A stretch of DNA of 62,200 bases, counting the filler. It is 9 parts of 9 records of this genome, joined end to end, with 100 filler letters (N's around TTAATTAATTAA, not from the genome) between each part and the next. Parts side by side here need not be neighbours in the genome. Positions count along the whole stretch, not along the records: positions 22,891 to 35,056 come from SRR7504441_3105; 8 more parts are not named here. The stretch is one strand, 5' to 3'. Every line of letters starts with the position of its first letter. Position 1 is the first letter of the stretch. This document shows positions 1 through 62,200 of the stretch, piece by piece. The notes under the pieces were generated by a model. That model was not told where the DNA came from and made no database searches. It was given only the letters and a program-made list of their open reading frames with translations. The position numbers and the translations under genes are program-made.

Positions 1-655
1 AGCTGACGCCAGACTACCTAGTCGGTACATCTCCTCAGCTGTTGCAGTAGCACAAGCACACCCACACCAAGCCAAAGAGGCCTAACCGTGTGGCAAACCC
101 AGGTAGACCGTCAGCAGACATCAGGATAACAGTAACTGTGGGGGAGTTGAGGTTCTGATTTGGAATCTGTCAAGCAATGGTTGATACTCCGGTAGACCCT
201 TTACATGCGAAGATAATTGCATTGGAGTCGCGTGGATGTCTCCCCTGTCAACGCGTACACGTCAGCGCTGTGAGTGTACACACAGTGACCTTATCCTGGC
301 CTGACCTGCCACCACGAGCCGGTCCATATCGCAGAATTCCGGGAAAGTGATAAAAGCTGTCCCCGGGGCAGTTCAGTGCACCATCTGCCAGCCGCTTGCG
401 CAGCAGCCTTGGGGACAACTGTGGCAGTCCAGCAGCTCTATCTTCAAGGACTTTGGGCAACATAGCTTGCATCAACGAGCCCTGGCACCGTGTCAGTCTG
501 CACAGGCTGCGGTTCTCGGAAGGGGTGGCTGGCATCGACCCGCACAGGATCGATACCACCCGCCGTGGGGCCGGCTGCACCGCCTCTACCGGCCGATCCA
601 TCCTCTCAGCAGCTCAGCACACGAGCAGCTGACCAGCACCTCACTTTACCGCCAT
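1..655 (-). CDS. Possible 5' part of an intron-containing hypothetical gene
   Basis: GT-AG intron-like segment 245-289 with GCTGAC branch-like site; AAACGG motif upstream at 665-670; exon frames not resolved. Confidence 0.25.
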
Positions 656-810
656 CGCAGATAAAAACGGACGTCAGCCCGCTGAACGAGTAGGAAGAAA
701 CGAGGGGTGGGCGGGTCTGTAACAGGTCGACGCTTCGACGTTTGCGCGGCCCGCTACTCGAATACGTAACAGATCTATTCCCTAAATATCAATAAACGAC
801 TTTTAACTCT

Positions 811-2280
811 CTATTTGCTCACCGGACTAAAGTACCTCATTATGCTAGCCGGGCCCGGAGATCGAGAAGGGCTAGGCCGGCTTGACCCTTCCTTTTTGAG
901 CCGTTTAGCTGCCGGCCGGGCAGGCGCGGGTGAAAGGATCTTCTTTGGCCGCTCGCACACAGCGCACCGCAAGCTGGACCCAGGGTTGCGCAGAGTACAC
1001 GAAGCACAAGCCCAATCCTCTGCACACTCTGTAGGGCCACCCGGCAGCGTGGCGGAGGTTCTGGGCTGCTCACACGCGGCGCAGAGCACACTCGGCCCTG
1101 GGTTGAGCAATGTGCACGCAGAGCAGGTCCAGGACTCCTCTGCAGCCGGTTGGAGACTCCTCGCCTCCCGGTCGGGCGGAGGCTTGGCTGGCGACCGTTT
1201 CCACAGAGTGTCCAAACGCTGCTGGGCGGAGGTGGCGCTGGCCTTCTGCAGCCGGGTAATGTACCGGTCCACGCGCGTTGCGTTGAATCCGTGCCGGTCG
1301 ACTAGCAAGGCACGGAGGCTCGGCAAGTCTGGCGGCTGGAGCAAGCAACTGCTGACAGCACCACAGTCGACAACCATCGGCGCACTAAATATGGCCACCG
1401 CTTCGGCGTGCGGGTAAACGTCCGGGAGCACGCAGCCCTTAGGCACGCCTTTGGCACCGCGTCGGATTGCGTCGACCGTGGACGCCAGATGCCCGTATTG
1501 ATTCAGGAGTTTCCTAGCCGTGGTCGGCGCAATACCCTTGAGGCCAGGGAGGTAGTCGCATCCGGACAAGGTGCAAAACTCCACGAACTGGGCCATCGTC
1601 ATCCCGGTGGCCTGCAGCACCCGTTGCAGATCTATCTCTTGCGCCGGCCGTCTGCCACTCCCTGGGATCCGTGAGCCTTCCACGTCGTACAGGTTCTTCA
1701 CCATCCGACTCGCCCCAAACGTGAGCACATCCATGTCCTCCGTCACCGCCGCGTACGCCCGCCCTGCCCGCACCAGCGCGGCGCAGCTCGCCTCGGCCTC
1801 TCCGGGCGCGTCCACCCACGGCACCCCCAATCGATCAAGCAGTTCCTGGATCTGTACAGCGTGCTCCCGTGTGACTGAAGTGGCCCGCCCGGCTGCCCTG
1901 TACACCGCCTGCTCCCCCGCTCCGCCCTCGACTGCCGCCGCGTGCTCTGCCGCCGCCCCGGCCTTGCGCGCCCGCCGCTCTGCCAGCACCCGCTTCTTGA
2001 GCGGCGGGGCCTCTCCGTCAAAGACGAAGATCGGCCGGACCCCGAGCTCGAGCATCCCCACCACCCGGCCGAGGAAGCCCTGCACGTGCGAGGTGGGCTG
2101 GCCGTCCGGGTTGGCCAGGGGCTCCGCCGTCGCCCCGGTCCGGACGGCTACTAGGAACTGGTACAGCCACATGCTCGCGTCCACCGCGAGCACTCGGCCG
2201 CAGAACTCGGCCAGCTTGACCTCGCGCACGGCCGACGGGGCGTGCTGCTTGATCCATGGGGCCAGCTGCTTGATCCCCAT
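811..2280 (-). CDS. FEN1: FEN1/XPG-family flap endonuclease with two C-terminal RanBP2-type zinc fingers
   Basis: Starts MGIKQL; acidic catalytic motifs VDAS, FVFDG, GEAEA, TEDMD, GCDY; PIP-like QQRLDTLW; WTCSACTLLN..C..C and WACASCTLRN..C..C. Confidence 0.9.
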   Translation of the reverse strand: MGIKQLAPWIKQHAPSAVREVKLAEFCGRVLAVDASMWLYQFLVAVRTGATAEPLANPDGQPTSHVQGFLGRVVGMLELGVRPIFVFDGEAPPLKKRVLAERRARKAGAAAEHAAAVEGGAGEQAVYRAAGRATSVTREHAVQIQELLDRLGVPWVDAPGEAEASCAALVRAGRAYAAVTEDMDVLTFGASRMVKNLYDVEGSRIPGSGRRPAQEIDLQRVLQATGMTMAQFVEFCTLSGCDYLPGLKGIAPTTARKLLNQYGHLASTVDAIRRGAKGVPKGCVLPDVYPHAEAVAIFSAPMVVDCGAVSSCLLQPPDLPSLRALLVDRHGFNATRVDRYITRLQKASATSAQQRLDTLWKRSPAKPPPDREARSLQPAAEESWTCSACTLLNPGPSVLCAACEQPRTSATLPGGPTECAEDWACASCTLRNPGSSLRCAVCERPKKILSPAPARPAAKRLKKEGSSRPSPSRSPGPASIMRYFSPVSK

Positions 2281-2282
2281 GT

Positions 2283-2332
2283 GCACTGGGACCTGGCACT
2301 GGTACCTGGCACTGGGACCTGGCACTGGTACC
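2283..2332. repeat. 13-bp tandem repeat GCACTGG(G/T)ACCTG, about 4 copies
   Basis: Read directly; lies immediately 5' of the FEN1-like ATG. Confidence 0.9.
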
Positions 2333-2429
2333 CACCTTGGCAAGAAGTCCGTTAGCTTTAGCTAGCCTGACGTGCCTCTCCCGCTCCAAAGGCTCCCCGC
2401 GGGAGCGGGCTTAAACGCTCCGGGCCGGG

Positions 2430-3047
2430 ATGATGCCTGCCCCGCCCGAGGAGCCGGCCAAGGTGCCAACGGTGCACACACTAGATCTCAAGCAGCAGGA
2501 CATCGACCGTGTCCTCCAGCGGTGCCCCCCCAGCCCGCCACGGCTGCAGCTCGGGCGTGCAGGATCCGTGCCGGCCAGACCCCGCTGATCGGCCGCCCTG
2601 ACGACACTCCGCCGAGCGGCCGACCCGCTCCAGCCGTCCCAGCGATAACGGTGGCGCCCTCGGCGCGGCCGGTCCGGGGCATCGAGCCCAGTTTCGACTT
2701 CTCTAGTCAGCCGGACTCGATGCCCGAGGTGGACCAGTCGACGATCAAGGCCCGGCCGACCAGCTTTCAGGACCTGCTCAACGCAGTGGCCAGCAGGCAG
2801 CACGAGCCCGGCCAGTGAGCGCCCGGTCGGCGGACTCGGACGGGCCTTTGAGTGGCACCGACGGGGTGGCACTGCCCTGGTTCACATGGCGTGGCATAGA
2901 GCAGGGCCTGCTGCGTTCCTGGTTGCGTGTGGATGTGGCAGAGACAGCTGGTGCCCCCCGCCTCCTCTCTCGTGCGAGTGGACAACATGCTCGTACCAGG
3001 CGTGAGCCTCGTTATGCACGGACTCGTACGACTGGTACGTACGTAAT
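2430..3047 (+). CDS. Hypothetical Pro-rich protein with introns (3' end uncertain)
   Basis: ATG 2430 divergent from the FEN1-like gene; a GT-AG intron near 2522-2562 joins DIDRVLQR to IRAGQTPLIG; donor GTGAGC near 2815. Confidence 0.45.
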
Positions 3048-3303
3048 CAGCGCGATTGTGCAATCATGTACGCGCTACTTTGAAAATTGTCAAAGAGGAG
3101 AGCCAGAATTCCGTGACGAGCTCATGGGCATACATATAGATGCATCTGAATATAAAATGATTGTTTAGTATCATGGCAAACCACAGTATACAATAGGTAG
3201 GAACATGTAACTGCTTCGCGAGGTTATGTCGTTATGTGGGCCTTATAGGGCTCCGACTTTCTGATAAACGTACTCACGAGAATACAGCTTTCTGCTTTGC
3301 GGT

Positions 3304-5331
3304 TCAGGTGACGTGTGGGCGTGAGGCCGCCGGGCTGTCACCCCACACAAACCCGCCCACCGGCAGCTTGCCCAGCCGTATTTCAATATTCAGCGGCCGC
3401 ACCAACGGAAACGGGTAATCCCGACCGAGCGCAAACCCACTGCCATCCTCATTCTCGGGCTGGGTGCTCTGCCACTCGGGAGCGACGAATGCCTTGCCCG
3501 GAAGCCAAAAATATTCATAATTCCAATTGGTCCGATTCGCGGCGCAGAACCAGAGAGGGCTGTCCTTGTAAGGCTTGACCGACACTGTTTGCCCGGGTCG
3601 GCTCGGATCGCCGAGCGTGCGCCACGGCTCGCGCATCAGATCGAAGCTGGGCAGTCCGCGGAGGGCCGGGCACCAGTAGCCAGTATGCTCGAACTTGCAG
3701 TCGTGCACAACGGGCCAAGCCACACACTCGATCGTCGACAGGTGGGGCACACTGCTGGCTTCTCCGAGGAATTCCTTCCGTGAGCTCGCCAGACCCGGCC
3801 GTTGCAAGATCCTGTACGCCCAATTGCCCCAGTTGGCATCGGGCGTGTAGTCAACAAGGCACGACTCGAAATGCTCGGCACCCCACCGCCAGTCAATCTG
3901 CAGATCCCGCACCAGGAAGGCGGCGCAGCACTGCCGGTGCAGGTGAGACATGTACCCCGTCCGGCGCAGCTCGCGCATCCCTGCGTCAATAAACGGGAAA
4001 CCGGTCGCTCCGTCGCGCCACTTGTCAAACAGATCTCGGTCTTGCTTCCAAGGAACAGTGCCATCAGCAAGCTCAAACGGGCCACCCAGCTGGAATGCCT
4101 TAGAGCCCCAGTGGAAGTGGATCGCGAACCGGAGAAAGTCCCGAAAGTTGAGCTCCGTGTGCAACCGGCAGCCAGTAGAGCCACCCTTGCCGGCCGCCTT
4201 GCCGCCACCACGCTTGCCGTGTCTCCGCTCGCACTGTTCGGCCATCTTAACCACTTGTCGGGCCGAGATGCATCCGAACGCTAGCCATGGCGACAGCCGG
4301 GTCCCACTCATCACTGGGTTGTGCTCCTCCCCGTGCGCAAACGACTCGCTCGCCCCACGGTAGCCATGCAGGCCTGCACCGTCCTCAAAGAAACGTCCCA
4401 GGTATGCCAGCGCCACCGTCTCCCCGCCAGTCCAGCGGTGCTCAAACCCGTTAACACGGTAGTACCCGGCCGTGTCCGGCAGCAGATCTGCCGAGGGCTC
4501 GTCGTGCCAGAATTGCAGGTCAGCTTGATCGGCGTAATGCTCGCCGAAGATGGCATCGATCGTGTCTTCAGCCAACATCGGGCCCAGCCCAGGCTTGAAG
4601 CTGGCCGGGCGGTCGAGTGGGGTCCGCACGCCGCACCGCTTAGCTCGGCTGTTGTACTGGCCTTTGAATAGCGGGAAGTCGCGCCCGGCCAGCTTGTGTC
4701 GCTCGAGGTCGTCGATGTGATGCACCGTCAGCCCTCCCCAGAATGTCAGCAGCTCGCACGGCAGCCCGCATTCGCCCGCCGCCCGCTCGATAGCAGCCCG
4801 CACCGCCCGCTCGGTGGCCAGCTCCTCGCTACAGATTTCAGCGTGCCCGTACACTTTAAAGCTCTCCGCCGCCTGCTCTGCAGCCAGCGCCTTGATCAAC
4901 CGCTCAAAGTACTCTGCCGGCTCTTGGACCAGAGCCAGCGCGAGCCGTTGCCCCGGCAGACTCTCCAGCTGACCGGCCAGGTCGGCGACGCTTTGCCGCC
5001 AGAACGCCAGGCGGGCGGGTGAGCAGCGGCCTACGCCCGAGAGGGCCGCCCGGCCGGTGAGGAGGCGCTGCTCGACCAGATGGACGTGGAGCACTTGGTC
5101 GCACTCGAGGTGGGCCTGGCACGCCGGCTCGTGGTCGGCCAGCCGCAAGTCGCTCCACTTGTGCCACACCACGCCCACCCGCCGGCCCTGACCAGCGCTC
5201 CGGCGGCCCCGACCGCGCCGGCCCTTGCCCCGGGCAGGTGGCGTGGCTGGGCCGGTCTCTGTGGTCTCTGGCCGCGGGCGCGGGGCCGGGAAGCCAGCGT
5301 GCTGCACTCTGCCGCCGCCTTGCCGCGGCAT
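3304..5331 (-). CDS. Cryptochrome/photolyase family protein, CRY-DASH-like
   Basis: VVWHKWSDLRLADH, GGETVAL, TRLSPWLAFGCISARQV, TGFPFIDAGMREL, DWRWGAEHFESCLVDY, NWGNW. Confidence 0.9.
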   Translation of the reverse strand: MPRQGGGRVQHAGFPAPRPRPETTETGPATPPARGKGRRGRGRRSAGQGRRVGVVWHKWSDLRLADHEPACQAHLECDQVLHVHLVEQRLLTGRAALSGVGRCSPARLAFWRQSVADLAGQLESLPGQRLALALVQEPAEYFERLIKALAAEQAAESFKVYGHAEICSEELATERAVRAAIERAAGECGLPCELLTFWGGLTVHHIDDLERHKLAGRDFPLFKGQYNSRAKRCGVRTPLDRPASFKPGLGPMLAEDTIDAIFGEHYADQADLQFWHDEPSADLLPDTAGYYRVNGFEHRWTGGETVALAYLGRFFEDGAGLHGYRGASESFAHGEEHNPVMSGTRLSPWLAFGCISARQVVKMAEQCERRHGKRGGGKAAGKGGSTGCRLHTELNFRDFLRFAIHFHWGSKAFQLGGPFELADGTVPWKQDRDLFDKWRDGATGFPFIDAGMRELRRTGYMSHLHRQCCAAFLVRDLQIDWRWGAEHFESCLVDYTPDANWGNWAYRILQRPGLASSRKEFLGEASSVPHLSTIECVAWPVVHDCKFEHTGYWCPALRGLPSFDLMREPWRTLGDPSRPGQTVSVKPYKDSPLWFCAANRTNWNYEYFWLPGKAFVAPEWQSTQPENEDGSGFALGRDYPFPLVRPLNIEIRLGKLPVGGFVWGDSPAASRPHVT

Positions 5332-5763
5332 TTCACAAAGTCGCGCCTCGGCGTGTGCTTGACCGTCCGGTCAAAAGTAACGGTTGAGACGCCGGTCGGA
5401 AAGAGAAGGGTGATTGGCGACGTGAGCGACGCCGCGGATAGGTCGATAGGTCATCTAGTGGGCCGAGTGGGCTTGGCCTGGTGAAGCCTTGCGCCAGGCT
5501 CCGCGGGAAGGACAATTGAGCGCTGCACTAGTGTCGCACACCTTGTATATGCGATACATTGACATTGATATGCGGTACCAACAATTGCTCAAGTTCGCTA
5601 TCATTATTTTATTTCCCTAATCATAGTTGGCATCTCCAAAATGAAACTAGCAATTAGCTCGCTCCATTAATTCTTGCAGCAATCATGTCTAGCCGAAGTC
5701 CTATTGCATCAATATTGTTGTCCGATCCAAAACCTCTCAAGCTCAGGATCCCCGGAGCCTCCA

Positions 5764-6673
5764 TCATTGATCCGGCAGCACCTCGCCGTCTGACTCAAAG
5801 TACGTCTTAATCTCGTCACCGCTCCAGCCCTCCGCCGCCCCGTCTGGCGCCTTCAAGCCATAAACGCTCGCATCCTCGAGCTGTGCGATCAGCTTCTTGT
5901 TTGTCCGAACAGCCAGTGGCGTCAACGCAGTCCTGTTCGCCGGCTCCTGCGCCCTCGCCACCTTCGGCCCCTCCAGCGGCTGGCTGGCGGCTGCAGGCTG
6001 CGCAATCGCCTGCCTGCCCCTCAGCCTCAGCACGCTGCAGCGCGCACCTTTGGCTGGTCCTCCCCCGAGAGTACTTTGCCCATCCCGGTACGGAACCTCG
6101 CCATCTCCTCGTCCGCTGTCTTCTTCCGGCTCTGCCTGGTCCGCTCCTCCAGCACCATTCGGGCTCGATCCTGCCCCCGCCGCTCGGCCCCGGCCGCTCG
6201 GCCCGGCCGCCTTGTCACTGGTCACCCAGCTGTCCCCGAAGATCGAGTTCTCGCCCTCGCGCAGCTCCAGGTTTTTCTGCCCGCCCGGCTCCGGCCGGCC
6301 GGGGCCTGTATCGACCTCCTCGTCCATCTGGTTCAGGGTGGACTCCATGTCGTCCAGCGGCTCGAGCATCCGGCCTTTGACAGTCACCTCCTGCTGCCCA
6401 AACTCGGCGTCAAGCACAACGTCCCACGTGCCTGCCCCCGCTCCGGCTCGCCCGGCCGGCCGCCGCGCCGTCCTCGTTGTCGAACGCCAGCATTCCAGTC
6501 TTTTTGTAGCTGCTCGCGCCTTTGCTGCGGATCCCGACGCGGAGCCCCACCTGCGGCCCGGGCTGGCCGGCGGACCAACGGGCTGGCACCTTCAGCTCGG
6601 CCGGCCGCTTGTTGTCCAGCAGCGACATGAGCGCCGACAGCTCCCCGGCCGGCGCCTCCACCAGCTCGCCCAT
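5764..6673 (-). CDS. Hypothetical protein (4 predicted introns) with a Tudor/SH3-like DNEDGTWDV segment
   Basis: Removing short introns, including GC-AG 6432-6468, joins the 6410..6988, 6027..6218 and 5764..6417 frames into one ORF ending GWSGDEIKTYFESDGEVLPDQ. Confidence 0.65.
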
Positions 6674-6758
6674 TGCTGCACTGAACTCTGCAGCAGCGGC
6701 GGCCGTTGAAACGGGGGCGGATATCTGCGCACCCACAGGTGTCAGCAGCGCCGCGGCC

Positions 6759-9335
6759 ATGAAGGCGGCGAGGGGAACCCCGACCCTCACGGTCGGCACG
6801 CTGCTCCGGTTCGTCGGCGAGCTCGAGGAGCCGTTCCGAGTGACGATAGGCGTGGCGGCGATGCTGGCCACCTGCGTCTGGGGCTCGAAGGGGATGCCCG
6901 GATTCTTCTTCGTGCCGTGCCTTTTCATCCTGCCGATCGGGCCGGTCGTCTGCGTCCAGGGCTCGCTCGGTGCCACCCTGCACGCCACTGCTCAATTTCT
7001 AATCGCTTTCCTGGTCGGCGGCTGCGTGGCCACCGCTCTGCTGCCGCTCTGCATCAACAACACAACTTCCGGCGTGGTTCTGAGCACCGCGGTCGGGCTG
7101 CAGGTCTATTTCTTCGAGTTCAGCGGCTTCGTTCCGGGCAAGGGGATCATGCAAGGCGTCACCGTCATTTTCATCGCGCTGTTTGCGACCCTGCCCGACG
7201 GCAACGACAAAAAGATACTGGAGGTGTGGCGGACGGTGGGCAATCTGGCCCTCTTCCCCACTCTCGCCTCAATCTGCAGCGTGCTCATCCCGCTGCGAGG
7301 GTTCAGGCCGCTGTTCGCCGGCTACCAAGCCGAGCAGCGGTGCGCGAGTCTCGCCAGCAAGGTGGCAGCGCTGGTGCAATCGAGCGTGCAATCGCTAGAG
7401 CTCTCTTCCCAGGACTTGTATCACCGACTGCACGAGGATCGGATCACTTTCGCCCAAGTGACTGGTGAGATCGCTGCGGTAGCCGGCTTGCTCGGGAACG
7501 CAAAGTGGGAGCTTTATTATGGCTGCAAGACAGGCAAAGTGGCCAAACAATTGGCTGCAATCAAGGCAGTCAGCAACTGCATCGGGCCCATTCAGACTGT
7601 GCTGGCCGACATCTCCGAGAAGTATTCGGTCGGTGCGAGTGTGCGGGCGCGTCTCATGGCAGCGCACGGCGCATCCCTGCACGCGGTGGCTGAGGCCGCT
7701 GCGCATGCTCTCGCAGACCCACACTGCGAGGTGGGTGGTGCCATATCAGACTTTAGGCTGCTGTTTCGAGATGGGCTAGTGGGCGGATTCTTTGAAGACG
7801 ATTTATCTGATACCAAGGAGCGCATTGCGGTCTCGCAGCAGTTGTATCACCTGTTATTCGAGCTCGGCATAATAGCCGATGCTGTCACGGCCGACTATAG
7901 CAGCGCTGTGGGCGGGTGGTTTGATGCAATAGACCCGCGAGAGTGGGGTCTCTTTGCATCCCTGTCCCAGTTAGCCTCGTATCGGAGGATTGTGGCTTCT
8001 CTCCGGTGCATGCTCGCGGTTGGACTCGGCTGTCTGTTTGCATACCAGTTCCCATATATCTTTGCTGTCCAAGGCAAATTCTTTTGGGCGCCAATGACTG
8101 TTGCGTTTTTGGTTGGCAACGGAACGAGTGGGCTTACGATCCGTGTCACCATAGGACGGATGATTGCCACAAGCTTTGGTGGAGTGATTGTGTTGCTATA
8201 CAGCTACATCTTTTATCACCGGCTCGAGTACACAATCTTTCTCGCTTTGTGGTGCGGCCTGGGCAAGTACATTGGAAAGACGAGAAAGGATTTGGCCTAC
8301 TTTGGAATGATGACCGGACTGACTGCATGCCTGCTCAGTGTAGATGGCGAAGACTACTTATATCAAACTTCTTCTGGGCCTTCCAGCGTTGTTGAGACAA
8401 GAGTCTTGGCAACGTTTGTGGGCGCATGGATAGTGATCATCACCAGCCTGCTCATCCTGCCCGACAGGTCTCACCTGAACCTACACGAGGTTACAATGGG
8501 CATCTTGAAAGATGTCAGGACCATGGCCTGGCAGTTCGGTACGATCGTTAAACTCGAAGGGTACGCTGTCTATGAAGCCCCCCCGCCCCCGCCAGCTACT
8601 GGACCCTCAGTCGAACAAAGGCTTGCGATGCAACTACTCTTGTGCAAAGGCGCTGAGTATGAGCCCGCCCTTTGGTGGATTGAGTACAACAACGAGCTAT
8701 TCATGAAGGTCATGGAGTATGAAAGTGGAGTGATCAACTGGCTCCGTATTATGCGCAATACTGTCTCTGGCGGACTGTCGCAACCGCTCGATCTCGGGGC
8801 GCGCACCGGCACATTGATTACGCTAAGACATAGTGCCAGCCAGCTGCTGTACACGCTTGCCTGTGTGTTCCATCCGGGATGGCAAATCTATTCTTTCATA
8901 GAGCACGAGCAAGCCGACATATCAGTTCCGCCCGAGTGGCAAGAGACCAATCCTGTTGGCTCCGATGTGAACCTGACCCTGCTCGACGCGTCTGCGCAGT
9001 TTAGAACGGCGTTCCAAGAATACTCTGGCGTCATCACCGAGTATCTGAATTCAAATTACGAGAGGTCCAAGCATAAGTACCAAACTGTAGACCCCAATGA
9101 AAACGTACACTTTGGATCTAAGCTGCTCGCGTATCTCTTCGCGCTACAGCAGTTTTCTTGGAATTTGCTGCAGTTGTCGCTGGCGGTCGACAGATACGTG
9201 AATTTCATGGAGAAGGATGAACATACTTCCACACCTGAGCCCCGTCAAGCCCCGCAGAGCCTCCATGCAGGGGTACAAGCCCCGCGCCAACCTAGTCCGC
9301 CGTGGTTCCAAGCCGAAGCAGACAGCCAACTTTGA
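6759..9335 (+). CDS. FUSC/ALMT-like multi-pass membrane transporter
   Basis: Two blocks of TM helices separated by a helical soluble region; FFWAPMTVAFLV...GRMIATSFGG and ETRVLATFVG typical of FUSC-type domains; ATG 6759 chosen to avoid overlap with the divergent gene. Confidence 0.75.
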   Translation: MKAARGTPTLTVGTLLRFVGELEEPFRVTIGVAAMLATCVWGSKGMPGFFFVPCLFILPIGPVVCVQGSLGATLHATAQFLIAFLVGGCVATALLPLCINNTTSGVVLSTAVGLQVYFFEFSGFVPGKGIMQGVTVIFIALFATLPDGNDKKILEVWRTVGNLALFPTLASICSVLIPLRGFRPLFAGYQAEQRCASLASKVAALVQSSVQSLELSSQDLYHRLHEDRITFAQVTGEIAAVAGLLGNAKWELYYGCKTGKVAKQLAAIKAVSNCIGPIQTVLADISEKYSVGASVRARLMAAHGASLHAVAEAAAHALADPHCEVGGAISDFRLLFRDGLVGGFFEDDLSDTKERIAVSQQLYHLLFELGIIADAVTADYSSAVGGWFDAIDPREWGLFASLSQLASYRRIVASLRCMLAVGLGCLFAYQFPYIFAVQGKFFWAPMTVAFLVGNGTSGLTIRVTIGRMIATSFGGVIVLLYSYIFYHRLEYTIFLALWCGLGKYIGKTRKDLAYFGMMTGLTACLLSVDGEDYLYQTSSGPSSVVETRVLATFVGAWIVIITSLLILPDRSHLNLHEVTMGILKDVRTMAWQFGTIVKLEGYAVYEAPPPPPATGPSVEQRLAMQLLLCKGAEYEPALWWIEYNNELFMKVMEYESGVINWLRIMRNTVSGGLSQPLDLGARTGTLITLRHSASQLLYTLACVFHPGWQIYSFIEHEQADISVPPEWQETNPVGSDVNLTLLDASAQFRTAFQEYSGVITEYLNSNYERSKHKYQTVDPNENVHFGSKLLAYLFALQQFSWNLLQLSLAVDRYVNFMEKDEHTSTPEPRQAPQSLHAGVQAPRQPSPPWFQAEADSQL

Positions 9336-9634
9336 GTGGAGCGACACTCTACGTATACCAGTATAGAGGGTGTAGAGAGGGTGCTTAACCCTCTCTCCAA
9401 AGCTATGCCGTTTCATTTTAGAAACCACAATCAAATGCATGTAGATGTAGTCAGGATGCAGTTGGACTATAGATTCTCTCTTTTTAAAATTTTACATGTA
9501 CATGTACTGGAGAATGTTCAGCTTTAGTCATTGACAAGCAAAGGTCACTCGGACTGATGGATTTGTGTCAATTATCAACGCAGGGTAGTCCATACAATGT
9601 GTACATGTTAATGAAAGTGGTTAGACTTTTAAAA

Positions 9635-10726
9635 CTACGGCTGTGGCATTGGAAGGCCATCCAAGACTACAACTATCCTGCTAATCTCGCCTTGAACGCC
9701 GGCTAGTAATCCTCGAGTCCCAGGCATTCCAAACCCGAATCGCTCCACCTCGTCACTGGTAGGCACCGCGTGGATCAGCTGGGTCGGTCGATCGACAGCC
9801 CCCTGCACCTTCCTACAAGAGAGCGTGTCCCATCCTATCCCGAACGGCTCGATCACGCCGGCGCACTGCGCACTGCTGGTGAGACAGTCCACCACAAATC
9901 CAAGCGGAACCTTCTGATTCTTCTTTTGCTTTGCAACCTTCCTAGCTGCTGCAAGCTGTGCTCTGGACAGTACGCGCCGCTTTGAACGGACCCGAGCAAT
10001 CACTTCCCTATTAAGCCATCGATCAACAGCCTTGCTCTCTTTGAGGAACCAGGTGCGCGGTCCCCAGAGCACACACACTACTCGAACACAGCCTGCAAAC
10101 TCAGTCTCGTCTGCGTGGAAATTCTTCTGCGTGCCTTCTGCTGTGTTTCCAGTCCCCTTGAGCCTGATCTTGAACCGGCCACTCTCTACTAGCCGCTGCT
10201 TCGCCTCATCCCCGTAGCTCATTCCCTCCGCAACGCTGTCGAGCAGGGCAGGATGGTCGCGCAGCCACAGCTGCCGCCTGCCGCCGTCCTCCTCCCCATT
10301 CTCAGCTTGCCAGAACCCAGGGTCCCCGAGATCGCCCCCAGACCATGAGTGCGAGCACATGAGCCCAGCGACCTCGCCTATTGCCGCACGGGACAGGTCG
10401 AACTGGATCGAGGGCAGACCGGCCCGGAGCACCGCCGCCGTGTCCGGGCCGCGCTCGGCCAGCAACGCGTACCCCACCTCCAGCCGGGCATTGACCCGCC
10501 GCTGCGGCGGCCCATCCACCTCCTGCAAGCCAGGAGTGTCTGCCCCGGCCGCTGCTTCGCACGGATGCAGCCGTTGCATTGCAGGGTCCGGCCCGTCGAC
10601 CGCTTGCGGGCCTAGCCGCCGGTCCACAGGCCGCCCGGCCCGGTCAATCCCACTGATCTTTGTGGTGAGAAACTCCGCGATCAGGGCGCGCTCCGCGGCG
10701 GAGGCCCCGGGAAGCGGGTCAGACAT
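9635..10726 (-). CDS. DUF1826-like (2OG-Fe(II) fold-like) protein
   Basis: NFHADE..VRVVCVLWGPRTWF and LIHAVP resemble the FHxD..RL.CTY.GPGTEW / LVHRSP signatures. Confidence 0.5.
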   Translation of the reverse strand: MSDPLPGASAAERALIAEFLTTKISGIDRAGRPVDRRLGPQAVDGPDPAMQRLHPCEAAAGADTPGLQEVDGPPQRRVNARLEVGYALLAERGPDTAAVLRAGLPSIQFDLSRAAIGEVAGLMCSHSWSGGDLGDPGFWQAENGEEDGGRRQLWLRDHPALLDSVAEGMSYGDEAKQRLVESGRFKIRLKGTGNTAEGTQKNFHADETEFAGCVRVVCVLWGPRTWFLKESKAVDRWLNREVIARVRSKRRVLSRAQLAAARKVAKQKKNQKVPLGFVVDCLTSSAQCAGVIEPFGIGWDTLSCRKVQGAVDRPTQLIHAVPTSDEVERFGFGMPGTRGLLAGVQGEISRIVVVLDGLPMPQP

Positions 10727-10823
10727 CTGAACGTGCCACCATGCCCCCGCGCCCCTTCTAGGCTGGTGTCAGTTATATAAAGTCAGTTAGAAACGGCCGG
10801 AATCTCACCGGCCACACAATAAA

Positions 10824-12042
10824 ATGGCCAGCCACCTGCGGTACGCGCCGGTGTACCTGTGCCTGCTCGTCACGATGCTGATCAGCGCCTGGCTCTCCAG
10901 CTGGTTCCGCTGGTCCGCTGTGATCTTCGTCGCGGTGACTGGCATCCGGCTAAACCTGGCGCGCAGCCGCGATCGGGAGCGATACCCCGCGGGCGTGCCC
11001 TATGCCGCGGTCGGTCCCCGTGGGGCGCCTGTCCTCTTCTTCATGCATGGCTGGCCCGACCATGCTGCGATCTGGGATACTTATGTTGGTGCGCCCTGGT
11101 CTGCTGGCCGCTTGCTGCTCACCGGCTGCGGCGGGCAGAGCACTTCAAGGGCAAGTATCGGTGCATCCGATACACCATGCCCGGCTACGGCAAGCCCACT
11201 GGACGGTTCGGTGGGTGGCGGCTCGGGCTATCTGCGAGCCTTGGGCGCAGATTGGGGCTATTCATTTGACGAGATGGCCGATATCACGGGACGGACGCTG
11301 AAGACCGCACTCGCCGACGAAGGCAAGGAGACGGCAGTAGTGATCTCACACGGTGGCCACCTGCGCTCCTGGGAAACATGAGCTTGTGGCGGCAGATTGG
11401 GGGGCGGTAGTGTCTCAGCTGATGTGTCGCAAGTACTCCAACCTGGTGGAGAAATTGGTGCTGAACGATGTGAATCTTGGGACTGAAATCCTTTGCGAAG
11501 GCAAGCACAGCTCAGGCTACCTCAAGATCACAATACTGTATGGGTTCATCTACCAGTACCTGCTTGCTTCGGCCTTCCTGATTTCTTCGATACCACTAGT
11601 CGGGATGCCCATTGCTAACACACTCGTACGCCAGTGCACTGACCACAACGGATCTCCCCTCTGCCAGGGGCCAAACCGGCCTTTGTCAACCGCAGAGAAC
11701 GTGTACTTTTATTTGTACTTCCACACAGATTTCTGGCTGCAATGGCTGGGCATTCGCGCGTCTTTTGATAAGCGTAACGGAATCAATCCCAAAGAGGTGC
11801 GCGACTTCCCTGTGTTTTTCATCTACTTCACGAAGTTGTTTCATGCCAAGAAGGTCGAGTTAGAGCTGATGCAGCGCGCTGATTGCGATGTTCTGCGTCT
11901 GAAGAACACCGATGGTTGCAATTACGATCATTGGTTCATTTACCACGAGTCAACCGGCAATGAGATTGCGCAAATCATCGAAACTTGGCTCAAGACTGGT
12001 CAAAAGAGAGAAAAGTATACAAGGAAGCCTACAGGCTTTTGA
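10824..12042 (+). CDS. Alpha/beta hydrolase, epoxide-hydrolase-like, with N-terminal membrane anchor
   Basis: HGWP oxyanion motif; introns 11089-11138, 11211-11250, 11353-11395 restore the SHDWG nucleophile elbow; C-terminal DHWF. Confidence 0.85.
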
Positions 12043-12185
12043 AGCCTTTGGTTGACGAGTAGAATATGGCTAGTTCGAATTTAGAGAAAGCCATGTACGC
12101 ACAATATTACTATACTGACTAAATCTTGATCGTTATTAATTACATGATTGTTTACAACTAGTCTACAGAATTGCGCGGCGTACCG

Positions 12186-14476
12186 TTAGCTGGTTAGTAC
12201 GGAACTCATTGTAGTCATGAACCGCTCCTTATAAGCATTCGGCGGCACACAAGACAGCCCATGCCGTTGTGTGCAGTGGATCACAGACTTGGCGCAAAAC
12301 TCGGCTCTCTTGAGCACATCGAATTGTTGCAGCATGTCGATCAGTCCAAGAGACACACACGGCGCCACCAGCGGCCCTCCGTCAGCAGCACACGCTTTAT
12401 CCCGGATCAGCCGCAACGGCCCTGCACCAGCCTGCTCCGGACTAGTCGCCACCACAACTAGCAGCGAGTAGTCCATTATCCCCCAGCCGCGCAACCAGGC
12501 AGTATCTCGTGCCAGTTCGGCCAACGTCGCCTGATGATCCGATGGATTCATCCGAATCGGCTCATCCAGATCTAAATCCTTGAGCTGGCCACCAGTGTCG
12601 CGCGCAGACCGGTGGACCCAAGAGCCTTTGAGATCGTAGCTGGTGAGTCGGAACCCAGCGGCAGCCAACTCGGCGGCAGGCAGCCCCCTGCTTACAGAGG
12701 CCATGACCACAAAGAAAACCAAGTCGCCTGCTGAGAAGGACCGTATCGCGTAGAGGCCAAACATCCTCGGGAGGAGCGTGTCGGGGCATTGCTCCAGATG
12801 CTCCAAGTAGCTGCCAGTAGCTCACAGCCGGCTCAGTTAGCAAGGTGCCTGGGCAGCAGCCGGAGCATGAGCTCAGCCTCCTTCTGAGAGAGGCTCTTAA
12901 CTAAGTATTGCTGGAAGCCCATCCGCAGTCAGAGCGACGCCGCGCAGGAAGGCGCTCACTGAGTCCTTTGAGAAGTAGAAGAACGAGCCAGAGCGAGAAT
13001 TGCTCATCTTCATCCGGAGTCCGTTGGATAACCAAGTGACCTGCGCCTCAATCAACCCCTTTGACACCACACGGCGCGCCTGGAGTGACTCGGTGTAAGC
13101 CGCACTCTCCACTCCAAACAGCCTACGGACCCGTGCGAACTGGCCTCCCGCAAAGTCCATAAAGTCGAAATCGCCTGGGCCGCGCATTAAAGCCGCTTAC
13201 ACACGGCGTACCGTAGCCGTAAACCTGTCCCACAAGCCGGGCCTTCCACGCACGAGTCTCAGCATGCTCCGTCTAAACCCTCAACCATCAGGCCTCGAGC
13301 TCAGGGGCAGGGCACCATTAGACTGTTGGCCATCAATGGCTCAGTCGGCTCGAACAGCATCCCGGTCCGGTCAGCTTCGCCAGAGGCCCGCCGTTTGAAT
13401 TCCTCTTGCCGCTCGATCGCTTCGATGATCCCTTTAGTGATGCACTCCATGCTGTCGGCCCTCAGCGCCGCGTCCAGCTCGTCCATCCCTTCAAGGCTGT
13501 CGAGCCGCCATGCACTGCCCACCAGCGAGACCCCTTGCGTGAACGGCGTGGGCATGCGGAGCAGCGCCACCCCAGTCCCGATCATGACGAGCTGCAGCGC
13601 CGTGCTGATTGTCCACACAAATGCCATCAGCCCGGGACTGGACGACTCTTCGCCCTTCTGCAGCTCAGCCGCTAGCTTGGGGTCGATGCAGCCGTAGAGG
13701 TTCTTAGTGAGCACCAGCAACATCCAGAGCAGCGACTCGCACAGCTGGGTGGTGAGGAATTGCACCCACATCCGCATGTACGCCCCCCTGACATCTGTAC
13801 TCCTGTGCAACCCCTCGCCAGCCACTCGACGTGCCAGCGACAACGTGTGCAGCGTGAGTCCGAACCAGGCCAAGGCCGTGAGCGACTCCACCCAGTCGCC
13901 CAGGCTTCTCAGGCTGGTCTTGCAGTCCAGCTTGAGCTCGCCGCAGAAGATCGACTCCCGCCGGCCGGGCTGAGCAGCCTGGAGCCCGACGAAGCTCAGC
14001 ACCATCAGCCAGACCACAAACCAGCATCGGGCCAGCGGGCCGCGCCCGGAGGCTTCGAACGGGTTGCGGAGGACCAGCTGCATGTGCGCCATCGTGATGA
14101 CCCCCCACGCAAAGATGGAGACGTAGCAGCCCTGCTCGAGAACGTAGTACGCCCAGCAGTGATTCTCCATCCAGCGATCTATCTGCTCTATCTGCCCGTT
14201 CACTATGAGCAGCTGCATCGCCAGCCCGATCAGCTGGGTGACCAGCATCGCCAGGCAGCGGTGCCACAGGCACACCCAGAAGGTCAGGCCCATAGTTTGC
14301 TTGGACCGGCGCAGGAACCCTTTGACCCGGCCGACCGCCAGCAGTGCCCACACCCACACCAGCACGGCCAGCAGCCCGCTCCCAAGCTGGACCGAGGCCA
14401 GCAGCAGCATGCTCGGCGAGTTCCAGCTGCCTTTCCCGGTTTCAGCTATGGCGGGCAGGCCGTGCTCAGCCGCCAT
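12186..14476 (-). CDS. GPCR-like multi-TM domain fused to a phosphatidylinositol-phosphate kinase (GPCR-PIPK)
   Basis: About 7 hydrophobic helices (13550-14420), then via 4 introns (including 12911-12959 and GC-AG 12811-12848) PIPK motifs SRSGSFFYF, YLVKS, TLLPRMFGLY, YDLKGS, IMDYSLL, IDMLQ. Confidence 0.85.
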
Positions 14477-14548
14477 CGGTCACTGGAACCTTTTCAGAAA
14501 ATCGGAGTTCAACGGAAGCCACACGGATTGCCACATAGCCAACGGACA

Positions 14549-14648
14549 NNNNNNNNNNNNNNNNNNNNNNNNNNNNNNNNNNNNNNNNNNNNTTAATTAA
14601 TTAANNNNNNNNNNNNNNNNNNNNNNNNNNNNNNNNNNNNNNNNNNNN
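14549..14648. other. Artificial contig linker N44-TTAATTAATTAA-N44
   Basis: Identical 100-nt spacer with stops in all six frames. Confidence 0.98.
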
Positions 14649-16562
14649 AACCGTTTGACGGCCGAGCTTGAGACCTGTCAGCAAGAGCTAGCCCAGAAGA
14701 ACAGCGTGGATAGGGCTAGCAGTTCAATTAAGCCAATTGAGCCTGTACAGGAGCCTGCCCCTATGCAGGCCATGCAGGAGCCTGTCACCTCCAAAGGCCT
14801 TCACCGCGCGGCTGACTCGGCTGTACTAGAGGCAGCTGTGGCTTTGAAGGATACTCAGATTACTGAGCTGAAGGCTAGAATCTCTATGATGGAGGCATCA
14901 TACAAGGATCTGAGTGGGCTGATGGTGGACGCAGAGAGCACTGCTGCTGAGCTAAGCCAGGACTTCCACGATATGCAGCAGCGAACCAGCCACGAAATCT
15001 CGGAGCTGGAAGCCCTGCTCATGGACAAGGACTCGGAAATTTGGCGTCTAGGCGCAAAGTTGGTTGAGCTGGAGGAGGTGGTGCCTGCCACCAGCACCCA
15101 AGCCACGCCTGCAAGCCCTGATAGCCTGCAGCCCGATACCCAGCAGCTCAGGGACGAGCTCGTGGCCTGCGAGGCCAAGCTGCTACAGCAGCAGGCTGAA
15201 AATAAGGCGTCTACTGACCGGATTGCTGAGGTTGAGCAGGAGCTACGACTTGCGCAGCGACCGTCACAGGGCGAATGCAACTCGCTTTTGCAGCTCGAAG
15301 GCTCAGCAGCCGATCTGCAGCAGTCCCAGCAGTCTCTTGCCCAACAATTGCGTTCGTTAGAGTCACACGCGGCTGTCATGAGAGAAGAGTATGGCACAAC
15401 GCTGAAAGGCTTCGAATCTGCGATGTACGAAGCTCGTGCATGGCTGCAGGAGGAGGCTACAAAGGTGCCGAGCTTGAGGCTACGAAGTTTGACGGCCGAG
15501 CTTGAGGCTTGTCAGCACGAACTAGCCCAGAAGAACAGCGTGCTGTTTGATCAGATTGCGGAGCGGCATCTGCTGCAGAGGGAGATTGGGCTAACAGTCT
15601 CGATGGGCACAAAGGTGATCAAGCGGTTGAGGGGTCTTCACGAGGGCTCCAAGAGCCCAGGTTTACGGCAGTCTTTCAGGGCTGCGGCGCTAGCTGGAGA
15701 GAGCCAGTTGCAGGAGCAGGCAGCCGAGTTGGCGAGTCTACGCGCTGAGCTGGTGAACGAGGCGGAGGCTGTGGATCTGATGGTCCAACAGCTACGGAGG
15801 GAGAAGAGTGCACAGATGGCCGAACTGAGACGTGGCGTGGAGGAGAATGTGAAAGAGACAGCCAGCCATTTGGAGGTGCGGGTTAGATTTTTTATAATGA
15901 CCCTCTGTTGTGTTGGATCTGAGTTTGGCTGTGGTTAGGTGATGGTCCAGGCCCTTTCCACGGCAGATGAGACCAAGGCAGTGATGGAGAGCCGATTAGA
16001 AGAGCAGGATCAACAGCTGAGCTTGCTGCACACCCAGCTGAAAGGCGCGGAACATGCCGGCCGGTTGATGCAGGCCAAGATCAGCGAGCTCGAGGTGCAG
16101 CGTGTCTCCTCACTTCGGGAGCTGGAGCGAGCATCCTCAACTCGACGTCAGCAGCAAGGCGAGATCGAGCAACTCAAAACTCGTTCAAGCAAGCTGGCAA
16201 AGTCTAGTCGAGCGATTCTGAGCCTGAAGGACATCTCTGTAGACTCTCCGAGTAAGATAATGCAGGCAATGGCAAGCGTGGCTAGTCATGTGCAAGTGGC
16301 GGGTGTGAGGTATCTTCTCTCAGTTACATTCAATAGTTTGCGGGCCAACTGGCAGAGAGCCGGGGCCGAACATATCATGAACAATCTGATGTGGGACGAG
16401 CACAATCCTGCCCCACCTGTAGCTCATGAGACATCTGCTCTCGAGTCGCTTCAAAGCCAGCACACTCAACCCCGCGAGGAAGCTGCTGCTTCAAAAACGA
16501 TATCTGACTTCAAGAAGAAGATCAACTCACTAAAAAGCCATCTCGCGGCTTCGAAAGGCTAG
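14649..16562 (+). CDS. Coiled-coil protein, 5'-truncated
   Basis: E/Q/L-rich heptads; intron about 15876-15938 links the two ORFs; internal 54-nt repeat (14655-14708 vs 15489-15542). Confidence 0.7.
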
Positions 16563-16637
16563 CCATCTTGCGGCTTTATTGCGGCTTTGAAAGGCTTGGA
16601 TCGATAAAGCGTAAAGGGTTATTGGTGTTGTACTCGA

Positions 16638-17264
16638 TTACTTATTACTCGACCGTTTGGAAAATCGAATTACAGTCGTATTTGCATTCACCGCACCGCG
16701 CCAACTCCAACAGAGGACGGGGAGGCCTAGATACCAGGCTACGGGGGTCAAAAGTGCTGCCATGGGGTAAAGTAAAGACTGCACCATGGTCACAACCGAC
16801 ACCATTAGTACCGTGACGGACCCTACCACAGGCAACGTGAATATTGTCCCGATGCCGAACGTGCAGACGCCAACAAAGAGCACGCCGATGGCCCACATGA
16901 CCGAAAGCGGCACAGCCAACACGCCCACCACGGCGCAGCACACAGCGAGGGGCTGCAGCAGTAAAATCGCCACTGGGCCCGCCACATACACAGCCAGCGC
17001 CAGGACCCGCCACAGCAGCCAGCGACTTCTTGTTGGTTGATGTTGCTGCTTCCAGTCGATGTAGGGACCAGAAAGAAGGCCTGCTGCTGCGACCGTAACA
17101 ACCACCGGCCACGCGATGAAAACGAGCACGGAGAGCACCTGAGGGCCCATCTGGTGCCGCTCATATTTGCTGTACTTAGCTTCCCAATCGCCCCGCAGTC
17201 GTAGGACATCCACAACCACGAGCTCCGACGCCAGCTGCACGGCCCACGCTGCGAGGCTCGACAT
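16638..17264 (-). CDS. Hypothetical membrane protein
   Basis: 208-aa ORF with several hydrophobic helices, divergent from the gene at 17428. Confidence 0.6.
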   Translation of the reverse strand: MSSLAAWAVQLASELVVVDVLRLRGDWEAKYSKYERHQMGPQVLSVLVFIAWPVVVTVAAAGLLSGPYIDWKQQHQPTRSRWLLWRVLALAVYVAGPVAILLLQPLAVCCAVVGVLAVPLSVMWAIGVLFVGVCTFGIGTIFTLPVVGSVTVLMVSVVTMVQSLLYPMAALLTPVAWYLGLPVLCWSWRGAVNANTTVIRFSKRSSNK

Positions 17265-17427
17265 GGAGGCCGGAGATGCCGGCCGTGAGAGATTACGGCT
17301 GCCCTGGTCGTTCCGTGTGCTCGATCGTTTTCGGTTGAAATCAAGAAACGGCTGTAGATCTCATCATGGTGACTCAGCAGCTCTAGAAGGAGCTCCGCGC
17401 TGACGGGCCTGGTGTGGTGGGCAGGCG

Positions 17428-19212
17428 ATGCGAAGGCCCGACCGATTCTCGGCCGCAGATATCGAGGCCATGCGCGTCCGGCAGGGCCCGACGGTGAGCA
17501 TCGTGGACATTCAGGCCGTCACCCAACTCCCAATGTCCGAGGATGCGACCGGCGGCTCTGTCCACCAGTCAATCAGCTGCCCGCCGGAAATGACGGTGCG
17601 CGAGTTCAGTGCCAAGGCTGCCGAGATCTCCGGCATCAGCCCCGCATGCGTACTCATCCACAAAAACGCCAGTGACCTGCCCCGCCGTTACGGAGCTGGA
17701 TTCTACTCTGTGGAGCTGGCACAGGACTTCTCCGCGGTGCCCGAGAGCGAGTTGGTCCGGATCCCGTCAACGCTCGGCGACCACCTGACTGAGCTTGTGG
17801 CCGCATCGATCGCGGCAGCGGCTGGCAGAAGTACGGAAGGCGAGTTCCGCCGGTACGAGGCCGAATGCGCTGCCGAGATTGAACGAAAACAATATGAGCA
17901 TCAACTGAAAGTACAGAATGCAGAGCAGACGCGCGGGTACTTTGCGGACCCGAAGGTTATGGCGCAGTACAAGCAAATGCTGAAATTTGGTGGCACGAGT
18001 GACGAGGCCGTACAGGCTCTAATCGATGAGCAAATGGCCGACCCCGGCGAGTTTGACCCGGCGGCCGTGGTAATGCCCCCGCCCCCGCAGGCCGAGGTTC
18101 CGTGGGGGAAGCGCCTGGCAGCTGCTGTGGTCACGATGCGGAGCCTGGGCATGCACAGGGCGGTGTCTGGGCTAATTGCTCAGCAGCTGGCGCTGCTCAC
18201 AATGCCGATCTCGGCTTGTCTCCCCGCACCGCTCCCGCCGCCCAGAGAAGGCTACGGCCCGGCTGGGCATCAAGACGAGGCAACCCTCTGCGGGGTGGCG
18301 GCTGCGATGGTGGTGTATGATACGCCGGATGGGCTGCCGGTAGAGTACAGTCTACCTATGAGAGTCACTGTCAACTCCACAATCTCAGGGCCAGCGCCTC
18401 GGCGGCACACTCTCACCGTCAATAACGCGGTCAAGCTAGCTCATTTTGTCCGGATGGTGCTGGCTGCGGAGGGCGTGCCGCTGCCGAGGGACCGTTACGC
18501 TAACCCGTGCACGATGACCATCGGGGGGGCCGGAGGCTTCCCTGCGCCCGATGGCTACCATCATGGAGCAGACGTTTTCAAAAACAACAGTGCATCGCTC
18601 GGATCTCTCGGGGTTAGCAACGGATGTTCCATCTCTATTGGGATTGACCATGGCGCACCAGCACCAATGGCACCAATGATGGGAAGGTAAGCTAAGCGGG
18701 CTCAGCTGGCATGACACATCGGGCAGGCCGTACACAGACGCACACAGCGGCAGGTCGGTCACTGCGTCGGCCAGCCCTGGGCTCAAGGCACCCCCTGTTA
18801 CCTGTGCGAGGCTGAGCCACTGCTGCAGGGCTGGGGCACTGCGCAGCCGCAGCCGCAGCTCGGAATCGAATTGGGCAACTACCGAGCGGCTGTAGCCGAC
18901 GGTTGGGTGAGCGACGCCCTGGCCGAGCACGCCTCGGTGAGCCCTTCCAGTCGGTCTATGGATGACCCTGGGGCAGGTGGCCTCGTTCGCAAGGCACCTG
19001 CTCGAACTGATGTCGCTTGGCGCCCCGGCTGAGCTGCTGACAGGAGCCACAGCGGCCGCACAGGACGAGGTCAGGCACGCGCAGCTCTGCTTTTCGCTGG
19101 CCTCGAGCTACGGATCCGGAGTGGTTGGGCCGAGTGCATTTCCAACGGAGACAAGTGCGCCCGGCAAGCCGTCTTTGCAGCGGGTGGCTGTGGCTGTGGC
19201 CAAGGAGGGCTG
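17428..19212 (+). CDS. Ubiquitin-like-domain protein fused to a GRP/EHASVA-type ferritin-like domain, 3'-truncated
   Basis: Introns 18687-18726, 18788-18828 (GC-AG) and 18937-18976 give MMGRPYTD..GW..ALAEHASVASFARH..GAPAELL..QDEVRHAQLCF..KEG. Confidence 0.75.
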
Positions 19213-19312
19213 NNNNNNNNNNNNNNNNNNNNNNNNNNNNNNNNNNNNNNNNNNNNTTAATTAATTAANNNNNNNNNNNNNNNNNNNNNNNNNNNNNNNN
19301 NNNNNNNNNNNN
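19213..19312. other. Artificial contig linker
   Basis: N44-TTAATTAATTAA-N44. Confidence 0.98.
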
Positions 19313-22300
19313 GCTGAGGCCATATCGCTCAACGACAGCAGCGCCGTTGCCAGCTTAGACTTGTCCAGGAACAAGCTTGGCGTCGAAGATGCCTCGGCAC
19401 TTACTGCCGCATTCGGGTTCGACCAACGGGCCTCGCCTTACGTTGGGCTGCGCTCGCTGAGGCTGCTGGGCTGCGGGCTGAACAGCACAGCAGTTGAGCA
19501 GATCCTGACCATGCTGTACGAGGGCCACTCAGAGGCGCTAGAAGAGCTGGGCCTGTCTGGGAACCAACTCGGGAGCGACAATTCGGAGCTGGTCGGCAAG
19601 TTGGTCGGGGAGGCCAGGAACCTGTCCCAGCTGCTGCTGGCCAAGGTCCAGTTTGACCCTGAGAGGTTCTTTAGTGGGATTGGGGACATGGCGATCGTGA
19701 ACAAATCAACTTTCTTCCTGCGTGAAGTCGACCTCTCTTTGAACCCGTCGGATGACTCCAGCTGGCTGCTCTACCTGGCCAAGATCATTGAGCTATGTGG
19801 ACTCAATTTTGAACGGCTCGAGCTGAATAACTCCCTCAGAGACACTGACACGACCGACCAGGCCAATGCAGCGCACGGGCTCGCGGCGCTCGTGTCTTGC
19901 AGGGCCATGCGGGATGGGCTGCTGAGTTTGAATGGCAACCCAGCTGGCCCGATTGTAGCAGCGCTGCCGGATTTAATGCTCAGGGGCAAGAGTCCGAAGG
20001 CAATTGCAGTGGCTGACTGTGCACTCGGGGATGAATCTATAGCCACCATCTTCAATGCACTCCGGAACCCGAACTGCGTAACGACCCAGGTGGACTTGTC
20101 GCACAATCTCATGTACGGCCCAGATATCCACAAGTTCCACCAGCGCCAGTCTGAGCTCACCTATGAGCAGTTCATAGAGGATCCGCTCTCTGCTGCTGCC
20201 GAGACAAGCGTGGCTGTCCAGGAGCGCAACATGGTGGCGTTTCAAGTGGGCGAGCTGTTTGAGAGTGAGCATGCCAAGATCGAGAAGTTTGTGCTCACTG
20301 GTGACCCTGAGGACTCGCTAGCGTTCGGGATCCAGCTGGCAATTCCGTTCTGGTCGTTACACAAGAACAAGACCATCACGCACCTTGATGTCTCCGGGAA
20401 TTTGATAGGAGACCATGGGGCTACGGCGCTCGCCGAGGCGCTCAAAGTCAACCGGACGATCACTGCGCTCCGCACAGACAACAACCGGGTCACGACAGAA
20501 GGCTTTGCTGCTCTGCGGAAGGCGCTGTTCAAGAATCGCAAGGTTGTCGACTGGCCGCCCGCTCAGAAAGACCTGGACAATTTCGTCCAGCTTCTCGCGG
20601 AGGCAAAGGAGGCAGCCACCCACGACGAGGAGGCAGCCCATGAGCTGGTCCGTAAGGCTTGTTCTGGAGGTCAGCAGAATCTGCCACTCAAGGAACGAGG
20701 AATCCAGCAGATTCGCACCACCAAGGAGATCTTGCGCAAGGTGGAGCGCGATGCAGTGAAAGTGCAACAGATTGCTACCCAGATCGAGGACGCAATCATC
20801 GACAATGGTATCTTTCAGGAGGAGAGGAGGAAGCAGCATGCGCTGGAGAAGGAGAACTGTACCCTAAGCAAGAGGCGCAATGCGTGGTGGTGGCATGCTC
20901 GAGAGGTGAGGGAGAAACGGGACGGTCTACGACAAGAGAGCTTTGAGCACGCCCTGATGTACAAAATGTGGTCTCAGAGAGCAAGGCTGCGGCGTAAGTG
21001 GAGCGAGAGGTGCAAACTGCAGGAGGAGAGGGAAGAGAGCTGCGCGTTCTTCAACTCTCCAGATCTCGGCTGGGCAGCAAGTAACATGTACATGACAGAA
21101 TGGAGTCACTCAGCGCTCTGGAAGCAAGTGCCGTACCATCAGAAGCCAGATTGGGCGGACTTGTACGAGGAGGGCCTGGCTCATTTCGAAGAGGAGCGTA
21201 AGTGGAAGGAGCAATACCCTCACCTCGAGATCTGGCTAGAAGAGGCCACGCCTGTGGAAAAGCCTGACGATTATGACGAGCTGGCAGAGGTGGAGCTGTA
21301 TGGGGGTAGAGGGCCGGAGGACCCATCGCATCATGGGCAGGGTGGGCACAGCAGGACCGCCCCTGTGCCTATGGGGATTCGTAGGGCAGCTGATGGCTGG
21401 CACCATGCAGTAGCATCTAAGTGGCAGCAGTACTCTGATGCTGCTGATGAACGAACGCTTTTGAACAAAATGAAGCCAATCCAGTACTCCAAGAAGATGC
21501 TAGCATGGCGCTCACAGTTGGCGCCACACAGCAAAGACATTACAATTGTGACTCAGCTGTCGATGGACAGGCTTGCTCGCCTGGAGGACATGACCAAGAC
21601 CTGGTCGGGAGTCATCTCGGCTGCAGTGCTCCTGCCACCGCAGCGATTCTACTCCCAGTGCACGTCAGCCATGGCGCAGCTGGCCTGTCTGCACCAGCGC
21701 GTCGAAGCGCGAGGGCAGTGCCGGCTGGACATTGCGGTGTTATACCAGCTGGAAAGTCCAGCGCGTGCGTATGACTCACTTTACCCTATCAACGCGCTCC
21801 GCAACCTGGCGCTCGACCAGGCGCGCACACCACTGGTGTTTCTATTGGATGTCGACTTTCAGCCATCCGACGATCTTTGCACAGAGCTCAACGAAGCCTA
21901 CGACACACTAGAAGCTGCAATGCACTCGAGAGTAGCTCTGGTGGTTCCTGCGTTCGAATGCTCCTGTCCAGCACGGATGCCCCGCAATCAGCCCAGCCTG
22001 ATTCAATCTCTCGACCAGAAGAGCACTGAGCTGTTCCACGTGGGCCACTTCGCAAAGGGCCACGCCCCGACCGACCTGCCTAAGTGGCGCACAGCGGATG
22101 AAGCCTACAGAATACCGTACCAGCAGTGCTTTGAGCCATATGTGATTGCCGCGCGCTCTTTGGTGCCACGCTACGACGAAAGATTCCGAGGTTACGGCAT
22201 GAACAAGATCGCGCACCTTCTGCACATGCACACAGACGGGTTTGACTTATGGGTGCTGCCTCGCCAGTTTGTATGTGCGCCGGCACACCCAAAGTCACCC

Positions 22301-22573
22301 CAGTGGGAGGCTACCTACGCTGGGGCTGGGGCCAAGTTGCAGCAGCGCCGGATCGCAGCGCTGTACCGCCGGGTCAGAAGAGAGCTGGAAGAGCCGGCGC
22401 CAACTGCGGACCGGGCCACGCAAGGGCTGATCGCGCGGGGAGAAGCTATAGTGGAGCCGACTGTGGCTGATGGCGGGCCGAAGTTGGAGCAAGGCTGGGC
22501 GTGTGGGTGGAGCTTACCTCTGAAGGTGTTGTTTGAGCAAAGTGAGCGGCACTTTGCTAGCCACGCATGCTGA
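19313..22573 (+). CDS. RI-like leucine-rich-repeat protein fused to a GT49 (LARGE/B4GAT1-like) glycosyltransferase, 5'-truncated
   Basis: LRRs such as LEELGLSGNQLG and ITHLDVSGNLIGDHGA; GT49 motifs ITIVTQLSMDRL, YPINALRNLA, FLLDVDF, FEPYV, YDERFRGYGMNK. Confidence 0.85.
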   Translation, partial: AEAISLNDSSAVASLDLSRNKLGVEDASALTAAFGFDQRASPYVGLRSLRLLGCGLNSTAVEQILTMLYEGHSEALEELGLSGNQLGSDNSELVGKLVGEARNLSQLLLAKVQFDPERFFSGIGDMAIVNKSTFFLREVDLSLNPSDDSSWLLYLAKIIELCGLNFERLELNNSLRDTDTTDQANAAHGLAALVSCRAMRDGLLSLNGNPAGPIVAALPDLMLRGKSPKAIAVADCALGDESIATIFNALRNPNCVTTQVDLSHNLMYGPDIHKFHQRQSELTYEQFIEDPLSAAAETSVAVQERNMVAFQVGELFESEHAKIEKFVLTGDPEDSLAFGIQLAIPFWSLHKNKTITHLDVSGNLIGDHGATALAEALKVNRTITALRTDNNRVTTEGFAALRKALFKNRKVVDWPPAQKDLDNFVQLLAEAKEAATHDEEAAHELVRKACSGGQQNLPLKERGIQQIRTTKEILRKVERDAVKVQQIATQIEDAIIDNGIFQEERRKQHALEKENCTLSKRRNAWWWHAREVREKRDGLRQESFEHALMYKMWSQRARLRRKWSERCKLQEEREESCAFFNSPDLGWAASNMYMTEWSHSALWKQVPYHQKPDWADLYEEGLAHFEEERKWKEQYPHLEIWLEEATPVEKPDDYDELAEVELYGGRGPEDPSHHGQGGHSRTAPVPMGIRRAADGWHHAVASKWQQYSDAADERTLLNKMKPIQYSKKMLAWRSQLAPHSKDITIVTQLSMDRLARLEDMTKTWSGVISAAVLLPPQRFYSQCTSAMAQLACLHQRVEARGQCRLDIAVLYQLESPARAYDSLYPINALRNLALDQARTPLVFLLDVDFQPSDDLCTELNEAYDTLEAAMHSRVALVVPAFECSCPARMPRNQPSLIQSLDQKSTELFHVGHFAKGHAPTDLPKWRTADEAYRIPYQQCFEPYVIAARSLVPRYDERFRGYGMNKIAHLLHMHTDGFDLWVLPRQFVCAPAHPKSPQWEATYAGAGAKLQQRRIAALYRRVRRELEEPAPTADRATQGLIARGEAIVEPTVADGGPKLEQGWACGWSLPLKVLFEQSERHFASHAC

Positions 22574-22790
22574 CGACCGTCAGCACGCATGCTGATGGGT
22601 CATGGTGGAGTGCCAGTGGCGAGGTGATGTGGAAGATGCGATTCGACGATTGTGGGAGCTTGCGACAACTACTTGAAATCGGGCGAAGACTAGGAGGAGA
22701 CCCATCAATCATTCAAGGTCCGATTGTAATCCTCCAGCGGAGGGTATAGAAGTCCGCATCGTACATAGAGCTCTTTGATAAACCTAGACC

Positions 22791-22890
22791 NNNNNNNNNN
22801 NNNNNNNNNNNNNNNNNNNNNNNNNNNNNNNNNNTTAATTAATTAANNNNNNNNNNNNNNNNNNNNNNNNNNNNNNNNNNNNNNNNNNNN
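22791..22890. other. Artificial contig linker
   Basis: N44-TTAATTAATTAA-N44. Confidence 0.98.
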
Positions 22891-25800
22891 TGGGCTGATC
22901 CGGAAGTGGCCATTGTCAAAGCGCTCCGGATGATCCAGGAAGTGGGCGTGCTTGGCACTCAGCGCCATTGCAGTGCCATCCAGCGCGTCAGCATCGAACC
23001 GTTTGAGGGGAATGGTCTGGAGGCAGTCATTGCCCGATGCGAGTAGTCCCCAGAAATCTGTAGTGCTAGAGCCACCAGGAGCATAGCACATCATCGCTGC
23101 CAACATAAAATCTTGGGTTCGACATAAAATTGGATCGGGCTGTCTGGCAGGAGCGAGTTCAGTATTACCATCCTGTGGCCGAACCATGAGCAGACAATAA
23201 AGATGCTCAGCAATCGCTCCAACAGTTGGGTAGTCAAACATCATTGTGCTTGGCAATCTTGTTGTGCCGCCCAGCTCACGCTCTAGGACAGTCCTCAGTT
23301 CAATGGCTGCCAGCGAATCGACCCCACTGTCCATAAGTGGATCAGTAGTCTCGACTTCCACGGCAGCTGCTTCACGTACTCTGTAGGTGACCATCTCCTC
23401 CAAAGCTGCAAGCTGTTGGTCTCGACCCACGAGCCCCATAAGCTTTTTCGTCAGCTTAAACTCACCACCGCCATTCTGCTCTATGGGACTCGCTTGCGAA
23501 CTGGCATCTTGCAGCTTTAGTATGTTCTGTATACTTTGGGTAAGCTCAGTGTCTCCGATCATCAACGTGATCGGCGTTACTAGTACTGAATGGAGCGAGA
23601 ACCATGCACTAGACAATGCTCGGAGCCCAGTGGCAGGTTCAAAGCTTGACATGGCGTTTGCTTTGTTGGCCCTTGTGTCAGCACCAGATCTAGCTGCGTA
23701 CCCAATCTGCGACCAGATGCCCCACTGCAACCCCACAGCGGTCTGACCAAGCCCCTTGAGCCGTTGCACCAACGAATCGAGCGCAGCATTTGCTGAAGCA
23801 TGGGGTGATTGTCCAGGTGATCCCATTAGCCCAGCAACCGACGAGTAAACTGCATGGCAGTCGACCGATGCCGACTGAGTGAGCTTCACAAGGTTGGAAG
23901 CTCCATCAACTTTGGGACTTGTGACTTTCTGGAATCTAGCGAGCTGTTGGTTCTCAATGACGGCATCCGAGAGCACACCCACGCTGTGTACTAGGCAACA
24001 TAATGATGAACACTCCAGAGTAAGTCGTTGCACTTGGTTCAGCTGGATCATATTGCAAGCAACAGCCTGTACTCGGACGCAGGGCCCACGATGCAGCTGG
24101 TTGAGAGTATTGTCCGACGGATCTTTGACAGTGCCTTGACGCGATGTAAGTACTAACTGCAACACACTGTGACGCTCCACAAGCCAGCAAGCTGTCGCCA
24201 GGCCAACACCGCCCAGTCCGCCTGTGATGATAAAGCACCCAAGAGATGTTGGAACTGCTGCTATTTGCCGCCCAAGCGCTACGGGTTGCATTGCCCTCAG
24301 TATAAAGACAGTCTGACTATCCAAGATGCCAGCTTCGCTAGCCTCAGGCTGCAATGCATTTGGTACCAGCTCGAACCCAGTCACATGAAACCACGCCCGC
24401 CACTGCTGCCGTGACTGTGGGCCAAAGTCGCGCCCATCGCTGAAAAGCCACCAACCCTCTGTTAGGCCCCATGTGCAGTCTACCACTGCGGTGTGCGTTG
24501 TCTCAGTAATTTCAGAGAGCACCAGCATCCCTGCTGGATGCAATAGCCGATGAATATTGGTAAGCGTGTCTCTCAAGTCTCTTGTAGCATGCAACACGTT
24601 CACGGCAAGTACAGCATCGAAGCTGTAGGCGGGGAACCCCTGCTGGACCGGATCAAGCTCAGCATTGAAAATGCCGTAGCGGACAAATGGGTACTGGCCT
24701 TGCCATCGCTGGCGCGCCCTCTTAAGAAATACATCCGAGAGGTCGGTGAACCAGTACTCTGAGGAGGACGAGGGCAGCAATGGCAGTACACTCGTAGTTG
24801 TGCCACCGGTTCCACCACCAATCTCGAGCAGTCTGATTTCTGCTTGTTCGCTCACGGCATCATTGGCAAGGACCTCGATTGCAGTGGCTGCTAGCTTGTT
24901 GTAGAACTGGGTTCCCGGCGAGTCTGCATACTCTGCTTCTGCCTCGGCCATGCTGCCACCTGGGAAGAGGAGTTCCAGTGGATCTTGCTGGCCCGTGAGA
25001 ACGGCTCCCAGTCTTGGCCCGCACCTGCACACCTCGGCTCAAAACGATTCAAGAATAAGCCCACCTGGAGAGGAGGGCAAGAGAGGTCTCCACCTCCGGG
25101 TACTCTGAAATCACCTGCTTGTAAGTGAGTGAAGTTGAGCGCCACTCCTTTTCATTACTCAGCCTTGCATGCCAGCGCCGCCACAGCTTGCGGTGGTGCT
25201 CATTGCAAACCTCAGAAGCATCCATTAATTCCATGGCCTGCCAAAGGTACCGTCGAGCTAGAGCCTCCTGGGCCACTGCACAGGCACCCAGGCGCTCTAG
25301 TTCAAGTCGCTGACTTGCTGTCAATGCTGCCATGGCCTTTGCTGCACGATTTGGGATCTCAATGGCCATAGTGCTGGTGTATGGAGTCGCCGAAGACCCT
25401 GCTATTGCTGCAAGGACCGCCATGCTTGTCACCAGCCTGCGGCCGAATAAAGAGCCGAGTTGCATGACACACTCTGGCTCGTCTGCCGCCCTCCCAGCGA
25501 GTCTGTCATCTCCTGTGCACAAGTCGAGGCATTTGAGGGGGAGTTCTGGATGTTCGATCCGCACTGAGCGGGTTAGCCCCCAGGCAGAGGCCTGCAACCA
25601 CCCACACCCCAACCGCGCAGAGTGATGGCCGCCTGCAACTTGTGAGTGCATCGTCAGTGTAGATAGCGATGGATTTGCATTCGATCGAAGAGCGGTTTGA
25701 ACCAAGAGAAGCACATCGCGCAGCACATCCTCAACAGAGACTGCAATCTCAAGTGCACCTGCGTACTGAATGCTTTTACTCGCTTTGAGCAAATGAACTA

Positions 25801-28800
25801 CATCAACAACCGCCAAATCAGAGTGAGTGAGCACACTTGATGTAATGGGATTGATGTGCTTGTCTTCCCTAATGCTGATCCACTCGGTCTGCCACAAAAT
25901 GCGAGCCTGCTTGTGTTTGACATCCTCACCGCATCTGGAATCCAACCGACCCGCTTGGAGATAAGTGTTCCGGAGACTCCTTTGGTTATGACCTTGTGAG
26001 ACCAGTTCTGGGAGGAAATTGGAATTACTTGGGTCTTCAAACGATGAATCGCGCAGTGCTGCGCTCTCATCTGCAGAGTCTAACCCAGGGTCTCTTAAAG
26101 TCACGACTGCATGCTGCGTCCACTCGCTGCGTCCCACACTCGCCTCGATGCTGCACAGCTGTCCTGTGTCACTTACGTAAGCAACTACCCGTATCATCAC
26201 GGGTATTGTACCATCTAGCACAAGCATTGCTATGAACTGGGCCTTGGCCACGGCCAACTCACCATCAGATCCTGCCAGGATGGCTAAGCAGAGGTACCCG
26301 GCACCAGGCATCACAGGCGTCCACCCCACACGGTGCTGAGCCATGTAATTGCAGCTCGGTGCAGGCCAGCATCGCTCATAGATGGCTCTAGACTGGTCTG
26401 GTGGGGCTACTGGGCGCAACATGGGTACTTGGGTGCCTGAAGACTCGGTGATGTCCAGCCATGGAAATGCTTGAAGCTTGTATTCCAGGGAAAAACACAT
26501 TCCGTAAGCTAAGTCGGAATGACCAGATGTTTTGGTGAGCATCTTTGATAGCACAGCGTGGCTGTTGGTGCCTGTATACCCAAATGAACTTACCCCGCCG
26601 ATCTCTGTCTCGAGTAGCACCTTTCGATGCGCGACAACATCCTGCAGGAAGAAGGCGTTCACCGCCCCGAGGTGGGGATTAATCTTTCGGAAGTGAAGGT
26701 TCCCTGCAGCGTGACCTTGCAATTCCAATGCACTCTTACACAGACTTGCAAGCCCGGCTGCGAATTCTGTGTGGCCTATTCTGGTCTTAAATGCCCCCAG
26801 GATCCTCTGTTTCCCAATGGGCGCGCGTTGCAATGCCTGAATTTCAATTGGATCCCCCAGGGCAGTACCCGTACCGTGTGCTTCAACAACATAATCTTTA
26901 TATAAATGTGAAGAGGTCTGTGCAAGTGCAGCCAGAACCACTTGAGTCTGTGCTGGGCCGTTGGGAGCCATCAGACTGGCACTTTGTCCATCTTGATTAA
27001 CGCTCGATCCTTGTAAAAAGCATATACTCTGTACAAGCATATCTTGATTAACGATTACAGCAGCACAGCAGCATTCACCACGACCATAGCCATCTGCATG
27101 GCCATCAAACGTCTTGGAGCGCCCGTTGGGAGCCAAGGCTTGTAGAGCACACATGGCAGCCCATGGGCCTAAGCCCAGCATGAGGTTGACTCCAGCCACC
27201 ACTCCCAGACTGCATTGCCGCTTGGCTAAGCTCATGCTGGCAATGTCGAGTGCCACAAGCGAGGCAGAGCATGCTGTGTCGACTACCAGTGCGGGACCTT
27301 TCAGCCCGAGTAGATACGAGATTCGGCCAGCACTTGCTGCTGCATGTGACCCGTGCGCAGAATATGTTGACAGTGCCCTATTGGAGGTCATGCTCAGCCA
27401 TTCGGATCCACCAAAGCCTATGAATACACCAGTGTCCGAGTCCATCAGGGACCTACGCACCAACCCAGCCTTTGTCATGGAAGAGAAAGCAATTTCCAGT
27501 AAGATTCGATGGTTTGGGTCTGTGACCTTGACTTCAACTGGGCTCATCCCAAACCACCGAGCATCAAAGCATTCGCTACTCGCAACGAAATAGCCGTGTT
27601 TAACATACAACAGAGTGGTCGGGCCATTCAGTGACTGGGCGCCTTCGATAGGTTGACAGTGGTCTTCAGCGCCATGCAGCAACATGGAGATACTTGCTCG
27701 AGAGGTGGTAGCAGGAGCTCGGCTATCAAGGGACAGGATGCGTGTTTCATGCGGGAATGCACCCGCGCCTTGGCCAACTGTCATCCCTTCTGCGTTGTCT
27801 GTGATCGCTTTACGCACCAGGTGTTTAATTGTCCTCTCCATTGTTGGATAGTCGAAAAGCAGGGTCACAGGCACCTCCTGGTTGGAGATGCGCTCTAGCT
27901 CCCGTGCAATAGCCACAGCTTGATTTGAGGTCACGCCAAGCTGGAGAAATGATGTGGCCATAGTTTCGTCTCTAGGAGCACGCTCTGGTCCTAACACCTT
28001 TGCAAATACGGCCAGAATCTGCTGCTGTGTGAAGGTGCCAGCTTGCTGGTCTTTGGATGCATCCACGGAGCCTGAAGGTACGGGCGCACCCATTTCAGTG
28101 CGATCTACTCTAGCCATCAACTGGGATGTCTGGTTGTACTCTGGGACCAGGCTCTCCAACATGTCAACCTTATGAACAGTCGACTGGCTGACGACGAGGT
28201 GGACATTATCCCCACTCACTGACGTGCCGCTCAAGCTCCCAACGAGATGCGAAGTAGGATCAAGTCGCTCCACGTGTGCCACTGGAACACACACCCCACT
28301 ATGGCGCACAAGTTCGACAATTGGCTTGCAAACATGACGCTGCGCAGCCACCACGCGGTGCTGCAGCGTCATTGCCGTGGTCAATAGTGCAAGTAAGCCA
28401 GACGCAGCCAGGGAGTGTCCCATCGACGCTTTGTGACCCAGTAGGATCAGTTTTGTCCCCCTCTGCTTCTGGCCAAGCGCCTGAGCGACACCCTCTACTT
28501 CGGGTCCATCCGATGGATTGGAGCCAATCGCATGTAGATGTGTCACTGCGATTTGCCGCGTCTCAATCCCGGTCCCAGTGACTGCAGCGATGGCTGCCTG
28601 TGTTATCTCCTTTGGATCAGTGAAGCTTAGAGGCAGGAGAGTGCTAGTGCGAGTAGCACCCCATCCTGAAAGGTTGATATGTGCGGCCTCCGACGCGACA
28701 TTGCCCTGCAAGACTATGGCGGAGGCGGCTTCACTGAATACCAAACCATCTGCAGACTCGTCGAATGGTTGACAAGTACCGGACTTGGACAAGATTCCGC

Positions 28801-31800
28801 CTGCAAGCAACGAGAGTGCCATATCAGGCTTGAGTTTCAACGCGACTGCCCCTGCCAGAACGGTAGTGCACTTGCGCTGTCGAATGACGTGTGCACCATC
28901 CAGTACAGCAAGATAGCCAGACGAGCAAGCTGCTTCCGTGTTGGAGCTTGGGCCTGTGACTTTGAGTGCAGCAGCAAGCACACGCGAAACCATGTACGAT
29001 GCAAGTGGCAACATGAAGTCATGCGTGTCGACGCCCGTAAATATGCCTACTGTCTGGAATAGTAGACATCCATGTAGACTGGTAAGACTCTGCTGGATTG
29101 TGTCCATTAGTACTATCATGTGCGCATCTAACATTTCTGTGTCCAATGAATTCACTGCGAACGAAGACTTGTCCTCGGGTAACAGCTTATCCAAGTACAA
29201 ACCTGCGAGAACACCAGACGAAATCCCTCGGCACGCTTGTATCCAACGCTGCGGTATGACTCCACTCAACTGGCTTTGATGACACAAGACAAGTGCATCC
29301 CAGAACAGTGTGAGCTGCTTCATATCCCCAGGTAGTCTGTGGCCTATTGCAACTACGCTGATGGGTATATCATCCTTATTTGCTAACACCGCCGGTTGCA
29401 TCGCCTTGCTACAGTGAAGGAGATCACGAGAGGATGAACTCACTTGAGCCGAGAGAGATGCTGTAATGGCCCGAATGGTGGGGTGCTCGATGGCAAACGA
29501 CGTTGGCAACGTCAGTCGGAGCTCGCGCTCTAGCGACGCAACTAGTGCGAACATGGCGAGTGAATCGAGGCCAATATCTTCACGCAGGGACGCATCTAAA
29601 TCTAAGCACACCATTGAGCAATTGACCAGCTGAGAGACTTGACCCACCACCAGAGACTCTAGAGAATAGTCACTGAGCAGGATTGCATCGGGGTGTTTCA
29701 GAATGAGTAGTCCGGAATCTTCAGGTGTCCGAGGTTGAAGTATGCTGTCTATTGATTCACCGCTCGTCAGCCATGGTTTGAGGTTTGCCTCGACATCGGC
29801 TGGCAGGCTGTTCAAATTGCCAACCGACAGCTCAGGATCTAGCCACTCTGACTTGAGTGAGTCAACTAACGCTGCAAATGGATAAGGTAACGGGTGCATA
29901 TTGCTGTCAATCCGCTGCTGCAGCATGTGACAGGTGTCGCACCACGCCCTGGCATTTTCGCGCACAAACTCTGACGGCGTGAATCGACGATGATAATCTA
30001 TGCAACGATCGAGAACTTGATTCTGCAGTACCTGGTACAGCTCTGGTAGATGCTCAAATAACCGAGAAGCGCCATCCATGCTATCACCAAGCGTAAATTC
30101 GGTGTTTGAGAACTGAGGCAAATCAGCTTCCAGCAGCTCGCGCGAAAGGTCAGTGTCCTGTAACAGACGGAGAACAATCTCTGCCGAGAACTTGAAACCT
30201 TCTAAAGCACTGGAGCCAAATGGGCTCTGGTGTCCTCTTACGTCATCCAAAATGGCCTCAGCAATGCAGAATAGGTTGTGGTCGACCATGCCGAACCCGT
30301 TCATGGTGGACGTACCAACGATGTCGCTGATCTGGCCGTTGGTAGCAAACCCCACACATTTGATCAGCACACTGGCTGGCAGGGCCTTTAACTCGACCGA
30401 TGTAGGGCTAGCATGAAAGATCGTGCTTGGAGCGAGCCTCGATACTGTACCTGTCTGAACGCTCACCAACTTGAGATGGTGTCCAATGTACCAAATGTCT
30501 GACACACTGATGGTGTGCCTCGGAGGAGTAAACACCCCCCGTGCAGCCTCAACGGGCAGCGGTGCTCCAACAGCCTGATGGAGGCCGTGCCATGCTTGTA
30601 GCACGCGTAGAGCACCTGGTGGGGCGTGTTGCAGCTTCTCGCTGTAAGGTCGAGCAAAGTTGAGGTAATCCACAATGAGGGGACAGACCCCACCAATTCT
30701 GCGGCATAGCACACCAACACGGACGGCACCTTGTTCAAGGGCAGTTCGAGTATTTTCCACCGCAAAGGCGCCCATACCAACAATCACAACATCTTGGTCT
30801 TGAAAGTCGACTTCCTCCACCTCACGTCCAATCCCATAGCATATGGAGCCGCCAAAGCAGTCTTCTCCAGGATAGGCCAGTCGCCTTGGATGGCCAAGCC
30901 GTCGGTTCACACACACAATAGCTGCATCACAGTGGATGATTTGGTTGCTCCCAGTGTGGAGATTGACGCATTTTACCTGGTATGCCAGCTGACCCTCATG
31001 GACCTTTTGGATAGTCTGGACATCGGTATTGAGCCACAAGCAAGCCCTCATTTCAGTCGCAACAGCATGAAGATCTGCCAACACCTCGCAGGCAGTTGAA
31101 TGGTCCGAGTTGGGTCGGTCGGGTCGAGTGGCAATACGGTACGCCGGTTCAGAGGTATTCACCCGTGATGTTCCTGCAACACAGTGGTCAGGTGAACACA
31201 CACAAGCATGCCAGCAGGTGTCACTGTTTGCATGGTGCAGCCAAACGCCACCAACTCCTGCAGTACGTTCAAGGATGCAGACTTGCAGATCCGCCTGCCT
31301 GAGCCGACGTGCTACAGTTAGACCTGCCACGCCTGCTCCAACCACTACGACCTGTGCTTTGGGAGGCAGCCGCTTGTCGTCCTTAGGAAGCCAGCTAGGC
31401 CATGTCGCATTCGAATCTGTCTGAGCGGTAATAATTTCTGCCAACTGAAGAGCATTGACATCGAAGAGTTGCTTCAGAGGACAGCAGGACAACTCAGGCC
31501 AGCTGCTAGTATAGTCCGAAGGCGGCTGTATGCTGTCAGTCCAAATGTCAACGATTGGAAGGACACTTGGATCGGTTTTTGGAGCAAAGTAAAGAGATTT
31601 GATGTTACTGGAGCAAGCCACGGCATAGAGGCAGATCGGAGAGGCGAAGGTGTACTTGCGAGCCAGAGCCTGTGCAACACCATATGCCCAAATCGCACCA
31701 GTTTCCATTCCAACAAACACATTTGATACATCACTATATGCTGACACATGACTAACTAATTCCTCCGTCTGATCTTTGTTAAAGGCTGCAGCATCGCTGC

Positions 31801-34800
31801 ACCGGATAGCCAAGACGTCAAAGGACCGTGCACCAAGTGCCTTTGCCGTGACCCCCAACCAGCTGAGGCTCTCAGTTTCTGTGAAAAAGATAAAGCAGCG
31901 AGAACTAGGCTGGACAAGACCACTGTAGCCTCCAGACACTCGCCTGACTACACCTCGATGCCCAGGCCATGCCCAAGGAATCACAGCGTCCATCTCTGCC
32001 TCGGCCTCTAGCGTGGTGTCCCAGGCAGCAATCTGCTTGCCACACCATGCTTCGGAGTGTGCATCACCAGGTGTCCACCAGGTGAACGCTTGTTGCTGGT
32101 ATAACACCATGTATTTCACATCAAGCACGAGGGCAGAAGATAGGTCAGCAGTCATGAGTGACTTGCCCAGCATAGCATGACAGTTTGTACCAGTATACCC
32201 AAAGGAGCTCACTCCTGCTGTATTGGCGAGGATGCCACTGTTCTGACTCGGCAGCACCACGCAGAAAGCTTCCAGATCCAGATATGGGTTGACCCTACTC
32301 AAGTGAAGGTTGGGGGGCACCCAGCTCAGCTGCAGCCCCACCACCACTCTCCCGAGCCCTGCCAGCCCAGCTGAGTACTCCGTGTGACCAGTCCGGGTCT
32401 TCAGCGCTCCAAGCGCAGCGGGAGTTTGCTCATCGCCACTACCAAGCACGCTATGTAGTGCCTCCACTTCGACTGGGTCACCCAGGGCTGTGCCCGTGCC
32501 ATGAGTCTCCACTGTGTGCTTGGTACTGGCTTCTTTTCCTACCATGGCTAGCTTGATGACAAGCTGCTGTGCTGGTCCGCTTGGAGCTGCAAAGTTGGCA
32601 CTGCGGCCGTCCTGATTAACCCCGCTTCCAGTCAGCACCACAACATGCGCTCCAGAATCACTGTGATAGATCTGCAACAGCGCTGCAAAGCAACCCTCGC
32701 CCCGACCGTAACCGTCCGCCGAGCCATCAAAAGTCTTGCTCTTGCCGTCTAGTGCCAGCGGCAGCCCAGGATCCCGCACCCAGGCCACCCAGTGTGGATG
32801 AATGTTTACTCCAGCACACAGCGCCGCCATGCCTCGGTCCATTCTAAGGCACTGTCGAGCTGCGTCCACCGCCACCAGTGAGGACGAGCAGGCTGTGTCA
32901 ATCGCCAGGCAGGGGCCCCGCAGTCCTAGTGTAAATGAGATCCGGCCAGCAGCAGCACACGCCGATTTCCCGTGGTTGCTAAACACTGTGTGATCACGGC
33001 CATTGACCAAGTTGACCCAAACTGACTGGCCAAAGCCGATAAACACCCCGAGCTCGGCCTGCATCAGCGTGTGCGTAGACCACCCACCTTGAACCAGCGC
33101 CCTAAATGTGGTCTGGAGGAGCAGCCGCTGGTTGGGGTCAGTGGCCATGACCTCAGCAGGACTCATGGAGAACAGAACAGGATCAAACAGCTGAGCATGC
33201 TGCACGAAGTGCCCTGGAAGCAAAGTGCTATCGAGCGGCAGCGTTGCAGGATAGGCCCGGTCAGACGGTGGAAGGCATAAGGGATCATTACCAGTGCAAA
33301 GATCTGCCCAGAATGCAGGCAGGGTAGAGCAGCCGCCTGGACTGGCACAGGTAAGCGCAGTAATTGCACAGCACTTGACGGAGTTGGGACTAGTACCTGA
33401 CACAAGTCCTATGCTCGGCTGTTGACCGGCAGGACCTGCGGCTGCACAAGTCCTATGCTTGGCTGTTGCGCAGCAGGACTGCTGAGTGAGGTCTATTTGG
33501 TGCATTTGACCGAAATACTCAATGATTCCTTGGAGGGTAGGGTGAGTAAAGATGAGTGTCTGGGGTGTGCGGACACCAGTCATTCTCCTCAGGTCGTTGT
33601 TGAGGCGTACAGCCTGACGTGACGTCAAACCAGCGGCCATGAGCGGCATGTCCAAGCTGATCCAGATACCAGTGATATCTTTAACCACCTCACGTATTGG
33701 CTGGTGCACTAATGGATCTTGCACCAAAGTTACTGGTTCGTGGCTGTGCAATGGCTCACTGGTGGCAGCTGGAGGCTTCGCTGGGCTCTTCGCCTGTTTT
33801 GTGTGTGACGACACTGGACTGAGCAGAGGCAAGATTGCATGACTTTGCTCGTTCTGTTGTCTCAAGATGATATGCACGTTCTGGCCCGAAGCAGAGGTGC
33901 CGTTTATTGACCCGCATAGCTCTACCTGGCTGTCAAGTATGGCAGCGCGGCCAACAGGCAGAATTAGCGAGGAGGATCCAGATATGATTTCTATGCACTT
34001 TGTCACACCCATGTGAACTGGAACAACATGATGATGCATCACAAGCGTCGAAACAACGAGCGCTACAATCCCGGCAGCATGCCCACTGTGTCCAATATTC
34101 GCCTGCAGCACACAGCAAAGCTCAGTCAGTCATGAAAGCCGCTCAACTGAGCCTCACCTTATGTCCCGCTAGAACCAAAGATCCTTTAGATGTCGCTGTT
34201 TCCTGCACCCGGGTAACAGCAGCAACTTCTGGATCATCTGAAGGAGGCGATCCCATGGCATGCAGATGCATGAATGAGAGCGGGCCTCTTTGAGGGCAGC
34301 GGGCTCTTCCTAGTGCTTCGAGCATAGTGCAAGCCATGCAATCAGGGTCGGCGAATCCTAGTGGTAATAGTGAACTCACGTATCCCAGAGTGGACGTGCA
34401 GATTTCGCCACACACTACCATGTTATTGGTCGAATGGGCTAAGCGGAAAGCAGCACAGCCCTCACTCCAGACGGCTCCATCCGCAGCACAATCTAAGGGA
34501 CGCATTCGACCGGATCGTGAGGTTATAGCCAATACATCTGGGGATACAGATTTCATATGGGTGCTATCCCTCGGAATCCGCAGTATCCCACCAATCGCTG
34601 CTACGTCACATTCGCCTCTGAGAATTGTTTGTAGCGCTTCGTGGATTGCGATGTAGCCAGAAGAACATGCCGCATCTGCGTTAGAGAGAGGGCCCCCGGC
34701 ATTCAGTTTTGATCCCACAATCCGGGACATGAGGTAGGTAGGTACGGTATCCACAGGTCCTGGCGCATACGAAGTAAAAACACCAATCTTAGTCTCCGAT

Positions 34801-35056
34801 GTAGCCGTGCACTCTGCTGTCCTTTGCATCACCTCAGCCAGAAGTTGCTCACTCGAGGCATGCAAATCATCAATAAGGCCAATGCTTGGCATGGCGTTCA
34901 ATCTAGAGGATGACAAGTAGTTGTTTGCTGCTGCAAGGGTTGACCACAGTAACTCCAAGCTATGCACCCGTGCTCCCAGAACACATGCCATTTTACAAAT
35001 GGATGGGAGAGATAGATCTGCAGCAACTTGAAGAGGCAGCTGGGAGGCTACAGGAG
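22891..35056 (-). CDS. Modular AT-less type I polyketide synthase (about 4000 aa seen, open at both ends): KS*-ACP-KS-TE-like-FMO-ACP-KS*-ACP-KS-DH-psiKR-MT-KR-ACP-KS
   Basis: Three ORFs joined by GT-AG introns 34103-34157 and 25025-25064, plus in-frame intron 31174-31224; DTACSS/HGTGT/GH KS motifs; ACP GLTS, GLDS, GVTS, GVDS; MT LEIGGGTGG; KR ITGGLGGVG; FMO GAGVAG and GMGAFA. Confidence 0.93.
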
Positions 35057-35156
35057 NNNNNNNNNNNNNNNNNNNNNNNNNNNNNNNNNNNNNNNNNNNN
35101 TTAATTAATTAANNNNNNNNNNNNNNNNNNNNNNNNNNNNNNNNNNNNNNNNNNNN
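35057..35156. other. Artificial contig linker
   Basis: N44-TTAATTAATTAA-N44. Confidence 0.98.
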
Positions 35157-38100
35157 GCGCAGCAGGCCCGGGTGGACGGCGCGCTCAAGAGCTTGAAGGA
35201 GCTCGAGGCGAAGCTGGTTGCAGTGCAGCAAACGGTGCGGCGAGCGGCTTGCACCGGGCTGACGGGGCGGGACAGGCGGACGAAGGGGCCAGCCAGGCGG
35301 AGACCGACGCGGGCGAGGCATCCCGGACGGTGGCGGAGGCCAAGTCGCTCGAGCAGGAGGCCGAGAACAAGGCCAGTGACACCACCCGGCTGCTGGCTGC
35401 CAGGAACAAGCTGATGGCAGCTCTCGCCAGAGCCGAGGCCCGAGCAGCTGAGGCCAAGGCCACAGCCGACAAGGCCAAGAAGCTTGCAGGGAGCGCCCAA
35501 GCCGAAGTGGCTGCAGCGCATACCGAGGTTCAGAAGAACAAGAGTCAGCTCGCGGATCTGAAAGCCGCGGTCGACAAGAAGCGAATCGAGGCCGAAGATT
35601 CTCAGAACAGGGCCCGCAAGGCCCAGATGGATGCGAGCGAGCTGAACACCGCGGTGGAGCAGGAGAAGCGGGCGCTTGCCGAGGTCGAAACTGAAGCCGC
35701 GGTGAGTGCACGAGAAGTGCGTGCCGACCAAGAGGCCCAGCTGGCTGCAGAGACGCAGGCCGCTAGGATCAAGAAGCAGCTTGAACGCAAAGAGGGCCGC
35801 GCCCAGGCGGCTGCGGAGAAGATGGAGAAGAAGGCCGCCGAGGCGACAGCCGAAGCCGCCAAAGCCGACCAGGAAGCGGCAAAGTTTGAGCAAAAAGAGA
35901 AGGAGGAGGTCGACGCGGCTGACCTGAGCAAAAGGAAGGCTGTGGCTCAACTGGAGGGGTCCGCAGAGGGGCAAGAGGCCAAGCTTGCTAAAGCCGAAAA
36001 GGACAAGGATCAGGTGGTGGAAGCCACTCAAGCCAGTGTGACAGCCGCCGAGGCCGAAGTGAACAAAGCGAAGCTTGCAGCCGCGGCAGAGAAGAACAAG
36101 GTAGCGGCGGCGCTCGCCGAGAAGGAGGCCGACTGCGCTAAAGAGCAGGTTGCTGTCGAGCAGCTGGACGAGCAGCAGAGCTCAGTATCCCACGACAAAG
36201 TGCAAGAGCTCTCCGACGAGAAATCCGCTGAAGCCGCTGAAGCTGAGGCAAGGACCGCAGCCGTGGCCGCCAAGGCGAGCAAGGCGTCAGTGGATACCGA
36301 GAAGGCGGTGGTGGCGCAGGCAGAGCAGGCCAAGGAAAAGCAACTGCAGGCCGCAGCCGCGCAGAAGGCCGCAGCCGAGCAGGCCAGCGCAGCAGCCAAC
36401 AAGGCATCGGCGCAGGCTGCCGTTGCGGCTCAGGCGGCTCAGTTGCAAGAGGAGCTGGCCAAGTCGCGTACCGCAGCTCTGGAGGGCCCCAACAGTGCGT
36501 TCAAAGCAGCAGAGGCCAAGGCGGCGAGGCGGACTGCAGCTGAAGAGCAGTACAAGGCTGGGGCACTCGAGGCTGCCAAGCTTGTCAAGCAGCGCGAGGC
36601 GTCTTCTCAGAAGGCCAAAGATGATCTGGCCGCTGTGGCCACACAGTCAATCGAAGTGGCGAGCGCGCTCTCCGAGGCCGCGGCTAAAAAGGAGAATCTG
36701 AAGAGCCAGCTGAGCCAGGCTGAGGGCAAGCTCACTGCACTGAAGGCCCAGGAGAAGATCGCCCAGGAGAAGGCCAAGGAGGCCGCCAGCGAGGCTAAGC
36801 AGGCTAGCAAGCTGCCCACGAAGACAGCTCAGGCACTGGACACAGAGAAGGAACAGCGGGACAGACTGCAGGCCAAAACTCGCGCACAGGAGGCTGATCT
36901 AGCTACCAAAAAGAGAAAGCTTGTGGTAGCAGAGCAGGAGCAGAAACAATTGAAGGACGAGCAGCGTCGTGTGGAAGCTAAGCTCGTGGACGTTGCCAAG
37001 AAGGCCAACAGCGAGAACGAGCTGCTTATGAAGGCCCAACTGGAGGCTAGGCAGGCGGCCAGCGAGAGCCAGATACTCTCAGCAAAGGTGGAGGCCGAGG
37101 AGATCAAGCGGTCAGGGCTTGCAGATCGAAAGGAGATCAAGTATCGCAGTTACAAGCAGGCGCAGGTGTTACTGGCAGAGGCAAATCAAGAAGCGAAGCA
37201 TGCGCGGCAGAAGGAAGCGGAAGTCGGTGAGAAGGTTGCCGCAGCCAAAGCCACCCTGGAGCAGCTTGAGAAAATGCTGCAAGAGAAAACAGGCAAGCAA
37301 GCAAAGGATATCAAGACGCTGGACGAGGCAGAGGAGCATTTGCAAGGTCTCGAGAGTATCCGGGACAAGGCTGTTGCAGCACAGCAGCAGGCAGAGGCTG
37401 CTCTCAAGTTGAGCCAAGAACAGGCCAGCTCGCTGAAGCAGCAGGCAGAGAGGCTGGAGGCTGCAATGGCTGAGCAGCGTAAGAAGCTGCTAGAGGCAAG
37501 CAAGCAGGAATCGCTTTCTGAGGATGAGGCCAAGCGGCTGAAGCAGGGACTTGAGCAGCTCAAGCAGCAGGTGGCTCAGACCCGCGAGCAGGAGCAGCTT
37601 GCGCTCACTCAGAAGGCCAAGCTGCAGGCACAGAAGGAAGCAGATATCGACAGAGTCAAGGAGCTCCAGCAGCAGATGGCCCGCACCAAGCAGCAAGCTG
37701 AGCTTGCCAAGCATAAGGCGGCCGAGGCAGAGCGCCAGATGAAGGCCAAGATGGAAGCTGACAAGCAGGCAGTCGACAAAGCCAAGGTAGCTCTTCGGAA
37801 GCAGGCAAAAGAGGGTGCGGACTTGGAGAAGCAGTTGGCTGGGCTCAAGGGCGCCGTAGCTGAGCAGCGAGGCAAGCTGAATAAGCTCAAGGCAGAGGAG
37901 AAGCAGGCGCAGGACGAGGCGTCGCTTCGTCAGACTCAGGCCAACCAGGCGGCTAAAATGGAATCCAAGCTGACTCAGCAGATGCCAGGCGCAGCGGCTA
38001 GTGCGGTGAAGGCAGACGCGGAAGCCGATTTGGTGTCTGTCAACCAGCAGCTGCAGCAGCTAGAGTCACAAGCGAAAGAAGCCTACCAGAACACTGTGGA

Positions 38101-40214
38101 CCAAGAAACATTCAAGACGGGCAGCGCATTGACTCAGAACAAGCTTAAGGCTGAGACCCACCAGCGGTCATTGAAATACCTGAAGCAGGACCTGGAAGCA
38201 GCAGACAAGCAGCTTGCCGAAGCACGCCAAGCGATGCAAGAAATCCGTGGGGAGCGCAACAATGCAAATGCTATGCACAAGGAGGAGCGAGCCAAGGAAA
38301 AGAAACAGGCAGAGGAGGCGGCAAAGGAGGCCGGTAAGACAGAGGAAGCGATCAGACTCATAGCAAGTGAGTACGCTGAGGAGGAGAAGAAGCGGAAACG
38401 CCGGATGGATGTAATCAATGGCAAGTTGACAGCTCAGCGGGAGGCGAAGGCCGAGGCTGAAATGGCCAGGCAGAAGGCCAACGAAAAGATCAAGCTTGAG
38501 ACGCGTGCGTTGGACGCACTGAAGGCTCAGAATCAACAGCTCCTTCATGACTCCAAGGTGGCCAAAGCCAACGCCAAAAAGAGCATGGCGACAGCTATCG
38601 AGGAGGCCAAGGTAACCGCTGCCGACAAGACAGCAGAGATCACTGGAAAGGAACCTCCCAAGGAGGAGCAGGCCTCTCCGGACCAGAAGAAGGCACTGGC
38701 AGATGCCCGTCTGAAGACGGAAAAGCTAGCCAAGGAGGCAGCAGCTGCCACCGAGGAGTGCAATCAAATGAGTGCAAAGGTCAAGGAGGCGCAAGGGGAG
38801 CTGAACAAGCTCGAGACGAAGCTGAAGGCGATAGAGGGAGTGATGGGTGAGCTCCAGGGTAAGGCAACCGCGCTGACCAATGATGTTCTGGAGCGACAGC
38901 AGAAGCAAGTGTCTGATTCAGTTGCGGCTGGTGAGGAAGTTGCCATGAAGCAGCAATCACAAGAGTTAGAACTTGAGAGCAAGTCTGTCCAAAAGAAAGA
39001 GAAGGACGCCGAAGCGAAGGAAAGAAAGATGGTAAAAGAGGCCAGTAAAGCAAAGGTGAAAGCAGCAGAGGCTGCTGACCAGCTGACCAAAGTGGAAAAA
39101 GAAGCCAGCGAAATGCTGAAAAAGGAAGGCCAGGCAGAAGGAAAGGCCATGCAGATGAAGCTATCACGGGAGGATGAGAAATCGCGACAGGAACTGATCG
39201 AGAAACAGCTGAAGGATGTCATGAAGCAACTCAAGAAGGCTGAAGACAAGGAAGCACAGGACAAGAGCAATGATGATAGCTCAAAAATGGAAGTCAGCAA
39301 GGAGGAAGGCCAGGAAAATGTGGACAAAGCACGGACTAAGAAGCTTGAAAAGGATGCAGCGAAGGCGCAGCAGGACACTGAGTCCGCTCAAAAGCAGGTT
39401 GAAAAGGCGAGCATGGCCCTAGCAGAAGCCAAACGCGACGAACCTGTCACTGACGCATTGGTAAAAACCGCTGCCAATAAAGTCATCGAGGCACAGAGCG
39501 TCGTTTCTCAGACTGCGACGTCCTATGAGGCCGCAAAGAAGGCATCCTCGTCGGCTGATCAAATCCTTAAAGGAGAGCAGGACCAGCTTACAGAGGCCAA
39601 GGCAAAGGTAGATGATGCTGAACGGGAAGCAGCGAATGTCGAGAACGCCAGCAAAGAAATGTTCAAGGCCCGCGACAAGGCCCAGAGTGAGCTCACAAAG
39701 GCTGAAAAGGACAGCGACAAGCACGATGAGGCAGTGAAAAAGGCTCAGGCCGACGATTCCAACGAGGCTCAACAGATTTCAAACGAGAATTCGCAGATTC
39801 GTATACTCAAGAAGCAGATCTCTGGTCAACGGGAACAGCGCACACTTGCAACCAAACAGGCCGATAGGATGCAAGCCGAGGCTAGAAATGACATGAAACA
39901 GGCAAACTCACTCGATATTGACGTCAAGCAGAACGTGGCAAATGTTGCCGGGTTCAAGAAGCAAGTTGCTGCCGCGGATGCAGCTGAGAAGGAGGCACAG
40001 CTCCAGAAGAAGGTGCAGGCAGCTGCGCTGAAGAAGGCGCAGCGCAAGCAGAGCAGCCAAACTTCTGCGCTGACAGATGCCAAAAATAAGGAAGACATTG
40101 CAACAGATCAGGAGCAACGGGCTGCCTCTGAGCTGAGCGTTGCCAAACAGGCTGTGCAAAACGCAAAAGCAAGCGTCAGCGAGACTGAAGCAGCAGCCGC
40201 TGCTGCAAAGAAAG
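35157..40214 (+). CDS. Very long A/K/E/Q-rich coiled-coil protein, truncated at both ends
   Basis: More than 1600 codons open; intron 35235-35275; almost no Pro or aromatic residues. Confidence 0.85.
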
Positions 40215-40314
40215 NNNNNNNNNNNNNNNNNNNNNNNNNNNNNNNNNNNNNNNNNNNNTTAATTAATTAANNNNNNNNNNNNNNNNNNNNNNNNNNNNNN
40301 NNNNNNNNNNNNNN
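40215..40314. other. Artificial contig linker
   Basis: N44-TTAATTAATTAA-N44. Confidence 0.98.
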
Positions 40315-41484
40315 AGCAATAGCAAGGCCTAAGCAAGGCCCGAGTTTAAAAAACTCGGCGAGAAACTGCGCATACTTCTGTACGTGCACGTTAAGTGGTG
40401 GCAGGACAAAGTACGAGGCTACGTGCTGTGACCCGTCTGAATACCCGACAGTGACTCTGGCGCGGCCATGAATCGCTCCACGGACCGCCACGGCATAAAA
40501 TCCCCGCTGGCCAGCAGGGACTGGACTCCCAAGGATGAGGTTTCCGGATGGGAACACGCTCGTATTTTGGATGTGCTGCCCTCTAGGAGGCAGTAAATGC
40601 AGAAATGCCTGCATGTCCGTCGCTATGGCGTAGCTTGGTACTGCTCGCATCACAGCAAACCCAGCGGAGATCAGAGTGTCCTCTTTGGCTCTCACAGACG
40701 ACGAAGCGAGTAACCTGTAGCTGAACACCATCTGCTTTCCAGGGGCGAGCACAGCTGAACTTGGCTCCACCCACTGGCTTCCGGTGGCGTTGGCCCATTC
40801 ATTCTCCGAGTAAGCCTTTGTGAGAGAGCTAATCTCATAAAAGCTGCCACCGGCGGCCTCCGTGAGGGGCCGCCACGCTTGGAACTCGGTGCCGGCTTCG
40901 GGGACAACCAGAAGCACCGGGCCTAGCCCAGTCACCCTCGTGACCGACACAAACCCGTGATGCGACCCGATCGAGGCGTCGACGAACGAGCAACTGCCTG
41001 CCAGCCCGTCCAGCGTGTTGGCGGCGCCCTCGTGCACCGACATGTCTGCAAACACCATTGAGGCTCCGAACCCGCCCAGCTCGACCGGGCCGGACCCGTT
41101 GTTCCCGAGCACAAACCACATCCGGATCCCTTCGCCCCCCTCTGCCGCCGCGAAGTGCCTCTCGAGCGTCAGCGACAATCCGGCCTCCTGGAAACACAGA
41201 GACGCCGACGCGAACTCCCCACGGGCCGGCGGGTCAGCAGGGACCACCGACTGGGCTGTGGCCGAGGACAGCGTGCTGTACGGGCCAGCGCCCACCCGGC
41301 GGGCACGCAGGGTCACGTCGCCCAGTCGGTGGGACACGTGGGACGATCGGTTGGGCGCGAGCTCAAACCTGTTGAGCTGGAGGGAGCCGATGGTCTGGCG
41401 GTCGGCGGTCAGCTGCACGCTTATCCCGCCGGCCTCGAAAGACACGGCCCGAGCTGCGGCCACAATCGCAAGCAGACTCGCCAT
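40315..41484 (-). CDS. Secreted DUF5695-like putative glycoside hydrolase, 3'-truncated
   Basis: Signal-like MASLLAIVAAARA; HRLGDVTLR, GFVSVTRVTGLGPVLLVVP, KAYSENEW, GRARVTVGYSDG motifs. Confidence 0.7.
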
Positions 41485-41555
41485 GCTCGGTCCCAGTGCG
41501 GCCTGCATTCTATGCCGTTATAAATCCGTTGATGTAATAACGACCAGGCTCGATC

Positions 41556-42470
41556 ATGGAGGTTGTACGGTCGTGCGCCCTGTCTGGGCTGGCCTCGTGC
41601 GCTGCAGAGGCGCTGACGCTGCCGATCGACGTGCTTAAGACCCGGCAGCAGTGCGCCGGCCCCGAAACCGGGCTGCTCGCCGCCGGCCGGCAGCTGGTGA
41701 CCGAACACGGCCTGGCGGGCCTGTTTCGAGGACTGGGCCCTGCGCTGGCCCGGCAGGCCACCTACGGCGCCATGCGATACGGGCTGTACGGTCCTTATCT
41801 CCGCCTGTGCGGTGGCCAGCCGACGCTGCTGATCCGGGTGGTAGCCTCGGTGGGCTCTGGAGCCACGGCGTCGCTACTCACCTCGCCGCTCGATCGGGCC
41901 AAAATCCTGATGCAGACCGGCACCTCGTCTCTCGGACTGGTGGGCACGCTGCGCGGTATCTTTTACAGGACTGGACTGCTCGGTTTGTGGAGCGGCGCGT
42001 CTTCCAGCTGCGCCCGAGCCGCATTCCTCACGGCAGGCGAATTGGTGACCCGAGGGGAGGCGAAGCGGGTCCTTCAAGGGTGGCTTGCGCCTGACGGACT
42101 GTGGCTGGTATTCTGCGCGGCCATGTGCTCAGGGCTCGTTGGTGTGGCGCTGAGTAATCCATTCGATGTGATGAAGAGCCGGATGATGGCAATGAAGCCC
42201 GGGCAGGGTGTTGGCATGTTGGACTGCTTCCGGACTTGTATCGCTGAGGAGGGTCTGCTGTCCTTGACGACAGGGTTTTGGGCCAACTATATGCGCAAGG
42301 CACCACATGTGGTGATAACATTTGTCTGCATTGACAAACTCCAATCCTCGGTTGACCAATACGGGGATGCCATTTGGATCATCCTCGTTCTAGCAATCGG
42401 CTTCTTGTTCTTTGTGGCTGATATCTCATCGAGGGCAGCCAGACCGGGAAGCAAACCAAGGAGAGGATAA
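41556..42470 (+). CDS. Mitochondrial carrier (SLC25; UCP/dicarboxylate-like)
   Basis: Three signatures PIDVLKTR, PLDRAKIL, PFDVMKSR; RQATYG motif. Confidence 0.92.
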   Translation: MEVVRSCALSGLASCAAEALTLPIDVLKTRQQCAGPETGLLAAGRQLVTEHGLAGLFRGLGPALARQATYGAMRYGLYGPYLRLCGGQPTLLIRVVASVGSGATASLLTSPLDRAKILMQTGTSSLGLVGTLRGIFYRTGLLGLWSGASSSCARAAFLTAGELVTRGEAKRVLQGWLAPDGLWLVFCAAMCSGLVGVALSNPFDVMKSRMMAMKPGQGVGMLDCFRTCIAEEGLLSLTTGFWANYMRKAPHVVITFVCIDKLQSSVDQYGDAIWIILVLAIGFLFFVADISSRAARPGSKPRRG

Positions 42471-42867
42471 AGAGGGTCGAGTACCGGCATTTAAAATCAT
42501 GCATGGAATACCGGTAATCATTCATGATGCATTTTATTGGCGCGGGAAGAACTACAGTACATGTACCCGGGATACCATTTAAATTGCGTGTGAAATGTGT
42601 GAAATGCGTAAAATGCATTTTTGACAAATCAATTAATGTGAGAAATGCACTTTATGTCATTGTTCAAAGTGTCTCAAAAGTGCGTGAGAAGTGAGAATCA
42701 TGCATCAAACCAACGGAGTTTAACGGACCCGCTCTGAGAGATGGCGAGCAGATCCTACGGGCACGGATGACGGATCTGACTCCTCAACAACATAATTATA
42801 GCTATTGAGGATTCATTGAGGATACGTACTTCGCGTGATTTTAAAAGTGTATATATAGTATAGTATA

Positions 42868-43273
42868 CTATCGTCTATGCTTGGTACCACCGCCCTTGGA
42901 TCCGGCAAGTTGCGCCAGATAGTCAACCATCAGCATGGTGCGCATGTCTGAATTCAGCGTGTCGACGTCGGCGTCGTACTCTAGCATGATCGACATCAGC
43001 TCCAATAACCCCTCGCCGCCCACGTCTAGCTGTGATTTGGCCCCCCGGAACGCGTAAAGGATCGCCGGCTCGTGGTGCCGGTCCCCGCGGCACACATCGG
43101 CCTGCATCTCACATAACTGTCTTACAACGTCCAGGTGTCCCGCCTGCGCCGCCAGCATCACTGCCGTCACCCCCTGGCCGGCTTCAGTGCAGTCCAAAGA
43201 CACCCGTGCGGCGAGCATGCTCCTCACCACCACCATATCCCCCGCAGCCGCCGCCTTCCGGAAGCGCTCCTCA
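42868..43273 (-). CDS. 3' exon of an ankyrin-repeat gene; its 5' exons appear on the opposite strand at 43585-43817
   Basis: AAAAGDMVVVRSML, GVTAVMLAAQAGHLDVVRQL, ADVDTLN; acceptor GGGCAG ending at 43274. Confidence 0.75.
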
Positions 43274-43295
43274 CTGCCCCACCAGTCACGCGCGC

Positions 43296-43532
43296 CCGGT
43301 CGTTGTCGCTCCAGGCCGAGCGGTTGCACTGGCTGAGGCCGTTCTGCCGGGGGTCCCACTGAATGTTCCCATACACCAGGTGTGTGACCACAGAGAAATC
43401 TATAGCAGACGGAGGGTAGTCGGCGTGCACTCCAGAGTACCAGCCCACCACGCGAGGCCGACCGGGCACCGGCCACTCCTGGCCCGCCGCACCGAGCACC
43501 CCTAACAGCACAGCAACTCCCGTGCAACGCAT
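43296..43532 (-). CDS. First exon of a secreted GH18 (chitinase-like) gene
   Basis: Signal peptide MRCTGVAVLLGVLGAAG, then PRVVGWY...PPSAIDFSVVTHLVYG. Confidence 0.7.
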
Positions 43533-43584
43533 CTCTGATTTCACCGCCCACTCGTCGGCTTTTTTTATGTTCGAGGCAGCACAC

Positions 43585-43817
43585 ATGGCGGACAGCCGGT
43601 TGCCGCCCCTCAAGGGCCGTGGGGCCAAGTTTGACCCGGTCGAATTTGAGGGCGGCCGCGCCGTCTCGCGGCTGCTGGACGGCTCACTGGCCGCCCAGCG
43701 CAGCCGGCACATCATCACGCAGGTGCCGGCTGCACTGGCAGGGACCCACCGCGTGGCGCAGGACGCCGCCGCCACGCTGGCCGGCTCCAGGCAGCGGCTG
43801 GAGGACCAAATGGACCG
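43585..43817 (+). CDS. Probable 5' exons of the ankyrin gene (MADSRLPP...EDQMD)
   Basis: ATG 43585, one in-frame 39-nt intron, phase-2 donor GTGCTG at 43818 matching the phase-2 acceptor at 43274. Confidence 0.6.
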
Positions 43818-43877
43818 GTGCTGCGGCTAAGGTTAGGTGGGTGCTCAGGCGGGGGGGGGGGCATAGCCCGGGGCTAG

Positions 43878-44100
43878 GTGCACCGGCTGGTGCGCCAGCA
43901 TGGGGCGAAGCTGCAGATCATCGCGCCTGCCTGGCTGCCGACAGCAGTGGCCAACGCCACGGTTAAGCGGAACCTGATGGCTACCCTGCCCGGGACTCTC
44001 AAGGCGGCCGGCAGCCCGGCTGGGAGCGGCCCAGGCACTAATGCGGCTTGGAGGGACTTTTGTTCAACCTGTCCAGACATTGCACTGGACAGCAACAACT
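43878..44100 (+). CDS. Probable continuation of the GH18 gene, truncated by the contig end
   Basis: Acceptor CTAG ending at 43877, then VHRLVRQHGAKLQII..VANATVKRNLMATL, matching the next GH18 helix and strand. Confidence 0.6.
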
Positions 44101-44200
44101 NNNNNNNNNNNNNNNNNNNNNNNNNNNNNNNNNNNNNNNNNNNNTTAATTAATTAANNNNNNNNNNNNNNNNNNNNNNNNNNNNNNNNNNNNNNNNNNNN
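44101..44200. other. Artificial contig linker
   Basis: N44-TTAATTAATTAA-N44. Confidence 0.98.
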
Positions 44201-44514
44201 ATGCCCGCGAAGAGGCGGACACAGCGGCGCACTCTCCAGCCTGTACGGCCGCCTGATCTGGGTCTGGATACAGGTTCATCCGCGCCTCTGGGCCACCAAC
44301 TCTCGGATCGGATCAGCTCCTCGGGGCAATCGGCCCACCAGGAGACGAGTTCCCTGGCCCCGCCGGTCAAGCCCTGACCCGCCCACACCCTAGGCCTGGG
44401 TCGGAGGGCAGCGCGGTGCACTTTGCCACTCGGCAAAATCCGGTCATTCCGGACATTGTTTCCAAGTGGCTGCTGGTTCTGCGCCTGCACCACGAGCCCA
44501 TCAACACAACAAAC

Positions 44515-45570
44515 ATGGCAGGTGCGCTCCCGGTGTCCGCGGCGCTGGCTGACCGCCGGGCAGGAACAACCGACATGCAAAGCAACAACATGCTCATCGA
44601 CAACAACCAGACCGGCGACCTGATTGCGGTCAAAGTGGCCCACGCCGACGACCTCCGCCGGTTCTCGATCGACCGCTCGGCGGCCGACGAGCTCGTGGCC
44701 CGGGCGATCGGGTTCTGGCCCGGACTCGCCGAGCCCCGGGTGAGCTTCCTCGACGACGAGGGCGACCAGATTACTCTGGCCTCCGCGGCCGACATTGCGG
44801 AGGCCGTCTCCGGCGTCCGTCAAGGCCAGACGCTCCGGCTCACCGTCACGGAGGCGGCCGGCCCGGAGCCCGGTTTCTTCCCGATCATGCACGCGCTCTT
44901 CCGGTCGCACGGCAAAGGGAAGGGCAAGGGCGGCAAGGGCGCCAAGCTTGCAACGAAGCTTGGGGTCTCGATGGAAGAGGCCCGTGAGCTGATCGCGATG
45001 GCACACGAGGGCAACGCGGAGGCCAAGAAGGTGGTCCAGGAGGCCCGGGCCGGGATGATGGCCGAAGCGCTTGGGAAGCAACCGGAAGAGATGGCCCAGC
45101 TGATCCAAGCCGCGCACTCTGGCGACCAAGAGGCCCACGAGCAGCTCCGGTCCCTCTGGGCTGAGCATCGGGCCGCCAAGGGCAAGGGCCACAAGGGCCA
45201 CCACGGCAAGGGCTGCCACGGCAAGGGCGAAGGCCACAAGGGCTGCCACGGCAAAGGCAAAGGCCACAAGGGAGGCCACGGCAAGGGCAAAGGCCACAAG
45301 GGCTGCCACGGCAAGGGCAAAGGCTGCCTCGGTGGCAAGGGCAAGCGCCTGGCTGCCGCTGCCGGCATCTCGCTCGACGACGCCCGCGAGCTGATCCGAA
45401 ACGCCAAGGACGGCGACGAGAAGGCGCGTGCCAAGATCCACGAAGTGATTGCTCGGCACGGCGGCGGCCGGTTCGGCGGCCTGTGTCGGCTCCGGCAGCT
45501 CGGCCGGCGAATGGGCTGGGCGCTTCGCTCCGCCTTGGGCCGTCTGTCGGTGAACTCGGACTCGGACTGA
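44515..45570 (+). CDS. PB1-domain protein with helical repeats and G/K/H/C-rich repeats
   Basis: IAVKVAHADDLRRF...SFLDDEGDQITLAS (conserved Lys plus OPCA motif); in-frame intron after ATGGCAG. Confidence 0.8.
   Translation: MAGALPVSAALADRRAGTTDMQSNNMLIDNNQTGDLIAVKVAHADDLRRFSIDRSAADELVARAIGFWPGLAEPRVSFLDDEGDQITLASAADIAEAVSGVRQGQTLRLTVTEAAGPEPGFFPIMHALFRSHGKGKGKGGKGAKLATKLGVSMEEARELIAMAHEGNAEAKKVVQEARAGMMAEALGKQPEEMAQLIQAAHSGDQEAHEQLRSLWAEHRAAKGKGHKGHHGKGCHGKGEGHKGCHGKGKGHKGGHGKGKGHKGCHGKGKGCLGGKGKRLAAAAGISLDDARELIRNAKDGDEKARAKIHEVIARHGGGRFGGLCRLRQLGRRMGWALRSALGRLSVNSDSD
45178..45345 (+). repeat. Imperfect 30-nt coding tandem repeat (GHKGCHGKGK)
   Basis: Read directly, about 5 copies. Confidence 0.9.
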
Positions 45571-45847
45571 GATTTCTTTTTGACTGGCGATGACAAGCAT
45601 TCTACAGAGTCATCATGGCTGGGGAGAGGGGGGCCCCACCGCACACCACAAGACCATATCAGCATTTCCTGACGACCATACAACTGTACACCGGCATGGC
45701 AAGCGTCACTGGCTGGTCTGGCACCCAAGCAAGACACCACGAGACCAAGTACGTTGACAACGATCGAGCGTAATTATCAAGCTAAATAATTTTCATAAAG
45801 TCATCGTGTCACGTAATTTATTTATTCATTTCTACATTTGTCTGGCC

Positions 45848-46593
45848 TCACTCGCCAGCGAATACCTCTGCGTGCGGCAGTCCGGTGCTCGGATGCACAA
45901 CGTCGCCTAGTCTCGCCAGCCCATCGTGCGGCGGATTATTCTCTAGAGTGAACTCCGCATCGATAGCCCCCGCCGCCTCATCCAGCCTATAAAGCAGACA
46001 AGAATCCATAAACAGCGCATTCCCCGGCTCGAGCACGATCCGCTCCAGCTCCAGCCCAGTGTCCTGCATCACCTAACCCCAGCCGCTCACTCCCAGCCGG
46101 CGGGCCGGGTACCGCCACCCGAGCTTGGTCCACCACCGGCCCACTCACCGCCCCTCGGTCCAGCCGACCAGCCTGGTGTGACCCTGGCAGCACGCTGCGC
46201 ACCGCTCCTTCAGCTGGTGAGACCGGCAGCGGCTTGCCTGAGCCGCAGCGGGTTGGGGCCAGTAGGGATTCGAACGCGCAGCATGGCCGGTCGGAGCACG
46301 CCGCAGTAGTACCAACCGCAGTAGTCCTGGCACCAGGCCTCCACAGGCTGCTCGTCTCCGCCATTCAATAGCTCGAGCCGCCGCACCGCCGCCCCCAGCA
46401 GTTGTGCAGCCCCCCCAGCTACCCGCTCGCTCCGCGCCAGCCGCCCGATGGTCGCTGGGTCCAGACGGTCCAACTCCGGCCGGGAGAGCGCTCCGTTGAG
46501 CAGCACGAAGCCCTGGTCCTCGAACTGGCTCACCGCGCCACGCGGGAACGCAAACGCGGCCGCCAGCCCGCGCCGCAGCACAGTCCGGTGCAT
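45848..46593 (-). CDS. PhyH/ectoine-hydroxylase-like dioxygenase homologue, probably inactive
   Basis: FEDQGFVLL, AWCQDYCGWY, VLPGSH, LEPGNALF after GC-AG intron 46195-46237 and a second intron; mitochondrial-presequence-like N-terminus. Confidence 0.7.
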
Positions 46594-46844
46594 TTTTTTG
46601 CGAGAAGTGCCGGTGTTGTGTCCGCTCAAGTTAAGATCTATTGCTCCGTTCCTGGTCAACACCCGTGCACAGCCGTACATCAACGCAACAATAAATTAAC
46701 AATAAATCGCTATGTATTGCGCGCAGTGTTCTCATACTGCTGTGCTATATTTCACAGGCCGATTGCCCTGATTTTAATATACATGTCAAACCCTCGGCTC
46801 ATACACAACGACGGCACGCAACTATCATAAGATGAGTCTGCCAG

Positions 46845-47775
46845 CTACACGTGCAAGCCGAACAGTTGGCGCAGCCCGACAGTCCTCCCCAGCGCGCGCT
46901 TGTCCTCCCCCACGTACCAGTCGCCTTGCTTCATCATCTCCTCACTGCCCATTGGCTGAGCCGGCGGCACTGCAACCTGAGGCATGGACGCTGCCAGCTC
47001 CCGCCGCCTGGCTTCCTCCAAGGCGCGGGCCCGGGCCTGCTGCTCCTCCCGGGCCCTGGCCGCCGCCCTGGCCGCGGCTTCCCGCGCCGCCCGTTGTGCG
47101 GCTTCTCGAGCTGCGATGCCTGCCTGGTCCTGCTCTTTGAACCACTCTTGGCCCTCCTTGTGCACCCAGTCCCGAATCTTGAGCATCTTCGGGCTCTTCG
47201 GGCTGGGCGAGAGCCGGTCCCTGGCGCAGGCCCCCTGGGTGAGCTCGAACAGGATCCATTGCTCCAACTGCAGCACATGCTCGGTCCGGGCCTCCAGCTC
47301 CTTTATGCGATCGTCCTTCCAGCTCGCGTCCTGCGCCCGGGCTCAGGCGCCCCTCCGGACAAAGCCCCGACCTGCCCCCTGTTCGCCCGCAGCTGATCGT
47401 TCTCTTCTCTAAGGCGGTCGTTCTCTTCTCTAAGACGGTCATTCTCTTCCTGGAGCTGCTCGATCTCATCGCTGTCCGCCGTCAGCCCAGCAGGCGGCCG
47501 GGGCCGCACCGGGTGCCTTGTATCTGGCCCTGGCATTCCTTGAGCATCTGCTCGAGCCGCTTGATCTGGGCCCGGCGTTTGCCGCTGGTCTCTTGCTGTA
47601 GCTGTAGGTGCTCGTTGTCGTCCTTGAGGTGCTCGATCTTGATCTTGAGGTCGGCCACTTCGTCGCGCAGCTTCTCCACGCGGAACAGTTCGGCCTTGTC
47701 TATGCTGTTCTGCCGGCTCCGGGGACTGCCCGTCGGCTTGTCGCCCCGAAACCACGGCTCTGACCCCTTCGCCAT
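46845..47775 (-). CDS. Coiled-coil hypothetical protein
   Basis: Two GT-AG introns join three frames; 21-nt repeat EENDRLR x3. Confidence 0.7.
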
Positions 47776-48374
47776 CGTGAACCTGCAAGGGCGCAGATCT
47801 ATAACGGCGTTTCATTCTATAAATAAGAGAATGCATACCGTACTGGAACGATGCCCGGGTTGGTTACGGGTTGGTAGCGGGATATCGCAAGGTGATCAAG
47901 ACACTACATGTTCAAACGTGCCGGCGGTTCGCCCGGAACGCTCGTGACTACATCCATCCGACGGCTCAACGCTCATGATCAGGCATGCCGTACGGGCACG
48001 TGATCTTCATTGAAGCAGATTGAGGAGCAGATCTGTGCGCTTGAGTGCAAGCTCAAACGCAGGTGGGGCCCAGCCTTGTCGATGGCGCAGTCGCGCTGCC
48101 GGGAGGACAGGATCCGGCTCCGGCATGCCGTTCCTAGCGGATGTTGCTGGGCTCGGCTGGTTCCCGGGCTTCATAAGGCCGGGGCTAAACGCGGCCGAAT
48201 TGGGCTTGGGCTGGGACGAGGCCGTCCAACTTTGCAGGCGTGGTCTAGCTCGGGCTGGACTGTCGGTTCATGGACTGGCAAATTACCTCGTGGCCCGCCT
48301 GGAATAGTTCCCTAAAAAACAAAGAGTGGTGAGCACTGAGCCGGCAACAACAACAACTGCCAAGCGTTTCGGAC

Positions 48375-50600
48375 ATGGAGGCTGTGCCCTTGCCGTGGCC
48401 TCCCGAGGAGGAGCCCGGCGAGGGGGACATGGGAGGGTCGTTCGGGGACCTGTACTCGCCCTCGCGCGATGTGCACTCCTTCCTCTCCAACATCAACGAT
48501 CCGGCCGAGGACGAGGCCGCCGTCCTGCTTCCACGCAGCATCTGCCCCGACTCGCAGGCCTGTCCTACGGTCGGGTCTTGCACCGCCCTGCAATGCAGCC
48601 ACCGGTGCAAGACAATCCTGGTCGGGGCGGGCGCGCTGCTCGCTGGGCTGCTCGCGCTCCTCGTGCTGGTCTTGCTTCTGGCGGCGCCGGCGGCAGTCCA
48701 GGCGAGCACCTCCCCCGCGAGCCCCGTCAGTCCGATCCCTGAGCGCCGGCAGCTCTTCGCGCCCGCTCCGCCGCACAGCCCGGGCCAGCTGCGCCAGGAC
48801 GGCTGCGAGTACGCCGCTTCGGCCGCCAGTGACGCCGGTGGCCGGTCTTTATGCGCCGGGGAGTGCGGCCCGGCCCCGAGAGTGGCCGTGGTGCTTGTAG
48901 CCGCGCTGGACGGATCGGAGAGCCTCTTGGAGTCATCCTTGGAGCAGATCCGGTGGAGCGTGCTCGACCCGCTCGATGCTGATTTGTTCGTGGTCTATGA
49001 AGGCTCTGGTGAGAACGAGAGCAACTTCAGGCACGCTTTGGGTGATCTGGATAATGTGGTGAGTCCGGTGCGCAAGCTGCTAGGACAGGGGGAGGCCAGA
49101 CCGCTGTGGGGGCTCGCCGAATACGGGCATGACACAGAGCTGATCCCGAGCCGACTGCAATACCCGGCTGGCCGCCTGCAAACCAGCAAGACGACACAGG
49201 CCGGCATCCCTGCATCTGTAAAGCAATTCGGCAAGCTAAAACTAGCCTGGGAGCTTATCGAGCGCGCGGAGCATCGGGAGCAGACCAAGTATAGCATGGT
49301 CGTCCGGCTGGGCACGGCTGACATCCCGGGCGATGCATGGAAGGTCTGTGCGCGAAGGGATTTTCTGTTGGCTGACCAACCGCGAGTGTTGCACGCGGCA
49401 TCCGAGACTGTTTTCTGGGGCCGGCGGGACGTGATGGAGCTTGTCGCAACAGAGTTTCCGGAACGGGCGATCCCCTTTTACTCGAACTCAGACTTGGAGT
49501 TGGCTCACCTCCCTGTGCGAGTGAGGCCGCATCTTCAGTCGATGCTGTCGCTTCCTCCACACAGCCGAGTGAATGACAGGTTTTATAACAAATTGGCTGG
49601 CCTTCCGGTACCCGATCACGGGATAAACGAGAGCGACCCGAGCTACAGCAAGCTCAAGCCAGCTGCGGCCGCGGCCCTGATCCCTACAGCAAACCTACTT
49701 GCTGCCGCCTCAGCAAGCTCAGTGTTCGTGGACCCAATGTCTAGTCTGAACTCGACCAACGGAGGTCGGCTGTGGGCCTGGCACGGGGGGCAGGGTCAGA
49801 GCTGCCAGGCGAGCTGCTGGCGGCTATTCTCGCCGGAGGTGCACCTCGCGCACTGGTTACTGCTGCAGGGAATCACTATGTGCGACTTGGGAGCCGAGAC
49901 CACACACATGCAATCTGGGTCAGAGCGAATCGAGCGCCCGTCGTTCTCCGGGTGCGTGATGCTGGCGAGCCATGCGCCCGTGGCAGACGGGATAGCGCTT
50001 GCTGTGTCCGAGATAGACCGGAGCCCCATCTCGGCTCAGAGGAGTCCAAGGCGTTGGCAGTGTCGATGCACGATGCAGTCCGCATCGCGATGTGGCGGCC
50101 GCTGTGCTGAAATGCACGATCGAGAGCTAGAATGCTATGGGCATGGCGCGGATCGAAGCAGCTGTTTCAGTGCTGGACATTGCGACCAAGACTTTACTCC
50201 CGAGTATTGTGCTGCACAGCAACACAGCGGAACTGAAGCTTATCTCTACAAAGCAGTAGGGAGCCACTTTTATCTGATTCTGGCGGGGCTTTCAGCGTCA
50301 ATACTCGTGCTGTCGGTTGCGTTTTGCTGCCTGCTGTGGCGGAGCAGGCGACCAACGCACAGTGCAGTAGAGCTCCCGAGAAGTGACCCGGAGGAGCCCA
50401 GCGGCAGCACAAATGCTGACAAGTATCTCTTTGAAGTTGTTGCCAAGAGCAACTCAGCCCGAAAAGAAGTGGACTATTATAGCCCCAGGCTGCGGCCCCG
50501 AGTCGCAGGCAGTCGGACCGTCATGAGTGCGTGGCAGACTGAGCGAGGACGTGCGCTTGCGCGAGAAGCACAACTCTACAAGAATTCGAACAATCTATGA
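48375..50600 (+). CDS. Membrane protein with a glycosyltransferase-like central region and a Cys-rich segment
   Basis: 741-aa ORF with N- and C-terminal TM helices; family only tentatively recognised (QFGKLKLAWELI..YSMVVRL). Confidence 0.6.
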   Translation: MEAVPLPWPPEEEPGEGDMGGSFGDLYSPSRDVHSFLSNINDPAEDEAAVLLPRSICPDSQACPTVGSCTALQCSHRCKTILVGAGALLAGLLALLVLVLLLAAPAAVQASTSPASPVSPIPERRQLFAPAPPHSPGQLRQDGCEYAASAASDAGGRSLCAGECGPAPRVAVVLVAALDGSESLLESSLEQIRWSVLDPLDADLFVVYEGSGENESNFRHALGDLDNVVSPVRKLLGQGEARPLWGLAEYGHDTELIPSRLQYPAGRLQTSKTTQAGIPASVKQFGKLKLAWELIERAEHREQTKYSMVVRLGTADIPGDAWKVCARRDFLLADQPRVLHAASETVFWGRRDVMELVATEFPERAIPFYSNSDLELAHLPVRVRPHLQSMLSLPPHSRVNDRFYNKLAGLPVPDHGINESDPSYSKLKPAAAAALIPTANLLAAASASSVFVDPMSSLNSTNGGRLWAWHGGQGQSCQASCWRLFSPEVHLAHWLLLQGITMCDLGAETTHMQSGSERIERPSFSGCVMLASHAPVADGIALAVSEIDRSPISAQRSPRRWQCRCTMQSASRCGGRCAEMHDRELECYGHGADRSSCFSAGHCDQDFTPEYCAAQQHSGTEAYLYKAVGSHFYLILAGLSASILVLSVAFCCLLWRSRRPTHSAVELPRSDPEEPSGSTNADKYLFEVVAKSNSARKEVDYYSPRLRPRVAGSRTVMSAWQTERGRALAREAQLYKNSNNL

Positions 50601-50872
50601 TATTCACGACATGACGTAAAATTGAGTTGGCGTGTAATTCGTAAGTAAACATCTTGATGCATGCACCATGTACAATAGAACTGATCCAGAGCAAGTTTTC
50701 CTATTTGACGCGCGCTTGCCTAAGTGTTTTTAGTTTACTTCAGCTATGCTTAAGTTATTGTAATCGTACATGATTGTGAACTGATTACTTACTTCGTACC
50801 GCCGCCGGCCGGTCTACCGCCACTCATGTAAGTACTGTAGCTGCGCAGCGTGATCATAAAGACGTCCGCGTC

Positions 50873-51297
50873 TCAAGTGGTCTGACGATGCCGGTGCCAT
50901 ATTCGAAGATACCCATCCTCCGAGACGCTGCCCATCAAGTCACGGCGCGACCGCACCCCGAATACGGCGGTTACGGGCTTCTTGTGCCCGGTGCACTCAT
51001 GCGACGGGTTGAGTTGCGCGTCCCAAGTGCGGAGCACCGGCTCCTTGCCCGCAGTGCAGATCTGCTGAGAGTCCCCAACGAACGTGCACGCATAGATCTC
51101 CTTATCGTGCGCCTGCACGCTCCTGGTGCACTGCATCGTGCGAAGATCGAACTTTTTGAGACTAAGGTCTCGACTCACCGTCACCACTGTCCAACCGTCC
51201 ACCGTCACCTCGGCCACGTCAGACTTGTGCGCCTTCGGAATCACATCCGTCTGCTTGCCCGAGCGCACATCCCACAGCCGGACCGACTTATCGCGCG
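50873..51297 (-). CDS. WD40-repeat protein, 3' part
   Basis: AH..SRDLSLKKFD, AH..VLRTWD and GH..SEDGYLRIW repeats. Confidence 0.85.
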
Positions 51298-51397
51298 NNN
51301 NNNNNNNNNNNNNNNNNNNNNNNNNNNNNNNNNNNNNNNNNTTAATTAATTAANNNNNNNNNNNNNNNNNNNNNNNNNNNNNNNNNNNNNNNNNNNN
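51298..51397. other. Artificial contig linker
   Basis: N44-TTAATTAATTAA-N44. Confidence 0.98.
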
Positions 51398-51556
51398 CCG
51401 TACGTACTCCTACCTCACGTAAACCAATAAATTAATCACCGTACACATGTGGCATAAATACGCAATCTGGACGTCAACTAGACGTCATTCATGAGTACAA
51501 TCATGTAAATAAATTATATTAATGAGTACCAGGTACGAGTACAGTACGTACGAGTA

Positions 51557-52387
51557 TCATAATCCATCACTTTTTGCAGCCTCCCTCGCTTTCATCTCTG
51601 CATACGCATCGTTTGGCATCGCATACTGTCGGATCTGATGACCACCGTCCACATCGAGAACCACACCGGTAGTGAATCGGCTGGTGGCCAGGAAATAGAG
51701 CGCCTCGCCTATCACTGCGGGTTCACCTACCATCTTCAGCGGAAGCGAGTGCGCAGTTGCTTCGAGCATCAGCTGCTTCCTCTCCGGAGCCATGTGGTCA
51801 AACCGTTCAGTGTCTACAAACCCCGGGCCTGCCCCAGCACGTCAGCTCGGCCGAGCGGCTCACTCACAGAGGCAGTTGACGCGCAGCCTTGGGCCGAGCT
51901 CCAGCGCCAGCGAGCGAGTGAGCGCTTCGATCGCACCGTTGGCGCTTCCCAGCGGAGCGCAGTTGAGGCCCGGGCGGCGATTGAGACAGCCGCTCACAAA
52001 CACAATGCTGCCTCCGGGCTTGAGGCATCTGGCGCCATACTTTGCGCAATACCACGGACCCCAAAGCTTGCCCTCAAACAGCTCCTTGACCGCCGCCGTG
52101 TCCAGCGACAGGAACGGCCCGTGCACGGCTCGCCCGAGCGCCGTGACGATCAGTGCATCCACCGTCTCGTCGGCCATCTGTTCAAAGAAGTCCCGGACCG
52201 CGGCCTCATCGGTGTTGTCCAACAGCGCCAGCGTGACCGCCGGCTCAGGCCCGCCGATGTGCGCCTTGGCCGCGGCCAGCTTCTGGTGCGAGCGCGAGCA
52301 GATGGTCACGGTGCCGCCCTGCTCCACCCAGTGCTTTGCAGCAGCCTTGCCCATCCCCGACGAGCCGCCCACCACCACAGCGTGCAT
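51557..52387 (-). CDS. Short-chain dehydrogenase/reductase (atypical active site)
   Basis: VVGGSSGMG; ALELGPRLRVNCLCPGFVDT after intron 51829-51867; TGVVLDVDGG. Confidence 0.9.
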
Positions 52388-52522
52388 CTGGTTCCCCGGT
52401 AGATACCAGAACGTAAAATTCCGTTGAGTTGACAACTGCGCAGCAAGGCAACCCAGCTGCCAGGGGGCTTGAGAGGAGGAGGCCGCGGTGAGCGCCGTGC
52501 ACAGAGGGCTGGGGCGGCGGCG

Positions 52523-54219
52523 ATGAGTGCGCACGACTTCAACAGGTTGTAATAGGTAGCGCCGGCCGGCGAGTCTCGGGGGACAGGCACAGCGCCAACC
52601 TGATGGTGGCCCAGACCCAGGAGTTGTGCCGCGGGCTCCACCAGGCTCGGAAGCTCTTGGCGGCGCAGCCCAAGCAGGGGGGGCACTCACGGTATCCCAA
52701 GCACCGCAGCTGCCGCCAGCTCGAGCGCGCTGCCTGATCCTGGGGTGCAGAGAGGTCTTCAGACTGAGGAGTCAGGGCAGTGCAGGGCTGGTAGCGCCGC
52801 TGGTTGCATCGCCAGCTTAAAGCTTGGCACAGGCGCTGCAGGAGTGCAAGGTCGCGGTGGTGGGCACGGCAGCTCTCGGGCTGCAAGTCACAGAGGGACT
52901 GCTGTGCAGTGGGGTGGGTGAGCTCTGGCCATTCGACCTCAGTGTGGATAATGGGTCAGCCAGAGACATGGCCGTCCTAACTGCTCATATTGTCAGGTCG
53001 GTGACCTTGGTCAAGCCTGAGAGCCGGCGAGCAATACTGGAGATGGCAGAAGCCGCGTCTGCCGTGGCGCGCACTGGACCTGCAGTGGAGCTCAGTGCTG
53101 ACTGCAACTCAGGGGGTGGCATGGCACTGTGGGTGGTCTGCTTACCACCCGAGCGCGAACAGCATATGGACTTGGTGCTATCGGAGCTGATTAAGGTTCC
53201 GAGCTCCGCAGCTGAGATCCTCACTTGTGCGGTTGCAGAGGGAGGGCAAAGTACTCTGTGTACATTGCTCCCAGGATGGCTTGTCTGGCTATGTTCGGCA
53301 AATCAAGTCAGCAGAAGATCTGGTTGAACAGGTACCGAGCAACTTCGGTCATCGAATTATTCCTGACAAATTTTGGCAGGTGCATGCAGCATACACTGGT
53401 GTGGCGAGAGAGAACTCAACCGCACTACCATGGGCCTCCACAACAAATGTGCTGAGCGGACTGGCAATTGAGAGTGCTTTAAGGTATTCTCCGCTTGAGA
53501 GCGCCTGGCTGTTCTGCTCCTTGAAGTTATTCTGTCAGGCTTCTTCTCGATGACGAATCGACACCAATGTTTGTGGGCTATCTGAGAGAGACCGGTAGTG
53601 TGTCTCACTCCATGAATCAAACCGAAAGCGGGCTAGAGGATGAACTGCGCGATACACAAGCTCGCCTCATTAAATTAGAAGAGCAGCTCGAAGAGGCGAA
53701 GGAAGCTAAGTTAGCTGTTCAGAAGGACTCTAGGGATGTCATTGAGCGTGGGGCCACCGTCGAAGCCCGGATAGAAGCTGCACAGGTCAATGAGAAGGCT
53801 GCTCTGTCCCTGCTACTGGCAGATCTCAGAAGTAATCATGGCGCCGCAAACAACCACGAGGCCGCACCGCAGGCGCTGCCTGATGCTGAAGTTGATAAGC
53901 TGCTCCGAGATGCAACAGCATGGATTCAGGATACAGATGCACTCAAATTGTATGAGAACTCAGGCCACATCAAAGATCCGATCAATGCAGCATTTTATCA
54001 TATGCTCCGCAAGCAATCTAAGCTCTTTGAGGTTTGTCATGCTGGTATAAGCTATACTGATGGCAGTTGTTTTAGGAGCAATTGGATAAACTGCTCGTGG
54101 TGGCATCAACTCAGCAACAAGCTTACGAAACCGAGTTGCAAGCTCAGCGGCAGAGAATTGTCGACCTTGAAGCTATCCTGAACGAAGCACAGAGTGTCTG
54201 CTTGAGCAAGCCAGAATGA
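52523..54219 (+). CDS. Degenerate ThiF/UBA5-like E1-fold protein with C-terminal coiled coil (multi-intron)
   Basis: KVAVVGTAALGLQVTEGLLCSGVGELWPFD, CSQDGLSGYV, STTNVLSGLAIESALRLLL..MFVGY parallel UBA5 segments; introns link the ORFs at 52824, 53227 and 53567. Confidence 0.5.
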
Positions 54220-54511
54220 TTTTAGTTGTTGTTTGCATGAATGAGATGTGAGGCGTGGCTGTAGAATGGCTGCTCACATTGTATATCTAATGTTAGAGTA
54301 CATGCGCTAATAGATACAAGGATAGATTGGGCAAGATCAAAGGAATGAGGATTAAAAAATGTACATATCTCAGTATAGCAATTAACCAAGCACAGTGACA
54401 CTGATCACTATGTTAATAGAGATTTTATCCTTCTAATCGATCAATAATCCTAAACTGCTACTACAATATCATGTACATACACTAGATCTAAGTACTTGGA
54501 AGCCTCTAGAC

Positions 54512-56618
54512 TTACAAGAAGTGATCCTCACTCTCATCACAAGTGTTTGCTCGAGTCACTGCTTCAGGGTCACTTTGATCCTCCAATCCGCAGATTTTTG
54601 TAATGATATATGGCGTAACACGGAAAATCATTGGAGTCAAAAGCAGCCCGATGACAGTTGTATGGACAAGAAGCAAGTGCATCTGTGTGGATAGCATTCC
54701 TGATTCCCGGGCATTGGCAGCCAAGATAAAAGAGAACTCTCCAATCTGAGATAGACCAAACCCAATTGAGAAGGCTGTAGTCCACTGGTATCGGAAAGAT
54801 CTAACTACAATTGCCATAAGCAAGGTCTTCAGAAGTAAAACTCCGACTACAAGGGCAATGATGAGACTTGAGTTACTCAAAATAAAATGGACGTCCACCC
54901 GCACTCCTATAATTGTAAAGAACAGCGCCGCAAAAATATCTCTCACTGGCTCCAGCTTGTCGAGAACTTTGTGGGAATGTTTTGAATTGGAGGATAGCAC
55001 AAAGCCAGCTATAAAAGCGCCTACCTCGGTCGAGAACCCCATGTATTCAGTTGATGCTGAAGCACACAGACATACTGCAATCGCAGCTAGAGTAAAGACT
55101 TCGTCGGACTGCAGCCGAAGGAGGAAATCAACGAAGCGCGCTGCACAGAGCCTACCCACGAGCATCATGACACCACCCGTAATAAAGAGAGAGGCCAGTG
55201 TGTAGATAGTAGCTGCAGCTGCCTGCACATTATTATCTACAGCTGGCTTTGCTACAGCTGGCTTTGCTGTCTGTTCGTTGGGCAAAACAGCAAGCATGAT
55301 ACCCAGGGCCATGTCCTGGAAGATGAGAATGCCAACCATCGCATTGCCGGCCAGACTTTTGAGTTTGTTGGTGCTCTTGAGACTTTTGAGCACTACAGCC
55401 TGCACGGTCACAACTAGTTTCAGTCAATGCACAATAGAGGTAAAATGACCGTCGAGCTCATGGAGATGAAGCACCCGACAAATAGAGCTTGATCACCGCT
55501 GATTTCGAGCTGAGATGCTGCAAACAGCACTACCTGCACGAGCACATCGCTTTCAGTTGCATACAAGCGAGGCCACGCACCAAAATTGTCATCATCATCG
55601 CTGCCGCTCCGCCCATGATGCTCACTCGCCACACGGCCTTGATCTCCTCGAAACTCATCTCCAGTCCGAGCGCAAACAGCAAGAACGTCACGCCCAGCTG
55701 CGCCAACGTCTGCATCTGCACAAAACTCTCCACGAAGGCAAACATGGAAGGACCGATCAGTGAGCCGACAATGATGTAGCCCAGCAAGGTCGGGAGCCCC
55801 ACAGCTTGCGCGGCCAGGCCGGCAACGCCAGCCGAGATCAGAATGACAACCAGATTATGCATCAAAATGCTGTCTGTTGTTTCGGCTGCGTCTGATCCGG
55901 CCTTGACTAACACGTACTCATTATGCGCACTGTCAATCAACTTCGCAGCTGGTTCGGTCGACGACAAGGTGCTGTTCACGTCGGTCTGAAGCTTGGCGGG
56001 CACCTTGACCACAGTGGCTATCTCTCCGTGTGTCTCCACGAGCGTCTGGTTCAGAGAGTTGGGCTGGTTCTGCTTCTTCTTGCTCACTTGGTGGACCAGT
56101 GCCCCGAGCTTGTTTATTCCCTCCGTGTTGTCCTCGTCGTCCGCCGATGCTCGAGGCACAACCACCTCCTCCGTATCGTTGAGCACATTGGCCTTGACCA
56201 GCTCGTTTGTCTCTATCGCCAGCTCGCGCTTCTCCTCCTCCACAGCGGTCTGCCCCTCTCGCAGCTTCTCCTCGGCCTGGATCAGCTGGCTCTGGAGCCG
56301 GTTCCGCTCCTTTGCCGCTGCCAGGCTCTCCTGCTTCTTCGACTCCAGCTGGAGCTCCTTCTCCTTGTGCACCGCCAGCTGCTTCTGCTTCTTCTCATCC
56401 TCGGCCTCCTTCTCCCTCTCGTGCTCCACCTCCTCCAGCGCCCGGGTCTTCTCCTCCAGCTCCGCCTTCAGCCGGGCCAGCTGCGCGTCCGCACCCCCGC
56501 CCTCGGAGTCATCGTCGCCCTCCGAGACATCCCCAACCGCTCCCGGTAGCGACCAGGCCAGGGCCAGCGTGAGCACCAGCACCGCACACGCCCCGCGGCG
56601 GCTCGAGCGGCCCAGCAT
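54512..56618 (-). CDS. CPA2-family K+/H+ antiporter (KEA4-6/TMCO3-like)
   Basis: Signal peptide and coiled coil; GYIIVGSLIGP, LFALGLE, SMSST, ILIFQD, GAFIAG, LSQIGEFSF; two introns. Confidence 0.9.
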
Positions 56619-56795
56619 GCCGGTCGTGGGGCTGTGCACCGACTGCCGGCAAGAGCAAGACGCCGAGGCGGTGGACTGAAGGCCGGTGTGCTCACCGCTA
56701 GACTCACTAGGACCTCGCAGCCGGTCGCGAGTAGTGGCAGCAGGTGAGATCGGTCCCGTCCTGAAGTGTGACGGAGGTCGGGAGCCGTTGAAGAA

Positions 56796-57813
56796 ATGGT
56801 CAGCAGGCTTGTGAGGGTGGTGCTGACTAGCTGCCTTGTTGCGCAGGCGGGTTACCCTCTGGGAGCCGGGTGCTACAGTTCAGCGACCATGGGGAACGTG
56901 GTGTCGCCGCGGGCAGTGGAGGAGACCGCGGCCGAGTGGTGGGCGGTGGTGAATGCCGAGGACCGCAAGCGGCACGACTGGATATTGTCCCGCGAGCGCG
57001 AGGCCACCGAGCGGCTCGAGCGGCAGATCCTGCGCCAGAACAAAAAGGTGCCCGGGCCCTGCCCTTGCCGCTGACGACGGCCAGATGCTGCCGGGCGATT
57101 ATGCGATCTCGAGGCTGGGTGAGACCGCGCACAGGAAGGGGATCGTGGCAGACTGCATGCAGTCCGAGGCCCTGGAGCAGCACACCGAGCTGCGGGCCGA
57201 GCTGCGCCGGACGCCGGGCGAGCGGATGCTCAATTGGAACCACTTCGGCCGGCAGGACAGGCAGGACTGGATTGAGCACCACCAGCGGCGGACGCACCAC
57301 CGGCATGGGATGAACGTCGGGCTCACGCACAACCAGCTCGACCCTCAGGCTTCGGCGGCTTGCGAGGCGGGCAAGTACGTCTGCCCGGTTGGTATTCGGC
57401 TGATCTAGCCGGTGGGCAGGAGCATTGAAGCGTACGAGTCGGCCGTGCAGGCGCGGATTGAAACGTCAAGCATGCAGCATGCCTTGGACACGTTCTGCAA
57501 TCGGAACTGTGTAGGGCAGCGCCCAGCCGAAGGTGCGTCCGCGCGTGTTTTACCAACCCGCCCGCCTTTGCTTCGATTCAGCCGTTTAAGCGGTTGTGTG
57601 TTTGTGCAGGTTTCTACAAGCACATTCGCAAGCCTTATGTGGACTAGACTTAAGTGCCTAGATACTTTATTAATGGTTATCGTAATGGACGCATCTATAA
57701 TTTTACATCTCGTTGGATACAAAGCGCTCGTGCTCGAGCCCGAGGTCAAACTCTCGTTCAGCACAGCACGAGTAGTAATGATATGGAGGGCCGGGCACGC
57801 CCTCCTGAGAGTG
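56796..57813 (+). CDS. Hypothetical multi-exon protein, probably 3'-truncated
   Basis: ATG-only first exon, intron 56799-56846, further GT-AG introns joining frames. Confidence 0.55.
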
Positions 57814-57913
57814 NNNNNNNNNNNNNNNNNNNNNNNNNNNNNNNNNNNNNNNNNNNNTTAATTAATTAANNNNNNNNNNNNNNNNNNNNNNNNNNNNNNN
57901 NNNNNNNNNNNNN
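57814..57913. other. Artificial contig linker
   Basis: N44-TTAATTAATTAA-N44. Confidence 0.98.
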
Positions 57914-58990
57914 AACGAGATGGTGACGGCGCCGTCGTCGCCGCACGAGGCCACCATCTCGCCGCACGGCGAGAAGCAGCAGCAGTTGACTGGGAGCTGG
58001 CTGTGCGGCACCAGCGTGAGTATGGTGTGCCCTGCCACCATTCGACACCCCATACAGAGCGCAAGGTCTCTCACCGTCAGGTAGCACCCAGAGCCGGACT
58101 GAGCCGTCCAGCGAGGCGGTGGCGAGCATGGCCCCGTGCGGCGAGAACGTACAGCTGGATATGGCACCGGCGTGCGCCGCAGGCACTTCCAGCGAGCAGC
58201 TGCCGCCGCGCTCAGCCCGGGCGCTGCAGCCACCCACCTCCGACTCGCGAGCTGCCACAGCTGCATCGACCCAGAGCCTGTGCCCGCCGCCACGCACTGG
58301 CCGTCCGACCCGAACGCGCAGGCGGTGACCCCGTCGGCGGCTAGGTTGGCCTGGACAGCCATCGAGCCTGTCGACCATATTTCTATTCCTGCCACGCTAC
58401 AGCCGGGCTCGCGGCCCGGCCCGAGCCACTCGGCACCTGGAGACCGCCAGCTGGCCGCCGTCGGGCGCCACCGCGCAGTCGGTCAGCGCGGCCCTGCTAA
58501 CTCGCTCGAGCAGCAGCCTTCTGTCCTTTGGACCGGCAGCCGGCGCCGGTGCCGCCGGTGGTGGCACCGGTGCAGCCGGCGGCAGCGGCGGCGGTGGCGC
58601 GGTGACAGCTGCAGCCGGCGGCGCTGGTTCGACCGCTGGCTCGACTGGGGGGGTCTGTTTCTTCTTGCGCTTTGGCTTGGACTTGGGCTTCTGGTTTGGT
58701 TTGCTATGCGCAGCCTGCTGCTCCTCCATCTCGATCTCGGCCAGCAGCGCCGCCGCCGCCTGGTCCGCCCGGGCGTTCGCCGCCTGCCGCTCCCGCTCCT
58801 GGGCCGCCTTCTGCTTCGGAGTGAGCTCCTTCTTGGGCTCCTTCTTAGGGGCCCGTCGCTGCGGCTGGGCCTGCTGCCCGTCCTCCTTGGGGTATCCGAG
58901 CTTCTCGCGCCAGCCCGGGGTGAACCCGACGATCACGGTCCCCTCCTGGGCCACCCGGTTCCGCCACTGTGCCAGCGTCTCCATCGGCAT
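57914..58990 (-). CDS. WD40-repeat protein with Lys/Pro-rich N-terminus, 3'-truncated
   Basis: CTFSPHGAMLATASLDGSVRLW and CCFSPCGEMVASCGDDG; three introns. Confidence 0.85.
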
Positions 58991-59079
58991 CGCGTCTGCC
59001 GGAGCGCCTCGTCACACGCCTCGGACGAAGGTTGGCACCCGACCGTTACGCGAAGTGGCACAGCCAGCAGCAGAGGGAC

Positions 59080-60030
59080 ATGCAGTACGGGATCCTGGAC
59101 GAACGTGAGGCCATGTCGCGGGCGTTCGCGCTGCGGTGCGGGCCAGTGCCGCCGGCGCTGCCGCCCTTCAAGCCGCTGCCTCGGGCTGGGGCGCTCCCGT
59201 ACCCGTGGACCTATCAGCCTGACCTGCGAGAGTTCGAGGCTGTGCTCAAGGAGGATAAGTACGAGGTTAAACTGGCCCGGAAGAATGGCGACCAGTACGA
59301 CGGCGAGTGGGCGCAGGGCAAGGAGCACGGCCAGGGCGTGTTTGTGTGGAATAACGGCAACAGGTACTCGGGGCAGCTGACCGCCGGGATCATGGACGGC
59401 AAGGGCACGCTGCTCAAGCCTTCCGGGGAGAGCTACAGCGGCCAGATCGCCCAGGGCAAGCGGCACGGGCACGGGGTGGACTCGGACGGCTCGGGCTGCA
59501 GCTACGACGGCCAGTGGGTCGAGGACGTCCGTTGTGGCGAGGGCACGATGAGCTTCGCCGACGGAAGTTCGTACACGGGCCAGTGGCAGCGGAACCAAGC
59601 GCACGGGCACGGGCTATTCAAGACTGCCAGCGGAGCGCAGTACGAGGGCGACTGGGTGCAGGACAAGGAGACCGGGCTCGGCTGTCAGACCAGGCCGGAC
59701 GGGGCGAAGCTTTCCGGCTCGTGGAAGCACGGAGCCCGGAGCGGCCCCGGGGTGGTGAGTTTAACGGACGGTGTGCAGTACCACAGTTCATGGCACGGGG
59801 ACAAGGAGCAGGCGGTCGGGGTGTACACCTCGCCCCAGTGGCAGGAAAGCCTGCAGGTTGTGGATGTGATGCTGGCCAGGACGAGGGCGGCCGAGCACCC
59901 GCACAGGCTGCAGGCTCTCGAAGACATCCGAGGGCATAGCTTTGTCGGGCAGCAGCTGACCCATCCCAAGTGGCAGCAAGCGGCGCCAGGCTGGAAGATG
60001 AGCAACGGACCAACCTTTCCACTTGTTTGA
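59080..60030 (+). CDS. MORN-repeat protein
   Basis: Repeated Y.G.W..G..HG.G units. Confidence 0.92.
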   Translation: MQYGILDEREAMSRAFALRCGPVPPALPPFKPLPRAGALPYPWTYQPDLREFEAVLKEDKYEVKLARKNGDQYDGEWAQGKEHGQGVFVWNNGNRYSGQLTAGIMDGKGTLLKPSGESYSGQIAQGKRHGHGVDSDGSGCSYDGQWVEDVRCGEGTMSFADGSSYTGQWQRNQAHGHGLFKTASGAQYEGDWVQDKETGLGCQTRPDGAKLSGSWKHGARSGPGVVSLTDGVQYHSSWHGDKEQAVGVYTSPQWQESLQVVDVMLARTRAAEHPHRLQALEDIRGHSFVGQQLTHPKWQQAAPGWKMSNGPTFPLV

Positions 60031-60169
60031 GCCGACGTTGTTGAACTGTTCGGAGAATTAATTAGAATTTTAGATTGAATTGGGCGGGAGCCGCGGCAGG
60101 ATGATTACATTGAAATGTTTAAATTAAGGACTGGTTTGTATTAAATGTTAACTGTTCGGTCCCGGAGTT

Positions 60170-61874
60170 TTAATCCCCCTTATCGTGGTCGTGCTGCTCG
60201 CCTATTAAATGGATCACAGTAGAGCCTGGCACTTCACCCCCCAAGATCTTTTGCTCTACCTACCGCACCAGTTAGCCACCAAACCATCGGGGGGCACATA
60301 CGTGCTTTCTCATGGGACATGACTTTATGCTGCATCGGTAGTAGCTCTTGCATACCTTGCCGTGCTTTGTTGTACAGATCTTCTCTCCATACTTACGCCA
60401 ACGATACCTGCCATCCAAACCGTCATCACACGCAGCAGCCTAGAGCCACCCTCGATCAGATTTAGCATCCGATTTAGTAGCCTCCTCTTCCGTTAACCCC
60501 GACTTCCGCCTCTTAGCTGTGCTCGGCTCGGGCTGCTGGCCGTGCCGTAGAGGAATTGGCTGCACAATCCCCTTGGGCTCGCTCTCGCTCTTGCCTCGCT
60601 TGGCGCCGGTCAGCCCAGTACTAGGAGCACTCTGGTTCTTGAACGCGCTGAAAGCGCCCGCTGTAGCTCCATTAGATCCCAGTAGCCGGGGCGTGAGGCT
60701 TTGCCCTGTGGGCTGCACGAACGATGGCCCCATGTCAGCTGCTGGTGCGTTCAGCCCGTTGTTTATGGGGGGCCGCGGGTGGGCGTACAGTGGGGCAGGC
60801 TCCCTGGCGCTTGGGCCGATGTGTTGCGGCAGGCTTAATGTATTGTTTAACAGATGATGACGATGCATGCCAGCTGCCTGGTGCGTCGCCGGTGGCATCC
60901 CGGCTGCCTGGTGCATCGCCGGTGGCATCCCGGCTGCCTGATGCGCCCCCGGTGTCGGCCAGCCTAGATGAGACGGGTCCTGCAACCCCGACACTCACGT
61001 ATATACTCAGCCCAGCCCGGACCGGCTTTGGCTGCGGCGCGGGCATCCCCGACCAGCCTCCGTGCTGGATGCTACTCAGTCTCTGGTGGTACGCCGCGGC
61101 CTGCTCCCTAGCAAAGGCCTCCCGTACCCCAAACTGGCGGGCGGGCCAGGTCTGGGCCAGCTGGGGGTCGTTGTGATGATATGCGTACCCTGGACCAGCA
61201 GATGGAGCCGGCCACGACCCTTGGACCCCGGCGAGGCCCATCACGGAAGCGGATTGGACTGGGGTCTGTGCCAGCACACTCTCTCAGATTTAGCCGGCTG
61301 GGGGGGCGACCTGGGCGGCGGCAAGCATCTGCTGGCTGTGCGTGGCCAAGTGCGGCGAGAGGAGCACCGCGTGCATTTGCTTGGGGCTCAGCCGGAGCAT
61401 CTGGCCGGTGGCACCGCACGCTATCATTAAGTCGTTATACACTCCATGCTGCCCCACCCGCTCAACCGCCCCGGCTTATGCCCGGTCGCCTCTTCGAGAA
61501 ACCGCCGGGCCTGCTCCTCGGTCGTCTCGAACAGGCCGATCTCGGGCCGGACGGGGTCAGGCGCCCGCCGATTGGGCAGGAGCGCGGGGGTCAACGGCTC
61601 GGGCCGCAGCGCGGGGACAGCTGACCACCCGCCGCTTGGGGGGGCGTTAATAGAGAGGCGGCGCACCGTTGTTGATGCGGTTGCCGTCTGACCCGGCAGC
61701 GGCGGCATCCGAGAGCATCTCTAACCCGCTGGGGTGATCATGCCCGACATAGGACGGCCCGCTCTGAACATGCTGACCGGGCCTGCCAGCGGGCGGGTCC
61801 GGGCAACGCTGAGAGCTGGAGCCGTTGGGCTGGGGCGGCAGGTCAATCCCAGAGCGTGGGTGGTTCGCTTCCAT
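60170..61874 (-). CDS. WRKY-domain transcription factor (single C-terminal domain)
   Basis: Introns 60408-60449 and 60260-60301 give DRGYRWRKYGEK...SYYRCSIKSCPMRKH|VEQ...GEQHDH; upstream P/Q/A-rich exons including GC-AG intron 61449-61489. The domain is absent from the ORF track. Confidence 0.9.
60865..60943 (-). repeat. 30-nt coding tandem repeat (HQAAGMPPAx), about 3 copies
   Basis: Read directly. Confidence 0.85.
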
Positions 61875-62200
61875 CAGGCGGCATCAAGTAAGCATTACGG
61901 CGGCAGACCCCAGGTAAGGCCTGGTTCGAGATTGGGTCAACAGGCCCTATTCAGCAAGGGACTTTTCCACAAGCTTTTGCATATATTTCGCCGTCATGTT
62001 CGCCGTTGTGGTTTCTGGATTACTGGTACAGAATTACCATTTCGAGCCTCGATTTGAGGGGACTTCGATTGCCACATAGAAATATGCTGAAGCGCAGAAG
62101 TGAAGAAGGTACAGGTACTTGTAAACGGGATAAAAGTACGCGTAGAATGTAAAATGTAAAATAGAAGAAATTGGAAAAGAGCATTCAGGTGAGCTTGCGC

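Follow-up and report, generated by a model that had tools for sequence, protein, structure and literature searches.

A flavoprotein of class B monooxygenase type (Ox), preceded by a thioesterase (TE)-like domain (X), lies in-line between the ketosynthase KS2 and the carrier domain ACP2 of a eukaryotic, AT-less PKS, as seen from the gene structure, domain order, folds and family membership of the unit. It is best read as a module for on-line oxygenation of a beta-ketoacyl-ACP intermediate, for which we infer the cofactors, the substrate and the chemistry.

Gene structure of the module

The window, i.e., the whole stretch of 62,200 nucleotides analysed here, strings together nine contigs with N44-TTAATTAATTAA-N44 spacers between them, and physical linkage to the didomain extends over positions 22891-35056 only. 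This eukaryotic contig of 12.2 kb is flanked by the spacers at 22791-22890 and 35057-35156 and is coded on the minus strand:

22891..35056 (-): contig with a partial AT-less modular PKS gene, both ends open
34103..34157 (-): obligatory 55 nt GT..AG intron (sequence and frame change), splitting the KS1 motif ...LAGHK/ANIGH...
32300..33367 (-): KS2 (alignment; Pfam ketoacyl-synt at P0001 residues 255-486, Ketoacyl-synt_C at 498-610)
31904..32299 (-): linker after KS2, mostly of low confidence in the model and without a family match
31406..31903 (-): X, TE-like alpha/beta-hydrolase fold, lidless (P0001 residues 743-908)
31225..31372 (-): first coding part of Ox, ending in ...HHAN and including GGVW and the FAD Rossmann motif GAGVAG
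31174..31224 (-): in-frame 51 nt intron, GT..AG, phase 1, CTGAC lying 13-17 nt upstream of the AG
29852..31173 (-): second coding part of Ox, up to P0001 residue 1426 (homologues match query 231-737), with SRVNTSEPAYR, NRRLGHPR, FGGSICYG (the degenerate fingerprint position), GMGAFAVEN..RTALE (the second Rossmann motif), CRR, CVGF, FGSS and a C-terminal helical part
29435..29662 (-): ACP2, limits approximate (motif position; Pfam PP-binding, three stretches in P0001)
28040..29362 (-): KS3, very divergent
25025..25064 (-): obligatory GT..AG intron of about 40 nt (sequence and frame change), preceding the cMT-KR-ACP-KS exon recognised by Pfam

Pfam and the frame map together give the order (KS1 C-part)-ACP-KS2-TE-like-Ox-ACP-KS3-ACP-KS4-DH-...-cMT-KR-ACP-(KS5 N-part). 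A frame of 3026 codons runs without a break through 25049-34129 (-), and KS2, X, Ox, ACP2 and KS3 share one frame on one contig. The Pfam domains and GT-AG introns support the view, already taken from the letters alone, that this PKS is eukaryotic, contains introns and is AT-less. In the didomain-bearing module, the ketosynthase KS2 keeps the Cys of DTACSSS and the His of both HGTGT and GHTE. The linker that follows has a pLDDT of 27-44 (model residues 1-50) and no Pfam match at E<=5, while the phosphopantetheine Ser of ACP2 lies in GLDS (motif from 29572) as Ser1523 at 29561-29563.

The sequence-only reading had placed the didomain at 29870-31920 between KS2 and ACP2, and its limits proved essentially right, with an intact KS in the same frame, the TE-like domain at 31406-31903 and the flavoprotein at 29852-31372. 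All the motifs it quoted are present on the minus strand, starting at 31711 for GMETG (codon 807), 31348 for VVVGAGVAG, 31252 for GGVW, 31171 for TSRVNTSEPAY, 30874 for YPGEDCFGGSICYG and 30790 for VVIVGMGAFA. Its call of the intron within Ox is also correct, because the 17 residues that the intron would encode are missing from all 82 homologues aligned there, including the transcript-derived Telonema P0152. Removal of the intron yields ...AN-R-TSRVN..., and the gene calls of the relatives P0005 and P0135 stop 9-10 residues past the same AN. The 17 residues (pLDDT 42) are the sole internal stretch of the model below 50. Two RNA-library contigs map to the region, neither of them crossing the intron.

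The flavoprotein and its thioesterase-fold partner

Structure prediction, proposed earlier as a check, gave a confident model of the didomain (pLDDT 84.9, pTM 0.87); Ox adopts a class B monooxygenase fold and X a thioesterase fold. Ox displays both dinucleotide (Rossmann) motifs and keeps 90 of the 102 family-conserved positions, including all cofactor motifs. It is matched by the Pfam FMO-like model at 37.3 bits (cut-off 22), and no NCBIfam model reaches its cut-off. Among the Foldseek matches listed, all are class B monooxygenases (E 2.7e-19 to 1.3e-16), and the best PDB matches of the family profile are steroid monooxygenase (STMO; E 1.5e-21) and PAMO (E 3e-21), with DiatB at E 1e-20 and LbmA-Ox at E 3e-18; significant alignment to solved monooxygenases covers only the first ~180 profile positions. 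In the ESM Atlas, the neighbours of one bacterial family member are all FMO-like. Thus, the earlier identification of a two-Rossmann flavoprotein holds by structure model, Foldseek, profile and VIA-align, with class B monooxygenases among the nearest solved structures. VIA-align scored DiatB at Z 24.2 over 382 residues and LbmA-Ox at Z 22.4, with 405 residues aligned at an rmsd of 4.1 A; for the FMOs and BVMOs, Z was 20-21 and the alignments covered 380-405 residues. Z reached 23.3 for bacillithiol disulfide reductase and 20-21 for thioredoxin reductases, but these alignments were shorter, at 280-302 residues. The fold alone is therefore no proof of oxygen chemistry, because such non-oxygenase two-Rossmann reductases score as high.

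The fingerprint of BVMOs and FMOs has the pattern FxGxxxH followed by W or Y, which is visible in the aligned rows of PAMO, STMO, FMO5 and garlic FMO. The sequence-only reading had assigned a motif of Ox to this position; a motif is indeed present there, but the fingerprint is absent from Ox, with Tyr1098 at the His position and Arg1102 at the Trp position, and the family consensus in this region is FxGxxxxG. The window Ox and P0152 have both lost the PECW motif, which is otherwise near-invariant across the family. Conservation extends to GGxW and to the Asn motif of FMO type, the Asn of SRVNTSE aligning with that of INTSKE in ancestral FMO5, and no CxxC pair was seen among the conserved positions of the family. 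Type I BVMOs (PAMO, steroid monooxygenase, CHMO) and FMOs (ancestral FMO1/2/5, bacterial FMO) have the two Rossmann domains, GGxW and the fold in common with Ox. However, Ox is only 14-19% identical to them, does not keep FxGxxxH...W/Y, shows no sequence alignment in its C-terminal half, and features an extra helical C-terminal part and the N-terminal TE-fold domain. Among the two-dinucleotide-binding-domain flavoproteins of class B monooxygenase type, Ox falls into a separate, uncharacterised clade, for which FAD, NADPH and O2 are the expected cofactors and cosubstrates, and it is intact.

As modelled (m737dfe591be0, pLDDT 85.5), X is a lidless thioesterase fold of the PKS/NRPS type. It shares the alpha/beta-hydrolase core of type II and PKS/NRPS thioesterases (4XJV human TE2, 6FVJ TesA, RifR, RedJ, Pks13-TE), with VIA-align Z of 14-16.7 and rmsd of 2.8-3.5 A over 154-167 residues: human TE2 gave Z 16.7 (2.8 A, 158 residues), TesA Z 16.6 (Foldseek E 4e-6) and Pks13-TE Z 15.0. 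Unlike these enzymes, X spans ~165-183 rather than 210-280 residues, so that the lid region is mostly absent, and similarity to them was not detectable in sequence searches (no Pfam match, Thioesterase included; best PDB E 0.75). In the nucleophile elbow, GMETG, the Ser is replaced by Glu809 (31703-31705), and among the four eukaryotic sequences this residue is E in two, G in one and K in one; X is dead as a serine hydrolase. The core of X aligns with the N-terminal domain of the free-standing bacterial members (hhalign probability 63%, E 7e-5), nearly all of which carry it, and the didomain therefore looks to have been inherited as one unit. X is an enlarged version of that domain (full TE-fold of ~165 residues versus ~138 in bacteria) and most likely a structural or docking adaptor. 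Hence, of the dead thioesterase proposed earlier, the alpha/beta-hydrolase fold without a Ser nucleophile stands, but X does not look like a PKS release domain that has decayed, since the core aligns with the bacterial N-terminal domain.

Family distribution and genomic contexts

An exhaustive HMMER search recovered 695 representatives at E<=1e-3, 113 of them at E<=1e-30, and Ox belongs to a large, uncharacterised family tied to the PKSs of bacteria and marine protists. Its members are found in three settings. First, protist PKSs from Prymnesium, Aureococcus and Telonema contain them in-line, in the order KS-Ox-ACP; the Telonema transcript P0152 codes for KS-X-Ox in a single ORF, and the arrangement of the window is conserved in Telonema at 49-57% identity. 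Second, AT-KS-ACP, MetE-like and Ox units are fused in this order in Amoebophrya and Symbiodinium proteins. Third, Desulfobacterales have free-standing versions, encoded in a conserved operon (AT-KS-ACP gene, MetE-like gene, flavoprotein): the MetE-like gene precedes Ox in 14/14 loci and the AT-KS-ACP gene lies upstream in each of the 12 loci whose upstream DNA is complete; at a 13th, the contig edge cuts this gene and leaves its final 46 codons. In a survey of 58 Ox domains from 56 non-redundant stored proteins of at least 1000 aa, 21 were preceded by a KS within 330 residues (with an ACP match after 14 of these), 14 were C-terminal in single-module proteins and 23 lay in other or truncated contexts, three of them after a KR. 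The Ox family is thus genetically linked to KS/ACP genes.

The true family of the window Ox comprises the Desulfobacterales flavoprotein (~612 aa) and the fusions (Amoebophrya A120 and A25; Symbiodinium 'PKS40'), which are 33-37% identical to it over ~500 residues (E down to 4e-85), share its conserved motifs, have an N-terminal domain aligning with the X core, and always adjoin or are fused to a KS/ACP unit without reductive domains. These systems consist of one module each, which brings its own AT and has a MetE-like partner, whereas the PKS that holds the window Ox in-line is multimodular and lacks both an AT and a MetE-like domain.

The proposed reaction of the module

We lean towards module 2 being a KS2-(TE-fold adaptor)-flavoprotein-ACP2 unit that oxygenates a tethered intermediate. 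KS2 would condense a malonyl unit loaded in trans, and the product would stay a beta-ketoacyl thioester on ACP2, because the module is without KR, DH and ER. The flavoprotein would then oxygenate this ACP2-tethered intermediate, and the chain would next be handed to KS3. The latter was rightly called atypical: it shares 24% identity with KS2 and sits on a long branch, yet keeps its Cys (EAACSSG), His (HAIGS) and His (MGHS). In the tree, the KSs downstream of Ox domains are scattered over more than one clade, KS3 grouping with none of them; thus, no conserved 'post-oxygenation' KS type backs the model of on-line oxygenation.

The module had been proposed to insert oxygen. On-line oxygenation survives as the best reading, but the Baeyer-Villiger reaction is only one candidate, given the absent fingerprint; insertion to yield a malonyl-ester, as with OocK, is our tentative first choice. 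The precedents invoked were partly misquoted. LbmA-Ox, of the lobatamide trans-AT PKS, forms an oxime on a glycine unit, without oxygen insertion into the chain. Its crystal (PDB 8ODW) contains ethyl glycinate according to the entry title. Like Ox, it is a class-B-type flavoprotein within an AT-less PKS module, followed by an ACP; however, it is bacterial, 15% identical and scores no better than PAMO, STMO and DiatB. Nor does 8ODW match Ox more closely than ordinary FMOs, BVMOs and even thioredoxin-reductase-like proteins do. In the part of the account available to us (PMC6174933), PedG/OocK-like BVMOs work on a beta-keto thioester while the chain is growing, the module that makes this substrate is without active reductive domains and the downstream KS is phylogenetically distinct; OocK oxygenates beta-keto thioesters from a KS-DH*-ACP module, and both OocK and PedG are free-standing proteins acting in trans. 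Compared with them by description only, the window Ox is in-line, and it is without the BVMO fingerprint seen in the aligned PAMO and STMO.

As a second and less probable choice, Ox might hydroxylate or otherwise oxygenate C-2 of the beta-keto thioester via a flavin hydroperoxide, as a class-B analogue of the MupA/OocM step, although we know of no class B enzyme with this activity. The Asn aligned with ancestral FMO5 and the missing BVMO-type motif are consistent with such a reaction. As far as the available descriptions go, MupA/OocM/CalD and the Prymnesium PKZILLA 'FLX' likewise stand for flavin-dependent oxygenation of ACP-bound beta-keto intermediates in AT-less assembly lines, and a beta-keto thioester on an ACP is the substrate context that MupA needs (PMC10952193). 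However, the same source describes MupA and OocM as class C TIM-barrel, FMN-dependent, two-component enzymes (PMC10952193), i.e., of a different fold. FLX, compared by description only, is the one in-line flavoprotein reported for a protist PKS in the accessible part of the PKZILLA preprint, which assigns it alpha-hydroxylation, with pass-through modules next; Prymnesium also codes for Ox-family members.

Alternatively, the PKS could have recruited Ox for a step of reduction or thiol chemistry, the domain acting as a flavin-dependent NAD(P)H reductase or as an oxidoreductase of the disulfide type. We regard this as unlikely, even though the VIA-align Z of such reductases equals that of the monooxygenases, the weak NCBIfam matches include glutamate synthase beta, TrxR and YpdA, and class B fingerprints are lacking. 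The ancestral partner, a MetE-like domain of the Cobalamin-independent synthase family (PF01717), which works on thiols, would also fit. Against this, the reductases align over a shorter stretch than FMO, BVMO and LbmA-Ox, the Foldseek matches listed and the best profile matches are all monooxygenases, no CxxC pair was seen among conserved positions, and both GGxW and the Asn motif of FMO type are kept. That the didomain is an inactive relic, a mere structural spacer in the module, is still more doubtful: the nucleophile of X was certainly lost or never present, PECW is lost in the window's clade and the fingerprint is degenerate, but the retained conserved positions and cofactor motifs, the confidently predicted fold and the conservation of the arrangement in Telonema speak against it. 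An artefact, either a chimeric assembly or contaminating bacterial DNA attached to a eukaryotic PKS, as suggested by the patchwork of short contigs and the bacterial provenance of the nearest free-standing homologues, is very improbable in the face of the spliceosomal-type intron inside Ox itself, the single frame from KS2 to KS3 on one contig, an independent DNA run covering that contig with 43 pieces (17 at least 99% alike) and the same domain order in a Telonema transcript.

In the less probable case of C-2 oxygenation, Ox could prepare the way for alpha-hydroxy groups, or for the deletions of single carbons that are known from protist polyketides.

The polyketide synthase gene and the RNA search

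The window comprises nine separate contigs placed end to end, as is evident from 16 runs of 44 N's that are paired on either side of the 12-mer TTAATTAATTAA in its sequence. Open reading frames and other features that span these spacers are artefacts, an example being the '1721-aa ORF' at 35105-40270, which starts within a spacer.

Spacers, PKS contig and didomain in the window
14549-14648: N44-TTAATTAATTAA-N44 spacer
19213-19312: N44-TTAATTAATTAA-N44 spacer
22791-22890: N44-TTAATTAATTAA-N44 spacer
35057-35156: N44-TTAATTAATTAA-N44 spacer
40215-40314: N44-TTAATTAATTAA-N44 spacer
44101-44200: N44-TTAATTAATTAA-N44 spacer
51298-51397: N44-TTAATTAATTAA-N44 spacer
57814-57913: N44-TTAATTAATTAA-N44 spacer
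22891-35056, minus strand coding: PKS contig
31406-31903, minus strand: X, the thioesterase (TE)-like α/β-hydrolase fold domain
29852-31372, minus strand: Ox, the flavoprotein domain

The PKS contig contains an open frame of 3026 codons at 25049-34129 (minus strand), whose protein is P0001. Two more coding stretches flank it in other frames, with the frame changes being due to short GT-AG introns at 34157-34103 and ~25064-25025 (minus strand); the first of these interrupts a KS motif between LAGHK and ANIGH. Pfam models recovered the order (KS)-ACP-KS2-gap-FMO-like-ACP-KS3-ACP-KS4-DH ... cMT-KR-ACP-(KS), with no acyltransferase (AT) in this order across 22891-35056. Given the introns, the AT-less domain order and the plainly eukaryotic proteins coded by other contigs of the window (an XPG nuclease, a mitochondrial carrier and a MORN-repeat protein), this contig is a portion of an AT-less modular PKS gene from a eukaryote. 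Its last exon (22891-25024, minus strand) codes for cMT-KR-ACP and the beginning of another KS; KS4-DH and cMT-KR-ACP make up a C-methylating, reducing module divided by a 40-nt intron. Elsewhere in the window, a single long open frame on the plus strand fills the contig at 35157-40214; its product matches no Pfam family, is coiled-coil-like and is rich in Ala, Glu, Lys and Gln, a composition that accounts for the strong purine skew in this region (AT skew up to 0.46). On the neighbouring contig, 40315-41517 (minus strand) codes for a DUF5695 family protein (E 4e-57), which has no link to the PKS.

A sequence-only reading had proposed that a dead thioesterase and a two-Rossmann flavoprotein, the latter interrupted by an intron, lie in line between KS2 and ACP2. 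The analysis confirms this observation and the intron as well: all the motifs it quoted were found on the minus strand where it had placed them, and the intron running from 31224 to 31174 is 51 nt long, starts with GT, ends with AG and, once removed, leaves a reading that aligns without gaps with homologues. Just upstream of its AG is a CTGAC, as in the obligatory intron at 34157. If left unspliced, it would add 17 residues between ...GGVWLHHAN and TSRVNTSE. This insertion is missing from the transcript-derived relative P0152 (EukProt, labelled Telonema subtile) and from all aligned bacterial homologues, and the inserted residues form the sole internal stretch with pLDDT <50 in the structure model. 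Further, P0005 and P0135, gene calls from related genomic sequence, stop 10 and 9 residues past the same 'AN', as would be expected if each met an intron there.

The RNA search returned 20 runs carrying small shares of the stretch (0.05-0.18), and contigs from four of these were placed on it. A contig from an RNA library maps to 31356-31560 with 1 mismatch, in the X/Ox region, and a polyA-library contig maps to 30415-30566 with 0 mismatches, in the Ox region; none in the four placed sets bridges the intron at 31174-31224 or a splice joint. The other pieces from RNA runs are short (32-36 nt), with 3 mismatches and loose ends on both sides, and look like sequence of other organisms.

The flavoprotein domain and its thioesterase-fold partner

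The Pfam FMO-like model scores Ox at 37.3 bits (cut-off 22), covering only the first ~200 profile positions, and no NCBIfam model came near its own cut-off for the flavoprotein. Structure prediction of the didomain (P0001 residues 690-1440; 83-sequence alignment) yielded a confident model, with mean pLDDT 84.9 and pTM 0.87. Its listed Foldseek matches in the PDB are all class B monooxygenases (E 2.7e-19 to 1.3e-16), including DiatB, PAMO, bacterial and ancestral FMOs, steroid monooxygenase and the Ox-ACP of LbmA from the lobatamide PKS. A family profile, matching the solved monooxygenases over only ~180 positions, scored best in the PDB against steroid monooxygenase and PAMO (~1e-21), followed by DiatB (1e-20), LbmA-Ox (3e-18) and FMOs (~1e-15). 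Rescoring of the Foldseek top 1000 with VIA-align gave DiatB a Z of 24.2 (382 residues), LbmA-Ox 22.4 (405 residues) and FMOs/BVMOs 20-21 (380-405 residues); bacillithiol disulfide reductase (Z 23.3) and thioredoxin reductases (Z 20-21) scored similarly over fewer residues (280-302). Hence, the overall class B fold is present in Ox by Foldseek and by VIA-align (Z 20-24), but this fold is shared by non-oxygenase reductases, and Z by itself cannot separate these from oxygenases.

Along with this fold, both dinucleotide-binding motifs bear out the two-Rossmann architecture that had been proposed. The FAD-type GxGxxG is present as GAGVAG (P0001 931-936), its three glycines being kept in 99-100% of the aligned family, and the second, NADPH-type GxGxx(G/A) as GMGAFA (1118-1123), followed by a conserved RR (1143-1144). 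GGxW is also present. Asn991, in SRVNTSE, is 91% conserved, and its counterpart in the alignment with ancestral FMO5 is the Asn of INTSKE; the FMO active-site Asn after GGxW is Asn78 of bacterial FMO, as named in PDB titles. The profile alignment with PAMO is off by two residues here. Beyond this region, FMOs typically carry the fingerprint FxGxxxHxxx(Y/F) and type I BVMOs FxGxxxHxxxW(P/D); the aligned FMO5 and garlic-FMO rows display the former and the aligned PAMO and STMO rows the latter. The window, with F1092-G-G1094-S-I-C-Y1098-G-I-G-R1102, does not keep the FMO version, and the family consensus is FxGxxxxG. Nor does it keep the BVMO version: Tyr1098 occupies the His position and Arg1102 the Trp position, where the family profile has r and d. 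The YPG...D stretch that follows GGxW (PAMO Asp66, as named in PDB titles) is likewise absent, with AN-x-(T)SRVN(T)SE in its place in the family. The segment that the sequence-only reading put at the FMO/BVMO fingerprint position is there, without the His and the Trp/Tyr.

Of 102 positions with a conservation of 85% or more across the 83 aligned sequences, most of them bacterial, the window keeps 90. The 12 divergent ones cluster round a PECW motif, which is lost in the Telonema relative too. A class C (luciferase-like) enzyme of the MupA/OocM type was ruled out for Ox, which has a two-Rossmann fold and not a TIM-barrel; PMC10952193 describes MupA and OocM as TIM-barrel, FMN-dependent enzymes with a separate reductase.

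For domain X (P0001 residues 743-908), Pfam gave no family over residues 680-923 even at E<=5, with PF00975 not matched, and a PDB sequence search with X returned nothing below E 0.75. A separate prediction of X (183 residues, 32-row alignment) reaches pLDDT 85.5 and shows a six-stranded α/β sandwich. An exhaustive VIA-align search over 48,161 representative chains placed human thioesterase 2 (TE2) at the top (Z 16.7, rmsd 2.8 Å, 158 residues), followed by Mycobacterium tuberculosis TesA (Z 16.6; Foldseek E 4e-6), Pks13-TE (Z 15.0) and NRPS/PKS thioesterase domains (Z 13.5-15.1), with thioesterase entries taking 15 of the 19 best rows. Foldseek agrees (TesA, RedJ and RifR), and the α/β-hydrolase core of X is thus closest to the thioesterases by both methods. 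The nucleophile Ser of the GxSxG elbow is absent: in the model, GMETG follows strand 64-70 and precedes helix 73-86, exactly at the strand-turn-helix 'elbow', which puts Glu809 in place of the Ser. Across four eukaryotic X sequences this position is E, E, G and K, with no nucleophile conserved, and the loop ahead of the last helix, examined with the catalytic Asp and His in mind, is DVNA in the window but THAG in P0135. At 165-183 residues, versus 210-280 in true thioesterases, X lacks most of the lid.

The 'dead thioesterase' of the sequence-only reading is therefore upheld at the level of a fold lacking the Ser, but its origin looks unlike that of a decayed release domain. Each of the 55 free-standing family members compared (alignment A2) has an N-terminal extension of 125-150 residues, and a profile of 4 X domains matched these 55 bacterial N-domains in hhalign with probability 62.6% (E 7.3e-5, 54 columns), the match spanning the helix-strand-helix-strand core. 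BLASTP alignments to bacterial proteins also extend into X, with a query coverage of 85-89% for 14 of the 120 proteins listed. The putative homology between X and the N-domain of the free-standing bacterial members thus has moderate support, short of proof. A word-based search for longer proteins with X alone gave no match among 1194 candidates, which is weak evidence because it also missed the known relatives P0135 and P0152. This TE fold without a nucleophile is another case of the reuse of a hydrolase scaffold within an assembly line.

Distribution and contexts in protists and bacteria

An exhaustive HMMER search over 1.84 billion representatives recovered 695 proteins with E<=1e-3, of which 302 reach E<=1e-10 and 113 reach E<=1e-30; the best 150 of the 695 were listed. 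Ox matches PKS-embedded copies with E down to 4.9e-101 (HMMER) and, among the BLASTP matches listed, free-standing ~610-aa proteins with E of 4e-85 to 1e-71. The full-length similarity and the conserved positions place the flavoprotein of the window in a PKS-linked family of flavoproteins with an N-domain, a distinct clade without the classical fingerprints.

We surveyed the contexts of 58 Ox domains in 56 non-redundant stored proteins of at least 1000 aa, annotated with the window's own domains. In 21 of the 58, Ox lies within 330 residues after a KS and is followed by an ACP match (14), no match (4), a KS (2) or the protein end (1). Another 14 are C-terminal, 472-917 residues past a KS, and the other 23 occur in truncated or other contexts, three of them directly after a KR. 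The hypothetical 5756-aa protein P0281 of Prymnesium parvum (KAL1499068.1; fragments P0002 and P0003) has two Ox domains. The first sits in a KS-Ox-ACP-ACP arrangement; the second is preceded by an unassigned ~420 aa and followed by an unassigned C-terminal ~540 aa, a position that suggests a possible role at chain release. Family members are also found in Aureococcus anophagefferens proteins, and the Telonema-labelled transcript reads KS-X-Ox. KS-Ox-ACP is thus a concrete, intact and recurrent module type in the PKSs of a haptophyte, a pelagophyte, a telonemid and other marine protists.

KS3 of the window (28040-29362, minus strand) is extremely divergent and lacks the GRISxxLGLxGP stretch; it keeps its Cys, His and His, and an ACP directly follows it with no processing domains between. 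Its description as atypical proved apt, given 24% identity to KS2 and the longest branch in a tree of 45 KSs (25 pre-Ox, 9 post-Ox and 11 other; nine near-identical cluster members omitted). The post-Ox KSs are scattered over at least three places in this tree, with KS3 as a lone long branch, and hence no conclusion is drawn from it.

The C-terminal class has a different order, AT-KS-ACP-MetE-like-Ox, in which MetE-like denotes Pfam PF01717. This order was checked by Pfam in one Amoebophrya and one Symbiodinium ('PKS40') protein, and precomputed Pfam lists have MetE-like together with KS in seven proteins; a Hondaea protein has AT, KS and Ox without a MetE-like match. Such polypeptides of ~1600-2300 aa (P0287, P0289 and P0304; also P0297, P0299, P0300 and P0303) come from Amoebophrya A120 and A25, Symbiodinium ('PKS40') and many metagenome proteins. 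The free-standing ~612-aa members are mostly from Desulfobacterales-type MAGs, in which the same components form an operon.

Cassette operon in Desulfobacterales MAGs
L001 5763-12713: AT-KS-ACP(-ACP), MetE-like (PF01717) and 612-aa flavoprotein (gene at 10001-11839)
L002-L014, equivalent region: AT-KS-ACP(-ACP), MetE-like (PF01717) and 612-aa flavoprotein

The 14 loci compared were chosen round relatives of one free-standing protein (63-98% identical, i.e., one clade). A MetE-like gene is directly upstream of the flavoprotein gene in all 14, and an AT-KS-ACP gene is upstream of the MetE-like gene in all 12 with enough upstream DNA, with a 13th showing the gene end at the contig edge. Four loci also have 4HBT-type acyl-CoA thioesterases downstream of the cassette. 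We found no function for this operon in the literature searched. The protist polypeptides are a Rosetta-stone fusion of the bacterial operon, and finding the cassette both as a bacterial operon and as a single polypeptide of several protists points independently to the flavoprotein working with a KS/ACP unit without reductive domains. In bacteria, too, the clade is tied genetically to a KS/ACP unit, and the free-standing enzyme of the Desulfobacterales, taken with the other two genes of its operon, offers a tractable bacterial model for the chemistry of the protist modules.

Proposed chemistry and its wider meaning

A few bacterial trans-AT PKSs are known to employ flavin oxygenases during chain growth, either in-line or trans-acting, as in OocK, PedG, LbmA-Ox, MupA and OocM. 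KS2 retains its Cys-His-His triad and its module lacks KR, DH and ER; hence, ACP2 would bear a β-ketoacyl thioester upon meeting the flavoprotein. Such thioesters are the substrate class of OocK and MupA: OocK inserts oxygen into them to give malonyl esters (PMC6174933), and MupA, an unrelated class C hydroxylase, acts on the same class (PMC10952193). By this analogy we favour, by a modest measure, a role for Ox as an on-line oxygenase of the tethered β-keto intermediate. X, with its TE fold and no conserved nucleophile, is probably a structural or docking adaptor inherited along with the flavoprotein.

As to the reaction, Baeyer-Villiger insertion is our tentative first choice, because the best profile matches are BVMOs, OocK furnishes a precedent and the next KS is very divergent. 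Ranked second, and less likely, is oxygenation of the β-keto intermediate at C-2, which draws on the putative FMO-type Asn, the absence of the BVMO motifs and the PKZILLA preprint, which ascribes α-hydroxylation to in-line flavoprotein domains in Prymnesium. A reductase role, to which the shared fold lends itself, is improbable; the reductases align over the shorter span. That the didomain is an inactive relic is more improbable still, with most conserved positions of the family kept in the window. An artefact is very unlikely, a spliceosomal-type intron lying within Ox itself.

The in-line flavoprotein ('FLX') reported for the Prymnesium PKZILLAs, with copies in modules 6, 9 and 11 of PKZILLA-1, bears on these choices: the preprint text cites class C precedents alone for it. 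If FLX is the Ox family, its eukaryotic occurrence has already been published and α-hydroxylation becomes more likely. In the literature searched, with most subscription journals outside it, we found no description of a class-B-type flavoprotein domain within a protist PKS, a fingerprint-less class-B-like clade with a TE-fold N-domain, a recurrent KS-Ox-ACP module across protist lineages, or the AT-KS-ACP/MetE-like/flavoprotein cassette. Word searches of PMC4661987 and PMC12190008 gave no mention of flavin or monooxygenase, and '8ODW' (the LbmA-Ox structure) and 'DiatB' as search terms returned unrelated papers only. Carbon deletions and a Baeyer-Villiger step in protist polyketides were reportedly deduced from isotope labelling decades ago, the Baeyer-Villiger step of DTX-4 being proven by labelling.

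One joint reading is speculative and rather unlikely: the family would supply the oxygenase for oxygen insertion or carbon deletion in the polyketides of protists, and the cassette would represent a new and widespread pathway. Were it true, the family would be the in-line flavin oxygenase long postulated for protist polyketide assembly lines, acting on β-ketoacyl-ACP either to insert oxygen by a Baeyer-Villiger reaction or to start single-carbon deletion. The cassette would then be a one-module pathway, present as an operon in Desulfobacterales and as a fused protein in Syndiniales, Symbiodiniaceae and others, from which the multimodular protist PKSs would have taken the oxygenase together with its dead-thioesterase adaptor.

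Follow-up and report, generated by a model that had tools for sequence, protein, structure and literature searches.

The last 1.2 kb of a short contig, within a stretch of 62,200 nt put together from nine contigs (the window), carries two consecutive parts of one GH18 gene on opposite strands and pointing apart, an arrangement that, judged by alignment to homologues, is well beyond chance. The inversion that separates them is one element of a deletion-inversion-deletion cluster at the contig's end. The explanation favored here, with a probability of roughly 0.5, is that the whole cluster is a local assembly or amplification artefact; the junctions would then have originated in the tube or the assembler and not in the cell. 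A first-pass annotation of this DNA had proposed that flipping about 540 bp repairs two divergent genes at once, and had offered an ON-OFF switch, an inversion allele, reciprocal trans-splicing or an artefact as possible causes.

The window and the source of the DNA

The window consists of nine separate contigs of 3.5-14.5 kb each, joined by eight linkers of the same make-up (44 N, TTAATTAATTAA, 44 N), so that features close to linkers lie at contig ends, and contigs standing side by side need not be neighbours in the genome. The inverted block belongs to contig 40315-44100 (3786 bp), where it occupies the final 830 bp, and the open reading frame (ORF) of the GH18 continuation is truncated by the contig end at 44100. 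The other 2.6 kb of this contig carries DUF5695 and Mito_carr, each as an intact ORF.

Each of the contigs has a GC content of 54-64%, and they are highly compact, with long unbroken ORFs that encode, among others, a modular polyketide synthase (more than 4000 residues), a photolyase, an XPG-type nuclease and a mitochondrial carrier. Parts of contig 40315-44100 were found at 99-100% identity and low depth in seawater or marine metagenomes of six studies; seven of the nine sequencing runs listed held such parts, with a word share of at most 0.10 in each, and no RNA run was among the runs listed as containing the contig. Three window proteins were absent from a collection of 15 billion proteins on exact look-up, and scans of the sequence for Rfam families, tRNAs and bacterial promoters and terminators gave nothing useful. 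The DNA is eukaryotic, and its source is an uncultured marine eukaryote, known as a fragmented draft.

Several features elsewhere in the window were recorded in passing. The minus strand of 22891-35056 encodes a giant modular type I polyketide synthase, open at both contig ends, with several KS, ACP, KR, methyltransferase, DH and flavin-monooxygenase domains, and its ORFs of 716, 3026 and 303 aa are linked via inferred introns of 40 and 55 nt. The next contig is filled entirely by one plus-strand ORF of 1685 residues (35159-40213), which has no Pfam match, the top codon score of the window (0.50), and a strong purine skew, with the AT skew reaching 0.46. At 45147-45344 on the plus strand, a tandem array with a 15-nt period encodes a Lys/Gly/His/Cys-rich repeat (KGKGHKGCHG-like), in an ORF that has a weak PB1-domain match under the cut-off (E 2.8e-4). 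A Na+/H+ exchanger at 54515-56879 on the minus strand is divided between two ORFs that cover profile positions 6-93 and 119-368; the gap between these ORFs is 109 nt and probably holds a small exon and introns.

A GH18 gene divided between two strands

The coding pieces, junction zones and linkers are collected in Table 1. The first GH18 piece, whose N-terminus looks hydrophobic by eye, is oriented away from its own continuation. After its 79 residues the minus-strand ORF passes 43296 and runs out of frame into the ankyrin exon (43272-42871). On the plus strand, the ORF that opens at ATG 43585 meets a stop at 43828-43830 in its present orientation, in a frame different from that of ORF 43878-44100. 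The first-pass annotation had described both of these broken frames correctly.

Table 1. Positions, within the window, of the coding pieces and junction zones near the end of contig 40315-44100 and of the linkers between contigs
Feature	Position	Strand	Remarks
Ankyrin-repeat exon	42868..43273	-	stop 42868-42870; internal junction 42924/42925
Left junction zone	43274..43295	.	22 nt, non-coding; minus-strand reading ends CAG right before the ankyrin exon
GH18 first coding piece	43296..43532	-	79 residues; ATG 43532-43530; start of barrel
Head-to-head spacer	43533..43584	.	52 nt between two start codons; presumed shared promoter
MADSRLPP... exon, presumed first exon of the ankyrin gene	43585..43817	+	77 codons + 2 nt
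Right junction zone	43818..43877	.	60 nt, non-coding; 11-G run at 43851-43861
GH18 continuation	43878..44018	+	homologue residues 50-94
Late GH18 piece	44019..44100	+	homologue residues about 197-226; in-frame join to previous piece
Linkers 1-4	14549-14648, 19213-19312, 22791-22890, 35057-35156		44 N, TTAATTAATTAA, 44 N
Linkers 5-8	40215-40314, 44101-44200, 51298-51397, 57814-57913		44 N, TTAATTAATTAA, 44 N

On their own, the GH18 pieces of the window matched no Pfam family, and a PDB sequence search with the two pieces gave only non-significant chitinase matches (E 3.3). Word-index protein searches with the GH18 exon, at the longer and near lengths, returned nothing, and an exact 24-nt pattern from the same exon matched neither prokaryote genome contigs nor viral contigs (0 matches in each). 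An exhaustive HMMER search of 1.84 billion representatives with the GH18 query gave four matches. Two of them, P0001 and P0004, were dropped as repeat proteins that cover short parts of the query only; the others are P0002 (151 aa, E 4e-10, 51% identity) and P0003 (166 aa, E 8.4e-7, 55% identity), with E-values taken over the whole library. P0006, of 288 residues, is a cluster mate of P0003. The Pfam GH18 family (PF00704, cut-off 29.6 bits) recognizes both P0003 (E 1.1e-8, 35.6 bits) and P0006 (E 3.3e-13, 50.4 bits), and it is only by way of P0002, P0003 and P0006 that the GH18 identity given to these pieces earlier turns out to be right.

Residues 1-37 of P0003 and P0006 align by tblastn with 43448-43338 on the minus strand. 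Their residues 50-94 align with 43878-44012 on the plus strand, with BLASTP E-values of 3e-10 (P0003) and 2e-10 (P0006), or 3e-6 and 4e-7, respectively, when tblastn is run over the whole window. P0002 is likewise continuous across the join of the two GH18 parts. More distant GH18 loci were surveyed by a metagenome scan in which 84 stretches yielded 12 loci, GC-rich and with 26-29% identity to P0003 where aligned. The match was collinear on a single strand at 11 of the 12, the last being a 1.07-kb contig that ends at the match; no neighbour of the MADS or ankyrin kind was detected at any of the 12 at E 0.01 or less. The one collinear coding sequence that is expected of a GH18 gene was not found in the window.

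It could be held that there is no inversion at all, that the four coding pieces are four small genes and that their pairing is a coincidence. The MADS ORF ends at a stop of its own and might make a protein of 81 residues, an internal Met is present in the ankyrin ORF, and no homologue joins the MADS and ankyrin exons. That Met, however, lies inside the first repeat, and the three homologues pass without interruption from the 43448-43338 match to the 43878-44012 match, just as the 11 distant loci keep to one strand; for the GH18 half, the homologues already contradict the idea, which is very improbable as a whole.

The reading frames were also assessed by a codon-usage score trained on 15 long ORFs of the window, which averages 0.224 in frame and -0.35 off frame and exceeds 0.15 in only 0.13% of off-frame windows. 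The score was 0.132 for the first GH18 piece, 0.312 for the continuation, 0.356 for the ankyrin exon and 0.276, a value typical of in-frame windows, for the MADS exon. By this measure, each of the four pieces is coding in the frame proposed for it.

The ankyrin exon was recognized by Pfam as Ank_2 (E 2.1e-8), Ank (E 2.1e-7) and Ank_4 (E 1.6e-6), all past their cut-offs; a word-index protein search at the near length returned nothing for it, and the MADS exon had no Pfam match. We infer that the MADS exon leads into the ankyrin exon as one gene, because the ankyrin exon offers no start codon ahead of its first repeat and its sole Met falls within that repeat, because the MADS exon scores as coding, because un-inverting the GH18 gene puts the MADS exon upstream on the right strand, and because an in-phase intron then becomes possible. 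A second head-to-head pair was noted on the same contig at 41509-41555, with start codons 47 nt apart as against 52 nt for the pair described here, and spacers of 47 and 52 nt imply extremely short shared promoters and 5′ leaders.

The GH18 gene is damaged at a second place. At 44018/44019 its frame leaps from homologue residue 94 to about residue 197: residues 52-74 of the continuation ORF, which lie 6 residues past the end of the residue-94 match, align with P0006 residues 204-226 (BLASTP E 1e-5; tblastn E 0.024), and neither BLASTP nor tblastn found a counterpart of P0006 residues 95-203 anywhere in the window. Stretch 43878-44100 is GH18-like in both of its parts; the first-pass annotation would have taken homologues showing that it is not GH18, together with in-frame expression of the present arrangement, as a refutation. 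The deletion amounts to about 100 residues (about 300 bp), is in frame and includes the catalytic motif. In GH18 enzymes this motif is DxxDxDxE, in strand 4. The motif DGMEFDWE, identified by eye in P0006, falls in residues 95-193, a stretch absent from the window, and DxxDxDxE was not found in the GH18 pieces of the window.

What the flip does and does not restore

A scripted flip of 43296-43836 opened both genes, and each then had a GT-AG intron of 41 nt in the correct phase, as had been claimed. Elsewhere in the window, ORF continuity points to three introns, of 40, 55 and 63 nt, with the donors GTGGGC, GTGAGG and GTGCGG; the 41-nt introns match the local style, since the inferred introns span 40-63 nt and have GTG donors. 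By itself, this splice arithmetic is weak evidence for the flip, because the non-coding gaps of 22 and 60 nt make up a fixed 82 nt, and 41 + 41 is one of several ways of dividing it. When the exon ends were kept constant, a canonical structure came out of 11 of 1403 breakpoint pairs, all of them with the left break at 43295/43296 and the right break anywhere in 43821-43877. One of these solutions leaves the GH18 gene intronless and gives the ankyrin gene a single intron of 82 nt, in keeping with the three homologues, all of which are intronless there. The inverted block measures 541 nt (roughly 540-580 bp), and its inversion drops no coding base.

The earlier claim that the flip repairs both genes at once does not hold, since the flipped GH18 gene is still short of about 100 residues and the ankyrin gene of at least about 200 nt (see below). 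This weighs on the notion that the block is a reversible promoter/first-exon cassette, which by its orientation would turn both genes ON or OFF. If it were real, such a switch would be a form of gene control that, to our knowledge, is essentially unknown in eukaryotic nuclei. The flip does bring back a canonical exon-intron structure for both genes, its breakpoints leave every coding base intact, and an engineered inversion of the Peg3/Usp29 bidirectional promoter is described as swapping promoters together with first exons (PMC5515438). Set against this, flanking inverted repeats are limited to a 6-nt pair, CCGGTC at 43296-43301 and GACCGG at 43813-43818 (the GACCGG that had been noted near both ends); no longer inverted arms were found at the block ends, the whole window having just two inverted-repeat pairs, both unrelated. 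No recombinase was seen among the other genes of the 3.8-kb contig, the GH18 gene lacks its catalytic core and the ankyrin gene a segment in either orientation. A scan for similar swapped pairs, suggested in the first-pass annotation, came out empty: among 38 further ORFs of the window, neither the opposite orientation nor another family split between strands turned up. The flip is not regarded as a gene switch, because it is one of four junctions crowded at a contig end and because undoing it gives no working GH18 gene; a reversible cassette is given very little credence. The same slight chance is accorded to a variant in which 43296-43836 or 43296-43877 would be a natural phase-variation cassette of an ultra-compact marine picoeukaryote, working without long inverted repeats, with the deletions as unrelated strain differences. 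Recombination within the 6-nt inverted pair was considered separately and rejected by reasoning, as the flanks would be unchanged and neither frame restored.

The DNA might also be correct as assembled and its genes expressed through reciprocal trans-splicing, or through cryptic cis-splicing to fusion proteins. On paper, the GH18 exon in its present orientation can be joined to the ankyrin exon in frame, by GT/GC-AG splicing, in 72 ways. We know of no mechanism, however, that pairs two divergent pre-mRNAs for such reciprocal trans-splicing; on the plus strand, a join from the donor at 43818 to 43878 is out of frame and reaches a stop after about 33 codons, and the GH18 core is missing whichever way the transcripts are spliced. 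Trans-splicing is unsupported, and this explanation is given very little credence.

Comparison with contigs from other samples

Contigs of four metagenome runs were aligned to contig 40315-44100. No contig among these runs bridges 43295/43296 or 43836-43878; coverage is sparse, and it is zero at 43363-43489 and 43617-43997. Matches of 18-35 nt from run X1, one of them ending at 43296, were discounted as too short or mismatched.

The X2 and X3 contigs, which come from two studies, both diverge from the window at 42924, X2 with 201 unlike letters and X3 with 58. Near this site, hand translation of the 30 letters shown per side found no open frame other than the one continuous with the ankyrin ORF, and the ankyrin gene of the window is short by at least about 200 nt at 42924/42925, apparently in frame. 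At the other end of the cluster, an X2 contig equals the window over 44019-44099 with 0 mismatches, and its preceding 139 letters differ. The last 30 of these differing letters translate by hand, in the frame of the window, to TIHIALPFYG, which resembles TVNLAVPNYA at residues 194-203 of P0006. Since X2 has GH18-like coding sequence upstream of 44019, the same species retains the middle of the GH18 gene elsewhere. The longer form was thus found in two of the two studies that reach 42924 and in the only one that reaches 44019.

Outside the junctions, the contigs from other samples are nearly identical to the window (0-2 mismatches per 70-272 nt), with about four base differences in about 925 aligned nt. 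At base 43018 the window differs from X2 and X3, which share the other base, and it is thus a haplotype distinct from theirs. Two further disagreements were noted along the contig. X2 leaves the window at 40355, 40 nt from the contig's opposite end; in 40315-40355 the DUF5695 ORF reads differently in the window and in the X2 contig, whose match is 40355-40403, and this stretch may reflect either strain variation or a faulty tip of the contig. The AT-rich convergent 3′ intergenic region at 42480-42860, which contains short repeated motifs, varies far more than the genes flanking it: the sole matching X2 contig aligns over 93 nt, has 5 mismatches and 4 gaps there, and departs from the window to either side.

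Four junctions therefore lie within 1.2 kb at the contig end, at 42924, about 43295, 43836-43877 and 44018. The pieces between them measure 371, 541 and 182 nt, and the skipped stretches about 200-300 nt. Three of the four fall in GC-rich 40-nt windows (71st-96th percentile of the contig). Microhomology is 1 nt at 42924, the one junction visible from both sides, and apparently 0-1 nt at the inversion ends.

The origin of the junctions

In the most likely native layout, the GH18 and ankyrin genes would stand head to head, about 50 nt apart, each of them intact, and the last 1.2 kb of the contig would be a mis-built copy of this ordinary locus. A block of roughly 540-580 bp, with the spacer and both first coding pieces, would have been reversed in the contig, and about 300 bp of the GH18 gene and at least about 200 bp of the ankyrin gene skipped. 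The cause would be a local assembly error or chimeric amplified DNA, in which pieces of 180-540 nt from a low-coverage, GC-rich stretch near a contig end were joined misoriented and over gaps.

This account is consistent with the position of the block in the last 830 bp of a short contig, one of nine, and with the crowding of four junctions into 1.2 kb, as against two intact ORFs over the other 2.6 kb. Other samples carry longer forms, and X2 departs from the contig at its opposite end as well. The coding pieces are undecayed, with 0 stops or frameshifts and normal codon scores. Besides the GC-rich setting of three junctions, the right junction zone contains the 11-G run, the sole homopolymer of at least 8 nt in the 62-kb window. 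Chimeras formed in multiple displacement amplification (MDA) are described as mostly inverted, with a distance peak at 250-300 nt and usually less than 10 kb (PMC1855051; PMC9984789), a geometry to which the 180-540-nt pieces and 200-300-nt skips correspond. Several junctions per amplified molecule are reported in bioRxiv 10.64898/2026.06.11.730069, and local errors without read support are on record for metagenome assemblies, with 13 in one 1.13-Mb genome as the example given in PMC7111523.

Some features sit less well with an artefact. Both deletions keep the frame and the inversion is coding-neutral, an outcome that random breaks would give in a few percent of cases by a rough estimate. It is rare for a De Bruijn assembler to invert or skip sequence unless repeats mislead it, and there are none here. 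The window's distinct haplotype, marked by base 43018, could carry real structural differences. MDA chimera junctions are described as usually showing 2-21 nt of complementary overlap (PMC1855051), as against the 1 nt of microhomology at 42924.

The same observations argue for a real and recent clustered break-and-rejoin event in one strain or haplotype, in which a deletion, an inversion and a deletion within about 1.2 kb would have inactivated both genes. Such a rearrangement could have come about by end-joining after several breaks or by replication template switching, and the contig would break here since the population is structurally mixed at the locus. Assembled junction k-mers normally come from real reads, and structural heterogeneity within a population also ends contigs. 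A repeat able to mislead an assembler is absent, the junctions show the 0-1 nt of microhomology given above, the haplotype is distinct, both deletions are in frame and the inversion breakpoints avoid coding sequence. Variants with several junctions, including inversions with deletions, are described as a known class in human genomes (PMC6286558). On the other side, three structural differences against about four base differences in about 925 nt is a very high ratio unless they arose in a single event, the window's junctions occur in no other sample (at sparse coverage), and the cluster sits at one end of a contig from a fragmented assembly, the opposite end of which also conflicts with X2. A real rearrangement is accordingly a serious possibility, at somewhat under even odds. 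An artefact and an inversion allele, both named in the first-pass annotation, thus stay live, since none of the contigs from other samples crosses 43295/43296 or 43836-43878.

A scrambled germline gene of the ciliate type was also considered and rejected, since there is no spacer DNA between the pieces, and what is lacking here is coding sequence in other samples.

If the junctions are real, the locus would represent a small, clean, one-step clustered rearrangement in a wild protist, which is of modest interest. If they result from assembly or amplification, as is favored here, the lessons are practical ones: contig ends should be marked in windows stitched from several contigs, and where a rearrangement is easily undone on paper, comparison with homologues over the full length of the gene should come ahead of any biological reading.

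Comparison with known systems

Bacterial invertible promoter switches of the fimS and hin type have defined inverted repeats and a dedicated recombinase. They share with the switch imagined here the idea of a short promoter-bearing block whose orientation sets expression; this locus, in contrast, lacks longer inverted repeats, has no recombinase on its contig and belongs to a eukaryote with spliceosomal-type introns. In the mouse Peg3/Usp29 inversion, as here, a bidirectional promoter and both first exons of divergent genes are inverted, but the mouse case (PMC5515438) is a man-made 4-kb inversion, not a natural switch, and no deletions go with it. It is the closest functional analogue of the imagined switch.

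Human variants of the delINVdel type range from kb to Mb in scale and have their deletions directly at the inversion ends, whereas the deletions at this locus are separated from the inversion ends by 371 and 182 nt, all within a span of 1.2 kb. What is alike is the presence of at least three junctions per event and the combination of an inversion with deletions (PMC6286558; bioRxiv 10.1101/281683).

MDA chimeras and errors in draft assemblies resemble the locus in being local (less than 10 kb), with mostly inverted joins and deletions a few hundred nt apart (PMC1855051; PMC9984789), and they are described as yielding false structural variants and misassemblies (bioRxiv 10.64898/2026.06.11.730069; PMC7111523). 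The 541-nt block and the skips of about 200-300 nt agree with such joins. The differences lie in the microhomology, 0-1 nt here and 2-21 nt in the account of PMC1855051, and in the inversion, which here looks balanced. On the whole, the pattern comes closest to amplification or assembly chimeras or to multi-junction complex structural variants.
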